Positions 1 through 64,000 of a stretch of DNA of 64,000 bases are shown here, piece by piece. The notes beneath the pieces were generated by a model. It saw only the letters and a list, made by a program, of their open reading frames with translations. It did not search any database and was not told where the DNA came from. Source of the stretch: an uncultured Acidobacteriaceae bacterium (GTDB lineage Bacteria; Acidobacteriota; Terriglobia; Terriglobales; Acidobacteriaceae). The position numbers and the translations under genes were made by a program. The stretch spans positions 99,318 through 163,317 of the forward strand of contig CAWFYX010000008.1 in the NCBI GenBank assembly GCA_963820175.1, read 5' to 3'. Numbering within the stretch: the stretch's first letter is position 1; the number at the start of each line of letters is the position of its first letter.

Positions 1-684
1 ATCGTCTTGACCACCAGCGGCTGGTCAGACCGCGTCTGGTTTGCCAATACGCAAGACGGGCTGGTGATGGATCAACTGAATCTCAACGGGCCTAACGCCG
101 CGCATTACACCACTGACGGCGGAGCCACCGCGGCGGACTGGACCGAAGACGTTCCCGATCCCAACGGGGGATGGTTTGGCGATCAATTCAGCATGTTGTC
201 TAACCTTCGCACCCGGGCCTCGGGCATCACTTACTGCGACAGCTCTGATGGGGGCATGAATTGGGCCTGCGGCCCCTCCATCGATCAGGTGTTCGACGGT
301 CCCACGTTTTTCGCCGACCAGAACAACGGCTGGGTAGGCGGCGGAGAAATCTCACCTAACGTTGAAGGTTGGGTACATCGCACCACCGACGGGGGACAAA
401 CCTGGAGCCCTCGCACCCTCGATATCGGTTGGCCGATCCGGGAGATCTATTTCCTCAACCCGACCACCGGATGGGCTGTGGGCGGCAATATCTACAGCAA
501 TGCCGGTGGCATGTACTTCAGCAAAGATGGCGGCCAGACCTGGACCCTTGACCTCGATAGTAACGGAGCTGAAATGAGCTCCTGTGCCAGCGCGCCCGGA
601 CCTACGAATGTGCAGATCTGGTGCGCGGGATACAACTCGAGCTTCAATGGCGTGGTCTACAGGCTGCAAAGTCTGTCCCACTGA
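1..684 (+). CDS. BNR/Asp-box (Ycf48-like) beta-propeller repeat protein, 5' end outside window
   Basis: Frame open from base 1 to TGA 682-684. Four Asp-box-like repeats (TTDGGATAADW, SSDGGMNW, TTDGGQTW, SKDGGQTW). Confidence 0.7.
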   Translation: MVLTTSGWSDRVWFANTQDGLVMDQLNLNGPNAAHYTTDGGATAADWTEDVPDPNGGWFGDQFSMLSNLRTRASGITYCDSSDGGMNWACGPSIDQVFDGPTFFADQNNGWVGGGEISPNVEGWVHRTTDGGQTWSPRTLDIGWPIREIYFLNPTTGWAVGGNIYSNAGGMYFSKDGGQTWTLDLDSNGAEMSSCASAPGPTNVQIWCAGYNSSFNGVVYRLQSLSH

Positions 685-725
685 TCGCGCCGCAAGTTGC
701 CGCGAACCACTTGAGACTGTCAGAA

Positions 726-754
726 GCCGGGGCGTTACGCTCCGGCTTTTCTTT
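726..754 (+). terminator. Rho-independent terminator candidate
   Basis: GCCGGGGC-GTTAC-GCTCCGGC stem-loop (one G-U pair) followed by TTTTCTTT, about 40 nt after the stop codon. Confidence 0.6.
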
Positions 755-940
755 GGCTTACAACCCGAAAGCCTCGTAACATCCGCCTTGTTCCCGGTGA
801 TAAGATCGAACGCTTCAGCGGCGCCCACCGATGTCGGAGCAATCAGCCAATGCGGTGGCGAAGGCCAGCACCATCAGTCCCAGTCTGGCGGAATTATTTG
901 GCGGCACTGGAATCTGCCGCGAGTGATCCATTCTTAAGCC

Positions 941-1570
941 ATGGCAACTTCTTACAATCAGATTGCCGGCCAAAGCGTGGAGCGTCTCGCTGCTCTCAGC
1001 GACGGCATCTTCGCGGTGGCGATGACTCTATTGGTGCTCGACCTGCGGGCTCCGGCTGCTACCGCTATTCACAGCGAGCGCGACCTGTGGCGTGCGCTCG
1101 TCACCCTCTCGCCGCGGTTGCTCATGTACATGATGAGCTTTATGACCTTGGGCATCTTCTGGGTCGGCCAGCAAACGCAACTCAATCACCTGGTCCGTTC
1201 GAATCGCAGCCTCTCCTGGCTTCACCTGGCGTTCCTGTTCGTGGTTTCGATCACGCCTTTTTCCACCGCACTACTAGCGGAATTCATCCGCTACCGGCCT
1301 GCCCTGCTAGTGTATTGGCTCAACATTTTGCTGCTGGGCGCAACCTTGTTCGTCAGTTGGACCTGCGCCATGGAAACTGGTCTGGTCAAGCCGGACTTGC
1401 CGCCTGAAATTCCTATCGCCATCAAACGTCGCATCGTTATAGGGCAGCTTTTCTACGCCTTCGGCGCGCTGCTGTGCATGCCGCTCAACACCTACTGGAG
1501 CATCGCCTTCATCGTGTCGGTCCAACTCTATTACGTCATCGCGCCGCGCATTCCCGGCAGCTCGCGTTAG
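941..1570 (+). CDS. TMEM175-family (DUF1211) potassium channel
   Basis: N-terminal RLAALSDGIFAVAMTLLVLDL motif typical of DUF1211/TMEM175. About six hydrophobic helices; 209 aa. Confidence 0.8.
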   Translation: MATSYNQIAGQSVERLAALSDGIFAVAMTLLVLDLRAPAATAIHSERDLWRALVTLSPRLLMYMMSFMTLGIFWVGQQTQLNHLVRSNRSLSWLHLAFLFVVSITPFSTALLAEFIRYRPALLVYWLNILLLGATLFVSWTCAMETGLVKPDLPPEIPIAIKRRIVIGQLFYAFGALLCMPLNTYWSIAFIVSVQLYYVIAPRIPGSSR

Positions 1571-1645
1571 GCAGAATAGTCGCTCGGTTTCCGCAGGCGG
1601 TTACCGCCTTTCCGCAGCGGCTGGCAATGCTATGATCAGCGCCGT

Positions 1646-2770
1646 ATGTCTGAGCCCACACCAGCGATCGAAATGGTTCAGGGCGATGTGCTGGAGTTTT
1701 CCGCCGATGTGCTCGCGTTGAAGTACGCGCAGCATTTTTACGGAGCCGACGAAGCCGTTTCGTCCCGCCTCATTGCGAGCGGGGCCGACCCGGCCGCACT
1801 GCAGCCCCAGCCCTGGGAATACGTTTTCTTCGACAGCAAGGGCCAAATCCCCAGCCGCCATGTGCTCTGGGTCGGCGTGCCCCGTCTGCTGCAGTTCGAT
1901 TACAACGAGATCGAGCGCTTCGCGTTTGAGGCAATCAAGACAACCCGGGTGGAATGCCCTCAGGCCCAACACATCGCTATGACCCTGCATGGGCCGGGCT
2001 ACGGACTTGACGAGGTGGAGGCCTTGCAGTCCGAGTTGCGAGGCATGTGGAAGGCGATTCTCGCCGGCTTGTGTCCCGCAACGCTGCGACGCGTATCCAT
2101 CCTGGAGCACAGCGCTGCCCGGATTGAGCGTCTGCAGAAGCCGCTGAACGACGCCGACGCTCACTACCGTCTCTTACCGGCAGACAGGCTACCGCAGGGG
2201 GCTCAGGTAGAGGCGGTTGCGCCTCCGGCACCGGCGAGAACCAGGGATGCAACCGCTTATGCTCCGCCTTCTCGTTCCCCTGCTCCCCAAGTTGCCCCAG
2301 CCCCTGGTGCACCGCTGCCGGTTCCACCCAGTCCCGTCTTCGACCTTCCCCACAAGCCGCCGAGCAAGCCACGAATTTTTGTTGCCATGCCGTTTGCCAC
2401 CGAAATGGAAGACGTCTATTACTACGGCATCCAGAATCCGGTCCGGCAACTGGGATTCATCTGCGAGAGGATCGACCAGGAAGCTTTTACCGGCGACGTA
2501 CTTCCGCAGATGAAAACCCGCATCGAAGCGGCGGAAATCGTGATCGCCGATCTCACCGGCTCGAATCCGAATGTGTACCTGGAAGTGGGTTACGCCTGGG
2601 GAAAAGCGCGGCCCACCGTGTTGCTGGTCAAGGAAGCGGATCAACTGAAGTTCGACGTTCGCGGGCAAAAGTGCCTTACTTACAAAAGCATCAAAGACCT
2701 GGAAACTCAATTGACCAAAGAGCTGCGAGAGCTGACTGGCGGGTCAGCCCCTGACACTGCAAAGTTGTAG
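1646..2770 (+). CDS. Two-domain protein: N-terminal macro-like domain, Pro-rich linker, C-terminal TIR-like/nucleoside 2-deoxyribosyltransferase-like domain
   Basis: N-terminus has VQGDVLEFSADVLALKYAQ...GADEAV and HIAMTLHGPGYGLD, paralleling macro-domain motifs. C-terminus has IFVAMPF...ADLTGSNPNVYLEVGYAWGKARPTVLL, typical of the deoxyribosyltransferase/TIR-like fold. Domain calls are by motif only. Confidence 0.6.
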   Translation: MSEPTPAIEMVQGDVLEFSADVLALKYAQHFYGADEAVSSRLIASGADPAALQPQPWEYVFFDSKGQIPSRHVLWVGVPRLLQFDYNEIERFAFEAIKTTRVECPQAQHIAMTLHGPGYGLDEVEALQSELRGMWKAILAGLCPATLRRVSILEHSAARIERLQKPLNDADAHYRLLPADRLPQGAQVEAVAPPAPARTRDATAYAPPSRSPAPQVAPAPGAPLPVPPSPVFDLPHKPPSKPRIFVAMPFATEMEDVYYYGIQNPVRQLGFICERIDQEAFTGDVLPQMKTRIEAAEIVIADLTGSNPNVYLEVGYAWGKARPTVLLVKEADQLKFDVRGQKCLTYKSIKDLETQLTKELRELTGGSAPDTAKL

Positions 2771-2864
2771 CTTGCCGACCCAGACAGCGCCTACAGAGCC
2801 GTCGGCCGCGCGCTATACAATACCAGCGCCGGGGGACAAACTCGACACGGGTCGCGATCGAATC

Positions 2865-3320
2865 ATGACCAAGACATGCTGGTTAGCCGGAATCCTGCTT
2901 CTGGCCGGATCTCTATTGCCGGCGCAGGCGCAAAACGCTTCTGACACGCAGGCCTGCCCGGGGAGCACGGTCGACAATCAGGGCGCCGATATCGCAAAGA
3001 TGTCGCGAGCTTTCCTAGCGGAGTTGCAGACTGCCGTCCACGAAGGCGACAAGACCAAAGTCGCCTCCATGATTTCCTATCCCCTGATGGTTATTCACGG
3101 CAGCCGCAGAACGCGCATCAAAACCAAGAGTGAATTTCTCGCGAGGTACGACACTATCTTTGATGCTCACGTCCAGAAGGCGATCGCGCAACAGTCCGCC
3201 CAGTGCCTGTTCGGCAATTATCAGGGAGCGATGATCGGCGACGGCGAGCTCTGGTTCGCCCAGCAACCGGACGGCGCGATGAAGATCATCACGGTGAATC
3301 CCACTGCCGGCAGTCAATAA
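2865..3320 (+). CDS. Secreted hypothetical protein
   Basis: ATG 2865 gives signal peptide MTKTCWLAGILLLAGSLLPAQAQ. The ORF-track start at 2772 is a TTG upstream. Confidence 0.65.
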   Translation: MTKTCWLAGILLLAGSLLPAQAQNASDTQACPGSTVDNQGADIAKMSRAFLAELQTAVHEGDKTKVASMISYPLMVIHGSRRTRIKTKSEFLARYDTIFDAHVQKAIAQQSAQCLFGNYQGAMIGDGELWFAQQPDGAMKIITVNPTAGSQ

Positions 3321-3338
3321 TTTTTATGTGAGGTGCTC

Positions 3339-4163
3339 ATGCAGCCGCAATCCGATGCCTCTGATTTTCAAGCGCTCAAAGCCCGCATGAAGGCAATGTG
3401 GACCTCTGGAGACTTCAGCCAGATCGCGCGGTTCATTGCCGCTGAGGGCGCCGAGTTTATTGCACGCTTGAACCCGCAGCCGGGCGACAAACTTCTCGAC
3501 GTAGCTTGCGGGACTGGCAACCTGGCCATCCCGGCCGCTCGCGCCGGCGCCATCGTCACCGGGGTCGACATTGCGCCGAACTCGCTGGCAGCCGCCAGGG
3601 AGCGGGCGAGGCAGGAAGGCTTGGCGGTGCAGTTCGACGAAGGCGATGCCGAGGATTTGCCTTATCCTGATGGGCAATTCGACGTAGTGGTCAGCATGTT
3701 TGGCGCGATGTTTGCGCCCCGTCCGGAAAAGACCGCAGCCGAACTGGCGCGGGTTTGCCGCTCCGGCGGCCTGATCGCCATGGCCAATTGGACGCCTCAG
3801 GGATTCATCGGGAAGAGCTTTCTGGTCTCCACCCGCTTCGCGCCGCCGCCGCCGGGCTTGCCCGGTCCCGTGCTTTGGGGAGAGGAATCGGTGGCGCGCG
3901 AACGCTTTGCCGGCGTCGACGGGGCATTCGAAGCGCAACGTCGCGAACTTATTTTCGACTACCCTTTCAGCCCGGCTGAGTTGGTGGAGTTCCATCGCAA
4001 GCATCTCGGCCCGGCGCAAGCGACCTACGCCCGGCTAGATGAAGACGGTCAACAGCAGTTTTCGGCGGAGATGGAGAAGCTCTACTCCACGCACAACGAA
4101 GGCGATGCTAACCGCACCGTGATTCGCGGCGAATACCTGGAAGTGTGGATGCGGAAGGCGTAA
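3339..4163 (+). CDS. Class I SAM-dependent methyltransferase
   Basis: Motif I LLDVACGTGNLAIPAARAG and a Methyltransf_11-like core (FDVVVSMFGAMF). ATG at 3339; GTG at 3333 is also possible. Confidence 0.85.
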   Translation: MQPQSDASDFQALKARMKAMWTSGDFSQIARFIAAEGAEFIARLNPQPGDKLLDVACGTGNLAIPAARAGAIVTGVDIAPNSLAAARERARQEGLAVQFDEGDAEDLPYPDGQFDVVVSMFGAMFAPRPEKTAAELARVCRSGGLIAMANWTPQGFIGKSFLVSTRFAPPPPGLPGPVLWGEESVARERFAGVDGAFEAQRRELIFDYPFSPAELVEFHRKHLGPAQATYARLDEDGQQQFSAEMEKLYSTHNEGDANRTVIRGEYLEVWMRKA

Positions 4164-4202
4164 AAGGCGCAACGGTAGACATTTTCCGTCAGATCCCAGC
4201 CT

Positions 4203-4664
4203 CTAGAAAGGGCTTGCCGGCCCGCGGCTAAACGCGGCCCTCACTCGTGCCTGCAGGAGGTAGAGCAGCAACGCGCCGGCGATTACGACGCCCGTCGCGC
4301 CCTTGACGAGGTGTCCCATGAGCGCGTTCACCAAATCACCCAGCATCTGGATCGCGATAATGATTACGGCCAGTCCCCAGCCCCAGAATCGGCGTTTGAA
4401 CCAGCCCGTCGCAGCGACCGCCAGGGCAGTGCTAAGCACCAGAAACAGCGGCCCGGCCACTCCCCGAACCGCGGCGAGTTGCTGATAAGCTGTGGGGTTC
4501 AATGCCCAGGTGCGGTCCAGAATTGTGCCCTGCCAAATCAGTGTCGTCCCCGCAAGAAGAGCCATGCCAGCGCCAAAGCACAGGAAAACGCCTACCACGA
4601 TCATCCCCGGTCGAGGCTCAGCTCGGACGGTTGCATGTAATCCGGAATAGGAACCACGCGTCAC
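4203..4664 (-). CDS. Hypothetical integral membrane protein
   Basis: 153-aa ORF with four hydrophobic helices; no recognisable family. Confidence 0.6.
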   Translation of the reverse strand: MTRGSYSGLHATVRAEPRPGMIVVGVFLCFGAGMALLAGTTLIWQGTILDRTWALNPTAYQQLAAVRGVAGPLFLVLSTALAVAATGWFKRRFWGWGLAVIIIAIQMLGDLVNALMGHLVKGATGVVIAGALLLYLLQARVRAAFSRGPASPF

Positions 4665-5257
4665 TGGTTGACTATAAACCTTAGTTCAGGCGGAGGTCCC
4701 CGCGGTTGATCGGCAGGCGCGGTCCGGTTGAGGCTTGGCCCCAGGGTAGAGCGGGCGAAGATTTCTCTTGCCCCTGCAACTTACCGAGGTCATCCTGCCT
4801 ATTAAAGGCTTCTGAATTTGAACCGCTGTCACCGCCCGTCGTGACCCTTGCACTTTCGCTTCTGCTCACTCGGTGCCAACCTGCCAGCAAGGAGATGAGC
4901 AAATGTGGCTCAAAACTCTTGCTGTCGTCGCCATCGTCCTCTTCTTCGCTTGACTCACCGCTGTGCTCCAGGGCTGGAGCAAGAGCAATATCCCAGGACG
5001 ACTGTTTAGCGCGGCCTTCCTGATCGGCATGGGCTTCGCCGCAGTCTGGGGAGTCAGACTGCTGTTTGGCCATCTCGTCCATTAATGCCGACGCTCGGCG
5101 TGTAATCCCCCTGCTCCCATGGTCGTCTGATCATGGTTCGTGGTGTATGCTGCACTTCTGAATCCAAGGCAAAGATTGGGACTAGTTCCTTGCGAGGTTT
5201 GGCGCGCGCGAAAACTAGAACGCTGTTTCTTGCCTGCAGTTAGCCGTTGCGCGACCC

Positions 5258-7612
5258 ATGCGAGCCAAAGCCCAGCCTCGGAAGTCTAAACCTACGCTGT
5301 TGATCATCGCGGGAGTCCTCGTGCTCGCGGCTGCGGGCTTAGTGGTTTGGCGCTGGTCTTCCGGGGCACGCGGGCAAGACACCAAGCCCGCTTCCGCAGC
5401 GACTTACGTGGGCGAGCAGCGCTGTGCCGAATGTCATGCCGAACAGGCCAAATTGTGGCGTGATTCGCATCACGCGCAAGCCATGCAAGTGTCGAATAAC
5501 GCTACCGTACTGGGCAATTTCGCCGACGCCCACTTTTCCAAAGATGGCGTCACATCCAGTTTCTTCAAGAAGGATGCCAAGTTCTACGTTCGCACCGACG
5601 GAGCCGACGGCAAGCCGCAGGACTTCGATTTGCCCTACACCTTCGGTGTCTTTCCCTTGCAGCAGTATCTGGTGCCGTTTCCCGCGGGACGCCTGCAGAG
5701 TTTCGTGGTCGCCTGGAATTCGTTGCCTAAAGATCGTAGCGGCCAGCAGTGGTTCGATCTTTATCCCGGGCAGAAGATCGCGCCCTCCGATCCCCTGCAC
5801 TGGACCGGTCCCAACCAGACGTGGAATTACATGTGCGCCGATTGCCACTCCACCAACCTGCGCAAGAATTACGATCTGGCCAAAGATAGCTACGCTACCA
5901 CCTGGTCAGAGATCGATGTCGCCTGCGAAGCCTGTCACGGCCCTGGCTCGAATCACGTGGCCTGGGCGCAATCGCGGAAAGGCTCCCACAATGTGGGATC
6001 CGGTAACGACGGCCTCACTGTCAATCTCCGGCCAGCCAGCGGAGGCTGGGCGGGTTCGGAGCCGGACACGGGAAGCATGCACTGGACGGGCGCGCCCCGC
6101 TCGCACCATGAAATCGATGCCTGCGCTCCCTGCCATTCGCGCCGCCATACCATCACCAGTGACTATCAGCCGGGCCAGCCTTTTCTCGACGCCTATGTGC
6201 CCAGCTTGCTGGAAGAAGGCGTTTACTATCCCGACGGACAGCTCCTGGAAGAAGATTACGAGTGGGGCTCATTCCTACAGAGTAGGATGTACCACGAAGG
6301 GGTAACCTGCTCCGACTGTCACGATCCGCACAGCGCCAAGCTGGCGTCCGACAACCTGAATGCCGTGTGCGGCAAGTGCCACTCTCTCGCCAAGTTCGGC
6401 ACCGAGCAGCATCACCATCACCCGGTCGGTAGCGCCGGCGCACTCTGCGTCAACTGCCACATGCCGACCCACACCTACATGGTCATCGATGTGCGCCGCG
6501 ATCACAGCCTGCGCGTGCCGCGGCCTGATTTCTCGCTGGCTTACGGCACGCCGAACGCCTGCAACCAGTGCCATAAAGACAAATCGATTCCCTGGGCTGT
6601 GGACGCGGTCGCAAAGTGGTACGGCGCCAATCGCCGGCAGGAGGTACATTTCGTCGAGGCCATCGATGCTGGCCGGCGCGGATTGCCCAGCGCGGAGAAA
6701 GATCTGACCGCGCTCATCACCGACACCGCGAAGCCCGGCATCGCGCGCGCCACCGCTCTCAACCTGCTTCCCGAATATCTGACACCGTCAGGGCTGCCGG
6801 CGGTACAAGCGGCGCTCAGTGATCAGGACGCGCTGGTGCGCCGCGAGGCGGTTCGAGGTCTCGATCCGCTGCCGCCGGGCGGGCGTGTTCGCCTGGCCGC
6901 GCCGTTACTCAACGATCCGATTCGCTCGGTGCGCATCGAAGCCGCGCGCCTGCTGGCTGGCACCCAGCCTAATCTGCTGCAGGAAAATCAGAAGACAGCG
7001 CTCGATCATGCGATCGCGGAGCTGATCGCCTCCGAGAACGCAAACGCCGATCGGCCGGAGAGCCACGTGAACCTCGCGCTGCTTTACACCCAGATGGGCC
7101 GAATCAGCGACGCCGAGAGCGAGTTGCATACCGCGCTGCGCCTCGATCCGCGTGACGTTCCCGCGATGGTCAACCTCGCCGATCTCTATCGCTCGCAGAA
7201 CCGCGATGACGAGGGCGAGCCTTGGTTGCAGAAGGCAATCGCGATCTCGCCCGAGGCCGCCGAGCCGCTGCATGCTTTGGGTTTGCTGAAGGTCAGGCAA
7301 AAGCAGTACCAGCAGGCGCTGAGCTTGCTGGCCAAGGCTGCGGCGTTGCAGCCCTCGCACGTCCAGTACAGCTACGTCTACGCGGTGGCGCTGAATTCCA
7401 CCGGCCAGCCCGACCAGGCGATCGCGATCTTGCAGCACGCTCATCAACGCCGCCCCGCCGATCGTCAGGTGCTGATGGGACTGATCGCCTTGGAGCGCGA
7501 CAAAGGCAACTTGCCCGCCGCCATCACCTACGCACAGCAATTGGTGCAACTGGCTCCCGACGATCCCGAGGCGAAGGCCACGCTGGCGCAGTTGCTCGGT
7601 CAGCGACCCTAA
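5258..7612 (+). CDS. Membrane-anchored multihaem (8 x CXXCH) cytochrome c fused to HEAT-like and TPR repeats
   Basis: N-terminal TM anchor. Eight CXXCH motifs (CAECH, CADCH, CEACH, CAPCH, CSDCH, CGKCH, CVNCH, CNQCH). C-terminal TPR-like repeats. Confidence 0.85.
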   Translation: MRAKAQPRKSKPTLLIIAGVLVLAAAGLVVWRWSSGARGQDTKPASAATYVGEQRCAECHAEQAKLWRDSHHAQAMQVSNNATVLGNFADAHFSKDGVTSSFFKKDAKFYVRTDGADGKPQDFDLPYTFGVFPLQQYLVPFPAGRLQSFVVAWNSLPKDRSGQQWFDLYPGQKIAPSDPLHWTGPNQTWNYMCADCHSTNLRKNYDLAKDSYATTWSEIDVACEACHGPGSNHVAWAQSRKGSHNVGSGNDGLTVNLRPASGGWAGSEPDTGSMHWTGAPRSHHEIDACAPCHSRRHTITSDYQPGQPFLDAYVPSLLEEGVYYPDGQLLEEDYEWGSFLQSRMYHEGVTCSDCHDPHSAKLASDNLNAVCGKCHSLAKFGTEQHHHHPVGSAGALCVNCHMPTHTYMVIDVRRDHSLRVPRPDFSLAYGTPNACNQCHKDKSIPWAVDAVAKWYGANRRQEVHFVEAIDAGRRGLPSAEKDLTALITDTAKPGIARATALNLLPEYLTPSGLPAVQAALSDQDALVRREAVRGLDPLPPGGRVRLAAPLLNDPIRSVRIEAARLLAGTQPNLLQENQKTALDHAIAELIASENANADRPESHVNLALLYTQMGRISDAESELHTALRLDPRDVPAMVNLADLYRSQNRDDEGEPWLQKAIAISPEAAEPLHALGLLKVRQKQYQQALSLLAKAAALQPSHVQYSYVYAVALNSTGQPDQAIAILQHAHQRRPADRQVLMGLIALERDKGNLPAAITYAQQLVQLAPDDPEAKATLAQLLGQRP

Positions 7613-7790
7613 GTACGGCGAGGCAAGCCGACAAGACTCTCCTGTCGCAGCGCGGACAGCTGGGCCACGGCAGCAGCCGCAGTCAACTTCACCACTTGCT
7701 TGCTGGTCCGTGAGCCCGATCGTGATGTCTTGCAGCAGCGAACGATCGCCGCGGCGCGCGATGGCATCCTCGTCCTGCTAGCATAGCTTT

Positions 7791-8918
7791 GTGGCTCCGC
7801 TGCTCGATGTCCGCGATCTGCATATCGAATTCGCCACGGCGCAGGGGAGTGTTACCGCCGTTCGCGAGGTCAGCTTCCAGATTGGCGCGTCCGAAGTGCT
7901 CGGCCTGGTGGGCGAGTCGGGCTCCGGAAAATCCTTGAGTGCCCTGGCGCTGTTGCGATTGCTGCCATCGCAAGCGCGGATTCAGGGCAGCATCCGGTTC
8001 GGCGGCGAAGAGTTGCTGGCGCTGCCCGAGCCGGAGATGCGCCGTATTCGCGGCGCTGGCATCAGCATGATCTTTCAGGAGCCCATGACCGCGCTGAATC
8101 CGGTGATGCGTGTGGGGGACCAGATTGCCGAGGCCGTGCTGGCCCATGCCGGGGCTAAAGCCCCAACCCATAAAGAGGTTGCAACGGCGCAGCTGAAGCT
8201 GCGCCCCTTCAAGAACGAGCTAAGTGCCTTCAAAGATGAGCCGGGTGCCTCGGCGGAGCCGTCGCTGCATCCTTGGCGAGATGGCAATGGTTCGCCGAAG
8301 GCCAAGGTCACCAAGCAGGAAGCCTGGCAACTCGCTGTCGAGGCGCTGCGCACGGTTTCCATCGCCGACGCCGAACGCCGGGCCCGCGACTATCCTCACC
8401 AGCTTTCCGGAGGCCAGCGGCAGCGAGTGATGATTGCCATGGCTGTGGTCAATCGGCCGTCGCTACTCATCGCCGACGAGCCCACCACCGCGCTCGATGT
8501 CACCATTCAGGCGCAGGTGCTGGATCTGCTGGCCGAGTTGCGCGAAAAATTCTCCCTGGCCATGCTGTTCATCTCGCACGATCTGGCGGTCGTCTCGCAA
8601 GTCTCGCGCCGTATCGGGGTGATGTATGCCGGCAACCTGGTCGAAATGGGCTCGGCCAGCGACGTCTTTCATCGTCCGGCGCACCCGTACACGCGCGGCC
8701 TGTTACACTCGGTGCCAACGCTGCACAGCGATCGTGACCGGCCGTTGCAGACCATCGAAGGGGCGGTGCCTTCGATCGCTGCGCCGCCGCCGGGCTGTGC
8801 TTTCGAACCGCGTTGCGCCTCGCGTATTGCCAGCTGTGCGACCGCGCTGCCGCCCCTGGTGGAAGTGGCGCCCGGACATTTTGCGCGCTGTCCCGTGGTC
8901 GCACCGGAGGTTTGCTGA
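7791..8918 (+). CDS. ABC transporter ATP-binding protein, DppD/OppD-like, with ~53-codon insertion
   Basis: Walker A GESGSGKS, signature LSGGQRQRV, Walker [13 protein letters not shown], and a C-terminal oligopeptide-type extension (HPYTRGLL). No permease gene is adjacent. Confidence 0.9.
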
Positions 8919-8921
8919 TTC

Positions 8922-9689
8922 ATGCGCCTGCTGTTGCTGAGTGACATTCATGCCAATATCGAAGCCCTGGAGGCTTGCCTGGAGGTGGCTCCGGCCTGTG
9001 ATCGGGTCATGAATCTCGGCGACATCGTGGGCTACAATGCGTCACCCAACGAAGTTTGTGAGCGAGTGCGCGCCATGGGGGGACCGGTGGTGCGAGGCAA
9101 TCATGACCGGGCCTGCTCCGGGCTATCGAGCCTGGCGGAGTTTAACGTAGTAGCAGCCTTGTCGGCACGCTGGACCCAGATCACCCTGCAGCCTGATCAT
9201 CTCGACTGGCTGCGCAATCTGCCGCGCGGCCCGCTACGCCTCGGAGAATTCCCCGGCCTGGAGTTCGTGCACGGCTCGCCCCGCGACGAAGACGAATATG
9301 TGCTGAACAACTCTACCGCCGGCGTCGACTTCCATCTCCCCGGCCACGCCGACCGCATCTTTTTTGGCCACACCCATCTGCAGGGTGGATTTCTCTACCG
9401 CGACGACAAGACACAACTGATTACACCGCAATATCCCGGTGGAGATGGCGTGGAACGCTGCCGGATCATGTTGACTGCGGGCGAACGCTATCTGATCAAT
9501 CCGGGATCGGTGGGACAACCGCGGGATAATGACTGGCGCGCCGCCTTCGCGGTGTATGAAACCAACGGCGACGCTTCGGCCAACGTGACCTACTATCGCG
9601 TGCCCTACGACGTCGGGCAGGCCCAGTCAAGAATTCTGGCTGCCAATCTTCCGGAGCGTCTGGCCACGCGATTGAAGCTGGGCCGCTAA
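8922..9689 (+). CDS. Metallophosphoesterase (YfcE-like)
   Basis: LLLSDIHAN, GDIVGYN, GNHD and GHTH motifs. Confidence 0.85.
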   Translation: MRLLLLSDIHANIEALEACLEVAPACDRVMNLGDIVGYNASPNEVCERVRAMGGPVVRGNHDRACSGLSSLAEFNVVAALSARWTQITLQPDHLDWLRNLPRGPLRLGEFPGLEFVHGSPRDEDEYVLNNSTAGVDFHLPGHADRIFFGHTHLQGGFLYRDDKTQLITPQYPGGDGVERCRIMLTAGERYLINPGSVGQPRDNDWRAAFAVYETNGDASANVTYYRVPYDVGQAQSRILAANLPERLATRLKLGR

Positions 9690-9710
9690 CAAGAGCCGTA
9701 AATTCCAGCT

Positions 9711-9862
9711 TATTGTCATCTCGAGGCGCCTCACGGAGCGCCGAAAAGTTTTTCTGAGTGATTTTGAAGGGGCGTAGCTTCAGCTACGCCGTATCCTGTC
9801 CTGTATTTGTCATCCCGAGGCGGCTTTAGCCGCCGAGGGATCTGCTGTTCCGACTCTTGTCA
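9711..9862. repeat. REP-like composite repeat (family A: TTGTCATCCCGAG-hairpin-GAGGGATCTGC, plus GGGCGTAGC..GCTACGCC hairpin)
   Basis: Related copies at 21743-21800 and 47631-47736 share TTGTCATC(C/A)CGA, a GGC-TTNA-GCC type hairpin, GAGGGATCTGC and TTCCGACT. Confidence 0.7.
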
Positions 9863-9865
9863 GCC

Positions 9866-10096
9866 TCAATGCCCCAGCTGATAAATCCGCAGCATCTCCA
9901 CCACGACCACGAAGATCCCAATCCCAAAATAGAGATTGCGCGCGACCTCGGTGCTGAGGGCAGCGGGCAGAGGCACGCCTCGCTGGCGGAAAACCAGCAC
10001 CAGCGACCGTTCGCGCTCGGTAATGAAGTCGGCAATACGCCGGTGTAAGCCCGCAATCAGCAGGCCAAGAAGAAGTCGCGCAATTTCCAGTGGCAT
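9866..10096 (-). CDS. Small hypothetical membrane protein (76 aa)
   Basis: Two hydrophobic segments and plausible codon usage, but no clear RBS. Confidence 0.35.
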   Translation of the reverse strand: MPLEIARLLLGLLIAGLHRRIADFITERERSLVLVFRQRGVPLPAALSTEVARNLYFGIGIFVVVVEMLRIYQLGH

Positions 10097-10224
10097 AGCA
10101 GAATCGTAGGCCGTGCCCCGCCACCGCTCAATAAGCCGAAAACCTTAAGCCGGAAGCTGGTCACACGGTACTGGGAAACCCGCGTTTTGTGCGTGCTAGA
10201 ATCCAAGCAGGCTCTGTTGTCCGG

Positions 10225-11031
10225 ATGAATTCCAATCTGCAAAACCTGATTGAGTTGCAACAGGTGGATGCGCGCATCGCCGCGGTCCGCGCCGAGGTTG
10301 CCGCTCTGCCCAAGGAAGTGGCGCGCATCGAAGCCAAACTGGCGGGCTCCAAAGCCGCGGTTGAGGCGGCGCAAACCGCCATCAAGGCTGACGAGGCCGC
10401 TCGCCGCAAGCATGAATCCGACATCAAGGACCAGCAGGAGAAGATCAGCAAGTATCGCGACCAGTCGCTGAAGGTCAAAACCAATCAGGAATACAAGGCG
10501 CTGCTGAGCGAGATTGAACACGCCGAATCCGAGATCCGCAAGCTGGAAGACAAGATTCTGGAGATCATGGTCGCGGCCGACACTCGCAAAGAAGGCTTGA
10601 AGCAGGCCGAGGCGACGCTGAAGGCCGACACCGCCGCCAACGAGAAAGAAAAAGAGCACGCCCGCCAGCAAACCGCCGAAGACGAGAAGCAGTTGGACGA
10701 ACTCAACGCTCAGCGCAAGCAGCTACGCGCGGGAATCGCCGAAGAGACTCTGACCCACTATGACCGCGTGCTGAAGCTGCGCGGCTCGGTCATGGCTGCG
10801 GTGTATGACGATGAGAGCTGCTCGGCCTGCCGCGTTGTGCTGCGTCCGCAGGTGTTTCAAGACGTGATGAGCAACGAGCAGATCGTCACCTGCTTCTACT
10901 GCAATCGCATTTTGTACTACGTTCCCCCGCCCCCCAAGCCGGAAGACGAAGCCAAGACCGCCAAAGCCGCTGCCGCCACAAAACCTGCCAAAGAGGAGTC
11001 TGTCGAAGCGGAGGACGCGGCAACCCAGTAG
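10225..11031 (+). CDS. Coiled-coil zinc-ribbon protein (COG1579/zf-RING_7-like)
   Basis: NLQNLIELQQVDARI start, long coiled coil, C-terminal CSAC...CFYC zinc ribbon. ATG at 10225. Confidence 0.8.
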   Translation: MNSNLQNLIELQQVDARIAAVRAEVAALPKEVARIEAKLAGSKAAVEAAQTAIKADEAARRKHESDIKDQQEKISKYRDQSLKVKTNQEYKALLSEIEHAESEIRKLEDKILEIMVAADTRKEGLKQAEATLKADTAANEKEKEHARQQTAEDEKQLDELNAQRKQLRAGIAEETLTHYDRVLKLRGSVMAAVYDDESCSACRVVLRPQVFQDVMSNEQIVTCFYCNRILYYVPPPPKPEDEAKTAKAAAATKPAKEESVEAEDAATQ

Positions 11032-11110
11032 ACTCTCCGTGGGAACTAACTTTGCGTTTCCGCAGTGGAGTGCGAAGCGCAGAAAACGAGCGCCGCAGGC
11101 GCGGAAGAGC

Positions 11111-11227
11111 TTAGCCCAGCATGGAGCCGCAATCGGGGCCCCCGATTTGCGCCGCCGTTGCGCAAATTGGCGTGGTCAGGCGGAATGCTGGGTAAACTGG
11201 AAAATAAATGCCAGTCCCGTAGGGACG
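11111..11227. repeat. REP-like repeat (family B: TTAGCCCAG...CTGGGTA...AGTCCCGTAGGGACG)
   Basis: Same ordered blocks recur at 56100-56172. This copy carries nested palindromes (AATCGGGGCCCCCGATT, TTTGCGC..GCGCAAA). Confidence 0.65.
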
Positions 11228-11329
11228 ACACCGGTTCCCACCCAGAGTCACTTGCGTCAAATCAAGAAGCTCCTGAAAGTCAAACTTGACTAGCGGGGAA
11301 AGCACACTCTGCGCCGGCACCTAATGAGC

Positions 11330-11346
11330 GATGTATACTATACATC
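11330..11346 (+). promoter_or_regulatory. Perfect palindrome abutting the vapB start codon (candidate VapB operator, overlaps a TATACT -10-like hexamer)
   Basis: GATGTATA-C-TATACATC immediately followed by ATG 11347, with no room for an SD sequence. Confidence 0.45.
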
Positions 11347-11604
11347 ATGAGACGCACCCAACTCTATCTCGACGACGATCTATGGCAAGCGCTGCATGCC
11401 CGGGCGCGGGGCGAGCGGACCACCATCTCTGAGTTGGTGCGGCAGGCCGCCCGTGAGCGCTATCTCGGCAAGCTGGACGAGCGCCGGATGGCCATGCAGG
11501 CCATGGTCGGCATCCGGAAAGACCGTTCCGAGCTGCGCCATCCCGCCGAATACGTGCGCAGCCTGCGGCGCGGCAGCCGTACCCAGAGGCTGGGCAAAGC
11601 GTGA
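11347..11604 (+). CDS. vapB: Ribbon-helix-helix (CopG-like) antitoxin, VapB-type
   Basis: MRRTQLYLDDDLWQALHARARGERTTISELVRQA RHH motif. 4-bp overlap (GTGA) with the downstream PIN gene. Confidence 0.8.
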   Translation: MRRTQLYLDDDLWQALHARARGERTTISELVRQAARERYLGKLDERRMAMQAMVGIRKDRSELRHPAEYVRSLRRGSRTQRLGKA

Positions 11605-11975
11605 TCGTCCTGGTGGACTCCGACGTCCTCATCGAAGTTACGCGCGGCCGGGATCAGCCCATCCTCGCGCGCTGGGACGAATTGAGCCAGTCGGAGGATG
11701 TGATCCTTTACTCCCCGGTGACCGCGGCGGAGCTTTGGGCCGGAGCGCGCCCGCGCGAGCATGAGGCGCTCAACCATCTGTTTCGCGCGCTGCTGTGTGC
11801 TCCCATCGACAGCGAAACCGGACGCCAGGCTGGCGAATATATGCGCCAATATCGCAAGAGCCACGCTGTGGAACTAGGCGATGCGTTGATTGCCGCCACC
11901 GCGGTCCTGCACCGCGCCCATCTGTGGACGCGCAATCGCAAGCATTACCCGATGAAAGAGTTGGTGTTCTATTAG
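11601..11975 (+). CDS. vapC: PIN-domain ribonuclease toxin VapC
   Basis: VLVDSDVLIE..., acidic PIN residues (D, E, D..A), 124 aa, coupled to the RHH gene. Confidence 0.9.
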   Translation: MIVLVDSDVLIEVTRGRDQPILARWDELSQSEDVILYSPVTAAELWAGARPREHEALNHLFRALLCAPIDSETGRQAGEYMRQYRKSHAVELGDALIAATAVLHRAHLWTRNRKHYPMKELVFY

Positions 11976-13181
11976 CCAGTCACAGAATATTCCGGTCCTC
12001 ACGGTCAATCACCGCGGTGCCGCCCGGCTGCGCGGCGGACATCTGTGGGTCTATCGCTCCGATCTTGTACCTCCGGCCGACGCTCCAGCCGGAGCATTGG
12101 TTTAGGTTCGCGATGAGCGCGGCCGCCGGCTGGGGTCGGCTCTCTACAGCAGCGCTTCGCAGATCGCCGATCCGCCTGCTGAGCAGCGAAGAAATCGCCG
12201 AGCGATGCTTGGCGCCAGCCTGCTGCGCCAGCGAATTGACAAGCGCAGTGCGAATTTCGGCAGCGCAACGGTCCGCGACACCGATTCCTTCCGCGTGATT
12301 TTCAGCGAGGCTGACCTGCTCCCCGGCCTCATCGTCGACAAGTACAACGACGTGCTCTCGATGCAGGCGCTCACCCAGGCTTTCGATCGCGACGACCTGC
12401 GGCAGATCGTGGTCGACTCGCTGGCCGAGCATTTTCCCGGAGCCAGCCTGTTAGAGCGCGTCGATCCGCACATCCGCGAACTCGAGCAACTTCCGGCACG
12501 CGAGTCGCAATTGTTGCAGGGCGAGCGGTCGAGCACCATCTTCACCCTGAACGGCGTGCAGTTTCACTTCGACGGACTGGGCGGCCAGAAGACCGGAGCC
12601 TTTCTCGACCAGCGGGAGAACTACGCGGCCGCCGCGCGTTATGCCCACGGTGACGCGCTCGATGTCTTCACTTACCAGGGCGGCTTCGCGCTGCATCTGG
12701 CGCGGGCGTGCCCCAGCGTCACCGCGGTCGACTCATCGCGTCCCGCGCTGGAAGTCGCCGAGCAGAACGAGCAACGCAATCGCGCCCACCATCGTGCGGC
12801 GAGATCGAGTGGATCGAAGCCAACGCCTTCGACCTGCTGAAGGACTACGCCGGCGCCGGCCGCCAGTACGACACCATCGTCCTGGACCCGCCCGCCTTCG
12901 CCAAGACCAAGCGCGCCGTGCCCACCGCGCTGCGCGGCTACAAGGAGCTGAACCTGCGCGCCTTGAAGATGCTTCGCCGCGGAGGCATCCTGGTCAGCTG
13001 CTCGTGCTCGTTCCACGTCAGCGAGACGGAGTTTCTTGACATGCTGGGTGCGGCCGCGGCCGACACCGGGCGGCGAATCCGCCTGCTGGAGAAGCGCGGC
13101 GCGGCACAGGACCATCCAGTCCTGCTGAATATGCCGGAGACGGCGTACCTGAAGTGCGTGATCTGCCAGGCACAGCCGTAA
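11971..13181 (+). pseudogene. rlmI: RlmI-like PUA + class I SAM-dependent rRNA methyltransferase; no canonical start, in-frame TAG, frameshift
   Basis: Frame 1 reads QNIPVLTVNHRGAARLRGGHLWVYRSDL...GALV-TAG(12103-12105)-VRDERGRRLGSALYSSASQI...GGQKTGAFLDQREN... It then shifts near 12775-12800 into ...GEIEWIEANAFDLLKDY...IVLDPPAFAK... Only ATT is available as a start, 2 nt inside the vapC stop. Confidence 0.75.
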
Positions 13182-13407
13182 CACGCCCCTCCCGACTCGC
13201 CCGGCGCGACCGCCCGCTCAGCTCTCCGATCCTTACTTTCCATCCTGTCGATTCTTGCTTTCCAGCCGGCTCCAGCTTCGTCTACTAACTCCACGCATCA
13301 TAGTTAACCATATTTTTCAGCTACATACAGGGAATTTCCGAGCTAACAACCTGCTGGCTTGACGCCTAGAATACTTTACAAAACTTCACTCATATTTTAT
13401 GATTCTT

Positions 13408-13443
13408 TTGCGCTAACAATTACGTCTAATGGTTAGCGAGCAA
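13408..13443 (+). promoter_or_regulatory. Inverted repeat TTGCGCTAAC-N14-GTTAGCG(A)GCAA upstream of hsp20 (candidate operator)
   Basis: GCTAACAA also occurs at 13342-13349. A/T-rich region 80-120 nt upstream of the hsp20 ATG. Confidence 0.3.
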
Positions 13444-13524
13444 GAAAACAAGAGAAACGTGCTAGACCCACAACTCTTGAGCTTGGAAGGATTTGGAAAC
13501 ATTTTGAGCGGAGGAAAACGAACC

Positions 13525-14037
13525 ATGACTGTGTTGACGCGTTGGGACCCTTACCGTGAATTGAGTGCTTTGCAGAATCGTATGAGCCGGCTGTTCGAAG
13601 AGCAGTACGGCAATCGTGAAGAGTCGCTCACCGCTGGAGCCTTTGTGCCCCCGGTCGACATTTACGAGGACGAGCACAGCGTTCAGTTGAAGCTGGAAGT
13701 TCCCGGCATCGACGAAAAGGACCTGGATGTCAAAGTCGAGAACAACGTTCTCAGCATCACCGGCGAGCGCAAGTTCGAGAAGGAAGAGAAGGAAGAAAAC
13801 TTCCGCCGGGTGGAGCGCCGTTACGGCAGCTTTACTCGCTCTTTCACCCTGCCTAGCACGGTGAGCACCGAAGACATCAAGGCCGATTACGAGCACGGCG
13901 TGCTGAAAGTCCGGCTAGCCAAGCGGGCCGAAGCCAAGCCGAAGTCGATCAAGGTCAATGTCGGCGGCCAGCCAACGATTGAAGGCCAGAAGGTCGAGAG
14001 TCAGCCGCAGGCAGCCAGCAAGTCGCAAGTTGCCTGA
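13525..14037 (+). CDS. Hsp20/alpha-crystallin small heat-shock protein
   Basis: MTVLTRWDPYRELSALQNRMSRLFE..., alpha-crystallin core (VDIYEDEHSVQLKLEVPG...LKVRL). GGAGGA RBS upstream of ATG 13525. Confidence 0.9.
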   Translation: MTVLTRWDPYRELSALQNRMSRLFEEQYGNREESLTAGAFVPPVDIYEDEHSVQLKLEVPGIDEKDLDVKVENNVLSITGERKFEKEEKEENFRRVERRYGSFTRSFTLPSTVSTEDIKADYEHGVLKVRLAKRAEAKPKSIKVNVGGQPTIEGQKVESQPQAASKSQVA

Positions 14038-14094
14038 CGCAGGTTTCGCCCCTCGGGGTGAGATTCCCGGCGGGAGACGAACTGGGGAGTTCGA

Positions 14095-14129
14095 GGGAGG
14101 CGGGTTCGGATCTTGCCTCCCTTTTGTTT
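14095..14129 (+). terminator. Rho-independent terminator candidate after hsp20
   Basis: GGGAGGC-13 nt loop-GCCTCCC followed by TTTTGTTT. Confidence 0.55.
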
Positions 14130-14293
14130 ACCAAAAGGAATTCTCCGAGGGGCGAAAGCAGTGCATCGTGGCCAGTGGCGTTTGCCTGGCCGATCGAGAG
14201 GGGCTCAGGCCCAGCCCGAAAATTCGCGGTGTTTTTTGCGAGCCGCAACTCGTTCCCGCGAATCCAAACCACTGGCCACGATTCACTGAGAAG

Positions 14294-14325
14294 CAGTTGT
14301 CAGTTGCCGGTTATCAGTTGTCAGT
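14294..14325. repeat. Heptad-type repeat array (CAGTTGTCAGTTGCCGGTTATCAGTTGTCAGT)
   Basis: Units of the form (A/G)TCAG(T/C)N. An inverted counterpart lies at 15094-15118. Confidence 0.6.
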
Positions 14326-14356
14326 ATGATCTTAAGCCAGCGAGTCCCGGTGAAAA

Positions 14357-15097
14357 GTGAATAGGAATCAAGAAAAGAAAGAAGGCGAGCGCCGGATTCT
14401 AGAAGCAGCGCGAGAAGCCGGAGCTCCCATCCCCCCAGGGGAACTGGCGCGGGAAGAACCAGATTTCAGCATCCAGACGCCGGACGGCGTACTTGGAATT
14501 GAACTTTGCGAAGTTCTGCGTCCCGCCAGCACGAACCAAGGGATTGTCCCCCTCGAGGCGGAATCGTTCCATCGCAGCATAATGGTGGAGGCGCAAACAG
14601 CTTTCCAGAAAAGCAATGCTCTCCCGACGAAAATTAGTGTCTACTTTTCCAGAGCGAACGGAAAAAGACAGGACAAGCACAAACTGGTAAAGTCCCTCGT
14701 AGACTGCGTCGAGGAGAACCGCTCCCGGGCTAACCCGGCGATAGCTTTGAAAGGCAATGAACTGCCAGAGGGCTTCGACCACGTGCTAATTCAGGCGAAA
14801 TCAGGCGAATGGTGGTGGGGCGAAGTCGGCGGAGTCACCGTGTCGGAGATACACAGAGAGATTGCCGCCCAGATTGCAGCCAAAGACGCACTCGTTCCAC
14901 GATATCGTAAAAACTTGTCAGCAGGAACAAGAGCCGGCATATGGTTGCTCCTATTTACTCGCCCCACTGTCGCCCGCTCCGTTCCGATAACGTTCGGAAT
15001 CGAAGAACGAAAATTTTGGTTTAGGTTTGATCGCGTGTTCTGGTTCGGTTGCTTGGAGAATGAGGTCGTAGAAATCCGACCGGCAGAATCCGACTGA
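14357..15097 (+). CDS. Hypothetical protein (possible PD-(D/E)xK-like nuclease motif), A/T-richer than surroundings
   Basis: 246-aa ORF. The EEPDFSIQTPDGVLGIELCEV segment resembles a restriction-endonuclease-like core. No family recognised. Confidence 0.65.
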   Translation: MNRNQEKKEGERRILEAAREAGAPIPPGELAREEPDFSIQTPDGVLGIELCEVLRPASTNQGIVPLEAESFHRSIMVEAQTAFQKSNALPTKISVYFSRANGKRQDKHKLVKSLVDCVEENRSRANPAIALKGNELPEGFDHVLIQAKSGEWWWGEVGGVTVSEIHREIAAQIAAKDALVPRYRKNLSAGTRAGIWLLLFTRPTVARSVPITFGIEERKFWFRFDRVFWFGCLENEVVEIRPAESD

Positions 15098-15118
15098 CCA
15101 CTGACCACTGACCACTGG
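15094..15118. repeat. Tandem heptamer CTGACCA x3 (+CTGG)
   Basis: CTGACCACTGACCACTGACCACTGG overlaps the stop codon of the 14357-15097 ORF. Its reverse complement, GTCAGTG repeats, mirrors the 14294-14325 array. Confidence 0.6.
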
Positions 15119-15126
15119 AGTAAGAC

Positions 15127-17787
<2,661 letters not shown>

Positions 17788-17856
17788 TTCGAATGCTCCG
17801 TTCTAGCCCAGGTATTGGGCGAGGACGGGGCATTTGAGGTTTGCGGCGGCCCGAAT

Positions 17857-18537
17857 CTATCCCCGGGTTATTCGCTTCACCATCTCTTCGACCTCGGCCA
17901 CTACCTCGTCGATGCTCTTGCGCGTGGTATCGATGACCACTGCATCGGGGGCCGGCGCCAGCGGCGATGCGGCGCGCGTGCGATCGCGTTGGTCTCGTGC
18001 GGCGATCTCCGCCTGGACGCGCTGCGCCTCTTCAGCGGACAGCGACCCATTTTGCAACGTCCGCCGTTCCGCCCGCACCCGGGCGTCGGCATCCAGAAAG
18101 ACTTTCACTTCAGCGTTGGGAAACACGGCCGTGCCGATATCGCGCCCCTCCATCACCACGCCGCCATCAGCGCCCAGTTCGCGCTGTCGCGCCACCAGCA
18201 CCTTCCGCACCTGCGGATGTATCGAGACTCGCGACGCAGCCGCGGTCACATCAGCCTCGCGAATTCGTTGCGAAACATCGCGCCCATCCAAACACACGCG
18301 ATTGCCTTCGCCGCGCGGCTCCAGCTGCATCACAGAATCTTCCGCCAGCTGGCGCAAGGCCTCGGCGTCGTCGAGCGAGACCTGCTGTTCCATCGCCTTC
18401 AGCGCCAGCGCCCGATACATGGCACCGCTCTCCAGGTTGGTATAGCCCAGCTTTTTCGCCAGGCGAGCGGCAATAGTGCTCTTGCCCGATCCCGCCGGCC
18501 CATCGATGGCGATCACCAACTTGCGCGGCGAACTCAT
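17857..18537 (-). CDS. cmk: Cytidylate kinase
   Basis: IAIDGPAGSGKSTIAARLAKKLGY...SGAMYRA, 226 aa. Confidence 0.95.
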   Translation of the reverse strand: MSSPRKLVIAIDGPAGSGKSTIAARLAKKLGYTNLESGAMYRALALKAMEQQVSLDDAEALRQLAEDSVMQLEPRGEGNRVCLDGRDVSQRIREADVTAAASRVSIHPQVRKVLVARQRELGADGGVVMEGRDIGTAVFPNAEVKVFLDADARVRAERRTLQNGSLSAEEAQRVQAEIAARDQRDRTRAASPLAPAPDAVVIDTTRKSIDEVVAEVEEMVKRITRG

Positions 18538-19523
18538 TTCTTGCGGGTGTCCTGCTGGGAACGATCAGGCTTGCGGGCGGTTTTCGATTTCAGCGGACGC
18601 CGCTCGACCAGCGGCAGGCCGGGGCGCGGCGGAAGGGCTTCGAATTTCGGCCGCGATTTCCGCTCTCGCACCACCAGCGGTTGCTGCGCTTGTAGCGATG
18701 TTACCTGCAACATCACCCGTCCACCGACATGCACGAAGCTCAACTCACGGGCCGCCTGCAGCGCGTTGATGGCCTCGCGCACGCGCGCCCGGCCGATCAG
18801 GTTAGAGAAGAATTGCTCAACTTCTTCCTGCTGCGCCGCCAGCACACAGTCAAGATATTTCGAAACTAACGCGGTCAGCGCCTCGGCCACCGACACATGC
18901 ATGCCTTCCTTCACGGCGTCAGGCGACCAGCGGAAGAGCACATCCCAGAAGACGCCCTCATCCTGTTTGTAATCGACGCGCGTAATGCGCAGCTTGGCCC
19001 ACAACTCGTCCAGCGCGCGATCCAGCGCTGCCTCCGAAATATCACCGCCCAACAACTCGCGCAGCCGGTTCTTGGAGATAGGGCCTTCCTTCTGGATGAT
19101 GAGAAAGGTATCCACGGCAAGCGGAGAGTACTCTGACCGCGCGGCCGCTTTCGGCGCCTGGCGCGGGTTGCGGTCGCCAACCAATCCGTAGAAATAAGGG
19201 AAGGCCGAGGCCGACACGATGAAATTGTTATCCGTGAAAACGTTGGCCTCGTAAGCTGCCTTCTCGCGCAGCAGGCGGACCATCAACTCCTTGGCTTCGC
19301 GAGCACTGGGATTGGCAAACGCCATCTGCGCGGTCGGCAGCTTTTCATCGCTGCCGGCGTACGCGCCGACGAACGTGGGTAGCAGCGCTGGAGGCCGTTG
19401 CGGATAGAGCAGGCAGAATCCCACCGAGTCGATGAACTCGCGCGCCTCGTCCAGCGTGCGAACCGGCCGCCCGTTCAAGCGCCACTTTTCCCGGCGCAGT
19501 TCCTGGAGTTGCTGTTCAAACAT
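18534..19523 (-). CDS. Conserved hypothetical protein with basic C-terminal tail
   Basis: 329-aa ORF translationally coupled to cmk (4-bp overlap). No motif I can name with confidence. Confidence 0.7.
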   Translation of the reverse strand: MFEQQLQELRREKWRLNGRPVRTLDEAREFIDSVGFCLLYPQRPPALLPTFVGAYAGSDEKLPTAQMAFANPSAREAKELMVRLLREKAAYEANVFTDNNFIVSASAFPYFYGLVGDRNPRQAPKAAARSEYSPLAVDTFLIIQKEGPISKNRLRELLGGDISEAALDRALDELWAKLRITRVDYKQDEGVFWDVLFRWSPDAVKEGMHVSVAEALTALVSKYLDCVLAAQQEEVEQFFSNLIGRARVREAINALQAARELSFVHVGGRVMLQVTSLQAQQPLVVRERKSRPKFEALPPRPGLPLVERRPLKSKTARKPDRSQQDTRKK

Positions 19524-19525
19524 AG

Positions 19526-19675
19526 AAAAGGCAGCTATCAGCCGTCAGCTTTCAGCCATCAGCCAAAACAACTTTGCGAACTGCGGAATCCACGTCGATA
19601 AGACGCCTCTGCTCGGCAACCGCCAGGCAGTCGTGAATAGCTGACGGCTCAAAGCTGATAGCTGACGGCTTCTTT
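19526..19675. repeat. ~150-bp structure: two inverted heptad arrays (GCTATCAGCCGTCAGCTTTCAGCCATCAGCC / AGCTGACGGCTCAAAGCTGATAGCTGACGGC) around a ~75-bp core
   Basis: The reverse complement of the right arm is built from the same (A/G)TCAGC(C/T) units as the left arm. Lies between mutL and the downstream gene. Confidence 0.6.
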
Positions 19676-19676
19676 T

Positions 19677-21650
19677 TCAGATTCTTTTGAACGCCCGCTG
19701 AATATCTTTTACAGAATACCGCAGAACTACCGGGCGCCCATGCGGACAGCTCATGGGGCAATCGGTTTTGGCCAGCTCGCTCAGCAGCCACTCCATTTTG
19801 TTCTGCTCCAGCGGCATGTTGACCTTGATGGCGGCATGGCAGGCGATGCTGGCGGCGATGTTGGTGCGGATGCGGTCCAGGTTCAGCGACTGCTCTTCGC
19901 GTTCGAACTGCTCCAGGATTTCGTGCAGCAGATGCTCGACGTCGCCCGGCGTGACTCCGGCAGCTGTGGTCTTCACCGCGATGGTGCGCGAACCGAAGGG
20001 TTCCACCTCGAAGCCGTTGCGATTCAGTTCGTCGGAAATCTCGGCAAAGACCGCCATCTGTCCCGGCGTCAATTCGACGATCAGCGGCATCAGCAGTTGC
20101 TGTTTTTCCGGCGCCTCTGCCAGCCGCTGCTTCGAGATCTTCTCGAACAAGATGCGCTCGTGCGCCACATGCTGATCGATGATCCACAGCCCTTGCGGAT
20201 TGATCGCCAGGATGAACGAGTCGCGAATCTGGCCCACCGGCTTAAGGCTGGCCAGCGACTCCAGCCCGACTGGCGCGTCCTCGTCGGCGACTTCGGGCGA
20301 GCAACCGTTTCCGCCGGGGGCGAGAGTTGCCGCCGCCGGACCTCCGAAGGTCTGGGGTCCGAACCGCGCCACCGGAATTGCAGCGTTGCCTTCGACGGCA
20401 AATCCTCCGCCTTCGAATTGCAGCGAGGCCGTGAACGGCGGGAGTTCCCGAGCGCGCAGCGCGAAGTCCGCGTCGGCTTCGGTCACCTGCAGGTCGCTGT
20501 TGGCGAAGTCGCGAGCTCCCGGCGTTAGCGAAGGTGATGCGGTTGGCTCGGCGTGGATCTCGGTCATGAACGCCGGCACCGGACGCGACTTCATCAGCAC
20601 CGCGCGCACCGAGTCGCGAATGAAGTCGTGCAGAATCGACGACTGCCGGAATCGCACCTCGGTCTTCGATGGATGCACGTTGACATCGACTTCGGTGAAC
20701 GGCATGTCGAGGAAAAGCAGCACCACCGGGTAAACCGTGGGCGGAATGATGTTGCGATAGGCCTCGGTAAGCGCGTGCTGCACCAGTCGATCGCGAATCA
20801 GCCGGCCATTCACGAAGATGAAGATCGAGTTGCGATTCAGCTTCTGGATCTCGGGCCGCGAGACGAAGCCATGCAGTTTGATCTCGCCTTTCACCGGCTC
20901 CTCGGGTTCTTCCAGCTCGCTGCGGCGCCACGGCGGAGGCTGCGGCAGGCCCACTCGTTCCAGCGGCAGCAGCGCACTCAGGGGAATGAGTTGGTCGAGC
21001 GTCTCCTTGCCGAACACCTGGTAGATACGTTCCGAGTGCCCGGCAACCGGCGGCGCCACCAGCATGGCATTCGTCGCTGAGTGCAGTTCCCAATGCATTT
21101 CGGGATGGGCCAGGGCGTAGTGCGTTACCAGCGACGCGATGTGAGAAAGTTCGGTCGACTCCGCCTTCAGGAATTTTCGGCGCGCGGGGATGTTGAAGAA
21201 CAAATCGCGAATCGTGATGCAAGTGCCCAGCGGCAGCCCGGCTTCTTCGACGGTGAGCAGCTTGCCGCCGGCGATCTCGATCACGGTTCCGGCGGATTCT
21301 TCCGCGGTGCGAGTCTCCAAGCGCAACCGGCTCACGGATGCGATCGAGGGCAGCGCTTCTCCGCGAAAGCCGAGGGTCGCGATGTTTAACAGGTCATCCG
21401 TGTTGCGGATCTTCGAGGTGGCGTGGCGTTCGAAGGCCAGCATGGCATCGTCGCGCACCATGCCGCAGCCGTCGTCGGTTACCTGGATCAGCTTCTTTCC
21501 GCCTGCTTCGATGTTGACTCGAATGCGGTGGGCCCCAGCATCCAGCGAGTTTTCCAGCAACTCCTTCACGACCGAGGCAGGCCGCTCCACCACTTCGCCG
21601 GCGGCGATCTTGTTGGCTACATTTTCGGAGAGAACGTGGATGCGCCCCAT
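19677..21650 (-). CDS. mutL: DNA mismatch repair protein MutL
   Basis: NKIAAGEVVERPASVVKELLENSLDAG GHKL ATPase motif, 657 aa. Confidence 0.95.
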   Translation of the reverse strand: MGRIHVLSENVANKIAAGEVVERPASVVKELLENSLDAGAHRIRVNIEAGGKKLIQVTDDGCGMVRDDAMLAFERHATSKIRNTDDLLNIATLGFRGEALPSIASVSRLRLETRTAEESAGTVIEIAGGKLLTVEEAGLPLGTCITIRDLFFNIPARRKFLKAESTELSHIASLVTHYALAHPEMHWELHSATNAMLVAPPVAGHSERIYQVFGKETLDQLIPLSALLPLERVGLPQPPPWRRSELEEPEEPVKGEIKLHGFVSRPEIQKLNRNSIFIFVNGRLIRDRLVQHALTEAYRNIIPPTVYPVVLLFLDMPFTEVDVNVHPSKTEVRFRQSSILHDFIRDSVRAVLMKSRPVPAFMTEIHAEPTASPSLTPGARDFANSDLQVTEADADFALRARELPPFTASLQFEGGGFAVEGNAAIPVARFGPQTFGGPAAATLAPGGNGCSPEVADEDAPVGLESLASLKPVGQIRDSFILAINPQGLWIIDQHVAHERILFEKISKQRLAEAPEKQQLLMPLIVELTPGQMAVFAEISDELNRNGFEVEPFGSRTIAVKTTAAGVTPGDVEHLLHEILEQFEREEQSLNLDRIRTNIAASIACHAAIKVNMPLEQNKMEWLLSELAKTDCPMSCPHGRPVVLRYSVKDIQRAFKRI

Positions 21651-21662
21651 GCATCAAGAGTA

Positions 21663-21695
21663 ATTCACCACAGAGGCACAGGGACACAGAGAAAA
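21663..21695. repeat. Repeat family E (ATTCACCAC(A/G)GAG(G/A)CAC(A/G)G...)
   Basis: Related copies at 50273-50311 and, inverted, at 51082-51106. Confidence 0.55.
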
Positions 21696-21742
21696 GCCCT
21701 CGAGGGTTGAGTTTCAGATTTCCAGTGAAGTTATTTCAACCA

Positions 21743-21800
21743 CTGTCATCCCGACCGGAACGAAGCGAAGCGGAGGGATCTGCGGTTTCTTTCAGAGCCA
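21743..21800. repeat. REP-like repeat, family A copy
   Basis: CTGTCATCCCGACCGGAACGAAGCGAAGCGGAGGGATCTGCGG. Confidence 0.6.
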
Positions 21801-21831
21801 AAACTTCCTTCTCCGGCTCCTGATCCCCGCC

Positions 21832-23037
21832 TTACTGCCGGGGCGCGTAATATCCCTTCCTGGCGCGCACGTGGTACTTCTTGTTGTCGGCGAGGATCTC
21901 GATCTTGCGGTACTTGCCGTTGGCTACAAAGTCTGCCGGCTTGTACGAGATGGCGTACTGGCTGCGGAGCTCGTCGGAAATCTCCGAGAACGCATTCGAC
22001 ACGTCCTCAATCTTGAAGGGAAAGAATGCTTTGCCGCCGGTCTCTTCCGCGAAGTGTTCCAGCACCTTGTCGCCGCGCAGCTTGAGCCCGCTGGTGTTGG
22101 TGGAGATAGCGTAGATGATGACTTCAGCGCGTTGCGCCATCTCGACTGCCTCTTCGCGCGACACCCGGCTCTGGTTATCCTCGCCATCGCTCAGCAGAAT
22201 AATGGCGCGCCGGGTGGCGATGACGCCCTTGTCGGCCTGCATCAGCTTGTCGCGACAGGCGAAGTAGATAGCGTCGTACATGGCGGTGCCGCCGCCGGCC
22301 CGCAGCATGCGCACGCCCTTGGAGAGTGCCTCAGCGTCGTCGCTGAAGTCCTGCGTCACCTCGGGCGTGGTATCGAAGCCGATGACGAACGCCTTGTCGA
22401 ATCTCGGCCGGATAATCTGGTTCAAGAACTCAATCGCCGCTTCCTGCTCGAACTTGAAGCGGTCGCGCACCGAATTGCTGGCGTCGATCAGCAGCCCCAC
22501 CCGCAGGGGCAGGTTGGTCTGCCGGTTGAACGATTCAATGCTCAGCGCCGGCTTGCTGTCGTCGAACACGCGAAAATCGTTCTGGGTCAAGTCCTTCACG
22601 AAGTGCTCGCGCTTGTCGGTGACGGTGAAAACCACATTCACCTCGTCGACGCGCTTACGAATGACGGTGAGCGTGTCGTCAACCCCGTCGCCAGCCGCTC
22701 CGCCAGGAGCTACACTGGCCGGCGCCGATCCCACGCCGAACTGGGCTTGCCCGGTGGCATTGTTGGTTTCGCCCTTGCCTGCCTGCGATGACGTCGAACC
22801 GCTATTGCTCGAGGCGTCGCTCTTGGTGGCTGGCGCAGCCGAGGTTTGCGCCGGAGCGCTGGCCTGTCCCGTCCCAGTTGAGGGGGCCGGAGCCGGCGGA
22901 GTAGGAGGCGGAGGAGGATACTTCGTCGCCGAAGGCGCGGTGGGAAGTGCCTGTTGTGGTGAGTCTTGGGCGACGAGCCCCCAAGGTAACGCCGCCATCA
23001 AAACCAGGATCAACCAGTAATTCATGTGAATCTTCAT
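21832..23037 (-). CDS. Secreted VWA-domain protein (Acidobacteria-type VWFA architecture)
   Basis: Signal peptide, Pro/Ser/Ala-rich linker, and a VWA core with LLIDASNSV (MIDAS-like DxSxS). Confidence 0.85.
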   Translation of the reverse strand: MKIHMNYWLILVLMAALPWGLVAQDSPQQALPTAPSATKYPPPPPTPPAPAPSTGTGQASAPAQTSAAPATKSDASSNSGSTSSQAGKGETNNATGQAQFGVGSAPASVAPGGAAGDGVDDTLTVIRKRVDEVNVVFTVTDKREHFVKDLTQNDFRVFDDSKPALSIESFNRQTNLPLRVGLLIDASNSVRDRFKFEQEAAIEFLNQIIRPRFDKAFVIGFDTTPEVTQDFSDDAEALSKGVRMLRAGGGTAMYDAIYFACRDKLMQADKGVIATRRAIILLSDGEDNQSRVSREEAVEMAQRAEVIIYAISTNTSGLKLRGDKVLEHFAEETGGKAFFPFKIEDVSNAFSEISDELRSQYAISYKPADFVANGKYRKIEILADNKKYHVRARKGYYAPRQ

Positions 23038-23118
23038 TATAGCTGCTGGCCAGCTTCACCACTTGGACCTAGTCTGGCCGGGAAGGTAAGCGGGATCCAG
23101 CAAAATCCGCCTGTCTTT

Positions 23119-23215
23119 GGCCGAGGCTAAAGCCTCTAGTTAGGATGCCAACTTTCACGGGCCTGAAGGCCCGTGCTTCCACCCCTCACGGCTGAAAGGG
23201 CTGTGCTTCTACCCA
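23119..23215. repeat. Hairpin repeat cluster, family C (GAGGCTAAAGCCTC; CACGGGCCTGAAGGCCCGTGCTTCCACCC / CACGGCTGAAAGGGCTGTGCTTCTACCC)
   Basis: Tandem ~28-nt units with GGC-NNNA-GCC type hairpins. Confidence 0.6.
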
Positions 23216-23288
23216 AAGGCTCCGCGCACGCTTTGTGAATCTGCTCAGGGCAGGCCGCGAAGATCTGCACTGCCGCACAGTCACACCC

Positions 23289-24573
23289 CTACCCGGCGTA
23301 GCGCAGCCAGCGGCGCAACTCGGCCAGAGTTGGACGCTTGCCGTACATCAGAATTCCCACCCGGTAGATGCGCGACGAGAGCGCGAGCAGTCCGTAGATG
23401 GTAGCCAGCATCAGCCCGACACACAGCGCCAGTTGCCAAAGCGGCGGTTGCTCAATCATCACCCGAACCAGCATCAGGATGGGCGCGAAGAACGGAACCA
23501 GCGAGAGCCAGAACGACAGCGGCGAGTTGGGATGCTGCAGCACCGGATTCATCAGGAAGACGGCCAGAATGATGGGGATCATGGCCGGCCACTGCATCTG
23601 CTGCGCTTCCTGATCGGTAGTCACCATCGACCCGATAGCGGCGTACATGGAACTGTAGAGCAGATAGCCGAGCAGGAAGAAGATGGCGAACGCGACCATA
23701 CCCGCAACTGGAATGTGAACTTCGCCTAGAAATGATTTAGCCGCGATCAGTCCGGGAACCGAGAACAACACCGCGCAGGTCACCCAAATCAGAATCTGGG
23801 TCAGGCCGACGGCGCCGACGCCCAGAATTTTTCCCGCCAGCAGCTCCTTCGCCGTAACCGAAGACAGCAGCACCTCCAGAATGCGCGTGCTTTTTTCTTC
23901 GATGACCGAGCGCATCACCGAGATGCCGTAGATCAGCACGACCACATAGAGCAGCATGACCATGCCAAACGCAGTTACAAATACGGTGGTTCCGCTGGCG
24001 CCCTCCTTGCCTTTTTCCATCCGCACCGTCTTCAAGTCGATCGGGGTGAGCAGCGATTCGACCTCGGCTCCGCTCATGCCTTTCTGCGGCCAGATGTTGC
24101 TTGGTGATGGCGGTTCTGACCGCGTTGCGCAATTCGACCGACTGGCCGAAGTCGGCCGCTTCCTTGGTGCTGTAGGTGACACTGTGTTTGGCCAGGGCGT
24201 CATCGGTCAGCCAGAGGAAGCCGGTGATTTTGCCGTCGCTCACCTGTTGCCGCAGCAAGTCCCGCTCGGCTTCGGTAGGCGTGGTGTCCACCTGGATGAC
24301 ATAGGTCGCCGGGGCCAGCAGCCTCTCGTCCGGAGTGGTGGTGCTCTGCGGCTTCGAGCTGCCCAGTTCCTGCATCACGGCCGTGGCGATCTGGGGATTG
24401 TTGACCACCAGCACCAGGCGCCGCACCCCGCCGGTATTCATCTCCGCCAGCTTCGCTGGGATGAGCACGCTGCCCGCCATGAACGCCGGCATCAGCAGGG
24501 TAAAGATCACGAACGAGCGCGAGCGGACGCGTTCCAGGTATTCGCGCTGCAGCAGCGTCCACACGTTATGCAT
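23289..24573 (-). pseudogene. ABC-2 type (NatB-like) transporter permease, frameshifted
   Basis: The N-terminal part (MHNVWTLLQREYLERVRSRSFVIFTLLMP...AITKQHL) and the C-terminal part (...QKGMSGAEVESLL...six TM helices...) lie in different frames. The junction is near 24088-24105. Confidence 0.8.
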
Positions 24574-25466
24574 GTTTGCCCACCTGGTCGATGAAGATTT
24601 CCTCCAGCGAAGGCTCGACCAGCTCAAAGCGGCTGATGCGAGCGCGGTCCGAGGCCAGGCGCAACAGTTGCTGGCTGTCGGCGCCCGGCTTCAATCGCAC
24701 TTCCACGTAGTTGCCATAGTTGTTGAACGACTCGACCAGCTCGCAGCCGTCCAGTTGCGGATCGCCCTCATATTGCATCTGCACATGGTTCTTGCCGTAG
24801 CTGGCCTTGATCTTCTTGCAAGATCGCCTTCCAGCACCGCACGGCCGTGATCGATCAGGCAGATCGAGTCGCACAGCCGCTCCACCTGGTCCATGCGATG
24901 GGTGGAGAACAGGATGGTCTTGCCGGACTTCTTCAGCTCGATCAGCACATCCTTCAACATGACGGCGTTGGCGGGATCGAGCCCGGCGAACGGTTCGTCC
25001 ATGATGACCAGATCGGGATCGTGCAGCAGGGCGGCGATGAATTGAATCTTCTGCTGCATGCCCTTGGACAGCTCTTCCACTTTCTTCTGCGTCCATTCGC
25101 GGAGTTGTAGCCGCTCGCACCATAGCAGCGAGCGCTTCGCGCTTCGTCCTCGGAAAGATTATGCAGGCGGCCGAGGAATACCAGGTGATCGAGCACCTTC
25201 ATGCGCTTGTACAGGCCGCGCTCTTCCGGCAGGTAGCCGACGCGATGCAACTGCTGGCGATGAAACTTTTCGCCGAACAGCCAGACTTCGCCCTCATCGG
25301 GCATGGTGATGCCGATCATCATGCGGATGGTCGAAGTCTTGCCGGCGCCGTTGGGGCCCAGCAGCCCGTAGACGCTGCCTTGGCGAATGTTGAAGGAAAG
25401 GCTGTCGACCGCTACGAAGTGGTCGTAGGTCTTGCGGATTCCACGCAGTTCTACGGCATTGGCCAT
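24566..25466 (-). pseudogene. ABC transporter ATP-binding protein (NatA-like, DUF4162-type C-terminus), two frameshifts
   Basis: Three fragments in three frames: Walker A GPNGAGKT; then LSKGMQQKIQF...IMDEPFAGLD; then the C-terminal domain ...FELVEPSLEEIFI. Junctions are near 25132-25145 and 24815-24822. Confidence 0.85.
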
Positions 25467-25665
25467 GTATCTCATACGCCGATACAAACAGTTAGACTGT
25501 CGGGCAATATTCTTCGCCACTATACTGGTCGGCGCTCTCCTCTGTCGAGATCACCGCGGCTGGTCACCGACGGTGCCTTCCGAACGGGGTTTTGGCGAGC
25601 ATAACCTTGATATTTCGGCTACAATCCCATGCTCGGGGGAATGGCACAAGCCCTCCCCAGCGCTT

Positions 25666-27432
25666 ATGCGGGCCATCCACAAACGATTTAGTGTCGTCGC
25701 CGGCTTCGTCGTCCTGCTGATCGTCTTAGCCGTCAACACGCTGATCACCCGACGCCAGCTTGGGACGCAAGTCGAAGAGCATGAGTGGGTAGTACATACC
25801 GAGCAGGTGGTGCTCGAAGTCAGGCAGATCGAGGCGCTCCTGAGAGACGCTGAAACCGGGCAGCGCGGCTTCCTCTACACCGGCGATGCAAAATATCTGG
25901 CGCCTTACGACCTGGCCGCCGGTCAGGTTGACTCCCACATTCAGAAGCTGGCGGAGTTGACTACCGATAATCCCAGTCAACAACCGCGCATTGCCTTACT
26001 GCGCAAACTGGCTCACGACAAGCTGAACGAACTTGGCTTGACCATCACACTGTACCGCTCGGGTCAAGCGGAAGAAGCCCGGAGGGTAGTGCTCTCGAAC
26101 GCTGGCTTGTCCATGATGGAAGACATCCAGGCCGTGGTTAACCAAATGGTAGAGGCGGAGACTTCTCTGCTGGCGGAGCGCAGCGAGGCCTACCGGAAAA
26201 GCGTACGGGACACCGTCATCTCCATTTACCTGACCAGTATTGTTGCCGTGGTCGGACTGCTGCTGCTCGCCTACTACATATTGCACGAGATGGATCTCCG
26301 CGAGCGCCACGCCGCCCAGATGCGGGAACGCGAGCAGTGGTTCAGGGTCACCCTGACCAGCGTGGGCGATGGAGTGGTGGCTACTGATGACCAGGGATAT
26401 GTGACCTTTCTGAATCCCGTGGCTGAGGGGCTGATTGGGGCGACCCTGGCGGAGTTGCGGGGTCAGCCCATCCAGCAGGCCTTTCCCATCTTCAACGAAT
26501 ACACCCGTCAACCGATTGAAAATCCGGTTCGAAAAGTCATGGAATCAGGTCGCATCATCGGTCTCGCCAACCACACTGTGCTGCGCAAGCGGGATGGAAC
26601 CTTGATTCCGATCGAGGACAGCGCGGCGCCCATTCGCGACGATCAAGACCGGTTGGTGGGGGTTGTCCTGGTGTTCCGCGACGCAACCCATGATCGCAAG
26701 TCCCAAGAGGTTCTACGCAAGACCGAAAAGCTGGCCGCTGCCGCCCGCCTGGCCGCTACCGTGGCTCACGAAATCAACAATCCGCTGGAAGCCGTGGGCA
26801 ACTTGATCTACCTGGCGAAAGCGACAGCCGGCCTGCCTGAGGTCGCCACCCGACACCTGACGATCGCTGAGAGCGAACTGGAGCGAGTCTCCCACATCAC
26901 CCGCCAGACGCTGGGTTTTTATCACGAATCCAATGCTCCTGACCGGGTGGAAGTGCCGGCACTGGTCGAGTCTGTACTGAAACTCTATGCCAATAAACTC
27001 AGAAGCAAGAATATTGTCGTAGAGTGCGATCTGGGCGAGTGCCCTCCCATCCAGGGTTGGCCGGGGGAACTGAAACAACTTATCTCCAACCTGGTTTCCA
27101 ATGCCGCCGACGCGGTGAGCGCGAACGGAACTCTGAACGTCAAGTTGTCGTGTGTGGAAAATCCCGATGGCAATCACGTTCAGCTCATCATTGCAGATGA
27201 TGGCCACGGGATTGCGGCCGAACACATGAGCCGAATCTTCGAGCCGTTCTTCACCACCAAGAAAGATGTCGGCACCGGCCTGGGCTTGTGGGTCGCCCGG
27301 GAAATTGCGGAGCGGCATGGCGGTACCATTGAGGTTGAGTCGCGCACCGATCCTGTCTCCCATGGCACAGTGTTTACCGTCTTGTTGGCATGCAGCGCCC
27401 ATCTTCAGAGCCATGCTGCTGAAATGGCGTGA
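25666..27432 (+). CDS. CHASE3-PAS sensor histidine kinase
   Basis: TM anchor, CHASE3 signature (WVVHTEQV...DAETGQRGFLYTGDAKYLAPY), PAS, H-box VAHEINNPL and a HATPase_c domain. No response regulator is adjacent. Confidence 0.85.
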   Translation: MRAIHKRFSVVAGFVVLLIVLAVNTLITRRQLGTQVEEHEWVVHTEQVVLEVRQIEALLRDAETGQRGFLYTGDAKYLAPYDLAAGQVDSHIQKLAELTTDNPSQQPRIALLRKLAHDKLNELGLTITLYRSGQAEEARRVVLSNAGLSMMEDIQAVVNQMVEAETSLLAERSEAYRKSVRDTVISIYLTSIVAVVGLLLLAYYILHEMDLRERHAAQMREREQWFRVTLTSVGDGVVATDDQGYVTFLNPVAEGLIGATLAELRGQPIQQAFPIFNEYTRQPIENPVRKVMESGRIIGLANHTVLRKRDGTLIPIEDSAAPIRDDQDRLVGVVLVFRDATHDRKSQEVLRKTEKLAAAARLAATVAHEINNPLEAVGNLIYLAKATAGLPEVATRHLTIAESELERVSHITRQTLGFYHESNAPDRVEVPALVESVLKLYANKLRSKNIVVECDLGECPPIQGWPGELKQLISNLVSNAADAVSANGTLNVKLSCVENPDGNHVQLIIADDGHGIAAEHMSRIFEPFFTTKKDVGTGLGLWVAREIAERHGGTIEVESRTDPVSHGTVFTVLLACSAHLQSHAAEMA

Positions 27433-27510
27433 CGTATCGCAGAAGAAAGAGCTGGGATACAGGACGTAGCCGCTTGCCGTCGTGGGATAATCGCAAACAT
27501 AGGTGAGTTG

Positions 27511-29715
27511 ATGAAGCGAGTGGTTCACGCTGCCTGCCCGCACGATTGTCCCGACGGCTGCGCGGTGCTCATCACCGTCGATGATGGACGGGCAACCAAG
27601 ATCGAAGGCGATCCCCAGCATCCCATCACCCGCGGATTCCTGTGCGGCAAAGTTGCGAAGTATCTTGATCGGGTTTATTCGCCCGACCGCGTGCTCTATC
27701 CCATGCGGCGCGTGACAGCGAAAGGAACCCACGGCGAGGGTGCATTGCGGCGCATCACCTGGGACGAAGCCTTCGACGAGATCTGCACGCGCCTGAAAAC
27801 GATCAGCGCGGAGTTTGGACCGGAAGCGGTTCTGCCCTTCTCCTACGGCGGCAACATCGCCGTGCTTAACGGCGCGTCGATGGACATGCGCTTCTTCCAT
27901 CGCCTGGGCGCCTCGCAACTGCACCGCAGTATCTGCTCGCAGGCGGGCGGTGACGCCATCGTCTCCATCTACGGACGCAAGATCGGCACCGAACCGGAGC
28001 AGTTCCGCCAGTCCCGCTACATCATCGCCTGGGGCGCCAACATCCACGGCAACAACATTCATTTGTGGCCGTTCATCGAGGAAGCACGCCGGGCCGGCGC
28101 GAAACTGGTAGTCATCGATCCCTATCGCACCCGCACCGCGCGCGTAGCCGACTGGCATATCCCGATCAATCCTGGCACCGATGTCGCGCTGGCCATGGGA
28201 TTGATGCACATCATCGTGCGTGAAGGCTGGCATGACGCCGACTACCTCGCGCGGTACGCTGAGGGTTTCGACGAGTTGGAGAAGCGTCTGCCGGAGTACA
28301 CACCCGAGCGCGTTGCCCAGTGGACGGGCATCGCCAAGGACGACATCGAGCGCCTGGCGCGCGAATACGCCACCACGCGGCCAGCAGCAATCCGGCTGAA
28401 CTACGGGATCCAGCGCGCGCAAAATGGTGGAGCAGCGGTGCGCGCCGTCTGTATGTTGCCCATCCTGATCGGATCGTGGAAGGAAATCGGCGGCGGACTG
28501 CAGCTGTCCACCAGCGGCGGCTTCCAGCTCGACCGTGCCGCTATGGAGCGGCGGGATCTGATGCTGAAGAGTCCGCTGGGACATCCGCCGCGCACCATCA
28601 ACATGGTGCAGTTGGGACGAGCTCTCACCGAACTCAACGATCCTCCCGTCAAAGCGCTGGTGGTGTACAACAGCAATCCCGCCGCAGTTTGTCCGGAACA
28701 GCAGTTGGTGACGCGCGGCTTGCGGCGCGACGATCTGTTCACGGTGGTCCACGAGCAGTTCTTCACCGACACCACCGACTACGCCGACATCGTGCTTCCC
28801 GCAACCACGTTCTTCGAGCACAAGGACCTGGTGCAGGCCTACGGACACTATTACTTGCAGGTGTCGCATCAGGCGATCGAGGCGCTCGGGGAGTGCAAGT
28901 CCAATGTGGATTTCTTTCGCGAGCTGGCGCTGCGCATGGGCTTCGACGACGAATGTTTCCGCCAGCCGGTCGACGCCATGATCGACGCCGCCCTGGCCGC
29001 GGGCGTGCCGCAGCTGGCGGGCATCACCCGCGAACGTCTGGAGAACGATCCGCATGTGCGGTTGAATTTGAATGGGGGCCACAACGATTTACCGCGGGTG
29101 CTGGACAGCACGGTATCGGTGGAAGGGTACGGCTTTAGCCGTGCCGAAGACCGCTCTGTTGATTCGGGCTTTAGCCCTGGTGCACCCTGGCTACCGTTTG
29201 CCAATGGATTTCCCACGCCCACCGGGAAGGCGCGAATCTATGACGGAGAGTTGATCGCCCACGGAATGGATCCGGTGGCCTCGTTCATTCCACCGGAAGA
29301 GTCGCGGCACCAGGCTGCAGCCCAGCGCTATCCTCTGGAGTTACTGGCGCGGAAAGCGGACAACTTCCTGAACTCTACCTTCGTCAATCATCCCAGCCAT
29401 CAGAAAATGGAACGGCAGCAGAAGGATCTGGAAATCTCTGCAGACGATGCGAAACCTCGAGGCATCGCCGATGGCGACCGGGTTCGGATCTTCAACGATC
29501 GCGGCGAGATTTTTCTGCGCGCGCGGGTCGATGGATCGGTACGGCCGGGTGTGGTCGGCGCCAAACTGGGCTGGGCCAAACTGTCGGAGGGCGGCTTCAA
29601 CATCAACCTGCTCACCTCCGACCGGCTTACCGATCTGGGTGGTGGTGCTACGTTCTATTCCACTCTGGTGGAAGTGGAACGCGCCGACGCAACTTCCAGC
29701 GCCTCCGAGGGTTAG
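27511..29715 (+). CDS. Molybdopterin (DMSO-reductase family) oxidoreductase with N-terminal 4Fe-4S motif
   Basis: CPHDCPDGC...C cluster motif; 735 aa with MopB and C-terminal molydopterin dinucleotide-binding-type regions. Confidence 0.85.
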   Translation: MKRVVHAACPHDCPDGCAVLITVDDGRATKIEGDPQHPITRGFLCGKVAKYLDRVYSPDRVLYPMRRVTAKGTHGEGALRRITWDEAFDEICTRLKTISAEFGPEAVLPFSYGGNIAVLNGASMDMRFFHRLGASQLHRSICSQAGGDAIVSIYGRKIGTEPEQFRQSRYIIAWGANIHGNNIHLWPFIEEARRAGAKLVVIDPYRTRTARVADWHIPINPGTDVALAMGLMHIIVREGWHDADYLARYAEGFDELEKRLPEYTPERVAQWTGIAKDDIERLAREYATTRPAAIRLNYGIQRAQNGGAAVRAVCMLPILIGSWKEIGGGLQLSTSGGFQLDRAAMERRDLMLKSPLGHPPRTINMVQLGRALTELNDPPVKALVVYNSNPAAVCPEQQLVTRGLRRDDLFTVVHEQFFTDTTDYADIVLPATTFFEHKDLVQAYGHYYLQVSHQAIEALGECKSNVDFFRELALRMGFDDECFRQPVDAMIDAALAAGVPQLAGITRERLENDPHVRLNLNGGHNDLPRVLDSTVSVEGYGFSRAEDRSVDSGFSPGAPWLPFANGFPTPTGKARIYDGELIAHGMDPVASFIPPEESRHQAAAQRYPLELLARKADNFLNSTFVNHPSHQKMERQQKDLEISADDAKPRGIADGDRVRIFNDRGEIFLRARVDGSVRPGVVGAKLGWAKLSEGGFNINLLTSDRLTDLGGGATFYSTLVEVERADATSSASEG

Positions 29716-29854
29716 CGTAGCCATCAACGATCCATATCGGGCTGGCTTAGGTTTCCGAACCGGAGCACCCGTACCGTATAATTGCGCTTTCATTAAACCC
29801 TGGTACTGAGGTCTACGTCATTTCTTGCCACCGTCAGGGAAGACCCGCGCGGCT

Positions 29855-32662
29855 ATGGGTTCGCGGGACACGTTACTGCGCCACGGCGATCAGCTTTCTC
29901 CTCGCATTCTTATTCCTCGCCGCGACCTGTATCGCGCAACAGGACGTGGTGGAAAGTATTCAGATCCATGGCAACCGCAGAATTCCGGCGGAAACCATCC
30001 GCGCCCGCATGTTTACCAAGCCGGGCGATGTGTATGACCAGGCAGGCCTGGAACGCGACTTCAACTCCCTGTGGAATACCGGCTACTTCGACGATCTGCG
30101 CATCGAGCGTGAACAATCACCCAAGGGCTGGATCATTCACGTTTACGTCAAGGAAAAGCCCACCATCCGCGAGATCAAGTATGTCGGCTTGAGTTCGGTT
30201 TCGCAGAGCGACGTGCTCGACAAGTTCAAGGAACAAAAGGTCGGACTTACCCAGGAGAGCCAGTACGATCCCACCAAGGTGAAGCACGCCGAAGTGGTGA
30301 TCAAGCAGTTGCTGGCCGCCCACGGCCGCCAGTTTGCCACCGTGCAATCGGAAGTGCGGCCCATTCCTCCCGCCGCCGTAGCCTTGACCTTCGTGGTGAA
30401 GGAAGGTCCCAAGGTCAAAGTAGGCAAGATCAAGTTCGAGGGCAACAAGGCCATCAAGAGTCGCGATTTGCAAAGCGCGATGAAGAACCTGAAGCCGATC
30501 GGCATTCCTCACTCGATCTTCCTGGAGAATCTGTTCTCGCGCACCTACGATTCCACCAAGCTCTCGGAAGACGCCGAGCGGGTACGTTACTTCTATCAGA
30601 CCAAGGGCTACTTTAAGGCGCTGGTGGGCGATCCCAAGACGCAGATCCACGACACCAGCGGCGTCAAATGGTATTTCCCCTTCAAGTCGTCTCCGGGCAA
30701 GGCGGTGGACATCACCATGCCGGTGGAAGAGGGCCAGCGCTATCGTCTGAAAGAGATCACCTTCACCGGCAACAAAGCGGTCAAGAATGCCCAGGCGCTG
30801 CGTAGCCTGTTCAAGATCAAGGACGGCGACGTGTTCGACACCGAGGCCATCCGTAAAGGTCTGGAAGCCTTGCGCAAGGCCTATGCCGCGTTGGGCTACA
30901 TCAACTTCACGCCGGTACCCAATACCGAGGCCGACGACGAGAAGCGAACCATCAGCCTGCGTATCGACTTGGACGAGGGCAAGCAGTTCTACGTCCGGCG
31001 TATTGAGTTTCAGGGGAACACCACCACCCGCGACAAAGTCATTCGCCGCGAGCTGGCGCTGGAAGAAGGCAACGTCTACAACGGCAACTTGTGGGAACTC
31101 AGCTTGCTGCGCTTGAATCAGCTGCAGTACTTCGACGTGCTCAAGCCGGAACAGGATTCCGAGATCAAGCAGAACGTGCAGGATGGCACGGTCGACATCA
31201 CCCTGAAGGTCAAGGAGAAGGGCAAGAACAGCATCGGCCTGACCGGCGGTGTCAGCGGCCTGGAAGGCGCCTTCATCGGCATCAACTATACGACCAACAA
31301 CCTGTTCGGCAAGGGCGAGAGCCTGACCCTGCAATTCCAGATCGGGCAGTACCAGCGCAATGAGACGCTGTCGTTTACCCAGCCTTATCTGTTCGATAAG
31401 CCGCTACAGTTTGGCTGGTCGGTTTACCACAACAGCTACAACTACAACCAGGCGGCTCTGACTTCGATCCAGCTCAATCAGCAAGTCAACCTGCCCGCCA
31501 GCTACCAGGCGCTGCTGCAGAATTTCACCCAGACCAGCACCGGATTCACTTCGTCGCTTGAGCTATCCCGATCAAGCGCTCGTTCAAGCGCGTGGGCATG
31601 ACCTATTCGTTCGACGATTCGTCCGTACAGACCTTCAGCGCGGCCTCAACCGATTACTTCGAGACTTTGGCTTTCCGCGGCATTTCCGGGCCCAACGCGC
31701 TGAACGGAATTATCACCAGCAAGGTCGTACCGAACTTTTCCTACAATCGAATCGACAATCCGCAGCGCCCGCATTCCGGCCAGAGCCTGTACTTCGCCAC
31801 CGAATTCGCCGGACTCGGTGGCAACGTGAAATACGTGAAGCCGGTGGCCGAATACAAACGATTCATGCCGGTCAACAAGGGCCGCAACACCCTTGGCTTC
31901 CGCGTACTGGGCTCGTGGATCACGGGATATGGCGGACAGGTGGCTCCTCCGTTCGATCGCTTCTACATGGGCGGCGACACCGACATCCGCGGTTTCGATG
32001 TCCGCGCTATCTCGCCGGTCGCCTTCTTCCCCACCGCGGTTAGCATTCCGCTGCAGAACCCTGACGGAAGCAACGTTCCGCTGAATCCGGCGAACCCGCG
32101 GCAGGGAGTTTACAGCATCACCATTCCGGTGGAGCAGATCATCTTCCCCGGCGGCGACACCAACATCGTCACCAATCTCGAGTACCGGGTGCCGATCATC
32201 GGACCGGTTACGATCGCTCCCTTCGTCGATACCGGATGGGACTTCATCTCCGAGCCGTCGCAACTGCGTATTGCCGGACCAGAGGTGACCTCGTTGCAGA
32301 CCACGGTCTTCGGTTGTCCCACAATCACCGCCAGCTTCACTTGCGCCGGCGGCACTTTGCTGCCGTTCAATCCGGTGCTCAATGCGGTTTCCGGCACCAA
32401 CTACCAGACGCGCATGTCTACCGGCCTCGAGTTGCAGGTCATCATGCCGGTGGTCAACGCTCCTTTCCGTGTCTATTGGGCCTACAACCCGCTGCGCATC
32501 AACGAAGTAGTAAGTTCGCCCAATCCCATCTCCCGATCCATGTTCCCGGTGGGCGCGGCGGGAGATTACACCTACGCCCAGGCCGTCTCCATCTACCAGC
32601 CTAAGTACTACCTGTCGGAGCCGCTCAAAACCTTCCGCTTCACCGTGGCCACGACGTTCTAG
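29855..32662 (+). pseudogene. bamA: Outer membrane protein assembly factor BamA, reading frame broken twice
   Basis: ATG 29855 (MGSRDTLLR..) is in frame 2. The signal peptide and POTRA domains (..AISFLLAFLFLAATCIAQQDVVESIQIHGNRRIP..) are in frame 3 up to about 31560. The beta-barrel part (IKRSFKRVGMTYSFDD...) is back in frame 2. Confidence 0.9.
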
Positions 32663-32668
32663 GAGAGC

Positions 32669-33211
32669 ATGCACGTGAGAGGCATTTTGGCAGCAGCGGC
32701 GCTCGGCTTTATCGTCAGTGCCGGGATGATGGCGCAGAATCCGCAAGCCGCGCCTGCCCCCACTCCGCAGCAGCAAATGATGGGATACTTTGGCGGCGAT
32801 TGGAAGCTGTCAGGCACGGCGAAGATCAGCCCCAGCGGGCCAGCCACGCCCTTCACCGCAACCGAACATGGCGAGTGGGTGCCGGGTAACTATTTCCTGG
32901 AAACTCACACCGTAATGCACGGGCCCATGGGCGATGTCCACAGCACCCGGGTGATGGAATACAACCCGCAGGATAAGGCTTACAGCTACAACGTCTACAA
33001 CAGCCTGGGCGAACACATTGTGGCGCTGGGTAACGTGCAGGGCGACACCTGGGTCTGGGACTCGGAAGAGAAGTTGAACGGCGTAGTGGTGAAAGGGCGT
33101 TACACTGTGACTCTCACTTCTCCCGCTGCCTACAACTTCAAGTCCGAGGTAGCCAAACCCGGCGGCGGATGGGCCACCGTCATGGAAGGCAAGGCCACGC
33201 GGGTGCAATAA
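32669..33211 (+). CDS. Secreted DUF1579-like protein
   Basis: Signal peptide, then the GGDWKLSGT... pattern. Family assignment is by recollection only. Confidence 0.6.
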   Translation: MHVRGILAAAALGFIVSAGMMAQNPQAAPAPTPQQQMMGYFGGDWKLSGTAKISPSGPATPFTATEHGEWVPGNYFLETHTVMHGPMGDVHSTRVMEYNPQDKAYSYNVYNSLGEHIVALGNVQGDTWVWDSEEKLNGVVVKGRYTVTLTSPAAYNFKSEVAKPGGGWATVMEGKATRVQ

Positions 33212-33356
33212 GGCCGCGAACAGGTTTTGGAAAAAGTAATACGGCGGCGACCAATCGGTAGTGGGTCAGCTTGAATAAGGATGCGTGCTTTTCGCGCGCA
33301 GGCGCGAATCAGCACGCCCAGATCCCTCGCTACGCAACCGAAGCTCGCTTGATCTC

Positions 33357-34738
33357 ATAACGAGGTTGGCCCCAAACCGGGTAGTCTGTTTTTTTGCGAA
33401 AGGCAGAGGACCCAGAAGGAGCCAACCATGTGGATTATAGGTTGTGATTTTCATTCTGGGTTTCAGCAGTTAGCGATCTTTGACAGTCAGAGCGGAGAGA
33501 TCGAGGAGAAGAAGCTGCTCCATCCCGGCGAGGCCATAGAGTTTTATCGTGGCCTGCAGGGAGAAGTGCTGGTGGGGATGGAGTCGGGCTGTCCCTGTCA
33601 GTGGTTCCGGCGGTTGTTAGAGGAGTGCGGCCACCAGCTGTGGATGGGCGATGCGGGGCGCATTCGAGCGGCCGAAACCCGGCAGCAGAAGACGGACCGG
33701 CGGGATGCGGAGCTGATCCTGAGGCTGCTGCTGGAGGGGCGGTTTCCGCGCATTTGGGTGCCGACGGAGGCGGAGCGCGACTTGCGGCAGTTGCTGCTGG
33801 ACCGGCATCATCGCATGCGGCTGCGGACCAAGGTGAAGAACCAGCTGCAGGCGCTGGCGCTGAACCAGGGAGTGCAGAAGGGGCGGCGGCTGTGGTCGCT
33901 GGAAGGCAGGCAGCAGCTGCAGGCATTGCCCATGCTGGAGCACGCGGGACGGCGGCGCGATCAGTTGCTGAAGTCGTTAACTGAGCTGGACGCGCAGATT
34001 CTGGCCCTGGACGTGGTGGTGCGGCGGGAAGCCGAGGGGCGGGCAGAGGCGCGGCGGCTGATGACTCATCCTGGCGTGGGACCGCAGACGGCGCTGGGCA
34101 TGGTGCTGACCGTGGGCGAGGTGAATCGCTTCGCCACGAGCAAGCAGGTGGCCAGCTATCTGGGGCTGACCCCACGCGAGCACAGCTCGGGCGGCAAGCA
34201 GCGGCTGGGACACATCAGCAAACAGGGATCCAGCTTTATGCGCTTCCTGCTGGTGGAAGCGGGCCAGACGGCGGTGCGCGGCGATGAGGAGTTACAGCGA
34301 GCCTATCGCCGGCTGGCCGCTAAAAAAAGCCGGGGCGTGGCCAAGGTGATGGTGGCGCGGCGGCTGGCCGTCAGGTTGTACTGGATGCTCCGTAAGGGAT
34401 GGACGTACACGGAGCTGGCACGTCATGCGGGTAAGCCCGGGTCATTCCGTGGGGAGCAGTAGGGCCCCGTGCGTTTGTTTGGGCAGCCCGCCTCCCCGGT
34501 AGCGGGGAGTTCGCAGTGGAGAATCATGGTCGCAGTCGGTGACCGAATAGATGGATGGTGGGGCCAGCGCGCCGCCACCTAACGATTCCAAAGCAGACGG
34601 GTCCTCGATGCCGATTTCGCAAACAGCAAAGGCCACCCCAACGTCAAAGGCAAAGGCGCTGGGGAATAAGGAAAGTCAAAAACCAGGCGCCTACCGCGTC
34701 ACCGCCGCAGTGTGCCTTGACAACCCCAACCTCGTTAT
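33357..34738 (+). mobile_element. IS110-family insertion sequence, IS1111-like subgroup
   Basis: 13-bp inverted repeats ATAACGAGGTTGG (33357-33369) and CCAACCTCGTTAT (34726-34738) bracket the transposase gene. The left non-coding end is short (70 bp) and the right one long (276 bp). Confidence 0.8.
33428..34462 (+). CDS. IS110-family (DEDD) transposase/recombinase
   Basis: MWIIGCDFHSGFQQLAIFD... N-terminal DEDD domain and a C-terminal Transposase_20-like region (LMTHPGVGPQTAL...LGLTPREHSSGGKQRLGHISKQG). Confidence 0.9.
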   Translation: MWIIGCDFHSGFQQLAIFDSQSGEIEEKKLLHPGEAIEFYRGLQGEVLVGMESGCPCQWFRRLLEECGHQLWMGDAGRIRAAETRQQKTDRRDAELILRLLLEGRFPRIWVPTEAERDLRQLLLDRHHRMRLRTKVKNQLQALALNQGVQKGRRLWSLEGRQQLQALPMLEHAGRRRDQLLKSLTELDAQILALDVVVRREAEGRAEARRLMTHPGVGPQTALGMVLTVGEVNRFATSKQVASYLGLTPREHSSGGKQRLGHISKQGSSFMRFLLVEAGQTAVRGDEELQRAYRRLAAKKSRGVAKVMVARRLAVRLYWMLRKGWTYTELARHAGKPGSFRGEQ

Positions 34739-34787
34739 AGACGGGATGACAAACTAAACTGACCCTCTCCCGGCCAAATCTTCTTGT

Positions 34788-34817
34788 TTGACGCTGGTAA
34801 GCGCACTTCCCTATAAT
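34788..34817 (+). promoter_or_regulatory. Near-consensus sigma70-type promoter upstream of skp
   Basis: TTGACG (34788-34793), 18-nt spacer, TATAAT (34812-34817); about 165 nt upstream of the skp ATG and just downstream of the IS110-family element. Confidence 0.45.
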
Positions 34818-34981
34818 TGCCATATCCGCACCGCCGAATTTTCCGGCCGGGTGGCGTGGTCATCCGCGTTCCATGCGAACGACCGTTTCCCGGCAGTCCA
34901 GATCAAGACGCAGCGGGACCGCGTACATCCCTGGAACACCTGAGGAATTCCCGGAGCAGTTCAAGGAGCTACACCAACTCA

Positions 34982-35698
34982 ATGAAGCGCAAGTTCGTAG
35001 GCACAGCCGTGCTCGCTCTTGTCCTGGCAATGACGGCCATGGCCCAAACTGGTTCGGCCGCTCACTCCGCCGCCGCAACCCCCACGCCCTCAACTTCTAC
35101 GGCTGCCGCCGCAACCAGTACCGGCTCCGGTGCCGTCAAGGTCGGTATCATTGACATTCAGCAGGCCATCATTGGCACCAACGAAGGTGCCCGTGATTTC
35201 GATGCCTTGCAGAAGAAGTTTGAGCCTCGCCGCAGCGAGTTGTCGAACCTGAACACCGAAATCGAGAACCTGAAGAAGCAGCTCAGCACTCAGGGCGACA
35301 AAATGAACGAGCAGGCGCACGCCGACCTGGTGAAGAGCATCGAGACCAAGCAGAAGAGCTTGCAGCGCTCGGCGGAAGACGCCCAGAACGATTACCAGCA
35401 GCAGTCCAACGAGATTGCCCAGCGCATCCTGCAGAAGATGGCGCCGGTAATCGACAAGTATGCCAAATCCAATGGCTATGGACTGCTGTTCGACTCGTCG
35501 AATCCCTGGCCGCAGGGTCCACTGCTCTGGGCGACCGCGACCGTCGATCTCACCAAAATCGTGGTGGACGCCTATAACGCCCAGTCCAACGTTCCGGCCC
35601 CGCCCGCGAAGCCCGCAGGCACGCCCGGCGCCGCAATGAATAAGCCGACGACAACAACGCCGGCTGCGGCCGCGAAACCAGCCCCGGCGACACACTGA
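34982..35698 (+). CDS. skp: OmpH/Skp-family periplasmic chaperone
   Basis: Signal peptide MKRKFVGTAVLALVLAMTAMAQ, a coiled-coil OmpH core, and a position downstream of bamA. Confidence 0.85.
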   Translation: MKRKFVGTAVLALVLAMTAMAQTGSAAHSAAATPTPSTSTAAAATSTGSGAVKVGIIDIQQAIIGTNEGARDFDALQKKFEPRRSELSNLNTEIENLKKQLSTQGDKMNEQAHADLVKSIETKQKSLQRSAEDAQNDYQQQSNEIAQRILQKMAPVIDKYAKSNGYGLLFDSSNPWPQGPLLWATATVDLTKIVVDAYNAQSNVPAPPAKPAGTPGAAMNKPTTTTPAAAAKPAPATH

Positions 35699-35737
35699 GC
35701 TCTGCTCTTGAAGTATCCACGACAGGCCGCCCGTGAG

Positions 35738-37253
35738 AGGCTGTTACGAAACTGTAACTAGTAATCCACAAGAAGTGATGGGAAGATGCCCTTGCGAAAG
35801 TGAGGGCATTTTCTTTGGCGTACATCGAGGGTGAGGCGCGCGGGCAGCACACGTTGTTTCCTTCCACATTGGACGATCTGATCCCCCATGATCATGTGTG
35901 TCGAGTGATCGAGGCGTTCGTGGACAAGCTGTCGATGGAGAAACTAGGGTTTGTGCGGGCGGAGCCGGCGGAAACGGGACGTCCGGGATACGATCCGCGC
36001 GATCTGCTGAAGCTGTATTTATACGGGTACCTGCATCAGGTGCGCTCGTCGCGGCGTTTGGAGGCCGAGTGCCGGCGGAATGTGGAGGTGATGTGGCTGC
36101 TGGGGCGGCTGGTTCCGGATTACAAGTCGATCGCCGAGTTCCGGCGCATGCATCGAGAGGCGGTGAGCCGAGCGGGATCGGAGTTAGTGGGGTGGGCGCG
36201 GCAGGTGGGGCTGGTGAAGGGCGAATGGGTAGCGATTGACGGCTCAAAGTTCCGCGCTGTAGCCAGCGTTGCCACGGTACGCGAACGGGAAGCGGTGAAG
36301 CGCTATCTGGATCAACTGGAGAGCGCCGACGAGCACGAGGAAGTGGTCATCGACCCGAGTGCCGTGGCAGCGGCGCTGGAGAAGCTGAAGAACGATGCGG
36401 AGCCGGAAGCGCGTTTCATGCGCATGGCGCACGATGAGTTTGCCCCGGCTTACAACGTGCAGACGGCCGTCGATGCCGAGCACGGGATCATCGTGGCGCA
36501 GCAGGTGACGGCGCAGGCTGGCGACAACCGGTGCCTGCAGCCAATGGCCGAGGCCGCCAAAGCCGCTCTGGAAAATCCAGAAAGACTGAACGTTGTGGCC
36601 GATGCGGGCTACTCGAATGGTGAGCAGGCCGAACCCTGCGAGCAACAGGGCATCCTGCCACACGCTCCCGCCAATCGCTCGATCAACAATCAAGGCGATG
36701 GCAGTCTGTTCGACCGCAGTCTGTTTGTTTATGACGAGAAGACCGACAGCTTCCGCTGCCCGGCGGGCCAGCCGTTGCTGCGAAAACAGCTATCGAGAAA
36801 AGATCGTTGCGTGATGTACGCTGCTGCCGCGCGTGTCTGCGGATCGTGCCCGCTGAAACCGCGCTGCACAACTCGCTCGCGACGCCTGATCACCCGCCAT
36901 CTGCACGAAGGCGCACTCGACAGAATGAATGCGCGAGCCACGGCCGCGATCATGCGCCTGCGCCGATGCACGGTGGAACGGCCCTTCGCCGTGCTCAAAC
37001 ACGTCATCTTCGGCAACGCTCGCTTCCTGCTGCGCGGCCTAACCGGAGCACAAACCGAGATCAGCCTGGCGACCATGGCCTACAACCTGAAGACAATGCT
37101 GAACGTGCTCGGCGCGGCCGCCTTGGCTCGGGCATAACCGCTCCATCGTCAGCAGCAGCAGCAGCAACCTCTTGCTCTGAAAACAAAAACGGCGCTCCAG
37201 ACATCGGAGCACCGTCTTTATGCCGTTCAGAGAGGCTCGTTTCGTAACAGCCT
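35738..37253 (+). mobile_element. IS1182-like (IS5 superfamily) insertion sequence
   Basis: Perfect 15-bp terminal inverted repeats AGGCTGTTACGAAAC (35738-35752) and GTTTCGTAACAGCCT (37239-37253), flanked by direct repeats CCGTGAG (35731-35737 and 37254-37260). Confidence 0.8.
35800..37137 (+). CDS. IS1182-family transposase
   Basis: GQHTLFPSTLDDLIPHDHVCRVIEAFVD...GRPGYDPRDLLKLYLYGYLHQVRSSRRLEAEC...MWLLG N-terminal signature and a DDE C-terminal region. Confidence 0.9.
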   Translation: MRAFSLAYIEGEARGQHTLFPSTLDDLIPHDHVCRVIEAFVDKLSMEKLGFVRAEPAETGRPGYDPRDLLKLYLYGYLHQVRSSRRLEAECRRNVEVMWLLGRLVPDYKSIAEFRRMHREAVSRAGSELVGWARQVGLVKGEWVAIDGSKFRAVASVATVREREAVKRYLDQLESADEHEEVVIDPSAVAAALEKLKNDAEPEARFMRMAHDEFAPAYNVQTAVDAEHGIIVAQQVTAQAGDNRCLQPMAEAAKAALENPERLNVVADAGYSNGEQAEPCEQQGILPHAPANRSINNQGDGSLFDRSLFVYDEKTDSFRCPAGQPLLRKQLSRKDRCVMYAAAARVCGSCPLKPRCTTRSRRLITRHLHEGALDRMNARATAAIMRLRRCTVERPFAVLKHVIFGNARFLLRGLTGAQTEISLATMAYNLKTMLNVLGAAALARA

Positions 37254-37692
37254 CCGTGAGGGCGGCTTTTTGTTGCTCGCAGGTCAAACCGGCGCATTCG
37301 GAATGTCGCTCATCCGCTCCGATCTGCCAGTCCCACATTGTGGGACTCTGGCATGTTCAGGAAGCGAATCGCATTTTTCCACATCTTGTGGCACGAATTA
37401 GCCATCCAAGGCCAAAACGTTGACCACGAAATTCCTCAAATCTGTGGAAAACTCTGTGGAAGATCGGCCCGCCTCGCCGGCAGAACCCACTTTTTCAGCG
37501 ACTTACCCTATCTGCCCAGTCGATGTTGCACATTTCAAGGGTAATTAAATCAGAGATTTAGAGGGTACTTCGAGATTCGGCAGCCGGTTTCCGACGGACT
37601 TTTGGCCAGCAATTCAGGTGAGAGGTTTTGCACAATTTGGGCCATTGTTGACCCTACTACTTAAGTGCTCCAGATTTCTTCCCTGACCACCA

Positions 37693-39243
37693 TCAAATTC
37701 CCGATCCGCCTTCGAATATCTTCTGCATCTGGTAGGGATAAACCCGGTAGAGCGCGTAGTCGATGCCGGTGTCGGAGTACAGCCGGAAAAGCAGGTCTCC
37801 GCGCCCGTTGGCATCGGCATCTACGGCATCGATAATCTCCATTCGCGAGAATGCGTCGAGGTGATTGCTGTCCGTCACCGAGCTGAAGATCTTGATGGGG
37901 GTGCCGTTGACATCTTCGCGCGCCACTACCGTTACGTAGTAGTTGAACCCGTCACCGCGTAGCGCCTTGGCGCCATCCACTGGCAACTTCGCGGTGAATA
38001 CCAGCGTAGGCGAGTTGCTGTAATCGAGGTCGAAACAGCGCAGATCGTAGTCAGTGATAGTCGCGCTTTTCGGCAAGGCCGGGGTCTTGCGCTGACCAAT
38101 AAACTTCCGGATCTCGTCCATCGCGATGGCGCCCATCTGTTGCGACTTGTCCACCCTCTCCGAGGTGCCCATCGCGTACAGCAGGGACCGCATCTGGTAA
38201 CTGCCGGCATCGGAAACCGCCGGATAAGAGCGATGTCCCAATGTCGCCAGAGTGCTGGTGACCTTAGCTCGCGCCTGCTCGGTCGCCGTGGGCGGTTTCG
38301 TGCCAGCGGCGGAGGCAGGTTGAGACTGAGCGGCCTCGGCGGCGGACTTGCCTCGGCGCAGTGTCGGCCGGCTGGGATCGTTTTCGTTGGTGTCTGAGGT
38401 TGGTGGCGCCGCGTTCGCAGCCGCTGCCGGATTCGCCGACTTCCCGGCATTGTCTGACAGCGTCGGAGTTGACGATGCCGTGGAGCTTGCCGGCGAAGTG
38501 CTTTGCGCCGGGGAATTGTTCTTCAGCGTGGGCCGGTCAGGATCGTCATTCGAGGGCGGTGGGGCGTTGCCGGCGGAAGAACTGCCGCTTCCAGAAGAAG
38601 CCGGACTGGCGGGCGAAGTTCCCGAACCGGAGGAGCCGCTCGATCCGGCACGGTGTAATACCGGCCGGTCGTCGTCGGGATTGGACGGGGCTTTCTTTTT
38701 CGGCTGCTGCGCCGCTTGCTGCGCCAGCTTTTCGTCCATGGCCAGGTGCGGAGTCCAGTGGCCGTCGGCAACCCAGTTTCCGTTGACCTCTTTAGGAGTG
38801 GTGACCGTGAACAATCCCGTCGGCTCGCCGTAGTCCGTGGCCTGGTAAACGGTTTGCGGTTCAACCGCCAGGGGTTCGGGATTGGCGGCATAGAGGCTGG
38901 CATCGTAGAAGCGATCGTCGATCCAGATCGCAATCGGCACCAGCCGGGTTCCGCCTCCCGGCAGAAACTCAACCACGCCGATGGCGCGCGCCCCGCGCTT
39001 GGCATTCTTGGCGGGACCGTGGCTTTGATCGGCCGGCGGCTGTTGGTGACCGTGGGTGTGGTCCTGAAGCACTTGCGCGACGCTGCTCAGACTGAACAGT
39101 GCGACAGCCAGCAAAGTGGCGATGGCCCGGCGGCCAGATTTGCGGTATAGATAATGCGATATGGAAATCAACTCGAAAGCTCCCAGCTTCACTCTGCCCG
39201 ACGAAAACGGTAACCCGGTTTCGCTCGACCAGTTTCGCGGCAA
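37693..39243 (-). CDS. Secreted hypothetical protein with long Ser/Pro/Ala-rich low-complexity region
   Basis: Signal-like RRAIATLLAVALFSLSSVAQ. The start is uncertain: the only ATG (39243) would overlap the divergent bcp gene by 83 nt, and a TTG at 39114 is the alternative. Confidence 0.65.
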   Translation of the reverse strand: MPRNWSSETGLPFSSGRVKLGAFELISISHYLYRKSGRRAIATLLAVALFSLSSVAQVLQDHTHGHQQPPADQSHGPAKNAKRGARAIGVVEFLPGGGTRLVPIAIWIDDRFYDASLYAANPEPLAVEPQTVYQATDYGEPTGLFTVTTPKEVNGNWVADGHWTPHLAMDEKLAQQAAQQPKKKAPSNPDDDRPVLHRAGSSGSSGSGTSPASPASSGSGSSSAGNAPPPSNDDPDRPTLKNNSPAQSTSPASSTASSTPTLSDNAGKSANPAAAANAAPPTSDTNENDPSRPTLRRGKSAAEAAQSQPASAAGTKPPTATEQARAKVTSTLATLGHRSYPAVSDAGSYQMRSLLYAMGTSERVDKSQQMGAIAMDEIRKFIGQRKTPALPKSATITDYDLRCFDLDYSNSPTLVFTAKLPVDGAKALRGDGFNYYVTVVAREDVNGTPIKIFSSVTDSNHLDAFSRMEIIDAVDADANGRGDLLFRLYSDTGIDYALYRVYPYQMQKIFEGGSGI

Positions 39244-39619
39244 GAACGTGGTTCTGTTCTTCTACCCCAAAGCCAACACGCCCGGCTGAACCATCGAAGC
39301 GTGCGGGTTCCGCGACGCATACAGCAAGCTGCAAAAGGCCGGACTGGTCGTTCTGGGCATCTCCCCCGACACCCCGAAGGCGCAATTAAAGTTTAAAGAA
39401 AAGCATGACCTGCCGTATACCTTGCTGGCCGACGACAAAAAAGAGGTCGCCAGGAAGTTTGACGTGCTGAAAGAGAAAAACATGTACGGCAAGAAGGTCA
39501 TGGGGATCGTCCGCACCACATTTTTGATCGGCCCGGACAGCAAGATCGTCCACATTTTCAGCCCCGTCAAGCCCGAAGGCCACGCCGAGGAGGTGCTGGA
39601 ACTGGTGAAGAAGAGTTAG
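39161..39619 (+). CDS. bcp: Bcp/PrxQ-type peroxiredoxin with in-frame TGA (39287-39289) at the peroxidatic Cys position; candidate selenoprotein
   Basis: A single frame gives MEINSKAPSFTLPDENGNPVSLDQFRGKNVVLFFYPKANTPG-TGA-TIEACGFRDAY...LIGPDSKIVHIF...; the TPG(C/U)TxxxC motif is otherwise intact. Confidence 0.6.
39299..39318 (+). promoter_or_regulatory. SECIS-like stem-loop downstream of the bcp TGA
   Basis: GCGT-GCGG-GTT-CCGC-G-ACGC: an 8-bp stem with one bulged G and a GUU loop. It starts 9 nt after the TGA, and the loop G is about 18 nt from the UGA. Confidence 0.45.
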
Positions 39620-39821
39620 ACCTACAATTGCGGATCGGCAGGGTGGCGGAACTTCGAGCTGCTTGCAGATGGCGCGGACCGTCCTTTTTGATTTCTCGGG
39701 GACGAGGAACACTGGCTATCTTGCGGCGTTGAGGGTTGATCCACACTGAATGCGCGCCACCCTCGCGAAATAGCACACAGGAATGTTGGCGCAGGTCTCG
39801 CTCAAGGTGTGCATGTTTCAT
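39567..39821 (-). CDS. hicA: HicA-like mRNA interferase toxin, C-terminus probably frameshifted at an A5 run
   Basis: LRQHSCVLFREGGAHSVWINP...ASVPRPREIKK matches the HicA pattern. The expected continuation RTVRAICKQLEVPPP lies in another frame after 39685-39689. Confidence 0.55.
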   Translation of the reverse strand: MKHAHLERDLRQHSCVLFREGGAHSVWINPQRRKIASVPRPREIKKDGPRHLQAARSSATLPIRNCRSNSSSPVPAPPRRGLRA

Positions 39822-40036
39822 GCCTGCGCCACTTCGAAGGTTTCACGAAGAGCGCCTGGCGAGAGGTTTTTCTCGGCCAATTCCCGTTGACACTCCAACA
39901 CCAGTTGGAGCGCATCGCGAAGATTTGCCTTCGCTTCTTCCAGAGTCTCACCCTGCGAAATCGCAGCTGGAATCTCTTCCACGAAGCAGATATAACCACC
40001 CTCTTGGGCCTGCTCGAATACAGCGGTAAGCTTCAC
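39818..40036 (-). CDS. hicB: HicB-family antitoxin (UPF0150-like)
   Basis: MKLTAVFEQAQEGGYICFVEEIPAAISQGETLEEAKANLRDAL; 4-bp overlap with hicA. Confidence 0.8.
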   Translation of the reverse strand: MKLTAVFEQAQEGGYICFVEEIPAAISQGETLEEAKANLRDALQLVLECQRELAEKNLSPGALRETFEVAQA

Positions 40037-40178
40037 GGGCTCAGACTATCACAATCGCGAAAGCCCCCGATGGAGCGCATTGTGCCCCAGGTTCGCCCCT
40101 CAGTTGGGCTTCTAACCTGGGTGATTGCACACGAGGCCGGTTGAGCTGACCGTTTCAAATCGCTCGTACAATAGTGCG

Positions 40179-40907
40179 ATGTTCCTCCTCGCATTCGTTC
40201 TCGCCTTCGCCCTGCAAACTCCTCCCAACGCCACTGATCAAACGGTCGATCAGACCACGACCCTGCTTCGCGCCAAAGATCAGGCACTGCTCGATGCCAT
40301 TGCGCCCGGCGATCGCAAGGTGTGGGATGACGCGCTCGCGCCCGACGCGGTTTATGTCGACGAGGCTGGCGCGGTTATGAATCGGTCGCAATTTCTCGAG
40401 CAGCTGACTCCGCTGCCTGCAGGCGCTTCCGGCAGCCTGCACATAAAGTCCTATACGGCCCACATTGTGGGAGACCTGGCTACGGTGATTCACGTCGATG
40501 ACGAACAGGAGAATTATCACGGACAGGTGCTCTCGGCCCAATATCTGACCACTGAAACCTGGCGGCGCGACGACGGCGAATGGAAGCTCTACCTGGTTCA
40601 TGCCTATGCGGTGCCCAAAGATCCTCCGGCCATCACGCTGCCCGCCAAAGAACTGGAGCAATACGTGGGCCGGTACACCGCCGCCCCTGACCTGGTCTAC
40701 GTAATTAAATGGGACGGGCAACAGCTGGTGGGCGGACGGAAAGGCGGCGCCATGAAACCGCTGGAGGTGGAAGTGCGCGATGTGCTATTTGTTCCCGGAC
40801 AACCACGCATCCGCAAGATTTTCCAGCGCGACGGTAAAGGCAAGGTGACGGGGTTCGTCGATCGGCGCGAAAGTTGGGACCTGGTGTGGAAGCGGGAGAA
40901 ATCTTAA
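40179..40907 (+). CDS. Secreted SnoaL/DUF4440-like domain protein with DUF3471-like C-terminal domain
   Basis: Signal peptide MFLLAFVLAFALQ, an NTF2-like region (ETWRRDDGEWKLYLVHAY) and a C-terminal YVGRY...LF motif. Confidence 0.6.
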   Translation: MFLLAFVLAFALQTPPNATDQTVDQTTTLLRAKDQALLDAIAPGDRKVWDDALAPDAVYVDEAGAVMNRSQFLEQLTPLPAGASGSLHIKSYTAHIVGDLATVIHVDDEQENYHGQVLSAQYLTTETWRRDDGEWKLYLVHAYAVPKDPPAITLPAKELEQYVGRYTAAPDLVYVIKWDGQQLVGGRKGGAMKPLEVEVRDVLFVPGQPRIRKIFQRDGKGKVTGFVDRRESWDLVWKREKS

Positions 40908-41023
40908 GATCAGTGCTCTAAAACGGCTAGACTGAAGGGCGCCGGCGGAGGCCGCCGTCATGGCGGTCTCTGTATATATTCACGTCTCCCGAAGTTCCAT
41001 GGTCGGCTGGAATGAAATAACCC

Positions 41024-41538
41024 TCATATTCCTGGATCTTTCTTTTTCGTCTCTGTCATGTTGACTCGATGCTGCATTGGCTGATTCTGTTGCACCTCGC
41101 GAATTTCTTCAACGTCAGCCAAGTCTCGCATACGACCGGCCGCAATTTTTGATGCTATGAGGTCCTCCTTGGAAATGAAAAATGCGGTAAGGCCGGTTGT
41201 AACATCAATTACTCCCGTGACGCGGCGGGCCCATGCCTCATCGAAATTGACCCCGTCGATTGCGGGGAGAACATCGACGGCAACCGGTTCGCGTCCAAAG
41301 CGAATGAACTTCGTCGCGTCGGTCAAGTCGTCAATCGTGAAACCTTGCAGCGGGGCGCCAAAGCTGCCGAGCGCAGCATAGATCGCGTTGGCATTTTCGG
41401 CATCAGCTTTGATGAACAGGTCGAGATCCTTGGTGGCACGATGCTGCGCGTGATAGGAAACCCGTATCCGCCGACGACGAGATACTTAACGCCGTGGGCG
41501 TTGAAGGACTTTAACAACTCTTTGAAGTCGGGGAACAT
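41024..41538 (-). pseudogene. Nucleotidyltransferase-fold protein (MFPDFKELL...HGVKYLVVGGY family), frameshifted
   Basis: The third frame restores ...YHAQHRATKDLDLFIKADAENANAIYAALGSFGAPLQGFTIDDLTDATKFIRFGREP... between the two ORF-track fragments. The junction is near 41452-41466. Confidence 0.7.
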
Positions 41539-41722
41539 CCGGGGAGGTGTCCTTCATTGCATACAAAGCAAGAGTAATTTGAGAGACCGCATCCATTCGC
41601 TCGTGTACCGGGCGGGCCTGCCAGTATCGGTACTCGTCAGCCTTCATTTCTTTGAGAGTGGCGTAAGTGCGAACGTTTGTTTCCACGCGATGAATTATGA
41701 AACGCGCGCCCCAAACATGCAA
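41486..41722 (-). CDS. Small hypothetical protein upstream of the nucleotidyltransferase gene (possible cognate partner)
   Basis: 78-aa ORF overlapping the downstream gene by 53 nt, with a ...YWQARPVHERMDAV...RLQRV pattern. Confidence 0.5.
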   Translation of the reverse strand: MHVWGARFIIHRVETNVRTYATLKEMKADEYRYWQARPVHERMDAVSQITLALYAMKDTSPDVPRLQRVVKVLQRPRR

Positions 41723-41810
41723 GTCCGTGCAAGCAAGTTCCGGGCCAACTTCGAAATTACTCTCTGTGCACGGGACTTACTTGAGGCGGAAAGCAGTAAG
41801 AAAAGCCAAG

Positions 41811-44039
41811 CTACAGCTTCTGCACCCGCTGCACGTCGCGCACGCCGGGGATCTTGCGTACTCCGGTGATAATGCGTTCCAGATGTTTGAGGTCGGCGAT
41901 ATCGGCAATGATTTCCACGGTGGCGTGATCGTCGGCGGTCTTGGCTTCGATGTTGCGGATATTGGTATTGGCGTCGCTGATGACGGTGGCAATCTGCTTT
42001 AGCATGCCGGGGCGGTTATCGCAATACACCGCCAGCTTCACCGGATAGCCCGCTTGCCAGGTGGGCGAAGCGGCATCGCGTCCCCACTCTACCGCGATGC
42101 GCCGCTCCGGTTCGAACATCAGATTCACCACATTGCTGCAGGACTTGGAGTGCACGGCCACACCCTTGCCGCGGGTGACGTAGCCTTCGATTTCCTCGCC
42201 CCGGATCGGGTTGCAACAGCGCGCCCGATACACCAGCAGATCGTCATGTCCCTTGACCTTGATGGCGGAGTTGTCGCCGCCGAAGACGCGCCGGACCACG
42301 CTGCTGAGTCCGTTCGAGCCACCGTCTTCCGGAGGCGGAGCGTGACCGGAGACGGAATGGGCTTCGTCGGGTGGAACCAACCGGGCCAGAATGCTGCGCG
42401 CGGAAAACTTGCCGTAGCCGATGGCGGCCAGCAGATCGTCGGGCTTGGCCAGACCATTCTCGCTGGAAACCCGCGTCAGTTCGGCATCGCTCAGCGACTT
42501 CATCGCAATACGATACTTGCGCGCTTCCTTCTCGATCAGCTTGCGGCCGATTTCGATAGCGCGCTCGCGCTGATGAACATTGAGCCAATGCTTGATCTTC
42601 TGCCGGGCGCGCGGCGACTTGGCAAATTGCAGCCAGTCGCGGCTGGGATGATGGCCAGGCTGAGTGATAATCTCCACGATGTCGCCGGAGCGCAGCTTGT
42701 AACGCAGAGGCACGATCCGCCCATTCACCTTCGCGCCAATACAAGTGTTTCCCACCTCGGTGTGTACGGTGTAGCCGAAGTCCACCGGGGTGGCGTCGCG
42801 CGGCAGAATCACGATCTTGCCCTTGGGCGTGAAAGTGTAAACCTCTTCGGGATAGAGATCGATTTTCAGCGTGGCCAGAAACTCGCCTGAATTCTTGATG
42901 TCGCGCTGCCACTCGACCACCTGCCGCAGCCAGGCCAACCGCTGCTCGTCGCGCGCCGAGACCGGGCCGTCTTTGTATTTCCAATGCGCGGCAATCCCTT
43001 CCTCAGCCATCTTGTGCATGTCTTCGGTGCGGATCTGCACTTCGAAGGCGTGCCCCTTTTCCGAGATGACCGTGGTGTGCAGCGACTTGTAAAAGTTGTT
43101 GCGCGGGATGGCGATGAAGTCCTTGATGCGCCCCGGCACTGGCCGCCATTGATTGTGAATGATGCCCAGCACGGCGTAGCAATCGGTTTCCGACTGCGTG
43201 ATGATGCGCAGCGCCAGCATGTCGTAGATCTGATCGACCGAGATGCGCTGCCGCTGCAGCTTTTGCCAGATGCTGTAGAAGCGCTTGATCCGGGCTTCCA
43301 CCCGCGCCTGAATTTTGTTCTCGCGCAGCTTGGTCTCGATGATCCCCTGCACCTCGGCCAGAAACGCTTCGCCCTCTTTGCGGCGCGACTCGATGGCGTC
43401 TTTGACCTGGTTGTAAGAAATGGGATCGACGTACTGGAAGGCGAGATCTTCCAGTTCGCCGCGGATCTTCCCCATGCCCAGCCGATGTGCGATAGGGGCG
43501 TAAATGTCCAGGGTCTCGCGCGCGATCTTCGTCTGCCGCTCGGGCGAGAGGAACTTCAGGGTGCGCATGTTGTGCAGACGGTCGGCCAGCTTGATGAGCA
43601 CCACCCGGATGTCGTCCATCATGGCCAGCACCATCTTGCGCACGTTCTCCGCCTGTGCTTCTTCGGACGAGGCAAAATCGATTTTGCTGATCTTGGTGAC
43701 GCCTTCGACGATGTGGGCAACCTGCTCGCCAAACTCCGCATTAATCTCGTCGATGGTGACGGAAGTGTCTTCCACCGCGTCGTGCAGCAAGCCGGCGGTG
43801 ATGGCCGTGGTGTCGAGGCGCATCTCGGCCAGCAGCATGGCTACTTGCAGCGGATGCACCAGGTAGGGCTCGCCCGACTCGCGAGCCTGACCTTTGTGAT
43901 GTTGGAGGGAGAATTCGTAGGCCTTTTTGATAAGAGCCTGATCGTCGTCGGGACGGTAGGAACGAACCTGACGCAGGAGATCGCGAAAACGCGTAACCGT
44001 CAGAACATTGGTCGCGATCTGTTGGCGCAAAGTCGCCAT
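41811..44039 (-). CDS. relA: Bifunctional (p)ppGpp synthetase/hydrolase (RelA/SpoT homologue)
   Basis: HD hydrolase motif (HDAVEDT), a synthetase domain, and TGS and ACT regions; 742 aa. Confidence 0.95.
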   Translation of the reverse strand: MATLRQQIATNVLTVTRFRDLLRQVRSYRPDDDQALIKKAYEFSLQHHKGQARESGEPYLVHPLQVAMLLAEMRLDTTAITAGLLHDAVEDTSVTIDEINAEFGEQVAHIVEGVTKISKIDFASSEEAQAENVRKMVLAMMDDIRVVLIKLADRLHNMRTLKFLSPERQTKIARETLDIYAPIAHRLGMGKIRGELEDLAFQYVDPISYNQVKDAIESRRKEGEAFLAEVQGIIETKLRENKIQARVEARIKRFYSIWQKLQRQRISVDQIYDMLALRIITQSETDCYAVLGIIHNQWRPVPGRIKDFIAIPRNNFYKSLHTTVISEKGHAFEVQIRTEDMHKMAEEGIAAHWKYKDGPVSARDEQRLAWLRQVVEWQRDIKNSGEFLATLKIDLYPEEVYTFTPKGKIVILPRDATPVDFGYTVHTEVGNTCIGAKVNGRIVPLRYKLRSGDIVEIITQPGHHPSRDWLQFAKSPRARQKIKHWLNVHQRERAIEIGRKLIEKEARKYRIAMKSLSDAELTRVSSENGLAKPDDLLAAIGYGKFSARSILARLVPPDEAHSVSGHAPPPEDGGSNGLSSVVRRVFGGDNSAIKVKGHDDLLVYRARCCNPIRGEEIEGYVTRGKGVAVHSKSCSNVVNLMFEPERRIAVEWGRDAASPTWQAGYPVKLAVYCDNRPGMLKQIATVISDANTNIRNIEAKTADDHATVEIIADIADLKHLERIITGVRKIPGVRDVQRVQKL

Positions 44040-44141
44040 GTCCGATTATACGACGAAGAGAGCCTCGGCTTTCAGCAGCGGCGCTTCGCGAAAGTGCAGA
44101 AGGTGTGCTACACCTGTCATCGTCTGTTCTGAAAGCGAAGC

Positions 44142-45038
44142 ATGCGAGTACTGATCAGCGGAGCATCGGGCCTGTTGGGGAGTGCACTGACACGCGCACT
44201 GCAGGCTGCGGGCCACAAAACGGTTGCGCTGGTGCGTCGTGCCCCAGGTGCAGGTGAGGTGCAATGGGACCCGAACCAGCCGCTCGATCCTGCAAAACTC
44301 GCCGACTGCGATGCGCTGGTGCATCTGGCGGGCAAGAATATCGCGGGCCGGTGGACCCAGCAGTTCAAGCGCGAGGTGTTGCACAGCCGTGTGCGCAGCA
44401 CGCAGACGCTGGCGGCAGCGGTTGCCGAGAGCTATCGCCAGACTGGTCAGCCGCGAGTTTTTCTCTGCGCCTCCGGCGCCGGCTACTACGGGAGTCGCGG
44501 CGATGAGGTGCTGACCGAAGACAGCTCTGCGGGCCAAGGTTTTCTAGCGGAAGTCTGCCGGCAATGGGAAGCGGCCACGGCAGCGGCGAGCGAGGCGGGC
44601 GTGCGGGTGGTGAAGCTGCGCACCGGAGTGGTGCTGGCGCGCGATGGCGGAGCGCTCAAGCCGATGCTGCTGCCTTTTCAACTGGGACTGGGCGGCCGCG
44701 TGGGCAGCGGCCAACAGTATTGGAGCTGGATCTCACTCGACGACGAAATCGGCGCCATGCTATTCATCTTGCAGAATGCCAGCCTGCGCGGACCGGTAAA
44801 CGCGGTCGGGCCCGCTCCAGTACGCAATGAGGAGTTTGTACGCGCTTTGGGCAAAGTGTTACATCGTCCCGCGATCTTCCCCCTGCCGGAGTGGGTGGTG
44901 AGAACCCTGCTGGGAGAGATGGGACAGGAACTGCTTCTGACCTCGGCGCGGGTGATACCGGCGAAACTCAACGCGGCTGGATATCGCTTTGCCCATTCCG
45001 AGCTTGAGGAGGCGTTGCGAGCCGCGTTGCATAACTGA
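44142..45038 (+). CDS. TIGR01777-family (YfcH-like) SDR epimerase with DUF1731 C-terminus
   Basis: MRVLISGASGLLGSAL Rossmann start and a length and C-terminal pattern typical of YfcH. Confidence 0.8.
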   Translation: MRVLISGASGLLGSALTRALQAAGHKTVALVRRAPGAGEVQWDPNQPLDPAKLADCDALVHLAGKNIAGRWTQQFKREVLHSRVRSTQTLAAAVAESYRQTGQPRVFLCASGAGYYGSRGDEVLTEDSSAGQGFLAEVCRQWEAATAAASEAGVRVVKLRTGVVLARDGGALKPMLLPFQLGLGGRVGSGQQYWSWISLDDEIGAMLFILQNASLRGPVNAVGPAPVRNEEFVRALGKVLHRPAIFPLPEWVVRTLLGEMGQELLLTSARVIPAKLNAAGYRFAHSELEEALRAALHN

Positions 45039-45096
45039 GCTGAAAGAGGTTTCGCAGCGCTCAACGGGAAAAGCGGGCGTGGAAAGCGAGAACGCT

Positions 45097-45492
45097 ATGG
45101 ATAAGCCAAAATCGCAGTTCGACTGGGTGAGTGCTAGAGACGCCTGCTCGACGCGAGCAGTTTTCGAGGCCTTGAAACAAGGCGCAGCCGACGATGTTAA
45201 GACCATCAATTCGCTGCGGGGTAAATCTTTATTCGCTATCCAGTCGAATTCTTCCGGGGACTTGTTTTCCGTGGTCCGGCAGGAAGACAGCGCTCAAAGG
45301 GCAGTAAATTTCTCCGTGGCCGATACTGAAATCGCCATCAAGCCCAGCAGTGGAAGCAGTTTCCGAGTAACTCTCGCGCTCAACGAGAGTGGCGAGTGCA
45401 AGGTAAAAATAAAGGGCAGAGACGAAGAACTGGAGCACTGGCAGGTTCTGAGGATCGCTTTAGAGGATCTGTTCTTCGACTCGCAGTCTTAG
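45097..45492 (+). CDS. Hypothetical protein
   Basis: 131-aa ORF from ATG 45097; visibly A/T-richer than its neighbours; no family recognised. Confidence 0.55.
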   Translation: MDKPKSQFDWVSARDACSTRAVFEALKQGAADDVKTINSLRGKSLFAIQSNSSGDLFSVVRQEDSAQRAVNFSVADTEIAIKPSSGSSFRVTLALNESGECKVKIKGRDEELEHWQVLRIALEDLFFDSQS

Positions 45493-45570
45493 TTTTCATC
45501 CTTTACGTTTCTTACCTGACTGCCGCCGAGATTGTGGTTCCGTTTTCTGCGAGCCCAGGCCGAAGCCGCT

Positions 45571-45999
45571 TTAGGCCGTACCCGCCAGCGCTGCCCGCAC
45601 TAAACCTATCCCCAGCGTTAGCACCGAGATCGCAAGTACGATCGCACCCGCATAGATGAACGCAACCGAGCCGTTAGGTTGCGTCGCCGTGGGCGATGTC
45701 ATGGACAGGAAGAATCCCAGGGGCATCAGAATCGCGGCCAGCGGCACGCCGATTCGAACCATCCAGATCACCGAATCGGGCAGCGTGGCTGAGTCCGCCA
45801 GCACCTGGCAGATAAGGGAAAGAATCACGATCACTCCCGCATGGGCGTGTCCGGCGCGAAAAAAATTCTGCCGCAGCGGGTTCTCCATATAGCCGGAGCT
45901 CTTGTTCATCAGCGAAGTCAGCAGGAAGTATCCGCCGTACTGAATCGTGGGCACGGTAATGAGAATGATTCCCGACATGAGCTTGGCATCGCGTGTCAT
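45571..45999 (-). CDS. Hypothetical integral membrane protein
   Basis: 142 aa with four hydrophobic helices. Confidence 0.6.
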   Translation of the reverse strand: MTRDAKLMSGIILITVPTIQYGGYFLLTSLMNKSSGYMENPLRQNFFRAGHAHAGVIVILSLICQVLADSATLPDSVIWMVRIGVPLAAILMPLGFFLSMTSPTATQPNGSVAFIYAGAIVLAISVLTLGIGLVRAALAGTA

Positions 46000-46161
46000 G
46001 GCATTCCACCTCGGAAGAAATCCTGCCTAGTAGATGTCTACCTCGAAACGGCGATGCCGGGAAAAGCCCTGTGCTCAAAATTCAATCCAATCTTGTCCAA
46101 AACCCGTACTACAATGCGACGGCCCGGAGAAGGGCTCGTCCTTGGGGTGAGGAGGATGACG

Positions 46162-46857
46162 ATGGGACCCACGCGACGTGAAGTGTTCCTGACCGGTGGC
46201 ACGGGATACATGGGCAGCGCCCTGGCGAAAGAGTTGCTGCGCCGGGGACACCGGGTGCGTGCGCTGGTGCGGCCGGGCTCGGAGGCCAAAGCGCCGCCCG
46301 GCTGCGAGCTGGTGCATGGCGATGCTCTATCCGCAGATAGCTACGCGTCGCAGGTCGCGCCCGCCGACACGTTCGTTCATCTGGTTGGAGTCGCGCATCC
46401 CAGTCCCAGCAAGGCTACCGAGTTTCGCGCCGTCGATCTGAAGTCTTGCCAGGAGGCGGTGCGGGCCGCCGCCCAAGCGCGGGTGCGGCACTTCATCTAT
46501 CTCAGCGTGGCGCGGCCGGCGCCGATCATGCAGGAGTATCAGGCGGCGCGCGCCGAAGGCGAGCGGCTCATTCGGACGCATGGCCTGGCGGCGACCTTCG
46601 TGCGTCCCTGGTATGTGCTGGGGCGCGGACACCGCTGGCCGCTAGTTCTGATCCCGTTCTACGCTCTGGCGCGGCTTTATCCGCCGACGCGCGAAGGCGC
46701 GGACCGACTGGCTCTGGTGACTCTGGAGCAGATGACACACACATTGGCGTGGGCGGTGGAAAATCCAGCTGAGGACGTGCAGATTCTAGAGCCGCCGCAG
46801 ATCAAGCGCGGATTCGGCGAGCCGACGATGGTTAGTCGCAGGGCAGCCTCGGCCTAA
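46162..46857 (+). CDS. NAD(P)H-binding (NmrA/atypical SDR-like) protein
   Basis: VFLTGGTGYMGSAL glycine-rich motif. GAGGAGG RBS upstream of ATG 46156 and ATG 46162. Confidence 0.8.
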   Translation: MGPTRREVFLTGGTGYMGSALAKELLRRGHRVRALVRPGSEAKAPPGCELVHGDALSADSYASQVAPADTFVHLVGVAHPSPSKATEFRAVDLKSCQEAVRAAAQARVRHFIYLSVARPAPIMQEYQAARAEGERLIRTHGLAATFVRPWYVLGRGHRWPLVLIPFYALARLYPPTREGADRLALVTLEQMTHTLAWAVENPAEDVQILEPPQIKRGFGEPTMVSRRAASA

Positions 46858-46858
46858 G

Positions 46859-47494
46859 CTACGGTTTCACGGCCCGGATCTTCACCAGCGTTCCATCGGG
46901 CAGCGGATTGCCCATGAATTGCACTACGCCGTCGCGTACCACGCCGTTAACTTCGGGCACAACCGAGGCTACGCCGCCGACGTCGGTGGCGCTCACCGCA
47001 GGCGCTTTCTTGGCGATGCCGCGATCCATCGCGAGATTAGCCAGCCGGTCGGCCTCGCGGTTCTTCTCGCGCAGCACATGCTTTATCTCGAAGTAATCGA
47101 GTTGGTCGATCAGCTTCATTGCCCGGCTGTGCAACTCCTTCAATGTGGGACTACTGACCTTGTACTCGCCGTTGATCTGTTTCACCATCAGCTCGGAATC
47201 GCTGATCACGCGTAACGCCTTGAAGCCGTGCCGAATTGCGTAGTTCAGCGACGACAGCAGGCCGGAATATTCAGCATAGTTGTTGGTCTGATGGCCCAGG
47301 AACTCACTGAGCTCGGCAATCGGGCGGCCGATTTCGTCCTCGACCACCACACCGTATCCAGCGGGGCCGGGATTGCCGCGGGCACCGCCATCGATGTAAG
47401 CGACCAGGTAACCTTGCTCCAGACTGGTGATGGGCGCGCCGATAAATTCTTGCGAGCGATAACGGGATTTTGCGGGGAAGGGACGTAAAGCCAT
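46859..47494 (-). CDS. rnhA: Ribonuclease HI-family protein with C-terminal extension
   Basis: YIDGGARGNPGPAGYGVV...NNYAEYSGL...SDSELMVKQ...REKNREADRLAN catalytic DEDD pattern. Confidence 0.85.
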   Translation of the reverse strand: MALRPFPAKSRYRSQEFIGAPITSLEQGYLVAYIDGGARGNPGPAGYGVVVEDEIGRPIAELSEFLGHQTNNYAEYSGLLSSLNYAIRHGFKALRVISDSELMVKQINGEYKVSSPTLKELHSRAMKLIDQLDYFEIKHVLREKNREADRLANLAMDRGIAKKAPAVSATDVGGVASVVPEVNGVVRDGVVQFMGNPLPDGTLVKIRAVKP

Positions 47495-47630
47495 GACGTG
47501 TAGTTTACCCCCAAACGGTTTGATGCGGAGAGGCTGCGCGAGGTAACGAATAGGGTGGAAGTATGTCCTCAAGAAACCGTGGAAGGGCACGGCTTTACAG
47601 GCTGCTGAAAAGCTCGAACTCGCACGCTTT

Positions 47631-47860
47631 CGAAGGGGCGTACCTTTAGGTACGCCGCAGAAACGCCTTTGTTTTTGTCATCACGAGCGGGCTTCAGCCC
47701 GCGAGGGATCTGCTTTTCCGACTTTTTCAGCAGCCTGTTTAGCCGTGCCGAGAGAGTGCAATCTCAAGTGGCTTTAGCCCCGGCTACCGTGGCTGAAGCC
47801 ACTTCTGATGGCGTCCGATTTCGCCGGGCTTAAAGCCCGGCGCTTTCACCGCCAGCGCGG
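47631..47860. repeat. Cluster of REP-like repeats (family A copy followed by family C hairpins)
   Basis: GGGGCGTACC..GGTACGCC; TTTTTGTCATCACGAGCGGGCTTCAGCCCGCGAGGGATCTGC; TTTAGCCGTGCCGA..GGCTTTAGCCCCGGCTACCGTGGCTGAAGCCAC..CCGGGCTTAAAGCCCGG. Confidence 0.7.
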
Positions 47861-47969
47861 ACGTTTCCTTTGCCGTTCTCAATAGCCGTGGCGTGCTACC
47901 GCGCTCACCGCGCCAATCCGCACTCGTGATATAAACTTTCTCCCATCACACTTTCTCGTCGGAGCTGCC

Positions 47970-50267
47970 GTGAAAGCACGTTTCGCTGCGTTCGTCGTCT
48001 TCGCCTTGTCCGCAACTCTTCTCATCGCGCAAGCCAATCCCCCCGCGGCGCCCGCGCCGCAAGGCCAGAAAGAGCTAACCATCGAAGACATCTTCAAGCC
48101 GGGCGGCATCCTGGGCCGCGGGCCGGAAGACATGAAATGGAGTCCGGACGGCACCAAGGTTTCCTTCGTGCAGCGCGACGATAGCGGCGAACACGGCGAG
48201 CTATATTACGTCGACGTGTCCACCGGCAAGTCGGCCGTGCTGGTAGCCAGCGGCAAGCTGGCGGCACTGGCTCCGCCTGCCAGCGCCATTAAGGATGAGC
48301 GCAAGAAGGAAGCGGCGACGCGCTATTCGATCGCGGCCTATCAATGGTCGCCCGACTCCAAGAAGCTGCTATTCGATTCGATGGGCCAGCTGTGGCTCTA
48401 CTCTCTGGAAACGGGGACAGGCGTTCAGGTCACTTCCAGCCTCGATGAAAGCGTCGATCCCAAGTTTTCTCCCGACGGAGGGCGCGTCTGCTACATCCGC
48501 AAACACAACCTCTACGTGCAGCCGTTGGCTGGGGGCGCCGAGCGCGAGCTGACCAAAGATGGCAACGATAACTTGCTGAATGGGGAAGTCGACTGGGTCT
48601 ACGAAGAGGAGCTGTACTCGCGTAGCAACTACTTTTGGTCGCCCGACGGCAAGGAGATTGTGTTTCTGCAGATGAACGAGAAAGATGTACCCACCTACCC
48701 CATCACCGACTGGATTCCGACCCACGCCACGGTCGATCAGGAGAAATATCCCCAGCCCGGCGATCCCAATCCCGACGTGCGACTGGGGGTAGTGAATGCG
48801 AATGGGGGCAAGCTTAAGTGGATCACGGTCAACAGCGGCAAGACCGGCTCGCTTCCCCTGGGCAACGATCCCGACGTGCTGATTCCACGCTTTGGCTGGG
48901 TGCACGCTGGGCTGTTGTGGGCGATGGTGCTCAACCGGGTACAAAACCGGCTCGATCTGTATTTCGTCGATGTCAACAGCGGCAACTCACAGCTCATGAT
49001 GACCGAGTCGACCGATGCCTGGATCGACATGCATCCCGAAGTCGATTTCAAGCTGCTGAATTCCGGCGAGACGTACTTGTGGACGAGCTGGCGCGACGGC
49101 CATAACCACCTCTATCTGTATCGCTACGACAAGCAAAATCCACTGCGCACCCAGGCTCAAGTCGCAGCCCAGCTCACGCAAGGTGACTGGGAAGTCGAGA
49201 GCATCGATGGGGTGGATGAGCAGCAGGGCATCGTGTACTTCTCGGCCAATGAGGGTGACTGGCGGCAGCGCAACGAATTCGCCGTCGGCCTGGATGGCAA
49301 AAACATCCATCGCGTCTCGAAAGAGGATGGCTTCCACGAGACGGACTTCGATCCCAAGAACACCAAGTATTATGTGGACAATTTTTCGGCGCTGACCGTT
49401 CCTCCGCGAGCTTCGCTCTGCACCATCATGGGAGATTGCATCGCTTTCTGGGAGCCGCACGGCGCCCAAACCTACAACCTGCTGACCCCGAAGTTTGTCG
49501 ACTTCAAAGCGGCCGACGGAACCACAACCTTGCAGGGAACGATTCTGCTGCCGCCGCCGGGAGGGCCCATGATCGCCAACGGCAAAGCGCCGCTGATCGT
49601 GAACCCCTACGGTGGCCCGGGAGTGCAGAGCGTGGTCGATGCCTGGAATGGTTTCGATCTCTTCGACCAGATTCTGGCGCGGCAGGGCTTCGCGGTTCTG
49701 CATGTCGACAATCGCGGCATGGCGAATCGCGGCAAAGCCTTCGCGCTGCCCATCAAGCATAACTTCGGTCCGGTTGAGTTGAGCGATCAGCTAGCCTCGG
49801 TGAAGCAGGCGCTGGAACAGTTTCCCCAACTCGACGGCAATCGCATCGGCTTCTGGGGCTGGAGTTACGGCGGATACTTCACGCTTTACGCGCTGGAGAA
49901 CTCCGACATCTTCAAAGGCGGTGTTTCGGTGGCCCCGGTTACCGACTGGCACAACTACGATTCCATCTACACCGAACGTTACATGGGTCTTCCCAAGGAC
50001 AACATAGACGGCTATAGGAACAGTTCGCCGGTCAACTTCGCCACCAAGTTGCATGGCAGTCTGCTGGAGGTGCATGGCACCAGCGACGACAATGTGCACA
50101 TGCAGAACACCATTCAGATGATCAACCAGTTCATCGAGACGGGTAAGCAGTTTCGGTTGATGCTCTATCCGGGCAAGACCCACGGCATCGCCGGATTTGC
50201 CGCACGCACCCATCTGTTCCACATGATCGACGACCACTTCCTGGAAATATTGGCGCCCGGGAAGTGA
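47970..50267 (+). CDS. S9-family dipeptidyl-peptidase IV-like serine peptidase
   Basis: Signal peptide, DPP-IV N-terminal propeller region, and a GWSYGGY nucleophile elbow with downstream D and H. Confidence 0.9.
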   Translation: MKARFAAFVVFALSATLLIAQANPPAAPAPQGQKELTIEDIFKPGGILGRGPEDMKWSPDGTKVSFVQRDDSGEHGELYYVDVSTGKSAVLVASGKLAALAPPASAIKDERKKEAATRYSIAAYQWSPDSKKLLFDSMGQLWLYSLETGTGVQVTSSLDESVDPKFSPDGGRVCYIRKHNLYVQPLAGGAERELTKDGNDNLLNGEVDWVYEEELYSRSNYFWSPDGKEIVFLQMNEKDVPTYPITDWIPTHATVDQEKYPQPGDPNPDVRLGVVNANGGKLKWITVNSGKTGSLPLGNDPDVLIPRFGWVHAGLLWAMVLNRVQNRLDLYFVDVNSGNSQLMMTESTDAWIDMHPEVDFKLLNSGETYLWTSWRDGHNHLYLYRYDKQNPLRTQAQVAAQLTQGDWEVESIDGVDEQQGIVYFSANEGDWRQRNEFAVGLDGKNIHRVSKEDGFHETDFDPKNTKYYVDNFSALTVPPRASLCTIMGDCIAFWEPHGAQTYNLLTPKFVDFKAADGTTTLQGTILLPPPGGPMIANGKAPLIVNPYGGPGVQSVVDAWNGFDLFDQILARQGFAVLHVDNRGMANRGKAFALPIKHNFGPVELSDQLASVKQALEQFPQLDGNRIGFWGWSYGGYFTLYALENSDIFKGGVSVAPVTDWHNYDSIYTERYMGLPKDNIDGYRNSSPVNFATKLHGSLLEVHGTSDDNVHMQNTIQMINQFIETGKQFRLMLYPGKTHGIAGFAARTHLFHMIDDHFLEILAPGK

Positions 50268-50272
50268 AGGGC

Positions 50273-50311
50273 ATTCACCACGGAGACACGGAGAGCACGG
50301 AGACACGGAAG
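50273..50311. repeat. Repeat family E (ATTCACCACGGAGACACGGAGAGCACGGAGACACGGAAG)
   Basis: Internal CACGGAGA iterations. Related copies at 21663-21695 and 51082-51106. Confidence 0.55.
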
Positions 50312-50364
50312 CGAATAATTGTTCCGGAGATTTCACCTAAACCCCGTTTAGGTTAAAATCAAAG

Positions 50365-50613
50365 ATGCCAACGGTCCTCAGCTTCGCGGGATACCGAATC
50401 GTGGTTTATCCCAACGATCATCGGCAAGCGCACGTGCATGTCAGCGGCAACGACTGCGAAGCTGTGTTTGAGCTGAATTGCCCGATAGGCCCGATTGTTC
50501 TGCGAGAGAATTAGGGGTGCGGACGTTTGGAAATCGGACGAATCCGACGAGAGCTGAAGCGACAGCTGATCCGGCTATGTCGAGCATGGGAGAGAATTCA
50601 TGGCATCGAGTGA
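50365..50613 (+). pseudogene. DUF4160-family protein interrupted by in-frame TAG (50512-50514)
   Basis: MPTVLSFAGYRIVVYPNDHRQAHVHV...VLREN-TAG-GCGRLEIGRIRRELKRQLIRLCRAWERIHGIE; both halves match the family pattern in one frame. Confidence 0.7.
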
Positions 50614-51010
50614 CGAATTTCAGGCAGCCAATGAGCGTGCACGCCGCGTGCGCAGGAAGACGCCTGCGGCAGTGGCTGCCCAGTTTGATCGTAAGAGCGG
50701 GCGTATCGTCATTAGCTTGAGTTCTGGCGTCGAGGTCAGCTTTTCGCCCAGCGCAGCCGAGGGTTTGGAGAACGCCACGGCTTCCCAGTTAAGCGCAATC
50801 GAAATCACCCCCTCCGGATTGGGTATTCACTTTCCCAAGCTGGATGCCGACTTATACCTGCCTGCTTTGTTGGAGGGCGTGCTCGGGTCGAGGAAGTGGA
50901 TGGCGGCGAGGATGGGTTCTGTAGGCGGCAAGAGAACCAGCGTTGCGAAGCGGCAGGCGTCGCGAGCCAACGGGCGGTTAGGGGGGGCGCCCGAAGAAAG
51001 CGGCGGCTAG
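50600..51010 (+). CDS. DUF2442-family protein with basic C-terminal tail
   Basis: ...GRIVISLSSGVEVSFSP...LSAIEITPSGLGIHFPKLDADLYLPALLEG; overlaps the DUF4160 gene by 14 nt, the usual pairing for these two families. Confidence 0.7.
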   Translation: MASSDEFQAANERARRVRRKTPAAVAAQFDRKSGRIVISLSSGVEVSFSPSAAEGLENATASQLSAIEITPSGLGIHFPKLDADLYLPALLEGVLGSRKWMAARMGSVGGKRTSVAKRQASRANGRLGGAPEESGG

Positions 51011-51081
51011 CTAAGTGGTCGCTCTCTCTCATGGAGAATGTTGCCCAATCGCTCTCGGAATTCTTGCGTTCGTGATCAAAG

Positions 51082-51106
51082 TATCTCCGTGCCCTCCGTG
51101 GTGAAT
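51082..51106. repeat. Repeat family E, inverted copy
   Basis: The reverse complement reads ATTCACCACGGAGGGCACGGAGATA. Confidence 0.5.
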
Positions 51107-51183
51107 CGCCTGCTACTTGCTCCGCTTCACTATTTCTGTTTAGATTCTGAGGCACTGATTCCACAACTCCCGGGAGCATTCCC

Positions 51184-52762
51184 CTGGCGACACAAATCTT
51201 CGCGTGCAAGTCCATTGACAAGCTGATCTCCGAATCGGAGGAGCCGGAACACCGGCTGAAGAAGACGCTGGGCCCGTGGTCGCTGACCGGACTGGGCATC
51301 GGCGCAGTCATTGGCTCCGGCATTTTCACCGTTATGGGAACGGCGATCGCGGGCCAGAAATTCGACACCGCATCGATCCTCAACAGCCCGCTGGCTGACT
51401 ACATCGTGCATCATGCCGCCACGCTCGGGCGTCCCGGCGCCGGACCAGCTCTGGCGATTTCGCTGATCCTGGTCGCCATCGTCTGCGCCTTCACCGGCCT
51501 CTGTTACGCGGAACTGGCATCGATGATTCCCATCGCCGGCAGCGCCTACACCTACACCTATGCGACCATGGGCGAACTGATCGCGTGGATCATCGGGTGG
51601 GACCTGATCCTGGAGTACGCGGTCAGCAACATGGCGGTCAGCGTGGGCTTCGCCGCGCACATGGCTGCCACCTTCAACTGGTTTGGCTGGCATCCCGCGT
51701 TGCGCTGGATCTCGCCCGCGTATCTGCCGGGCGGCCTCACCGATTTGCAAGGCAACGTTCTCTATACGCCGGGCTGGCACTTCGGCTTCAACATTCCCGC
51801 GTTTCTGATTGTCATGCTGCTCACGGTGGTGCTGGTGCGCGGCATTCGCGAGTCGACCGAGACCAACAACATCCTGGTCCTGCTGAAAATCGCAGCCATC
51901 CTGGCATTCGTGTTCGTAGGGATGCGCTTCATTCATCCCGCCAACTACCATCCCTTCGTGCCGGAAGGCTGGTCGGGCGTGCTCACCGGCGGATCGATCA
52001 TCTTCTTCACCTACATCGGATTCGATTCGGTCTCGACCGCGGCGGAGGAAGCCCGAAACCCGCAGCGCGACATTCCGATCGGCATCATCGCCACCCTGGT
52101 GGTTTGCACCTTGCTCTACATCGCCGTCGCCGTGGTGCTGACCGGGATCGTTCCCTGGCGCTCCTTGATCGATGACGCCGCTCCGGTAGTGAACAGCATG
52201 AGCATGCTGGCGGGCACGACAAAGTCTGCCCTGCTGCACTGGACCGAGCTAGCCGTGCTGTTCGGCGCGATGATGGGCATGATCTCGTCGCTGCTGGTGT
52301 TCCAACTGGGACAGGCGCGGGTATGGTTTTCCATGTCGCGCGACGGACTGCTGCCTGAGATGTTCAGCCGGGTGCATCCGCGCTTTCGCACGCCCGCCGT
52401 GGCGACGTGGATCGCAGGATTTCTCGTCGGCATTCCCGGAGGCATTCTCGATATTGGCACGTTGTCAGACCTGACGAACATCGGCACGCTATTTGCGTTT
52501 GTGCTGGTGTCGCTGGGCGTGATCATCCTGCGCTACAAGCAGCCGGATCGGCATCGAGGCTTCCGCGCTCCCGGCGGTTTGGCCGCGCCGATTCTCAGCG
52601 TGATCTTCTGCGTGTCTGCTGATGGCTGGCCTGCCGATTCTTACCTGGATACGATTCTTCGTGTGGCTGCTGATCGGCATGGTGGTGTATTGGCTTTACA
52701 GCCGCCATCGCAGCGAGTTCAGCCCGCGCAGCTCTGGCCCCGCACTCCACAGCGGCGATTAA
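51184..52762 (+). pseudogene. APC-superfamily amino acid permease; non-canonical start and 3' frameshift
   Basis: The conserved N-terminus (IFACKSIDKLISESEEPEHRLKKTLGPWSLTGLGIGAVIGSGIF) lies upstream of the first ATG (51334), and only CTG 51184 follows a GGGAG RBS. After about 52611-52618 the last TM helix (LLMAGLPILTWIRFFVWLLIGMVVYWLY...) continues in another frame to TAA 52760-52762. Confidence 0.8.
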
Positions 52763-52913
52763 GCGGTCAGCATTCAATCTTTCCATTTGACAAAGCGGAG
52801 CGTCACCGCCATAGTGGGCGCATAAATCCCTCATCAAGGCTCGTGACCTATGCCAGATCTCGGTTCCAACACGAGTCGTCCGCAGCCCAAGGCCAATACC
52901 GGCTCGGCGTTTC

Positions 52914-54086
52914 TTGAACTGGCTGAGTGACACCTCGACCGCTTTCGTGCATTTGGAACGCCGCTTCGATCCCGTCTACCGTCCTGCGTTCGATGCCCTG
53001 TTGCGCGATCCCATTGCACGGGTGGCCACGGCGTTGATCAACAGCAGGCGTCCGAACGAAGGGTTGAAGATCGCCGAGGAGCGGCCGATTCCGGACGAAG
53101 AAGCGTGGGTCGACTCCATCATCACGAGCTTCGAAAAACAGATGCGACTGCTGTGGAAGCCGGGAGGCTTCGAGCGCGGAGGCAATACCAAAACGCACGG
53201 CATCGTGCGCGGTGAGTTCATCGTCCACGACAATCTGCCTGCCGAACTGCGTCACGGTATCTACGCCGAGCCGCGCAGCTATCGCGCCTGGGTGCGCTTC
53301 TCCGGCCCCGGGCCGTACATCACGCCTGACATCGACGACGTAGGCTTCATGAGCATGAGCATCAAGCTGATGGGCGTGCCCGGGCCGAAGCTAATGGAGG
53401 AGGAGAAGTTCACCCAGGACATGACCGGCGTGTCCACGCCGACTTTCGTCACGCCCGATGTCAACGCTAACGCGCAACTGCAGATCGAGAGCCTGAAGAA
53501 TGCGCAGATCTTCTACTTCCTCAATTTCCATCGCTCTCACGTGCTCGATCTCATCATGCAGTCGCTGTGGATCAAGACCCAGAGCAGCCCGCTGGAAGCG
53601 CCTTACTTCAGTTGCGTTCCGTATCTGTTGGGGGAAGGCCAGGCCATGCAGTACTCGATGTGGCCGAAATCCAGCAAGCGAACTCGTATACCGCACCTGC
53701 CATTAAGGCCTCCCGACGACTATCTGCGCAATGCCATGGCGGCCACACTGGGCGAAGAAGATACCGAGTTCGATATTCGCCTGCAGCTGCAGACCGATCC
53801 GCACCTGATGCCCCTCGAGAACAACGCCGTGCTCTGGCCGGAAAAGCTATCGCCTCGCATCTCGGCAGCGACGCTGCATATTCCCCGACAGCAATTCAAC
53901 TCGCCGGCACAGATCAACTTTGAAAAGCAACTTTCCTACAATCCCTGGCATTGCATCGCTGAACATCGTCCCTTAGGCAATCAAAGCCGTGCCCGGCGAC
54001 GCATGTACTTCGTACTTTCCACCCTGCGCCATACCATGAACAACATTCCTCATTACGAGCCGACCGGAGACGAAGTCTTTGACTGA
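52914..54086 (+). CDS. Catalase-related haem protein (small catalase-like/peroxidase family)
   Basis: Distal-side motif ERGGNTKTHGIVRGEFIV and a proximal R....Y (RARRRMYF). TTG start; an ATG at 52850 in another frame might be the true start if one more indel is present. Confidence 0.7.
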   Translation: MNWLSDTSTAFVHLERRFDPVYRPAFDALLRDPIARVATALINSRRPNEGLKIAEERPIPDEEAWVDSIITSFEKQMRLLWKPGGFERGGNTKTHGIVRGEFIVHDNLPAELRHGIYAEPRSYRAWVRFSGPGPYITPDIDDVGFMSMSIKLMGVPGPKLMEEEKFTQDMTGVSTPTFVTPDVNANAQLQIESLKNAQIFYFLNFHRSHVLDLIMQSLWIKTQSSPLEAPYFSCVPYLLGEGQAMQYSMWPKSSKRTRIPHLPLRPPDDYLRNAMAATLGEEDTEFDIRLQLQTDPHLMPLENNAVLWPEKLSPRISAATLHIPRQQFNSPAQINFEKQLSYNPWHCIAEHRPLGNQSRARRRMYFVLSTLRHTMNNIPHYEPTGDEVFD

Positions 54087-54220
54087 CGGGGCACTACCAT
54101 GCCATTGACAAAAGCTCGCGCTGCCGCCATAGTGGCGACACTTCCACCGGGCGCTTCCAAAATCTAGTGATCGCCGGATTCCTCTGCAGTCGCCGGCGCA
54201 CATCGAGGAGACTGAATCCC

Positions 54221-54661
54221 ATGGCGTACACGGCGCCGCAGTTGCTGGCGATGTCCCAAAAACAGCTCGACGACCTTTTCGCCGCCAGTCCGGCCGGCGA
54301 TATTCCGAATGGAGAGGCGAACGGCACCGCCATCATTGCTTCGGGAACTCCCTTCTCGGCTGAGATTGCAGGGGTGATCGAGATTTTCGGCTGGAAGGGC
54401 AAGACCTTCGACGCCGCCCATGGAACGCTGATGAATCGGATCTCGGCCTTCGGGGTGAACGCTATCGTCGCCGAGGTTTACAAGACCGCGAGCTGGTTCG
54501 ATAGCAAAGAATGCATTGTGCTTGATTACTCGAAAACTTCGCTGGTGGCCGAACACATTCGCGACGAAATTCGTGAGATCAGTCCGGGGATGTATCTCGG
54601 CCTGGTGTATTGGAACAAAGACAGGACGATCCATTTTGCGCTGCAGTTTCCAAGTTCATGA
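54221..54661 (+). CDS. GXWXG/DUF4334-like small protein
   Basis: FGWKGKTF (GxWxG) followed by LDYSKTSLVAEHIRDEIREISPGMYLGLVYW. GAGGAG RBS; stop overlaps the next start (ATGA). Confidence 0.5.
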   Translation: MAYTAPQLLAMSQKQLDDLFAASPAGDIPNGEANGTAIIASGTPFSAEIAGVIEIFGWKGKTFDAAHGTLMNRISAFGVNAIVAEVYKTASWFDSKECIVLDYSKTSLVAEHIRDEIREISPGMYLGLVYWNKDRTIHFALQFPSS

Positions 54662-55960
54662 CGCCGCAATCCAACCTCATGGTGCTGGCGCCGATCGCGC
54701 CCGATCGGATCGACGATCTCCGCCAGTTGCTGACGTCCATGAATCGCAGTCCCGGCGTCGTCGACCCGCAGAATGCTTTGGTTCCCTTCGGGCAGTTCGA
54801 CCGGTTGCACTTCGGACGAATCCTCATTCTCAATGATCTGACGCTCGATGACATCACGGCGTATGGATTGCCGATAGCCGACTATCCCACGTACCTGGCG
54901 TTTCTAGCGGATTTCGACGGACCCTCGGAAACGTTCTTTGCTGAACTGGCGCAACGGGCCGGCGACGGCTTGAAGCGTATTTTTTCTCACTGTACGCACT
55001 TCGATCCGAACGCCAATCTTCTGGACTTGGATGAAGGCCCGCAACCTGACTCCGGCGACGATCTACGTGAACTGGATTGGGCGCACGGTTCGACAAGTCG
55101 GAGAGGAAGCGGCGCTGCACGATTCTCTGGTGGTTTGGTCGCAACAGAACGCCGCGGCATTGGCGGCTATGCCTCCCGCCCAGTTACATGGGGTGCTCAA
55201 ACAATATGTTCGCGGGGAACAGCAGGCCGGACGGCTGACGCTCACTCCCCCGGCACCAACACCGTTCGGCTGGTGGATTGGCAATTCGATTCATCTGCTA
55301 GGCGTGCCCCTATTGCTTCTGCTGCTTGCTCCGTTCCTGCTGATCTACTCTCCCGTCTTCTTCCTTCAGCTTCGCCGCCATGAGCGCTCTGACCCGGAAA
55401 TCGCACCGCGCATCGATCCCGTCCACGCGCACCAGTTGGCGACACTGGAAGATCACGACGTGACCAACCAGTTCAGCGCCATGGGCCAGATCAAGCCCGG
55501 CCCGTTCCGGCGCTGGCTGCTCATATTTCTTCTCTGGGTGATCAACTACACCGCCAGACACATTTACAACCACGGACGGCTGGCGCGGGTGAGCACAATT
55601 CATTTCGCGCGCTGGGTATTTCTCGACGACAAGAAGCGCCTGCTGTTCGCCAGCAACTACGATGGCAGCCTGGAAAGCTACATGGACGATTTCATCAACA
55701 AGGTTGGATTCGGCTTGAACGTGGTTTTCGGCAACGGCGTCGGCTATCCCACAACCAATTGGCTGCTTCTCGATGGTGCGAAGGACGAACAGAAGTTTAA
55801 GTACGTGCTTCGCCGCCACCAGTTGCCAACCGAAGTCTGGTACAACGCATATCCGGGGCTGACGGCATATGATAGGCACCGGAATCTGTTGATCCGGCAA
55901 GGACTGGAGAAGCCATCGATGAGCGATAGCGAAGCCCGGCAATGGCTGCGACTGATTTAG
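54658..55960 (+). pseudogene. Conserved hypothetical membrane protein with duplicated HF(G/A)R(I/W) motifs, one frameshift
   Basis: The frame changes near 55021-55031 (..NANLLD / WMKARNLTPATIYVNWIGRTV..). It has a central TM helix (LLGVPLLLLLLAPFLLIYSPVFF), plus LHFGRILIL and IHFARWVFLDD..LLFASNYDGSLESYMDDF. Confidence 0.65.
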
Positions 55961-56099
55961 TTACGGTTGGAAGGAGTTGCTATTAGCGTCGATTTACCGA
56001 AGCGGTGTAGGAGTTCGCGGCAGCTCGACCTGAAAATCATCAGGTTGGAACGAGGGTTCAAGCTCGCTTCGAATCAGCCGCGAAGCGGCGGCGATGAAG

Positions 56100-56259
56100 T
56101 TAGCCCAGGACGCAGCCGCAGGCGGAGTCCTGGGTAGGGCCACTGAAGATTGGCTGGAGTCCCGTAGGGACGCCGGAGGTTTGTGCCGCCGGCTGAAGCC
56201 GGCTAAGAGTGAAGAGGTACAGAACGATTCGGCGCGTCTAAAGGCGCGCCCCTTCAAAC
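56100..56259. repeat. REP-like repeat cluster (family B blocks plus GCCGGCTGAAGCCGGC and GGCGCGTCTAAAGGCGCGCC-CCTTCAAAC hairpins)
   Basis: Shares TTAGCCCAG / CTGGGTA / AGTCCCGTAGGGACG with 11111-11227. The last hairpin resembles 8187-8212 inside the ABC ATPase gene. Confidence 0.65.
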
Positions 56260-56299
56260 AATTGGGAACCTGATTTTCTTAGCAGGGAGCAACAACGGC

Positions 56300-57793
56300 G
56301 TGAACGGTTACGCAGTGGATTACAGCGACGTGCAAGGCCTGGTGCGTTTCGGTTATGCCGCACTCACCGAGGCCAGCTTTTTGCTGCTGCGCATTCGCGA
56401 TGCCCGGGCGGCGGCAGCATGGCTCGCCTCAGCGCCAATCTCGAACGCGGTCGCGCTGGATAAAGCTCCGCCCACCGCGATGCAGGTAGCGTTCACCCGC
56501 CCCGGTCTGGAGGCGTTGCATCTTCCCGCAAACGTGATCGCTGGATTCTCTGACGAGTTTCTCTCCGGCATGTGGGGCGAAGAAAACCGCTCGCACCGGC
56601 TGGGCGACATTGGAGCAAACGCTCCCGAGTATTGGCGTTGGGGTGGACCAGAGAAAGTTCCCCATGTCCTGGTGATGCTCTATGCGCAGAAGGGTCAATT
56701 GCAGGCATTCACTCAGGCAATCCAAAGTCCGGCATGGGATGCTGCGTTCGAGCTGATGGATTCGCTTCCGACTTCGGACCTGCAAGGCGTCGAGCCTTTC
56801 GGTTTCACTGACGGAATCAGCGAGCCCTCGCTGGACTGGGAGCGCCATCGCACCGCAGACGATCAGATTGCCTACACCAATCTTTCGTGCCTGGGCGAGT
56901 TTCTGCTCGGCTATCCCAACGAGTACGGCAGATATACCGATCGGCCGCTGCTGCCCGACAACAGCACGACTGCAGCATTACCCGAAGCCGAAGATCAACG
57001 GGGAATGCGTGATCTGGGCCGCAATGGCAGCTATCTGGTCCTGCGGCAATTGCAGCAGGATGTTCGCGGCTTTTGGCAATTCGCCGATCGCCAGGCGAAA
57101 TCCGATCCGCAAGCGCGCGAACAACTGGCGACTGCGATGGTGGGCCGCCATCGCAACGGCGATCCGTTGATGCCTTTGAGCAGGCAGCCAATCGAGGGAG
57201 TGCAACCAGCTCAGCCCTCCAATCAGTTCACTTATGATTCCGATGTTGACGGCACGCGCTGTCCCTTCGGGGCGCACGTTCGGCGCTCCAATCCGCGTAA
57301 TGCCGATTTTCCACCGGGAACCACAGGCCTCTTCTCGCGCCTGATTCACAATCTCGGCTTTGCAGGAACTGGTCTTCGCGAAGACATCATGTCGTCGACC
57401 CGTTTCCACCGACTGCTGCGGCGCGGTCGCGAGTATGGTCCGGGCCTGTCGCCCGAACAGGCGGTGCAGCCTGACTATCCCGATGCTGCCGAGCACGGGA
57501 TCCAATTCATCTGCATCAACGCGAACATTTCCCGTCAGTTCGAGTTCGTGCAGGGCGCCTGGATCATGAACACCAAGTTCAACGGGATGACCGGAGAGAG
57601 CGATCCTCTGCTGGGTAATCGCCAGCCGATTCCCGGCTGCGCGGTCACGAATAATTTTTCGCTGCCGCTGGAAAGCGGCCTTCCCCGCTGCATTTCCGGC
57701 CTGCCGCAATTCATAACCGTGCGCGGCGGCGCCTACTTCTTTCTGCCGGGAATCCGGGCCCTGCACTACCTGGCTACGCAAGGCCGCGAATAA
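56300..57793 (+). CDS. DyP-type peroxidase
   Basis: DVQGLVRFGY start, the GXXDG motif in FGFTDGISEP, distal R region, 497 aa; GTG start. Confidence 0.85.
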   Translation: MNGYAVDYSDVQGLVRFGYAALTEASFLLLRIRDARAAAAWLASAPISNAVALDKAPPTAMQVAFTRPGLEALHLPANVIAGFSDEFLSGMWGEENRSHRLGDIGANAPEYWRWGGPEKVPHVLVMLYAQKGQLQAFTQAIQSPAWDAAFELMDSLPTSDLQGVEPFGFTDGISEPSLDWERHRTADDQIAYTNLSCLGEFLLGYPNEYGRYTDRPLLPDNSTTAALPEAEDQRGMRDLGRNGSYLVLRQLQQDVRGFWQFADRQAKSDPQAREQLATAMVGRHRNGDPLMPLSRQPIEGVQPAQPSNQFTYDSDVDGTRCPFGAHVRRSNPRNADFPPGTTGLFSRLIHNLGFAGTGLREDIMSSTRFHRLLRRGREYGPGLSPEQAVQPDYPDAAEHGIQFICINANISRQFEFVQGAWIMNTKFNGMTGESDPLLGNRQPIPGCAVTNNFSLPLESGLPRCISGLPQFITVRGGAYFFLPGIRALHYLATQGRE

Positions 57794-60083
57794 TTACTGC
57801 GCCACTCCGCCCGCGGGAACATTCTCCTCCAGGTAGCGCGCGATCAGGCTGTGGATGTGAAACGAAGTACCCGGCCCCTCGGAGATCGAGTGAGTGCGAT
57901 TCGGATAATCCATCATGTCGAACGGCTTGCCCAGCGCGATCAGTTGGTTGATCAGCAACTCGGTTCCCTGGTAATGAACGTTGTCGTCGCCCGAGCCGTG
58001 CACGATCAGCAGCTTTCCGTTCAGTCCGTCCGCAAAGTTGATCGCTGAACCGTCGTGATAGCCCTTGACGTTGTCCTGCGGCAAACCCATGTAGCGTTCC
58101 TGATAGATGGTGTCGTAATGCTTCTGGTCGGCGACCGGAGCTACCGCGATCCCCGCTTTGAAGAGTCCAGGATAGCGAAACATCATGTTCAGCGTGTTAG
58201 AGCCGCCGCCGCTCCATCCCCAGATGGCGAGCCGTGAGGAATCGACATAAGCACGCTCTTTCGCCAGCTCACGAATCGCTTCCGCCTGCTGCCCCGAAGA
58301 CAGAACGCCCACGTCGCCGTAGACGATCTTTCGCCAGTCGCGCCCCTTTGGCGCCGGCGTCCCTTGGTTGTCGAAGCTCACCACCAGGTATCCCTGGCGC
58401 GCGATCAGCTCGTGAAACAGTCTGCGGGAACCGCCCCAGGCGTCGGTGACGGTCGCGCCGGCGGGTTCGCCGTAGATGTAAACCAACACTGGATATTTCT
58501 TCTTGGGATCGAAATCCGGTGGCTTGATCATCCATCCATCCAGCTTCACGCCGTCGCCCACCGGCACCTGGAAGAATTCGGCCGGCGAGGCGATCAGGTC
58601 TTTCGCTTTACGTGTCAAGGCTTCGTTGGCTTCGAGCACTCGCACTACCTTGTGATCAGGCAGGCTGACCAACTCCGTCACGGTCGGTCGATCGAAGGTA
58701 GAAACCGTATGAAACGCCCACTTGCCGTTAGGAGAGATGTCATAGCCGTGCGTCCCAGGCTCATCCGACGGCGTGACGCGCTGCGGCGATCCGCGGCCAT
58801 CGATCCGCGAGCGGTAAAGATATTTGCGGGTGGCATCGTCGGGCGAAGCGATGAAGTAAAACCATTTACCCGCATCGTCGACCGCGATCTCAGAGATCAC
58901 GTCTGCCGGGAAAGTTGGTGATGAGCTGCGGCTTGCCGTCGGCCCGCGAAATCACGTAGCCGTGGCGCCAGCCGTCGCGCTCACTGAGCCATACCAGGCC
59001 CTTTCCGTCTCCCACCCAGTCGAGCGCGCGCACGTAATCCACCCAGGCCGCGTCCTTGTCTTCGAACAACGCTCGCACCGAACCGGTGTGCACGTCCGCC
59101 AGCATTACCTGGTTGGTGTTCTGCAGCCGGTTCAGATATTCCAGGATCAGCTGGTCCGAATTCTTGGCCCACTCCATACGCGCAACGTAGTGATTGCGTG
59201 GATCACCCGGCATATCCATCCACTTGGTAGCGCCGCCCTGCGCCGAAACTACGCCGACCTTGACGGCGGAATTGGTTGTCCCCGGCTGCGGATAGGGATA
59301 CGTCGTCACCACCGGATATTCTTCTTTCGTGTCGTTGATCAGCGAGTATTCACCGACGCCGGTCGTATCGAACTGCCAGTACGCGATGGACTGGCTGTCA
59401 GGCCTCCAGCGAAACGCATCGCGCAGGCTCAACTCTTCTTCCGTCACCCAGTCGGTGGTGCCGTTGATCAGGGTCGCGGAGCCATCCTGCGTCAAAGCGT
59501 GAATCTGATCGGTCGCCAGGTCCTGCACGTAAATGTTATTGGCGCGCACGAAGCCAACGCTCTTGCCGTCAGGTGAGAACTTGGCAAACATCAGCGACGA
59601 CTCGGGCGCGTCGCCGCCCAGCTTCTTGAGGTGTCCGCTGGCCAGATCGAGGAGCCAGTAGTCACCTCGTGTGTTGAGCCGCCAAACTTTCTTAGTGTTG
59701 GTGAAGATCAGCAGTTGCTGGTTGTCTTCCGACCAGGCATAGTCGTCGATCTTCATCGGCTTCGCGTCCGGCGCAGCAATCAGCTTGGCAGCCGAGACCA
59801 AGACCGTACGCTTGCCGGTTGCGGTATCGTACTCGACAATGTCCTCGCCTTTGGGGACTGCAGCCGACGGCTCGACCGTGGTGTATTCCGCTCCCTTGTT
59901 AATCCAACGGGCAGGTCCGAAATGTTTCGCGTCAAATTCGTGCTTGTTGAAGATGGCGTCAAGGGTGGGAGAAAGTTGTTGCGCCTGCAGCAAAGCTGGG
60001 AGACAGGTTGCGATCAAGAGAGCGCAGGCAAGACGGAGGACAAACGAATTTTTAGAAATCATCGTGAGGTAGGCTCGCCGCAT
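57794..60083 (-). pseudogene. S9-family dipeptidyl-peptidase IV-like serine peptidase (second copy), frameshifted
   Basis: The propeller part (..LITNFPG) and the catalytic part (ADVISEIAVDDAGKWFYF...GWSGGG...GSGDDNVH) are in different frames. An extra G near 58898-58905 explains the shift. Confidence 0.85.
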
Positions 60084-60228
60084 TGCAAACGTCCATGCGG
60101 TCTGCAGGGAATTCTAGCGAGCCGTGGCCCCCGGCTGCAATCGCGGTCAGTTCTCGGCCGGCCGGGGCCGTCAAAGTGCTTCGACCTTGGTGTCCAGATC
60201 CTGCGCTGCCTTGAGCGCCTCCGCACCC

Positions 60229-61851
60229 TCAATGTGCCGCGCCGCCTCCGCCGCGCTGATTGAATCTGCGAATAAATAAAGTGAGAAACGACGCGCAGAA
60301 AGCAACCGCGCCCAATAGCCAAAAGCAATCGAGAAAGCCCAGCAGGGCCGCCTGCTGCTGTACCAACGCATCCACTTGCGCTACCGCCCGAATTGCGGCG
60401 CCGCCGGCGGAATATCCTTGATGGACGAATCTGTCGGCAATGCCCGCCAGGGCAGCTTTCAGCGTAGGATCATAGTTTGAAACATGTGCTACCAGAACGC
60501 TGCGATGATACTGCGTGCGCCGTTCGATCATGGTGGTGACAAAGGCAATGCCGAAACTGCCGCCCTGGTTGCGAAACAGATTGGTCAGGCTAGAGGCTTT
60601 GTTGTTCTTCTCCCGCGGAAGGTAGGAATAGGCGAGCTGACTTGCAGGCACAAACAGGAATGCCAGGCCCAGCCCTTGCAGAGCGCGCGCTCCCGCCTCC
60701 CGGGCGTAATTGGTCTCGGGATTGAAGCTGGCGTAGTACCACATAGCGCCGCCCAGTATCGCGAAACCTCCAGCGATCAGCCACGACACCGGAATGCTTC
60801 GCACCAGACGCACTACCACCGGCGCCATCACCACGATCACCAATGCGCCCGGCCCCAGAACCAGACCCGCGTCGGTTGCGGTATATCCGTACAGCGACTG
60901 CAGCATTTGCGGGATGAGCACGGTCGATCCGAAGAGCACGAAGCCAAAAATGAAGTAGAAAGAATTAGCGATCGCGAAGTTGCGCTCCCGCAGCAGGCGA
61001 AGCTCGACCACCGGGTCGGGATGACGCAGTTCCCAGATCACGGCAAAAACCAGGGCAGTGATCGCGATAACAAAGAAGCTGACGATGAACTGACTCTCGA
61101 ACCAGTCATCGCGCTGTCCCCGGTCGAGCACGACTTCAAGGCAGGCAAAACCAATGGCAATCAGCAAAATTCCGATGTAGTCAATCTTGAGCTTGCCTGC
61201 AGCACGCGCCATTTCCACTTCGCGTTTGAACTCGGGCGGATCGGACACGATACGGCTGGTGAGAATTAGGGACACCAATCCGATGGGAACGTTGATGAAA
61301 AATACCCATCGCCAGGAAAAACTGTCGGTGATCCAGCCTCCCAGCGGCGGCCCGATCGCCGGGGCAGTCACGATAGCCATACTGTAGAGCGCAAATGCGG
61401 CGGCGCGCTTGTCGGCGGGAAAAGTATCGACCAGGATGGCTTGCTCTACCGGCGCCAGGCCCCCGCCACCGATCCCTTGCAGAACGCGGAAGAAGATCAG
61501 CAGTCCCAGGCTGGGAGTGAGGCCGCACATCAAGGAGCTCACGCTGAACAGCGCCACGCAAGTCATGTAGTAATTCTTGCGGCCGAAGACCCGGCTCAGC
61601 CACGCGCTCAGCGGCAAAACGATAGCATTAGCCACCAGATAGCTGGTCAGCACCCAGGTGCTTTCGTCGTAGCTGGTGGCCAGTCCCCCGGCAATGTGGG
61701 GCAACGACACGTTGGCGATGGCGGTGTCGAGCAGTTCCATGAAGGTGGCGAGCGTAACCGTCACCGCGATCAGCCAGGGGTTGACCACCGTCCTGCGCTC
61801 GCTTCTGGCGAGAGGGAAGGTCGCAACCGCGGCGGACGAGATGCTTGCCAT
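60229..61851 (-). CDS. DHA2-family (EmrB/QacA-like, 14-TMS) MFS efflux transporter
   Basis: 540 aa, LDTAIANVSLPHIAGGL motif and about 14 hydrophobic helices; divergent from a TetR gene. Confidence 0.9.
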   Translation of the reverse strand: MASISSAAVATFPLARSERRTVVNPWLIAVTVTLATFMELLDTAIANVSLPHIAGGLATSYDESTWVLTSYLVANAIVLPLSAWLSRVFGRKNYYMTCVALFSVSSLMCGLTPSLGLLIFFRVLQGIGGGGLAPVEQAILVDTFPADKRAAAFALYSMAIVTAPAIGPPLGGWITDSFSWRWVFFINVPIGLVSLILTSRIVSDPPEFKREVEMARAAGKLKIDYIGILLIAIGFACLEVVLDRGQRDDWFESQFIVSFFVIAITALVFAVIWELRHPDPVVELRLLRERNFAIANSFYFIFGFVLFGSTVLIPQMLQSLYGYTATDAGLVLGPGALVIVVMAPVVVRLVRSIPVSWLIAGGFAILGGAMWYYASFNPETNYAREAGARALQGLGLAFLFVPASQLAYSYLPREKNNKASSLTNLFRNQGGSFGIAFVTTMIERRTQYHRSVLVAHVSNYDPTLKAALAGIADRFVHQGYSAGGAAIRAVAQVDALVQQQAALLGFLDCFWLLGAVAFCASFLTLFIRRFNQRGGGGAAH

Positions 61852-61902
61852 GGTTGTTCAGATGCAATAAGAGACCTAGCGGTCGCTTTTGCATTTATGA
61901 TA

Positions 61903-61918
61903 GAGACCAGTTGGTCTC
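61903..61918. promoter_or_regulatory. Palindromic operator candidate in the MFS/TetR divergent intergenic region
   Basis: GAGACCA-GT-TGGTCTC perfect inverted repeat. A degenerate second copy, GAGACC-TAGC-GGTCGC, lies at 61871-61886. Confidence 0.5.
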
Positions 61919-61949
61919 CGCCGGCATCCAAGATTCAGGAAGGAGCGTT

Positions 61950-62546
61950 ATGCCCAAGGGGGATAAGACCCGCCAACGCATCGTGACCGAGGCCGCAGCG
62001 CTGTTTAACCGGCACGGCTTCGAAGGCAGTTCCATGGCTGCCCTGATGGAGGCTACAGGCCTGGAGAAAGGTGGGATCTACCGGCACTTCTCCAGTAAGG
62101 AGGCTATCGCCGCTGAGGCGTTCGACTATGCCTGGCATTCGGCGCATGACACCCGAATGCATCTTCTGGAGTCGACCTCCAACAGCGTCGACAAGCTGAA
62201 GCGGTTCATCGCGAATTTTGTGGAGCGCCGGCCCCCGGTTCCTGGCGGCTGCCCGGTGTACAACACGGCGATCGATGCCGACGACGGAAATCCTGTGTTG
62301 CGGGATCGGGCGCGAGGAGCGCTGCGCAAATGGCTAGGACTGCTCCGCTCTGTCGTCAGTGCCGGAATCAAAGCGGGCGAGATCCGGGCGACTGTCGATC
62401 CCCACCAGCTTGCGACGCTCATCGTTTCGGCACTGGAGGGCGCCTTGGTGATCAGTCGCCTCGAGCGTAATCAGGAAGCCCTGCTTGCCGTTCAGTCGCA
62501 TCTTGACCGGCATCTTGAGACGGAAGTACGAGCGCACAGGAAGTGA
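61950..62546 (+). CDS. TetR/AcrR-family transcriptional regulator
   Basis: HTH SSMAALMEATGLEKGGIYRHFSSKEAI; AGGAAGGAG RBS upstream of ATG 61950. Confidence 0.9.
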   Translation: MPKGDKTRQRIVTEAAALFNRHGFEGSSMAALMEATGLEKGGIYRHFSSKEAIAAEAFDYAWHSAHDTRMHLLESTSNSVDKLKRFIANFVERRPPVPGGCPVYNTAIDADDGNPVLRDRARGALRKWLGLLRSVVSAGIKAGEIRATVDPHQLATLIVSALEGALVISRLERNQEALLAVQSHLDRHLETEVRAHRK

Positions 62547-62583
62547 TGCGCTCGTATAGCCTGCGACCAGCATAGCCGCAATA

Positions 62584-62946
62584 TTAGCGGCTGGCCGTGG
62601 TATGTGTTTTCTTGCCTAACGTCCGGACATGCGCTACCACAGCAGCAATCTCCTGGTCCGACAGACTATCGCCGAAGGCGGGCATATTGTTTAGGCCATT
62701 CCTGACAATCTGCTCCAGCTGTGCGTCCGATTGGCCTTGCACCGCCGGCGACCGCAGGTCCACGACGTTCAGGCTTCGTCCGGCTGAGGTACCCGCTCCG
62801 TCGGGGCCATGGCAGGACACGCACTTGGATTTGAATGTGGCGTTGCCGGCCGGCATGTCGGGCGGTAACGCCCACCCCATCGAGGCAGCCGCCAACACAA
62901 CCAATAGCACGAACAGACCTACAAGAGCAGCGAGCAGTTTTCTCAT
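62584..62946 (-). CDS. Class I c-type cytochrome (monohaem), secreted
   Basis: Signal peptide, CVSCH haem motif and a distal Met region (NNMPAF). Confidence 0.85.
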   Translation of the reverse strand: MRKLLAALVGLFVLLVVLAAASMGWALPPDMPAGNATFKSKCVSCHGPDGAGTSAGRSLNVVDLRSPAVQGQSDAQLEQIVRNGLNNMPAFGDSLSDQEIAAVVAHVRTLGKKTHTTASR

Positions 62947-63204
62947 GATTTCCCCCCACGAACAATTGTGTGTTGCACCTCGGTTGCCAACCGTTTGCTT
63001 AAGTGCGCTTCTGTCAGCCGGCGGTTCTAAGTCTCAGTTGCCCGGGAAATCGCGGGTCGGACATCGACGGTGCTACTGGCTATTTCTGTCGAGGCGTTGA
63101 CAGCCTGTCGACACATTGCCGCGCCAGAAGGCTTTGCGCCGCCTCAAGCGTGGGCAGCGAGCCTCTAACCGCGTCGTTCGTCAACGACTTTCGCCGCTCA
63201 AGAA

Positions 63205-63699
63205 ATGGAACAGCAAATGCTGACCAGACCGTCAGAGGTTGGCATGATTGAGCTAAAAGTGAACGGCACGGCCCGCTCGTTTGACGGCGATCCCGACATG
63301 CCGCTGCTTTGGTATCTCCGCGATGTACTGGGGCTGACCGGCACGAAGTTCGGTTGCGGAGTCGCGCTCTGTGGCGCCTGCACGGTTCATCGCAACGGTG
63401 AGGCGTTTCGCTCCTGCATCATCCCCATGCATGCGGTAGCCGGCACGGAGATCGTGACCATCGAAGGCGTCTCGAACGGTAGCCTCCATCCGGTGCAGAA
63501 GGCGTGGATCGAACACAACGTTCCGCAATGCGGATATTGCCAGTCGGGCCAGATCATGCAGGCGGTTGTCCTGCTGAACAAGAACCATAAGCCGTCGGAC
63601 AAAGACATCGACGACGCGATGGCCGGCAACATCTGCCGCTGCGGCACCTACCAGAGGATTCGCGCCGCCATCAAAGCGGCCGCGGAGGAAAGCGCATGA
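63205..63699 (+). CDS. (2Fe-2S)-binding small subunit of a xanthine-dehydrogenase-family oxidoreductase (IorA-like)
   Basis: [22 protein letters not shown] and [11 protein letters not shown] motifs. The start may be ATG 63244 (MIELKVNG). Confidence 0.9.
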
Positions 63700-64000
63700 G
63701 CGGCATTACCAACGTCAGCCGACGTCAATTTCTGACCGGTGCGTTTGCCGCGGGCGCGCTGGTGCTCGGCGGGCGCTACATTCCCAGCCTCATCGCTGAG
63801 CATGAATCGGGCGAAAAAGATGTGACCGAAGTCGATCGCTCCAAGCTGCATCCCAACTTTTTCGTGGGCGTCAATCCCGACGGATCGGTATACATCATCG
63901 CTCATCGTTCGGAGATGGGCACGGTGATTCGCACTTCCCTTCCTCTGGTGGTTGCCGATGAACTGGACGCGGACTGGAAGCGCGTTCGGATCGAACAGGC
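63696..64000 (+). CDS. Molybdopterin-binding large subunit (IorB-like) with Tat signal, 3' end outside window
   Basis: ATG overlaps the upstream stop (ATGA). Twin-arginine motif [19 protein letters not shown]. The frame is open to the window end. Confidence 0.85.

Follow-up and report, generated by a model that had tools for sequence, protein, structure and literature searches.

A BCP/PrxQ peroxiredoxin gene with a putative selenocysteine codon in an uncultured Acidobacteriaceae bacterium

The 64-kb stretch of soil acidobacterial DNA analyzed here (the window) carries a bcp/prxQ gene that very probably encodes a thioredoxin-dependent BCP/PrxQ peroxiredoxin in which selenocysteine (Sec) replaces the peroxidatic cysteine. 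The sequence-only reading of the window had proposed a Sec-encoding UGA followed by a SECIS-like hairpin, and this proposal is supported by the presence of TGA at the same codon across genomes, by the hairpin that accompanies it, and by a freeze of synonymous sites over the hairpin that is seen in TGA carriers only. The gene is genuine but has gone unannotated, and the class of bacterial selenoproteins that it joins was known before.

Coding sequence and active site

The complete Sec-type coding sequence (39161..39619, plus strand) comprises 152 codons. Its translation runs in a single frame from the ATG at 39161 to the TAG at 39617-39619, with TGA at 39287-39289 as the sole in-frame interruption, exactly as described before. 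Orthologues of full length are 93-95 % identical. A mechanical listing of open reading frames returns a 42-aa N-terminal and a 65-aa C-terminal piece only, which bears out the expectation that ordinary ORF calling truncates the gene. About 50 nt past the stop, a possible intrinsic terminator with a 5-bp stem and a T-rich tail (39668..39693, plus strand) was picked up by a consensus scan, which is weak evidence, as 4 terminator-like sites were found against 1.4 expected.

The assignment to the Bcp/PrxQ family, likewise made in the sequence-only reading, agrees with Pfam and NCBIfam profiles that both score above their cutoffs. With Cys put at the TGA, residues 3-131 match PF00578 (AhpC-TSA; 9e-42, 142.3 bits against a cutoff of 26). 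Residues 4-151 score 161.6 bits with the 156-position profile NF006960 (“thioredoxin-dependent thiol peroxidase”), whose cutoff is 140. The top PDB match is 5enu_A (E = 8e-37, residues 2-149). The PrxU profile (NCBIfam NF040737) gives 40.2 bits, far under its cutoff of 270, and the window gene is therefore not a PrxU.

The UGA at codon 43 (39287..39289, plus strand), which aligns with the corresponding codon in 80 related genomes, takes the position of the peroxidatic Cys in the sequence FFYPKANTPG-[TGA]-TIEAC with its PxxxTxxC motif. The catalytic residues P36, T40, and R118 are invariant in 81/81 aligned sequences (window included). The resolving cysteine that had been noted five residues after the TGA is present as Cys48, which gives the window protein the spacing of atypical 2-Cys enzymes. 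Its codon (TGC, 39302..39304, plus strand, placed by translation) completes the CxxxxC arrangement and lies within the 5′ arm of the hairpin.

The hairpin and its conservation among Acidobacteriota

The hairpin proposed downstream of the UGA was reproduced by minimum free energy (MFE) folding of the RNA. This SECIS-type element (39299..39318, plus strand) is formed by a 5′ arm (39299-39306), a GUU loop (39307-39309), and a 3′ arm (39310-39318) and reads GCGUGCGG-GUU-CCGC(G)ACGC, with 8 bp and one bulged G at 39314. Its core is a 4-bp GCGG/CCGC upper stem that is extended by 4 more pairs, and its MFE is -11.5 kcal/mol. The hairpin starts 9 nt past the UGA, the spacing between the UGA and the loop is 17 nt, and the loop G lies 18 nt after that codon. 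Bacterial SECIS elements have been defined by a loop of 3-9 nt, an upper stem of 4-16 bp, a G among the first two loop positions, a spacing of 16-37 nt from the UGA, and an MFE <= -7.5 kcal/mol (PMC13188914), and the values computed for the window hairpin fall within every one of these limits. With the bacterial SECIS consensus, whose archetype is the Escherichia coli fdhF/fdnG element, the hairpin shares the location inside the coding sequence directly 3′ of the UGA, the small apical loop that opens with G and then U, and the GC-rich upper stem. Likeness to the fdhF element in sequence is not expected. The difference from the archetype lies in the loop, which is a minimal GUU triloop or, with the closing pair open, a GGUUC pentaloop.

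Compared with shuffled sequences, the folding energy is not significant in this 60 % GC sequence (MFE -16.6 versus -16.3 +/- 2.9, z = -0.11). Because of this z value, folding energy is not used alone as evidence, and it is the comparative pattern that exceeds chance. The comparison set consists of 80 species-level Acidobacteriota genomes that carry the gene and, together with the window, contains 81 sequences and 27 TGA genes. At the aligned codon 43, the 80 genomes have TGA in 26, TGC in 48, and TGT in 6 (54 Cys forms). A search for orthologues that combine TGA with a conserved stem-loop had been suggested as a check, and all of the 26 TGA carriers among the 80 genomes have the hairpin in the same register.

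Each of the 27 TGA genes contains exactly one internal stop. Their nucleotide diversity at the three codon positions is 0.21/0.14/0.52 downstream of the TGA and 0.21/0.14/0.51 upstream of it, and because the two patterns are equal, the downstream region is under protein-level selection. The same hairpin is folded by 27/27 TGA genes with MFE values from -8.7 to -17.3, and it is more stable there than in the Cys forms (Mann-Whitney p = 1.3e-7). Synonymous (third-position) entropy in codons 48-53 falls to 0.19 bits in the TGA forms, which is the minimum of the gene (mean 1.17), whereas the same codons in the 54 Cys forms show no drop (1.25 bits versus a mean of 1.34). Gly49 is encoded by GGG in 25/25 TGA forms versus 4/34 Cys forms, and Asp52 by GAC in 27/27 TGA forms versus 27/54 Cys forms. 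In two TGA carriers (L010 and L011), the pair that closes the loop is A-U in place of G-C, which is a compensatory change, and in these two and in L052 the bulge has moved with the pairing preserved. A formal covariation analysis of the hairpin in two registers yielded one double-change pair, probably a single event, and a score not above that of shuffles. Since covariation is weak, the case for the RNA element is built on synonymous-site conservation, a pattern which shows that the hairpin is under RNA-level constraint in TGA carriers.

Cys forms occur among very close relatives of the window gene (L002, as well as the proteins P0001 and P0003 at 93-94 % identity). Sec is dispensable and quickly losable. 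The Cys revertants L002 and L037 retain a “fossil” hairpin.

Decoding machinery and alternative explanations

No selA, selB, selD, or tRNA-Sec was found within the 64-kb window, where Rfam at gathering thresholds returned zero hits and ARAGORN neither a tRNA nor a tRNA-Sec. A local tblastn search of the window and the 80 loci with SelA and SelB from Solibacter usitatus (PMC1794560, supplement) matched only the selB of locus L008. This TGA carrier is syntenic with the window, and its selB (634 aa) lies directly downstream of bcp, with its end 10 nt from that gene. L008 provides the only link of selB to a TGA-containing bcp on the same contig, and in the loci examined no other TGA carrier has a selB that adjoins bcp. 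Because these other carriers also lack an adjacent selB, nothing can be concluded from the lack of one in the window.

SelB proteins with 75-80 % identity are common among Ca. Korobacteraceae and Terriglobales MAGs, and a tRNA-Sec (anticodon TCA) is located 1.9 kb from selB in Korobacteraceae contigs (L083-L087). Look-ups of Korobacteraceae SelB gave records in the MAGs JBARGS, JBAPTV, JBLFKL, and JBKQPQ and none in the TGA-bcp MAGs JBAVSY and JBEKQR. Judged by the machinery of its relatives, this particular organism would decode Sec as well. A possible second selenoprotein gene beside selB in L081 was rejected, since this CMD/AhpD-like gene encodes a conventional CxxC motif and ends at a normal stop codon.

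It is improbable that the UGA is a genuine Sec codon left behind by a loss of the Sec machinery, so that translation would terminate there (a dead gene) or continue through low-level read-through in which near-cognate tRNAs insert Cys or Trp. Such a loss would fit the window, in which no sel genes are visible and genes other than the selB of L008 follow bcp, and it would fit the frequent switches between the Sec and Cys states in this clade. The reading frame and the hairpin, however, are intact and show no signs of decay, and both SelB and tRNA-Sec occur widely across the family.

Still less probable is an error in sequencing or assembly, or a recent TGC to TGA nonsense mutation, in a gene that is really of the Cys type or a fresh pseudogene. 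The change needs only one base, Cys forms exist at 93-94 % identity, many of the related MAGs were assembled from Nanopore data, and a database protein (P0048) is frame-shifted in the same region. Against this stands the occurrence of the same TGA in 26 other species-level genomes that were obtained with differing technologies, the TGA-carrying assemblies being independent (Nanopore MFD bins, Illumina MEGAHIT/SPAdes MAGs, and SPRUCE peat MAGs). The nearest syntenic relatives of the window, L001 from the MAG CAWHXN01 and L003 from the MAG JBAVSY01, both have TGA, and the hairpin codons of the window (GCG TGC GGG TTC CGC GAC GCA) are the set that is specific to TGA carriers. The frame is otherwise undamaged. 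The caution that the window contains many indels and other in-frame stops did not hold near the locus, as the neighboring genes align with L001 without gaps (relA over 2096 nt, ompH over 873 nt). As TGA is kept across genomes that are ~20 % diverged in DNA and the constraint downstream of it is undiminished, an error or nonsense mutation is largely refuted at the family level. When the window was scanned by GC3, no credible in-frame TGA turned up besides that of bcp. Other in-frame-stop candidates were rejected for lying antisense to Pfam-supported genes, such as the one at 26545 on the minus strand opposite a CHASE3 histidine kinase.

One metagenome gene call that reads the codon as W (P0002) would fit a reassignment of UGA throughout the genome, to Trp or Gly for instance, which would place an ordinary amino acid at position 43. 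Such a reassignment has practically no likelihood and is refuted by the stop codons that the window uses: TGA is the usual stop and terminates 9/15 other genes checked (14/15 Pfam-supported, with full-length domain matches). Long reading frames are intact under table 11, and Trp or Gly at this position would inactivate an enzyme whose other active-site residues are invariant.

Predicted function, known relatives, and significance

If the gene encodes a Sec-containing peroxiredoxin, the hairpin 3′ of the UGA would act as a bacterial SECIS element during translation. SelB-GTP with Sec-tRNA(Sec) would bind the predicted SECIS loop and supply Sec while the UGA occupies the A site of the ribosome, and the product would be a full-length enzyme of 152 residues in place of a 42-residue fragment. 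The selenolate of U43, held by the P36/T40/R118 triad, would reduce peroxide and thereby be converted to a selenenic acid. Cys48 probably resolves the selenenic acid of U43 as a selenenylsulfide, from which the enzyme would be recycled by thioredoxin.

Cys48 is found in 54/54 Cys forms, and the 27 Sec forms divide into 10 with Cys, 13 with Arg, and 4 with Ser at this position. The loss of Cys48 in 17/27 Sec forms versus 0/54 Cys forms corresponds to a Fisher p = 7e-11 that is not corrected for phylogeny, and on the tree the loss is distributed over at least four separate lineages. At codon 48, a change from TGC to CGC removes the Cys and turns a U-A/U-G pair of the hairpin into C-G. Tentatively, the gain of Sec may be coupled to the loss of Cys48, with interacting selective pressures, one on the RNA that directs recoding and one on the enzyme mechanism, jointly driving the atypical 2-Cys cycle toward a one-selenol cycle with direct reduction of the selenenic acid, although we consider this coupling somewhat more apt to be wrong than right. 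If it is true, the window gene, which combines Sec with a retained resolving Cys, represents an intermediate state.

The Cys-type BCP/PrxQ enzymes (E. coli Bcp, NF006960; 5ENU; Xanthomonas campestris BCP, 3GKK/5IIZ) share with the window protein the fold, the catalytic Pro/Thr/Arg, and the CP-x4-CR spacing that is typical of atypical 2-Cys BCPs. They differ from it in their peroxidatic Cys and in having no recoding signal. PrxU (NF040737, peroxi_PrxU), the experimentally shown Sec-peroxiredoxin of Eubacterium/Peptoclostridium acidaminophilum, is also a thioredoxin-dependent peroxiredoxin with a peroxidatic Sec, which is decoded via a hairpin that closely follows the UGA, with the difference being that it belongs to a separate peroxiredoxin subfamily.

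In Anaeromyxobacter dehalogenans, a Sec-containing peroxiredoxin has been described (“Anaeromyxobacter_dehalogenans_1”, Zhang et al. 2006, Genome Biol 7:R94; PMC1794560, supplementary sequences), and “Peroxiredoxin (Prx), PF00578, TxxU” is a listed selenoprotein family (PMC13188914, PMC5029168). The Anaeromyxobacter protein has the same BCP/PrxQ architecture and nearly the same length (151 versus 152 aa), is 55 % identical over 147 residues, and carries U at the same motif position (FFYPKANTSGUTQEA versus FFYPKANTPGUTIEA in the window). It comes from Myxococcota instead of Acidobacteriota, and its residue at the position of the resolving Cys, which is retained in the window protein, is Ser. 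Since Sec-peroxiredoxins, including this Bcp-type protein, have been known since 2006, the window gene adds a member to a known class, and it reveals no new mechanism.

The Sec gene is split or dropped by standard gene callers, and protein databases consequently over-represent the Cys forms. The close full-length homologues whose sequences were inspected all carry Cys, save one that is mistranslated with Trp and one that is frameshifted, while about one third of the sampled related species-level genomes carry the Sec form. Peroxide defense and selenium dependence are thus under-counted in the Acidobacteriota that are abundant in soil and peat (Korobacteraceae/Terriglobales). The well-populated and recently diverged series of Sec and Cys forms in these bacteria could serve to study what leads a peroxiredoxin to exchange Cys for Sec, and when this happens.

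The bcp gene and its surroundings

A single reading frame of 152 codons runs on the plus strand from ATG 39161 to TAG 39617-39619 and is interrupted solely by a TGA at codon 43 (39287-39289), just as the sequence-only reading had described a full-length Bcp/PrxQ peroxiredoxin. When the TGA is read as Cys, the translated protein is a Pfam AhpC-TSA match (E = 9e-42, residues 3-131) and scores 161.6 bits against NCBIfam NF006960 (thioredoxin-dependent thiol peroxidase, Bcp; curated cutoff 140). The closest solved structures are those of bacterial BCPs (5ENU, E = 8e-37; Xanthomonas BCP, 3GKK/5IIZ). Codon 43 stands in the context FFYPKANTPG-U-TIEAC, in which U takes the peroxidatic position of the PxxxTxxC motif, and the resolving Cys of the CxxxxC subtype is kept five residues on as Cys48 (39302-39304); both placements had been proposed and hold. 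A mechanical ORF listing yields only a 42-aa and a 65-aa piece at bcp, so gene callers would miss the intact gene, as had been anticipated. Two homologous database proteins illustrate how gene calls mangle Sec-type bcp: P0002 has a Trp at the Sec position, the TGA being read as Trp, and P0048 follows a shifted frame across this region (FFYPEGQHSRMNHRSVRVPRRIQ).

Upstream of the gene (39140-39160), an A/T-rich box resembling TATAGATAAT ends ~7 nt before the ATG. The position of this box, together with the lack of an obvious Shine-Dalgarno sequence in the same interval, hints at a bcp mRNA that is leaderless or has a very short leader. A consensus promoter scan found nothing.

The window is syntenic with L001 and L003, its two closest TGA-carrying relatives, in the order ompH, 516-aa gene, bcp, DUF4440, and relA, at ~80-88 % nucleotide identity. 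The 516-aa conserved protein (37693-39243, minus strand) has a Pro/Ser/Ala-rich low-complexity middle and no Pfam match. Its gene is divergent to bcp, a pairing that is retained in L001, L003, L008 (a TGA carrier of the window's subclade), and others. The longest ORF for this protein begins at a TTG and shares 83 nt with the start of bcp, and the actual start therefore probably lies further in. A DDE_Tnp_1/DUF772 IS transposase (35800-37137, plus strand) separates ompH (34817-35698) from the 516-aa gene, an interval without insertion in the syntenic L001, L003, and L008; an IS110-family transposase is encoded at 33428-34462 (plus strand).

Conservation of the UGA in related genomes

A scan of GTDB representatives (one genome per species) gave 80 loci encoding this protein, nearly all of them in Acidobacteriota/Terriglobia MAGs of soil and peat origin. 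Orthologues had been named as a check on the Sec assignment and they speak for it: at the position aligned to codon 43 of the window, 26 of the 80 have TGA, 48 TGC, and 6 TGT, and all TGA genes share the hairpin described below. The TGA carriers stem from Nanopore bins (MFD), Illumina MEGAHIT and SPAdes MAGs (SMAG, binchicken), and SPRUCE peat MAGs, and these differing sequencing and assembly sources exclude a shared artefact. Including the window, all 27 TGA genes start with ATG, contain exactly one internal stop, and continue to a normal stop 150-158 codons later. At codon positions 1/2/3, their mean pairwise nucleotide diversity comes to 0.21/0.14/0.51 before the TGA and 0.21/0.14/0.52 after it. 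Protein-level purifying selection is equal on the two sides of the TGA, and the UGA must therefore be translated. In a neighbour-joining tree, the TGA forms group in a single large clade that also contains scattered TGC/TGT forms, which is the familiar dynamic exchange between Sec and Cys.

The hairpin and the resolving cysteine

Folded as RNA, the 60-nt stretch from the UGA reproduces the predicted SECIS-type hairpin at 39299-39318 (plus strand), an 8-bp stem with a bulged G and a GUU loop. It falls within every limit of the bacterial SECIS model summarised in PMC13188914: the apical loop begins with G then U (3-9 nt, with a G within the first two positions followed by G or U), the upper stem has 4 bp with 4 more beneath the bulge (4-16 bp), the UGA-to-loop spacing is 17 nt (16-37 nt), and the MFE is -11.5 (<= -7.5). 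The fold is no better than that of shuffled sequence (z = -0.11); in a genome of 60 % GC, the hairpin alone is no proof.

The same hairpin forms in the same register in 27/27 TGA genes (MFE -8.7 to -17.3 kcal/mol, 42 nt from the UGA) and is more stable than in the 54 Cys forms (median -11.5 versus -8.0; Mann-Whitney p = 1.3e-7, phylogeny not corrected for). Per-codon third-position entropy separates the two groups: codons 48-53 average 0.19 bits in the TGA forms, the lowest six-codon window of the gene (gene-wide mean 1.17), whereas they average 1.25 bits in the Cys forms (mean 1.34), whose lowest window is codons 106-111. Gly49 is GGG at 25 of 25 Gly codons in the TGA forms and at 4 of 34 in the Cys forms, Asp52 is GAC in 27/27 versus 27/54, and Ala47 is solely GCG or GCT in the TGA forms, whereas 43 of the 54 Cys forms use GCC. 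In L010 and L011, the loop-closing pair has changed from G-C to A-U with the structure kept, and these two and L052 re-form the fourth stem pair as C17-G28, which leaves U27 rather than G28 bulged. TGC-to-CGC variants turn a U-A pair and G bulge into a C-G pair and A bulge. By formal count, both sides change in one pair only, probably in a single event, and the covariation score is not above shuffles. Support for the RNA element comes from conservation specific to the TGA group rather than from covariation.

Cys48 is present in all 54 Cys forms, whereas at position 48 the 27 Sec forms comprise 10 with Cys, 13 with Arg, and 4 with Ser (Fisher p = 7e-11, phylogeny not corrected for). The losses (L004-L007, L009-L011, L017, L029, L034, L042, L043, L046, L052, L054, L058, and L068) are spread over at least four points of the tree. 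Codon 48 is part of the hairpin's 5' arm and so comes under RNA and protein constraints at once; Sec may make the resolving Cys dispensable, or SECIS optimisation may drive its loss.

Two loci, L002 (codons 43-53, ~3127-3160) and L037 (same positions), have TGC, yet carry the full hairpin sequence of TGA carriers (GCGTGCGGGTTCCGCGAC), consistent with recent Sec-to-Cys conversions that would have left a "fossil" SECIS.

Sec decoding and alternative readings

The conserved TGA, the coding constraint downstream, and the TGA-specific hairpin conservation confirm the original observation and support its Sec/SECIS interpretation; judged from sequence, UGA very probably encodes Sec in the window bcp. 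The UGA could be genuine in a genome that has lost its Sec machinery, but this is improbable, as neither the bcp ORF nor the hairpin shows decay. The 64-kb window yielded no tRNA genes, no Rfam families at gathering score, and no match to Solibacter usitatus SelA/SelB queries (PMC1794560 supplement). Its intact 735-aa molybdopterin oxidoreductase (27508-29715, plus strand; Fe4S4, Molybdopterin, and Molydop_binding domains) has no in-frame TGA; it may be a formate-dehydrogenase-like enzyme of the Cys type or a nitrate reductase.

In L008, which shares the ompH / 514-aa gene / bcp arrangement, Sec-bcp (3001-3444, plus strand) is convergent with a complete selB of 634 aa (3455-5359, minus strand) that ends 10 nt from its stop; at the other 79 loci, no selB lies within 3 kb of bcp. 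The record is labelled Candidatus Binatia, probably through a binning or label error, since its bcp region is syntenic with the acidobacterial window at 83 % DNA identity. Numerous SelB proteins are 75-80 % identical to that of L008 and are named Candidatus Korobacteraceae or Terriglobales at NCBI. In five Korobacteraceae contigs (L083-L087), selB is followed 1.9 kb downstream by a tRNA-Sec with anticodon TCA (9808-9904 in L083, 9812-9908 in L084-L087). A phage-integrase gene (9936-11099; truncated in L084, 9936-10427) comes directly after the tRNA-Sec in L084-L087, which suggests that the tRNA-Sec serves as an integration site. Published work documents Sec use in Acidobacteria: Solibacter usitatus has SelA, SelB, and Sec-FdhA (PMC1794560), and three selenoprotein genes are known from Occallatibacter riparius (PMC12013277).

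An error or a recent nonsense mutation at the TGA is very unlikely given the three lines of conservation, and the window's hairpin codons are precisely the set specific to TGA carriers. The earlier caveat of many indels does not apply at this locus, as the relA alignment with L001 is gap-free over 2096 nt and argues against an indel-ridden assembly. Reassignment of UGA to an ordinary amino acid at codon 43 is scarcely credible, as TGA ends 9 of the 15 other window genes checked (14 of the 15 Pfam-supported).

Sec decoding at this codon has precedent. Peroxiredoxin (PF00578, TxxU) is among the established bacterial selenoprotein families (PMC13188914), with 91 proteins from 78 organisms tallied in 2016 (PMC5029168), and a 2006 data set (PMC1794560) holds a Bcp-type Sec protein of Anaeromyxobacter dehalogenans (FFYPKANTSGUTQEASDFRD) that shares 55 % identity with the window protein and has its U at the equivalent position. 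The Sec-Bcp class is therefore already known. The window protein is not a PrxU, as its score is 40 bits where NF040737 requires 270. No paper was found on Sec-Bcp in Acidobacteriota specifically, and such entries may well exist in BSepDB (PMC13326102) and other large databases. The window gene is an unannotated addition to the known Sec-Prx family in a phylum with known Sec use, and what the analysis yields is a sound correction of the annotation together with a useful series of Sec and Cys forms, not a new mechanism.

What the first reader, a model, noticed from the sequence alone, without database searches (positions are those of the whole stretch)
52850..57793. Same-strand cluster: catalase-related haem protein, GXWXG/DUF4334-like protein, membrane protein with duplicated HF(A/G)R motifs, DyP peroxidase
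Four consecutive same-strand genes pair two different haem-peroxidase scaffolds with two uncharacterised proteins.

- 52914-54086 is a catalase-related protein (ERGGNTKTHGIVRGEF distal motif, RARRRMY proximal Tyr).
- 56300-57793 is a DyP-type peroxidase (FGFTDGISEP).
- 54221-54661 is GXWXG/DUF4334-like. Its stop overlaps the start of 54658-55960 (ATGA), which suggests translational coupling.
- The 54658-55960 product has one central TM helix and two similar beta-strand-like motifs (LHFGRILIL and IHFARWVFL), one in each half. That pattern recalls the duplicated ferredoxin-like halves of the DyP/chlorite-dismutase/EfeB superfamily, so it may be a divergent membrane-anchored member.

I know of no described pathway that uses this combination. 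A role in lipid or organic hydroperoxide processing is only a guess.
Basis: partly seen in the sequence, partly recalled or inferred. Interest (0 to 1): 0.7.

Follow-up and report, generated by a model that had tools for sequence, protein, structure and literature searches.

The report
Conserved membrane-tethered DyP peroxidase gene module
The four genes are real and form a gene module that I found nowhere described and that is shared by soil bacteria of at least seven phyla: a haem peroxidase always paired with a new membrane-anchored protein family, usually with a small partner protein and an atypical catalase-like haem protein, probably acting on fat-soluble peroxides at the inner face of the cell membrane.

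Summary
Window 52850-57793 carries four same-strand genes:
- a catalase-fold protein (CAT);
- a 146-aa protein (P146);
- a 433-aa protein (M433, broken by one extra base near 55027);
- a DyP peroxidase.

The four co-occur far beyond chance. In 82 related loci from at least 7 phyla, DyP directly follows M433 in all 82. Among 56 loci with full flanks, 51 hold all four genes.

Natural fusions tie the parts together: P146-M433, M433-DyP and P450-M433-DyP.

M433 has no Pfam, NCBIfam or PDB sequence match. AlphaFold gives a confident model (pLDDT 95). It shows two homologous ferredoxin-like halves (HHalign 99.7%) split by a helical insert with a 34-residue hydrophobic hairpin. Its nearest folds are tandem ABM/SchA-like barrels, not DyP or chlorite dismutase.

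CAT keeps the proximal Arg-x-x-x-Tyr, but Asn sits where catalases have the distal His. In distant clades a P450 replaces CAT: 16 loci have CAT, 14 have P450, none has both.

The GXWXG/DUF4334 label for P146 is not supported.

Recurrent neighbours are alpha-dioxygenase-like haem proteins, patatin and Tle1 lipases, and GMC flavoproteins. They point to lipid or fatty-acid peroxide chemistry, but this is inferred only.

The parts
52787..52815 (+). Promoter-like site TTGACA-N17-CATAGT upstream of the catalase-fold gene
   Evidence: this pattern occurs only twice in the 64-kb window (0.00 expected by chance). The surrounding CCATTGACAAA...GCCGCCATAGTGGGCG is conserved upstream of CAT in L001.
52850..54086 (+). 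CAT: catalase-fold haem protein, 411 aa once one inserted base near 52910 is removed. The listed ORF is 52914-54086. Proximal R-x-x-x-Y is kept; Asn sits at the distal-His position.
   Evidence: coordinates and frameshift; 7167 relatives, some named 'catalase family protein' by NCBI; profile hits only 1u5u, 3e4w, 3dy5; Foldseek: catalase fold, best 1u5u E=1.2e-8, on a low-confidence model; motif columns.
54105..54133 (+). Second copy of the same promoter-like site, upstream of P146
   Evidence: Conserved in L001-L004 upstream of P146. CGCCATAGTGGCG forms a short palindrome over the -10 hexamer.
54221..54661 (+). P146: small soluble protein of an uncharacterised family. Its stop overlaps the M433 start (ATGA).
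   Evidence: 6535 relatives, none of the 120 listed has a Pfam domain; conserved W58-x-G60-K61-x-F63 and D-Y-S-x-T-S...R-D-E-I-R, numbered on the window's 146-aa protein; no Pfam or PDB match; fused to the N-terminus of M433 in P0372, P0407, L089.
54658..55960 (+). M433: new family, 433 aa after removing one T at 55027/55028. It is a tandem ferredoxin-like (ABM-like) alpha+beta barrel with a helical insert.
   Evidence: 5693 relatives, no Pfam; 2681 representatives at 50% clustering; AlphaFold pLDDT 95.1, pTM 0.92; best folds 9lmn, 9ltx, 3mcs; N-half vs C-half 99.7%; no similarity to DyP; no NCBIfam, Pfam or PDB sequence hit.
55271..55372 (+). Hydrophobic segment of M433 (residues 205-238, WWIGNSIHLLGVPLLLLLLAPFLLIYSPVFFLQL), read as a membrane-inserting helical hairpin
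   Evidence: Kyte-Doolittle peak 2.58; no comparable segment in the other three proteins. (helices 203-222 and 224-244). Both barrel halves must sit on the same side of the membrane (inference).
55961..56299 (+). 339-nt spacer between M433 and DyP, content unexplained
   Evidence: conserved (about 87%) only in the closest relatives L001 and L004. In most other loci DyP starts within about 10-100 nt of the M433 stop. No Rfam match.
56300..57793 (+). DyP-type haem peroxidase, 497 aa, no signal peptide, catalytic motifs intact
   Evidence: TIGR01413 E=4.9e-21; 8re3 E=1.7e-35; 4g2c, 5c2i and fungal DyPs; D171 of GXXDG, H326, R374/R375 conserved in at least 95% of 68 family members.

Best explanation
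The four genes are the core of a conserved module that I found nowhere described. I call it CAT / P146 / M433 / DyP.

**Shown**
- M433 and DyP are an obligate pair. They are always adjacent and often fused.
- P146 is a usual partner of M433. It is often translationally overlapped and is fused to M433 in some lineages.
- A fourth haem enzyme accompanies them. It is either the catalase-fold protein, as here, or a cytochrome P450, and never both.
- M433 is a new family with two homologous ferredoxin-like halves forming an ABM-like alpha+beta barrel. A helical insert with a 34-residue hydrophobic hairpin interrupts it.
- I saw no N-terminal signal peptide in any of the four proteins by eye and hydropathy (no predictor was run).

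**Inferred mechanism**
- M433 sits on the cytoplasmic face of the inner membrane, anchored by the hairpin, with P146 bound.
- It docks the cytoplasmic DyP.
- Its barrel and amphipathic insert take up a lipophilic substrate from the bilayer. This is most likely a fatty-acid or lipid hydroperoxide, or a related lipid-derived compound.
- DyP then uses the peroxide oxidatively or reductively.
- CAT has catalase-type proximal Tyr/Arg but Asn instead of the distal His, so it is not a true H2O2-dismutating catalase. It rearranges or reduces the same class of organic hydroperoxide, as the catalase-related allene oxide synthases and lyases do.
- CAT and the P146-M433(-DyP) unit are driven by two copies of one promoter type and are therefore co-regulated.

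The window's four single-base frame breaks are most likely assembly errors, not gene decay.
For: **Co-occurrence**
- In 82 loci from Acidobacteriota, Methylomirabilota/Rokubacteria, Verrucomicrobiota, Alpha-, Beta- and 'Delta'-proteobacteria, Planctomycetota, Nitrospirota and Binatia, DyP follows M433 in 82/82. P146 is present in 78 and CAT in 69. All four are present in 51 of 56 full-flank loci, and the gene order varies.
- In 84 more distant metagenomic loci the M433-DyP pair persists (61 loci carry both, many contigs being truncated). CAT (16 loci) and P450 (14 loci) never co-occur.

**Fusions**
- P146-M433 (P0372, P0407, L089).
- M433-DyP (P0406, P0448, P0453, P0477, P0495, P0436).
- Exo/endo-phosphatase-M433 (P0383).
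- P450-M433-DyP proteins of 1423-1620 aa on plasmids of Pararhizobium, Novosphingobium aromaticivorans and Sulfitobacter.

**M433**
- AlphaFold pLDDT 95.1.
- Halves are homologous.
- Tandem ABM/SchA-like folds match best.
- It has the only hydrophobic segment among the four proteins.

**CAT**
-.
- A distant family member (L090) still has R-G-F-H at the distal position. This validates the alignment that puts Asn there in the window's subfamily.

**Lipid hints**
- Alpha-dioxygenase-like haem proteins: 4kvj E=3.5e-56, in 12 of 82 and 8 of 84 loci. One lies directly upstream of, and overlapping, the EEP-M433 gene in L092. In several loci they lie inside the operon.
- Patatin-like phospholipases.
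- Tle1-like phospholipase.
- PGAP1-like lipase.

**Promoter and frameshifts**
- Shared promoter motif.
- Frameshifts: four +1 insertions in four neighbouring genes relative to L001. All genes are otherwise open and 93-96% identical in protein.
Against: - No biochemical datum exists for any member. The substrate is inferred only from neighbours that occur in a minority of loci.
- The window itself has no dioxygenase, lipase, GMC oxidoreductase or dihaem cytochrome next to the four genes.
- The associated P450s look like ordinary bacterial class-I P450s with the acid-alcohol pair, not CYP74-type hydroperoxide isomerases.
- The closest structural relatives of M433 act on aromatic polyketides, not lipids.
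- The CAT model is of low confidence (pLDDT 49.8). Without a distal His its chemistry is uncertain.
- Membrane insertion and topology of the hairpin are predictions.
- Physical M433-DyP contact is inferred from fusion and adjacency only.
Confidence: 0.5

Rival explanations
1. Aromatic, quinone or polyketide oxidation module. The GMC flavoprotein makes H2O2. DyP uses it to oxidise an aromatic or quinonoid compound (humic- or lignin-derived, a pigment, or a membrane quinol). M433 acts as an ABM-type cofactor-free oxygenase, decarboxylase or substrate carrier.
For: - The best structural matches of M433 are polyketide ABM/SchA-like proteins WhiE-ORFI and AbxO.
- A GMC oxidoreductase lies in 33 of 56 full loci.
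- FAD-linked ALO-type oxidases and a SnoaL-like protein occur in some distant loci.
- DyPs classically prefer anthraquinone dyes (own knowledge).
- Carriers are mostly soil bacteria.
Against: - All four core proteins lack signal peptides, so any substrate must be intracellular or in the membrane.
- No polyketide synthase or aromatic-ring pathway genes recur in the 166 loci.
- Lipases and fatty-acid dioxygenase homologues do recur.
- TM-scores to the polyketide proteins are only 0.45-0.61, with 8% identity.
Confidence: 0.2
2. M433 is a haem-binding electron-transfer or haem-handling partner, a membrane-anchored analogue of cytochrome b5 or of IsdG/HemQ-type barrels. It serves the neighbouring haem enzymes (DyP, catalase-fold protein, P450, animal-type peroxidase), for example by passing electrons from the quinol pool.
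For: - Every recurrent enzymatic partner or fusion partner is a haem protein.
- In the triple fusions M433 sits between P450 and DyP.
- ABM and Cld-type barrels include haem binders (own knowledge).
- Conserved His in each half (H51, H315), invariant C112 and Y341.
Against: - No haem-binding motif or structural match to IsdG, HemQ or Cld among the top 50 hits.
- No test of cofactor binding was possible.
- It does not explain P146 or the lipase and dioxygenase neighbours.
Confidence: 0.15
3. Ordinary oxidative-stress cluster: a catalase and a peroxidase that remove H2O2, with two unrelated hypothetical genes in between.
For: - Two haem peroxide-handling scaffolds lie side by side.
- NCBI names relatives 'catalase family protein'.
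Against: - The canonical distal His needed for catalase turnover is replaced by Asn.
- There is no Pfam Catalase hit even at E<=10.
- P146 and M433 are more tightly linked to DyP than CAT is, and are fused to it.
- A P450 can replace CAT.
Confidence: 0.08
4. One reading: the 433-aa protein is itself a divergent, membrane-anchored member of the DyP/chlorite-dismutase/EfeB haem-enzyme superfamily.
For: - Two ferredoxin-like halves are confirmed.
- DyP, Cld and ABM all belong to the broad dimeric alpha+beta-barrel fold class (own knowledge).
Against: - HHalign probability 0.1% against the DyP family of the same loci.
- No DyP, Cld or EfeB among the top 50 Foldseek hits.
- No GXXDG motif, and no Pfam or TIGR DyP hit.
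Confidence: 0.05

Closest known systems
Catalase-related haemoproteins: coral allene oxide synthase (PDB 1u5u, 3dy5) and the 33-kDa protein of Mycobacterium avium subsp. paratuberculosis (PDB 3e4w, 3e4y)
   Same: - They are the only PDB sequences hit by the CAT family profile.
- 1u5u and 3dy5 rank 1-2 and 3e4y ranks 11 among the structural matches.
- Small catalase core, with the proximal Tyr and its Arg partner (R-x-x-x-Y) conserved.
- They work on organic or fatty-acid hydroperoxides rather than dismutating H2O2 (own knowledge; PMC5617202 for the coral enzymes).
   Different: - Sequence similarity is marginal (E 0.002-0.02).
- The distal His of catalase and AOS is replaced by a near-invariant Asn in the window's subfamily.
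- CAT is not fused to a lipoxygenase; it is linked to P146/M433/DyP instead.
- CAT is unusually conserved: about 80% identity between phyla, where M433 and DyP in the same loci are 52-60%.
DyP-type peroxidases such as Deinococcus radiodurans DyP (8re3, PMC10820274), Amycolatopsis DyP2 (4g2c), Anabaena AnaPX (5c2i) and fungal DyPs
   Same: - Full-length similarity (E=1.7e-35 to 8re3).
- GXXDG Asp, proximal His and distal Arg are all conserved.
   Different: - It scores below the curated cut-offs of TIGR01413 and Pfam Dyp_perox_C, so it is a divergent subfamily.
- It is always encoded directly after, or fused to, M433. That partner is not known for EfeB (EfeUOB), encapsulin-cargo DyPs or Tat-secreted DyPs (own knowledge).
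Tandem ABM/SchA-like alpha+beta barrels: WhiE-ORFI (9lmn), Abx(+)O polyketide decarboxylase (9ltx), FN1347 (3mcs)
   Same: Two ferredoxin-like repeats in one chain forming a pseudo-dimeric barrel. These are the best Foldseek matches (E=3e-5 to 4e-3, probability 0.99-1.00, TM 0.45-0.61 on the target).
   Different: - 7-8% identity, and no sequence-level hit.
- M433 has a helical insert of about 125 residues with a hydrophobic hairpin between the halves.
- Its partners are haem enzymes, not polyketide synthases.
Fungal dioxygenase-P450 fusion enzymes (linoleate diol synthase, DOX-AOS, DOX-EAS; PMC13049297) and coral AOS-lipoxygenase
   Same: A haem or iron dioxygenase that makes a fatty-acid hydroperoxide is coupled to a second haem enzyme (P450 or catalase-fold) that converts it. 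Here the same partner classes recur around M433-DyP: alpha-dioxygenase-like protein, catalase-fold protein or P450.
   Different: - This is an analogy of logic only.
- The core here is M433+DyP, which those systems lack.
- The dioxygenase is absent from the window and from most loci.
- The P450s here are not of the hydroperoxide-isomerase type.

Membership tests
DyP-type peroxidase (56300-57793) | Significant similarity to DyP models or structures over both domains | tested here: met
   PDB 8re3 E=1.7e-35 over residues 64-492, plus 19 further DyP chains. TIGR01413 E=4.9e-21, but 75 bits against a curated cut-off of 100.5; Pfam Dyp_perox_C 17.6 against 20. It is a divergent subfamily.
DyP-type peroxidase (56300-57793) | GXXDG motif with catalytic Asp, proximal His, distal Arg | tested here: met
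   FGFTDG (D171), GAHVRRSNPR (H326) and HRLLRRG (R374/R375). All are at least 95% conserved in 68 family members and align with the same motifs of 8re3.
DyP-type peroxidase (56300-57793) | Haem b binding and peroxidase activity | not testable with these tools
   Needs expression and spectroscopy.
Catalase-fold / catalase-related haemoprotein (52850-54086) | Catalase core fold | tested here: inconclusive
   The top 50 Foldseek hits listed (of 76 with E<=0.001) are catalase-fold proteins, best 1u5u at E=1.2e-8. However, the model has pLDDT 49.8 and TM is about 0.4. The family profile hits only 1u5u, 3e4w and 3dy5 (E 0.002-0.02). No Pfam Catalase hit at E<=10.
Catalase-fold / catalase-related haemoprotein (52850-54086) | Proximal Tyr ligand with Arg four residues before it (R-x-x-x-Y) | tested here: met
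   R382 and Y386 (411-aa numbering) are invariant in 29 diverse members. Equating this with the catalase proximal motif rests on own knowledge of catalase sequences.
Catalase-fold / catalase-related haemoprotein (52850-54086) | Distal His in R-x-x-H | tested here: not met
   HMMER aligns the AOS distal His with Asn of E-R-G-G-N-T-K-T. Asn is near-invariant. The following H of NTKTH varies H/Y/Q. A distant member (L090) keeps R-G-F-H.
GXWXG (PF14231) / DUF4334 (PF14232) (54221-54661) | Match to the Pfam models | tested here: not met
   No Pfam family for the window protein or for any of 23 diverse members at E<=10. None is precomputed for the 120 listed relatives. A remote relationship was not tested by profile-profile search against Pfam.
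DyP / chlorite dismutase / EfeB superfamily (54658-55960) | Two ferredoxin-like halves forming an alpha+beta barrel | tested here: met
   AlphaFold pLDDT 95.1 with beta-alpha-beta-beta-alpha-beta units at 4-137 and 269-396. The halves are homologous, HHalign 99.7%.
DyP / chlorite dismutase / EfeB superfamily (54658-55960) | Detectable sequence or closest structural relationship to DyP, Cld or EfeB, and their haem-site motifs | tested here: not met
   HHalign against the DyP family gives probability 0.1%. No DyP or Cld in the top 50 Foldseek hits. No GXXDG motif. No Pfam, TIGR or PDB hit.
ABM / SchA-like tandem barrels (54658-55960) | Fold match to tandem ABM proteins | tested here: met
   9lmn E=3.2e-5, 9ltx E=1.1e-3, 3mcs E=4.3e-3; probability 0.99-1.00.
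ABM / SchA-like tandem barrels (54658-55960) | Sequence membership (Pfam ABM or related models) | tested here: not met
   No Pfam hit at E<=10. I therefore treat it as a new family with an ABM-like fold.

The most novel reading that the evidence does not exclude
M433 defines a new, phylum-spanning class of membrane-anchored partner proteins that physically couple a cytoplasmic DyP peroxidase to a second haem enzyme (catalase-fold or P450). Together they form an unrecognised bacterial pathway for making or disposing of oxidised membrane lipids (oxylipins or lipid hydroperoxides). The natural P450-M433-DyP proteins would be self-contained three-domain versions of it.
Probability: 0.35. Interest if true: 0.85.

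Novelty: new variant of a known kind. Interest (0 to 1): 0.68.

Why it matters
- **Physiology of DyPs.** DyP peroxidases are widely studied as biocatalysts, yet their physiological substrates in bacteria are mostly unknown. Here a large DyP subfamily comes with an obligate, structurally well-predicted membrane partner and defined accessory proteins. That gives a concrete handle on its physiology.
- **Uncharacterised families.** Three of the four families have thousands of members and no Pfam or NCBIfam model.
- **Two scaffolds, one role.** The exclusive alternation between a catalase-fold protein and a P450 suggests the two haem scaffolds fill one role. This echoes oxylipin pathways of plants, fungi and corals.
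- **If the lipid link holds.** It would reveal how abundant soil phyla (Acidobacteriota, Verrucomicrobiota, Methylomirabilota) handle oxidised lipids. It would also provide natural multi-haem fusion enzymes for biocatalysis.

Tried and rejected
- **Sequence libraries.** Pfam, NCBIfam and PDB sequence searches of CAT, P146 and M433 as single sequences gave nothing. PADLOC gave nothing for any of the four, so this is not a known defence system. Rfam gave nothing in 52000-58500.
- **CAT structure.** The AlphaFold model, built from a shallow alignment (82-95% identity to the query), was poor (pLDDT 49.8). I used it only as weak fold evidence.
- **P146.** A family profile against PDB gave nothing.
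- **M433.** A profile against PDB sequences hit only designed transmembrane helices through the hydrophobic segment. M433 against the DyP profile showed no relationship.
- **Associated P450.** PDB typing showed only generic bacterial P450s, so no CYP74-like argument can be made.
- **M433-DyP spacer.** It has no repeat elsewhere in the window and is conserved only in L001 and L004.
- **Literature.** Searches for the gene combination, P450-DyP fusions, DyP with lipid hydroperoxide, and DUF4334/GXWXG found nothing relevant.
- **Pseudogene cluster: rejected.** The four frame breaks are single inserted bases in four adjacent genes that are otherwise open and highly conserved.

Full report
**1. What is in the window**

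Between 52850 and 57793 there are four + strand genes.

- **CAT.** Listed as ORF 52914-54086 (390 aa). Alignment with the closest intact relative (L001, whose products are 93-96% identical) shows the true ATG at 52850 and one extra base near 52910. Removing it gives 411 aa, as in many relatives.
- **P146.** 54221-54661. It is preceded by a GAGGAG Shine-Dalgarno sequence. Its TGA overlaps the next ATG, as ATGA at 54658-54661.
- **M433.** 54658-55960, split into two frames in the window. Deleting one T at 55027/55028 gives 433 aa. That is the length of most of the 120 listed relatives, and the best is 93% identical.
- **DyP.** 56300-57793 (497 aa), separated from M433 by a 339-nt spacer.

Two flanking genes also carry one inserted base each relative to L001: the amino-acid permease (52613) and the S9 peptidase (58906). 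That makes four single-base insertions in four adjacent, otherwise open and highly conserved genes. This looks like assembly error rather than decay.

**2. Identity of each product**

*DyP* is secure.
- E=1.7e-35 to the Deinococcus radiodurans DyP 8re3 (identified through PMC10820274). Nineteen further DyP chains also match.
- TIGR01413 gives E=4.9e-21.
- The GXXDG Asp (D171), proximal His (H326) and distal Arg (R374/R375) are at least 95% conserved in 68 family members.
- It scores below the curated cut-offs, so it is a divergent subfamily.

*CAT* has no Pfam, NCBIfam or single-sequence PDB hit.
- A profile of 29 diverse members hits exactly three PDB sequences. All are catalase-related haemoproteins: coral allene oxide synthase 1u5u and 3dy5, and the M. 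avium protein 3e4w (E 0.002-0.02).
- The AlphaFold model is poor (pLDDT 49.8). Even so, all 50 Foldseek hits listed are catalase-fold proteins, with 1u5u first at E=1.2e-8.
- The proximal R-x-x-x-Y is invariant.
- The distal motif is E-R-x-G-N-T-K-T-[H/Y/Q]-G. HMMER puts the AOS distal His opposite the Asn.
- A distant member next to M433-DyP (L090) still reads L-R-G-F-H-S-K. This supports the alignment and shows that the window's subfamily has swapped His for Asn.
- CAT is therefore catalase-related in fold and proximal ligation but is not a canonical catalase.

*P146* belongs to a family of at least 6535 proteins with no Pfam domain.
- None of 23 diverse members hits any Pfam model at E<=10. 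That includes GXWXG and DUF4334.
- A family profile finds nothing in the PDB.

*M433* belongs to a family of at least 5693 close relatives and 2681 representatives at 50% clustering. It has no Pfam, NCBIfam or PDB sequence hit.
- With a 65-sequence alignment, AlphaFold gives pLDDT 95.1 and pTM 0.92.
- The model shows two beta-alpha-beta-beta-alpha-beta units (about 4-137 and 269-396). About 125 residues of helices separate them.
- The halves are homologous (HHalign 99.7%, E=2.4e-26). The H-F-[AG]-R strand and the F-x-S-N-[YF]-D-G...D-F-I motif of each half align with each other.
- The best structural matches are tandem ABM/SchA-like barrels: 9lmn WhiE-ORFI, 9ltx AbxO and 3mcs FN1347. No DyP or chlorite dismutase is in the top 50.
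- HHalign against the DyP family of the same loci gives probability 0.1%.
- The only strongly hydrophobic stretch in the four proteins is M433 residues 205-238. It is modelled as two helices with a break at 223.
- The two halves pack into one barrel, so they must lie on the same side of the membrane. A hairpin fits that requirement; a single pass does not (inference).
- I saw no N-terminal signal peptide in any of the four proteins when reading the N-termini, and none has an N-terminal hydrophobic peak. No signal-peptide predictor was run.

**3. Conservation of the cluster**

A scan of one genome per species returned 80 loci. They come from these groups:
- Acidobacteriota
- Methylomirabilota/Rokubacteria
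- Verrucomicrobiota
- Alpha-, Beta- and 'Delta'-proteobacteria
- Planctomycetota
- Nitrospirota
- Binatia

The set includes the cultured Acidobacteriaceae KBS 89 and Paraburkholderia caffeinitolerans.

With two metagenomic relatives added, DyP follows M433 on the same strand in 82 of 82 loci. Profile searches of all six frames give the counts below.

| Family | All 82 loci | 56 loci with full 8-kb flanks |
|---|---|---|
| M433 | 82 | 56 |
| DyP | 82 | 56 |
| P146 | 78 | 54 |
| CAT | 69 | 52 |
| All four | not counted | 51 |

Gene order varies. Observed orders are CAT-P146-M433-DyP, P146-CAT-M433-DyP, and P146-M433-DyP with CAT downstream on the other strand. Linkage kept while the order changes is what selection for co-function would produce.

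Two more families recur:
- an approximately 816-aa predicted lipoprotein with two CxxCH motifs (47 of 56 full loci);
- a cytoplasmic GMC flavoprotein (33 of 56).

Neither is present in the window, whose close relatives L002-L004 do have them. The window carries a reduced, four-gene version.

**4. Fusions**

Representatives of the M433 family include these fused forms:
- P146-M433 fusions: P0372, P0407 and L089.
- M433-DyP fusions: P0406, P0448, P0453, P0477, P0495 and P0436.
- An exo/endonuclease-phosphatase-M433 fusion: P0383.
- Proteins of 1423-1620 aa with P450 at the N-terminus, a full M433 in the middle and the same DyP subfamily at the C-terminus. They sit on plasmids of Pararhizobium qamdonense, Novosphingobium aromaticivorans DSM 12444 and Sulfitobacter pontiacus. 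They are annotated 'cytochrome P450' or 'Dyp-type peroxidase domain-containing protein'.

**5. Distant clades**

Ten look-ups and one metagenome scan seeded with 31-41% relatives gave 84 usable loci, many of them short.
- The M433-DyP pair persists.
- CAT occurs in 16 loci and a P450 in 14, with none holding both.
- P146 and the alpha-dioxygenase-like protein go with CAT and never with P450.

Other recurrent neighbours:
- Animal-haem-peroxidase family proteins closest to plant fatty-acid alpha-dioxygenases (4kvj E=3.5e-56). They occur in 12 of 82 and 8 of 84 loci, sometimes between DyP and CAT inside the operon. In L092 one overlaps the start of the EEP-M433 gene.
- Patatin-like phospholipases.
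- A Tle1-like phospholipase.
- A PGAP1-like lipase.
- Short-chain dehydrogenases, metallophosphoesterases and FAD oxidases.

**6. Regulation**

The pattern TTGACA-N17-CATAGT occurs exactly twice in the 64-kb window, with 0.00 expected by chance. One copy is at 52787-52815 upstream of CAT. The other is at 54105-54133 upstream of P146.

The extended element is conserved in L001-L004. This suggests two co-regulated transcription units.

**7. Interpretation**

*Shown:*
- The module is real, widespread and held together by selection.
- M433+DyP is the invariant core.
- P146 and either CAT or P450 are regular partners.
- M433 is a new family with an ABM-like tandem barrel and a hydrophobic hairpin.

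*Inferred:*
- M433 anchors DyP, with P146, to the cytoplasmic face of the membrane and presents a lipophilic substrate.
- CAT or P450 acts on the same substrate class.
- The lipase and fatty-acid-dioxygenase neighbours make fatty-acid or lipid hydroperoxides the leading candidate.

*Rivals that remain open:*
- an aromatic or quinone oxidation system fed with H2O2 by the GMC enzyme;
- a haem-binding or electron-transfer role for M433.

*Rivals that are disfavoured:*
- A plain H2O2-detoxification cluster, because of the missing distal His and the tight linkage to M433 and P146.

**8. Novelty**

Literature searches for the gene combination, for P450-DyP fusions and for DyP with lipid hydroperoxides found no description.

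The component folds are known. The partner family, the architecture and the module are, as far as I could find, undescribed. I therefore rate it a new variant of a known kind (a DyP system with a dedicated partner). It has a real chance of being a new pathway.

Noticed in passing
window 52613, 52910, 55025-55028, 58906: Four single-base insertions relative to the closest intact relative (L001) break four adjacent genes: the amino-acid permease C-terminus, the CAT N-terminus, M433 and the S9 peptidase (which splits into 57794-58900 and 58890-60083). All are +1 insertions in otherwise well-conserved frames, so assembly or polishing error is likely.
   Followed up: partly
window 52787-52815 and 54105-54133: Two copies of one promoter-like element (TTGACA-N17-CATAGT, extended CCATTGACAAA...GCCGCCATAGTGGGCG). 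They are the only two in the window and are conserved in relatives. CGCCATAGTGGCG is a short palindrome over the -10 hexamer and might be an operator.
   Followed up: partly
window 55961-56299: A 339-nt spacer lies between M433 and DyP, where most relatives have about 10-100 nt. It is conserved at about 87% only in L001 and L004. It has no Rfam hit and no repeat in the window. Its content is unexplained.
   Followed up: partly
L024, L028 and other loci: The catalase-fold protein is unusually conserved. It is about 80% identical between Acidobacteriota, Verrucomicrobiota and Betaproteobacteria, where M433 and DyP in the same loci are only 52-60% identical. At least three CAT subtypes exist, with H/Q, Y or canonical His variants at the distal motif, and they differ in position within the cluster.
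   Followed up: partly
e.g. L038:3154-5604 (-); 47 of 56 full related loci; absent from the window: An approximately 816-aa predicted lipoprotein with two CxxCH haem-c motifs. It has no Pfam family above threshold and no PDB relative, and it accompanies the module in most genomes. Its function is unknown, and it implies a periplasmic component of the full system.
   Followed up: partly
L083:3889-8160, L084:3829-8160, L085:3787-8649 (plasmids NZ_CP119567.1, NC_009427.1, NZ_CP049345.1): Natural three-domain proteins P450-M433-DyP of 1423-1620 aa. They are annotated only as 'cytochrome P450' or 'Dyp-type peroxidase domain-containing protein'. One is in the genetically tractable Novosphingobium aromaticivorans DSM 12444 (SARO_RS19865).
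   Followed up: partly
L092:5364-7004 and L089:9273-11147: Alpha-dioxygenase-like haem proteins next to M433-DyP read FMIKDW and FMIRDW where the acidobacterial homologue (L014:12491-15352) has FMTHDW. The presumed distal His is therefore replaced by Lys or Arg in these lineages.
   Followed up: no
window 47970-50267 (+) and 57794-60083 (-): Two DPP-IV/S9-type serine peptidase genes flank the cluster, together with a DUF2442 gene (50600-51010) and an amino-acid permease (51334 to about 52762 after repair). This flank is shared with L001 but not with other relatives, so it is probably unrelated to the module.
   Followed up: partly
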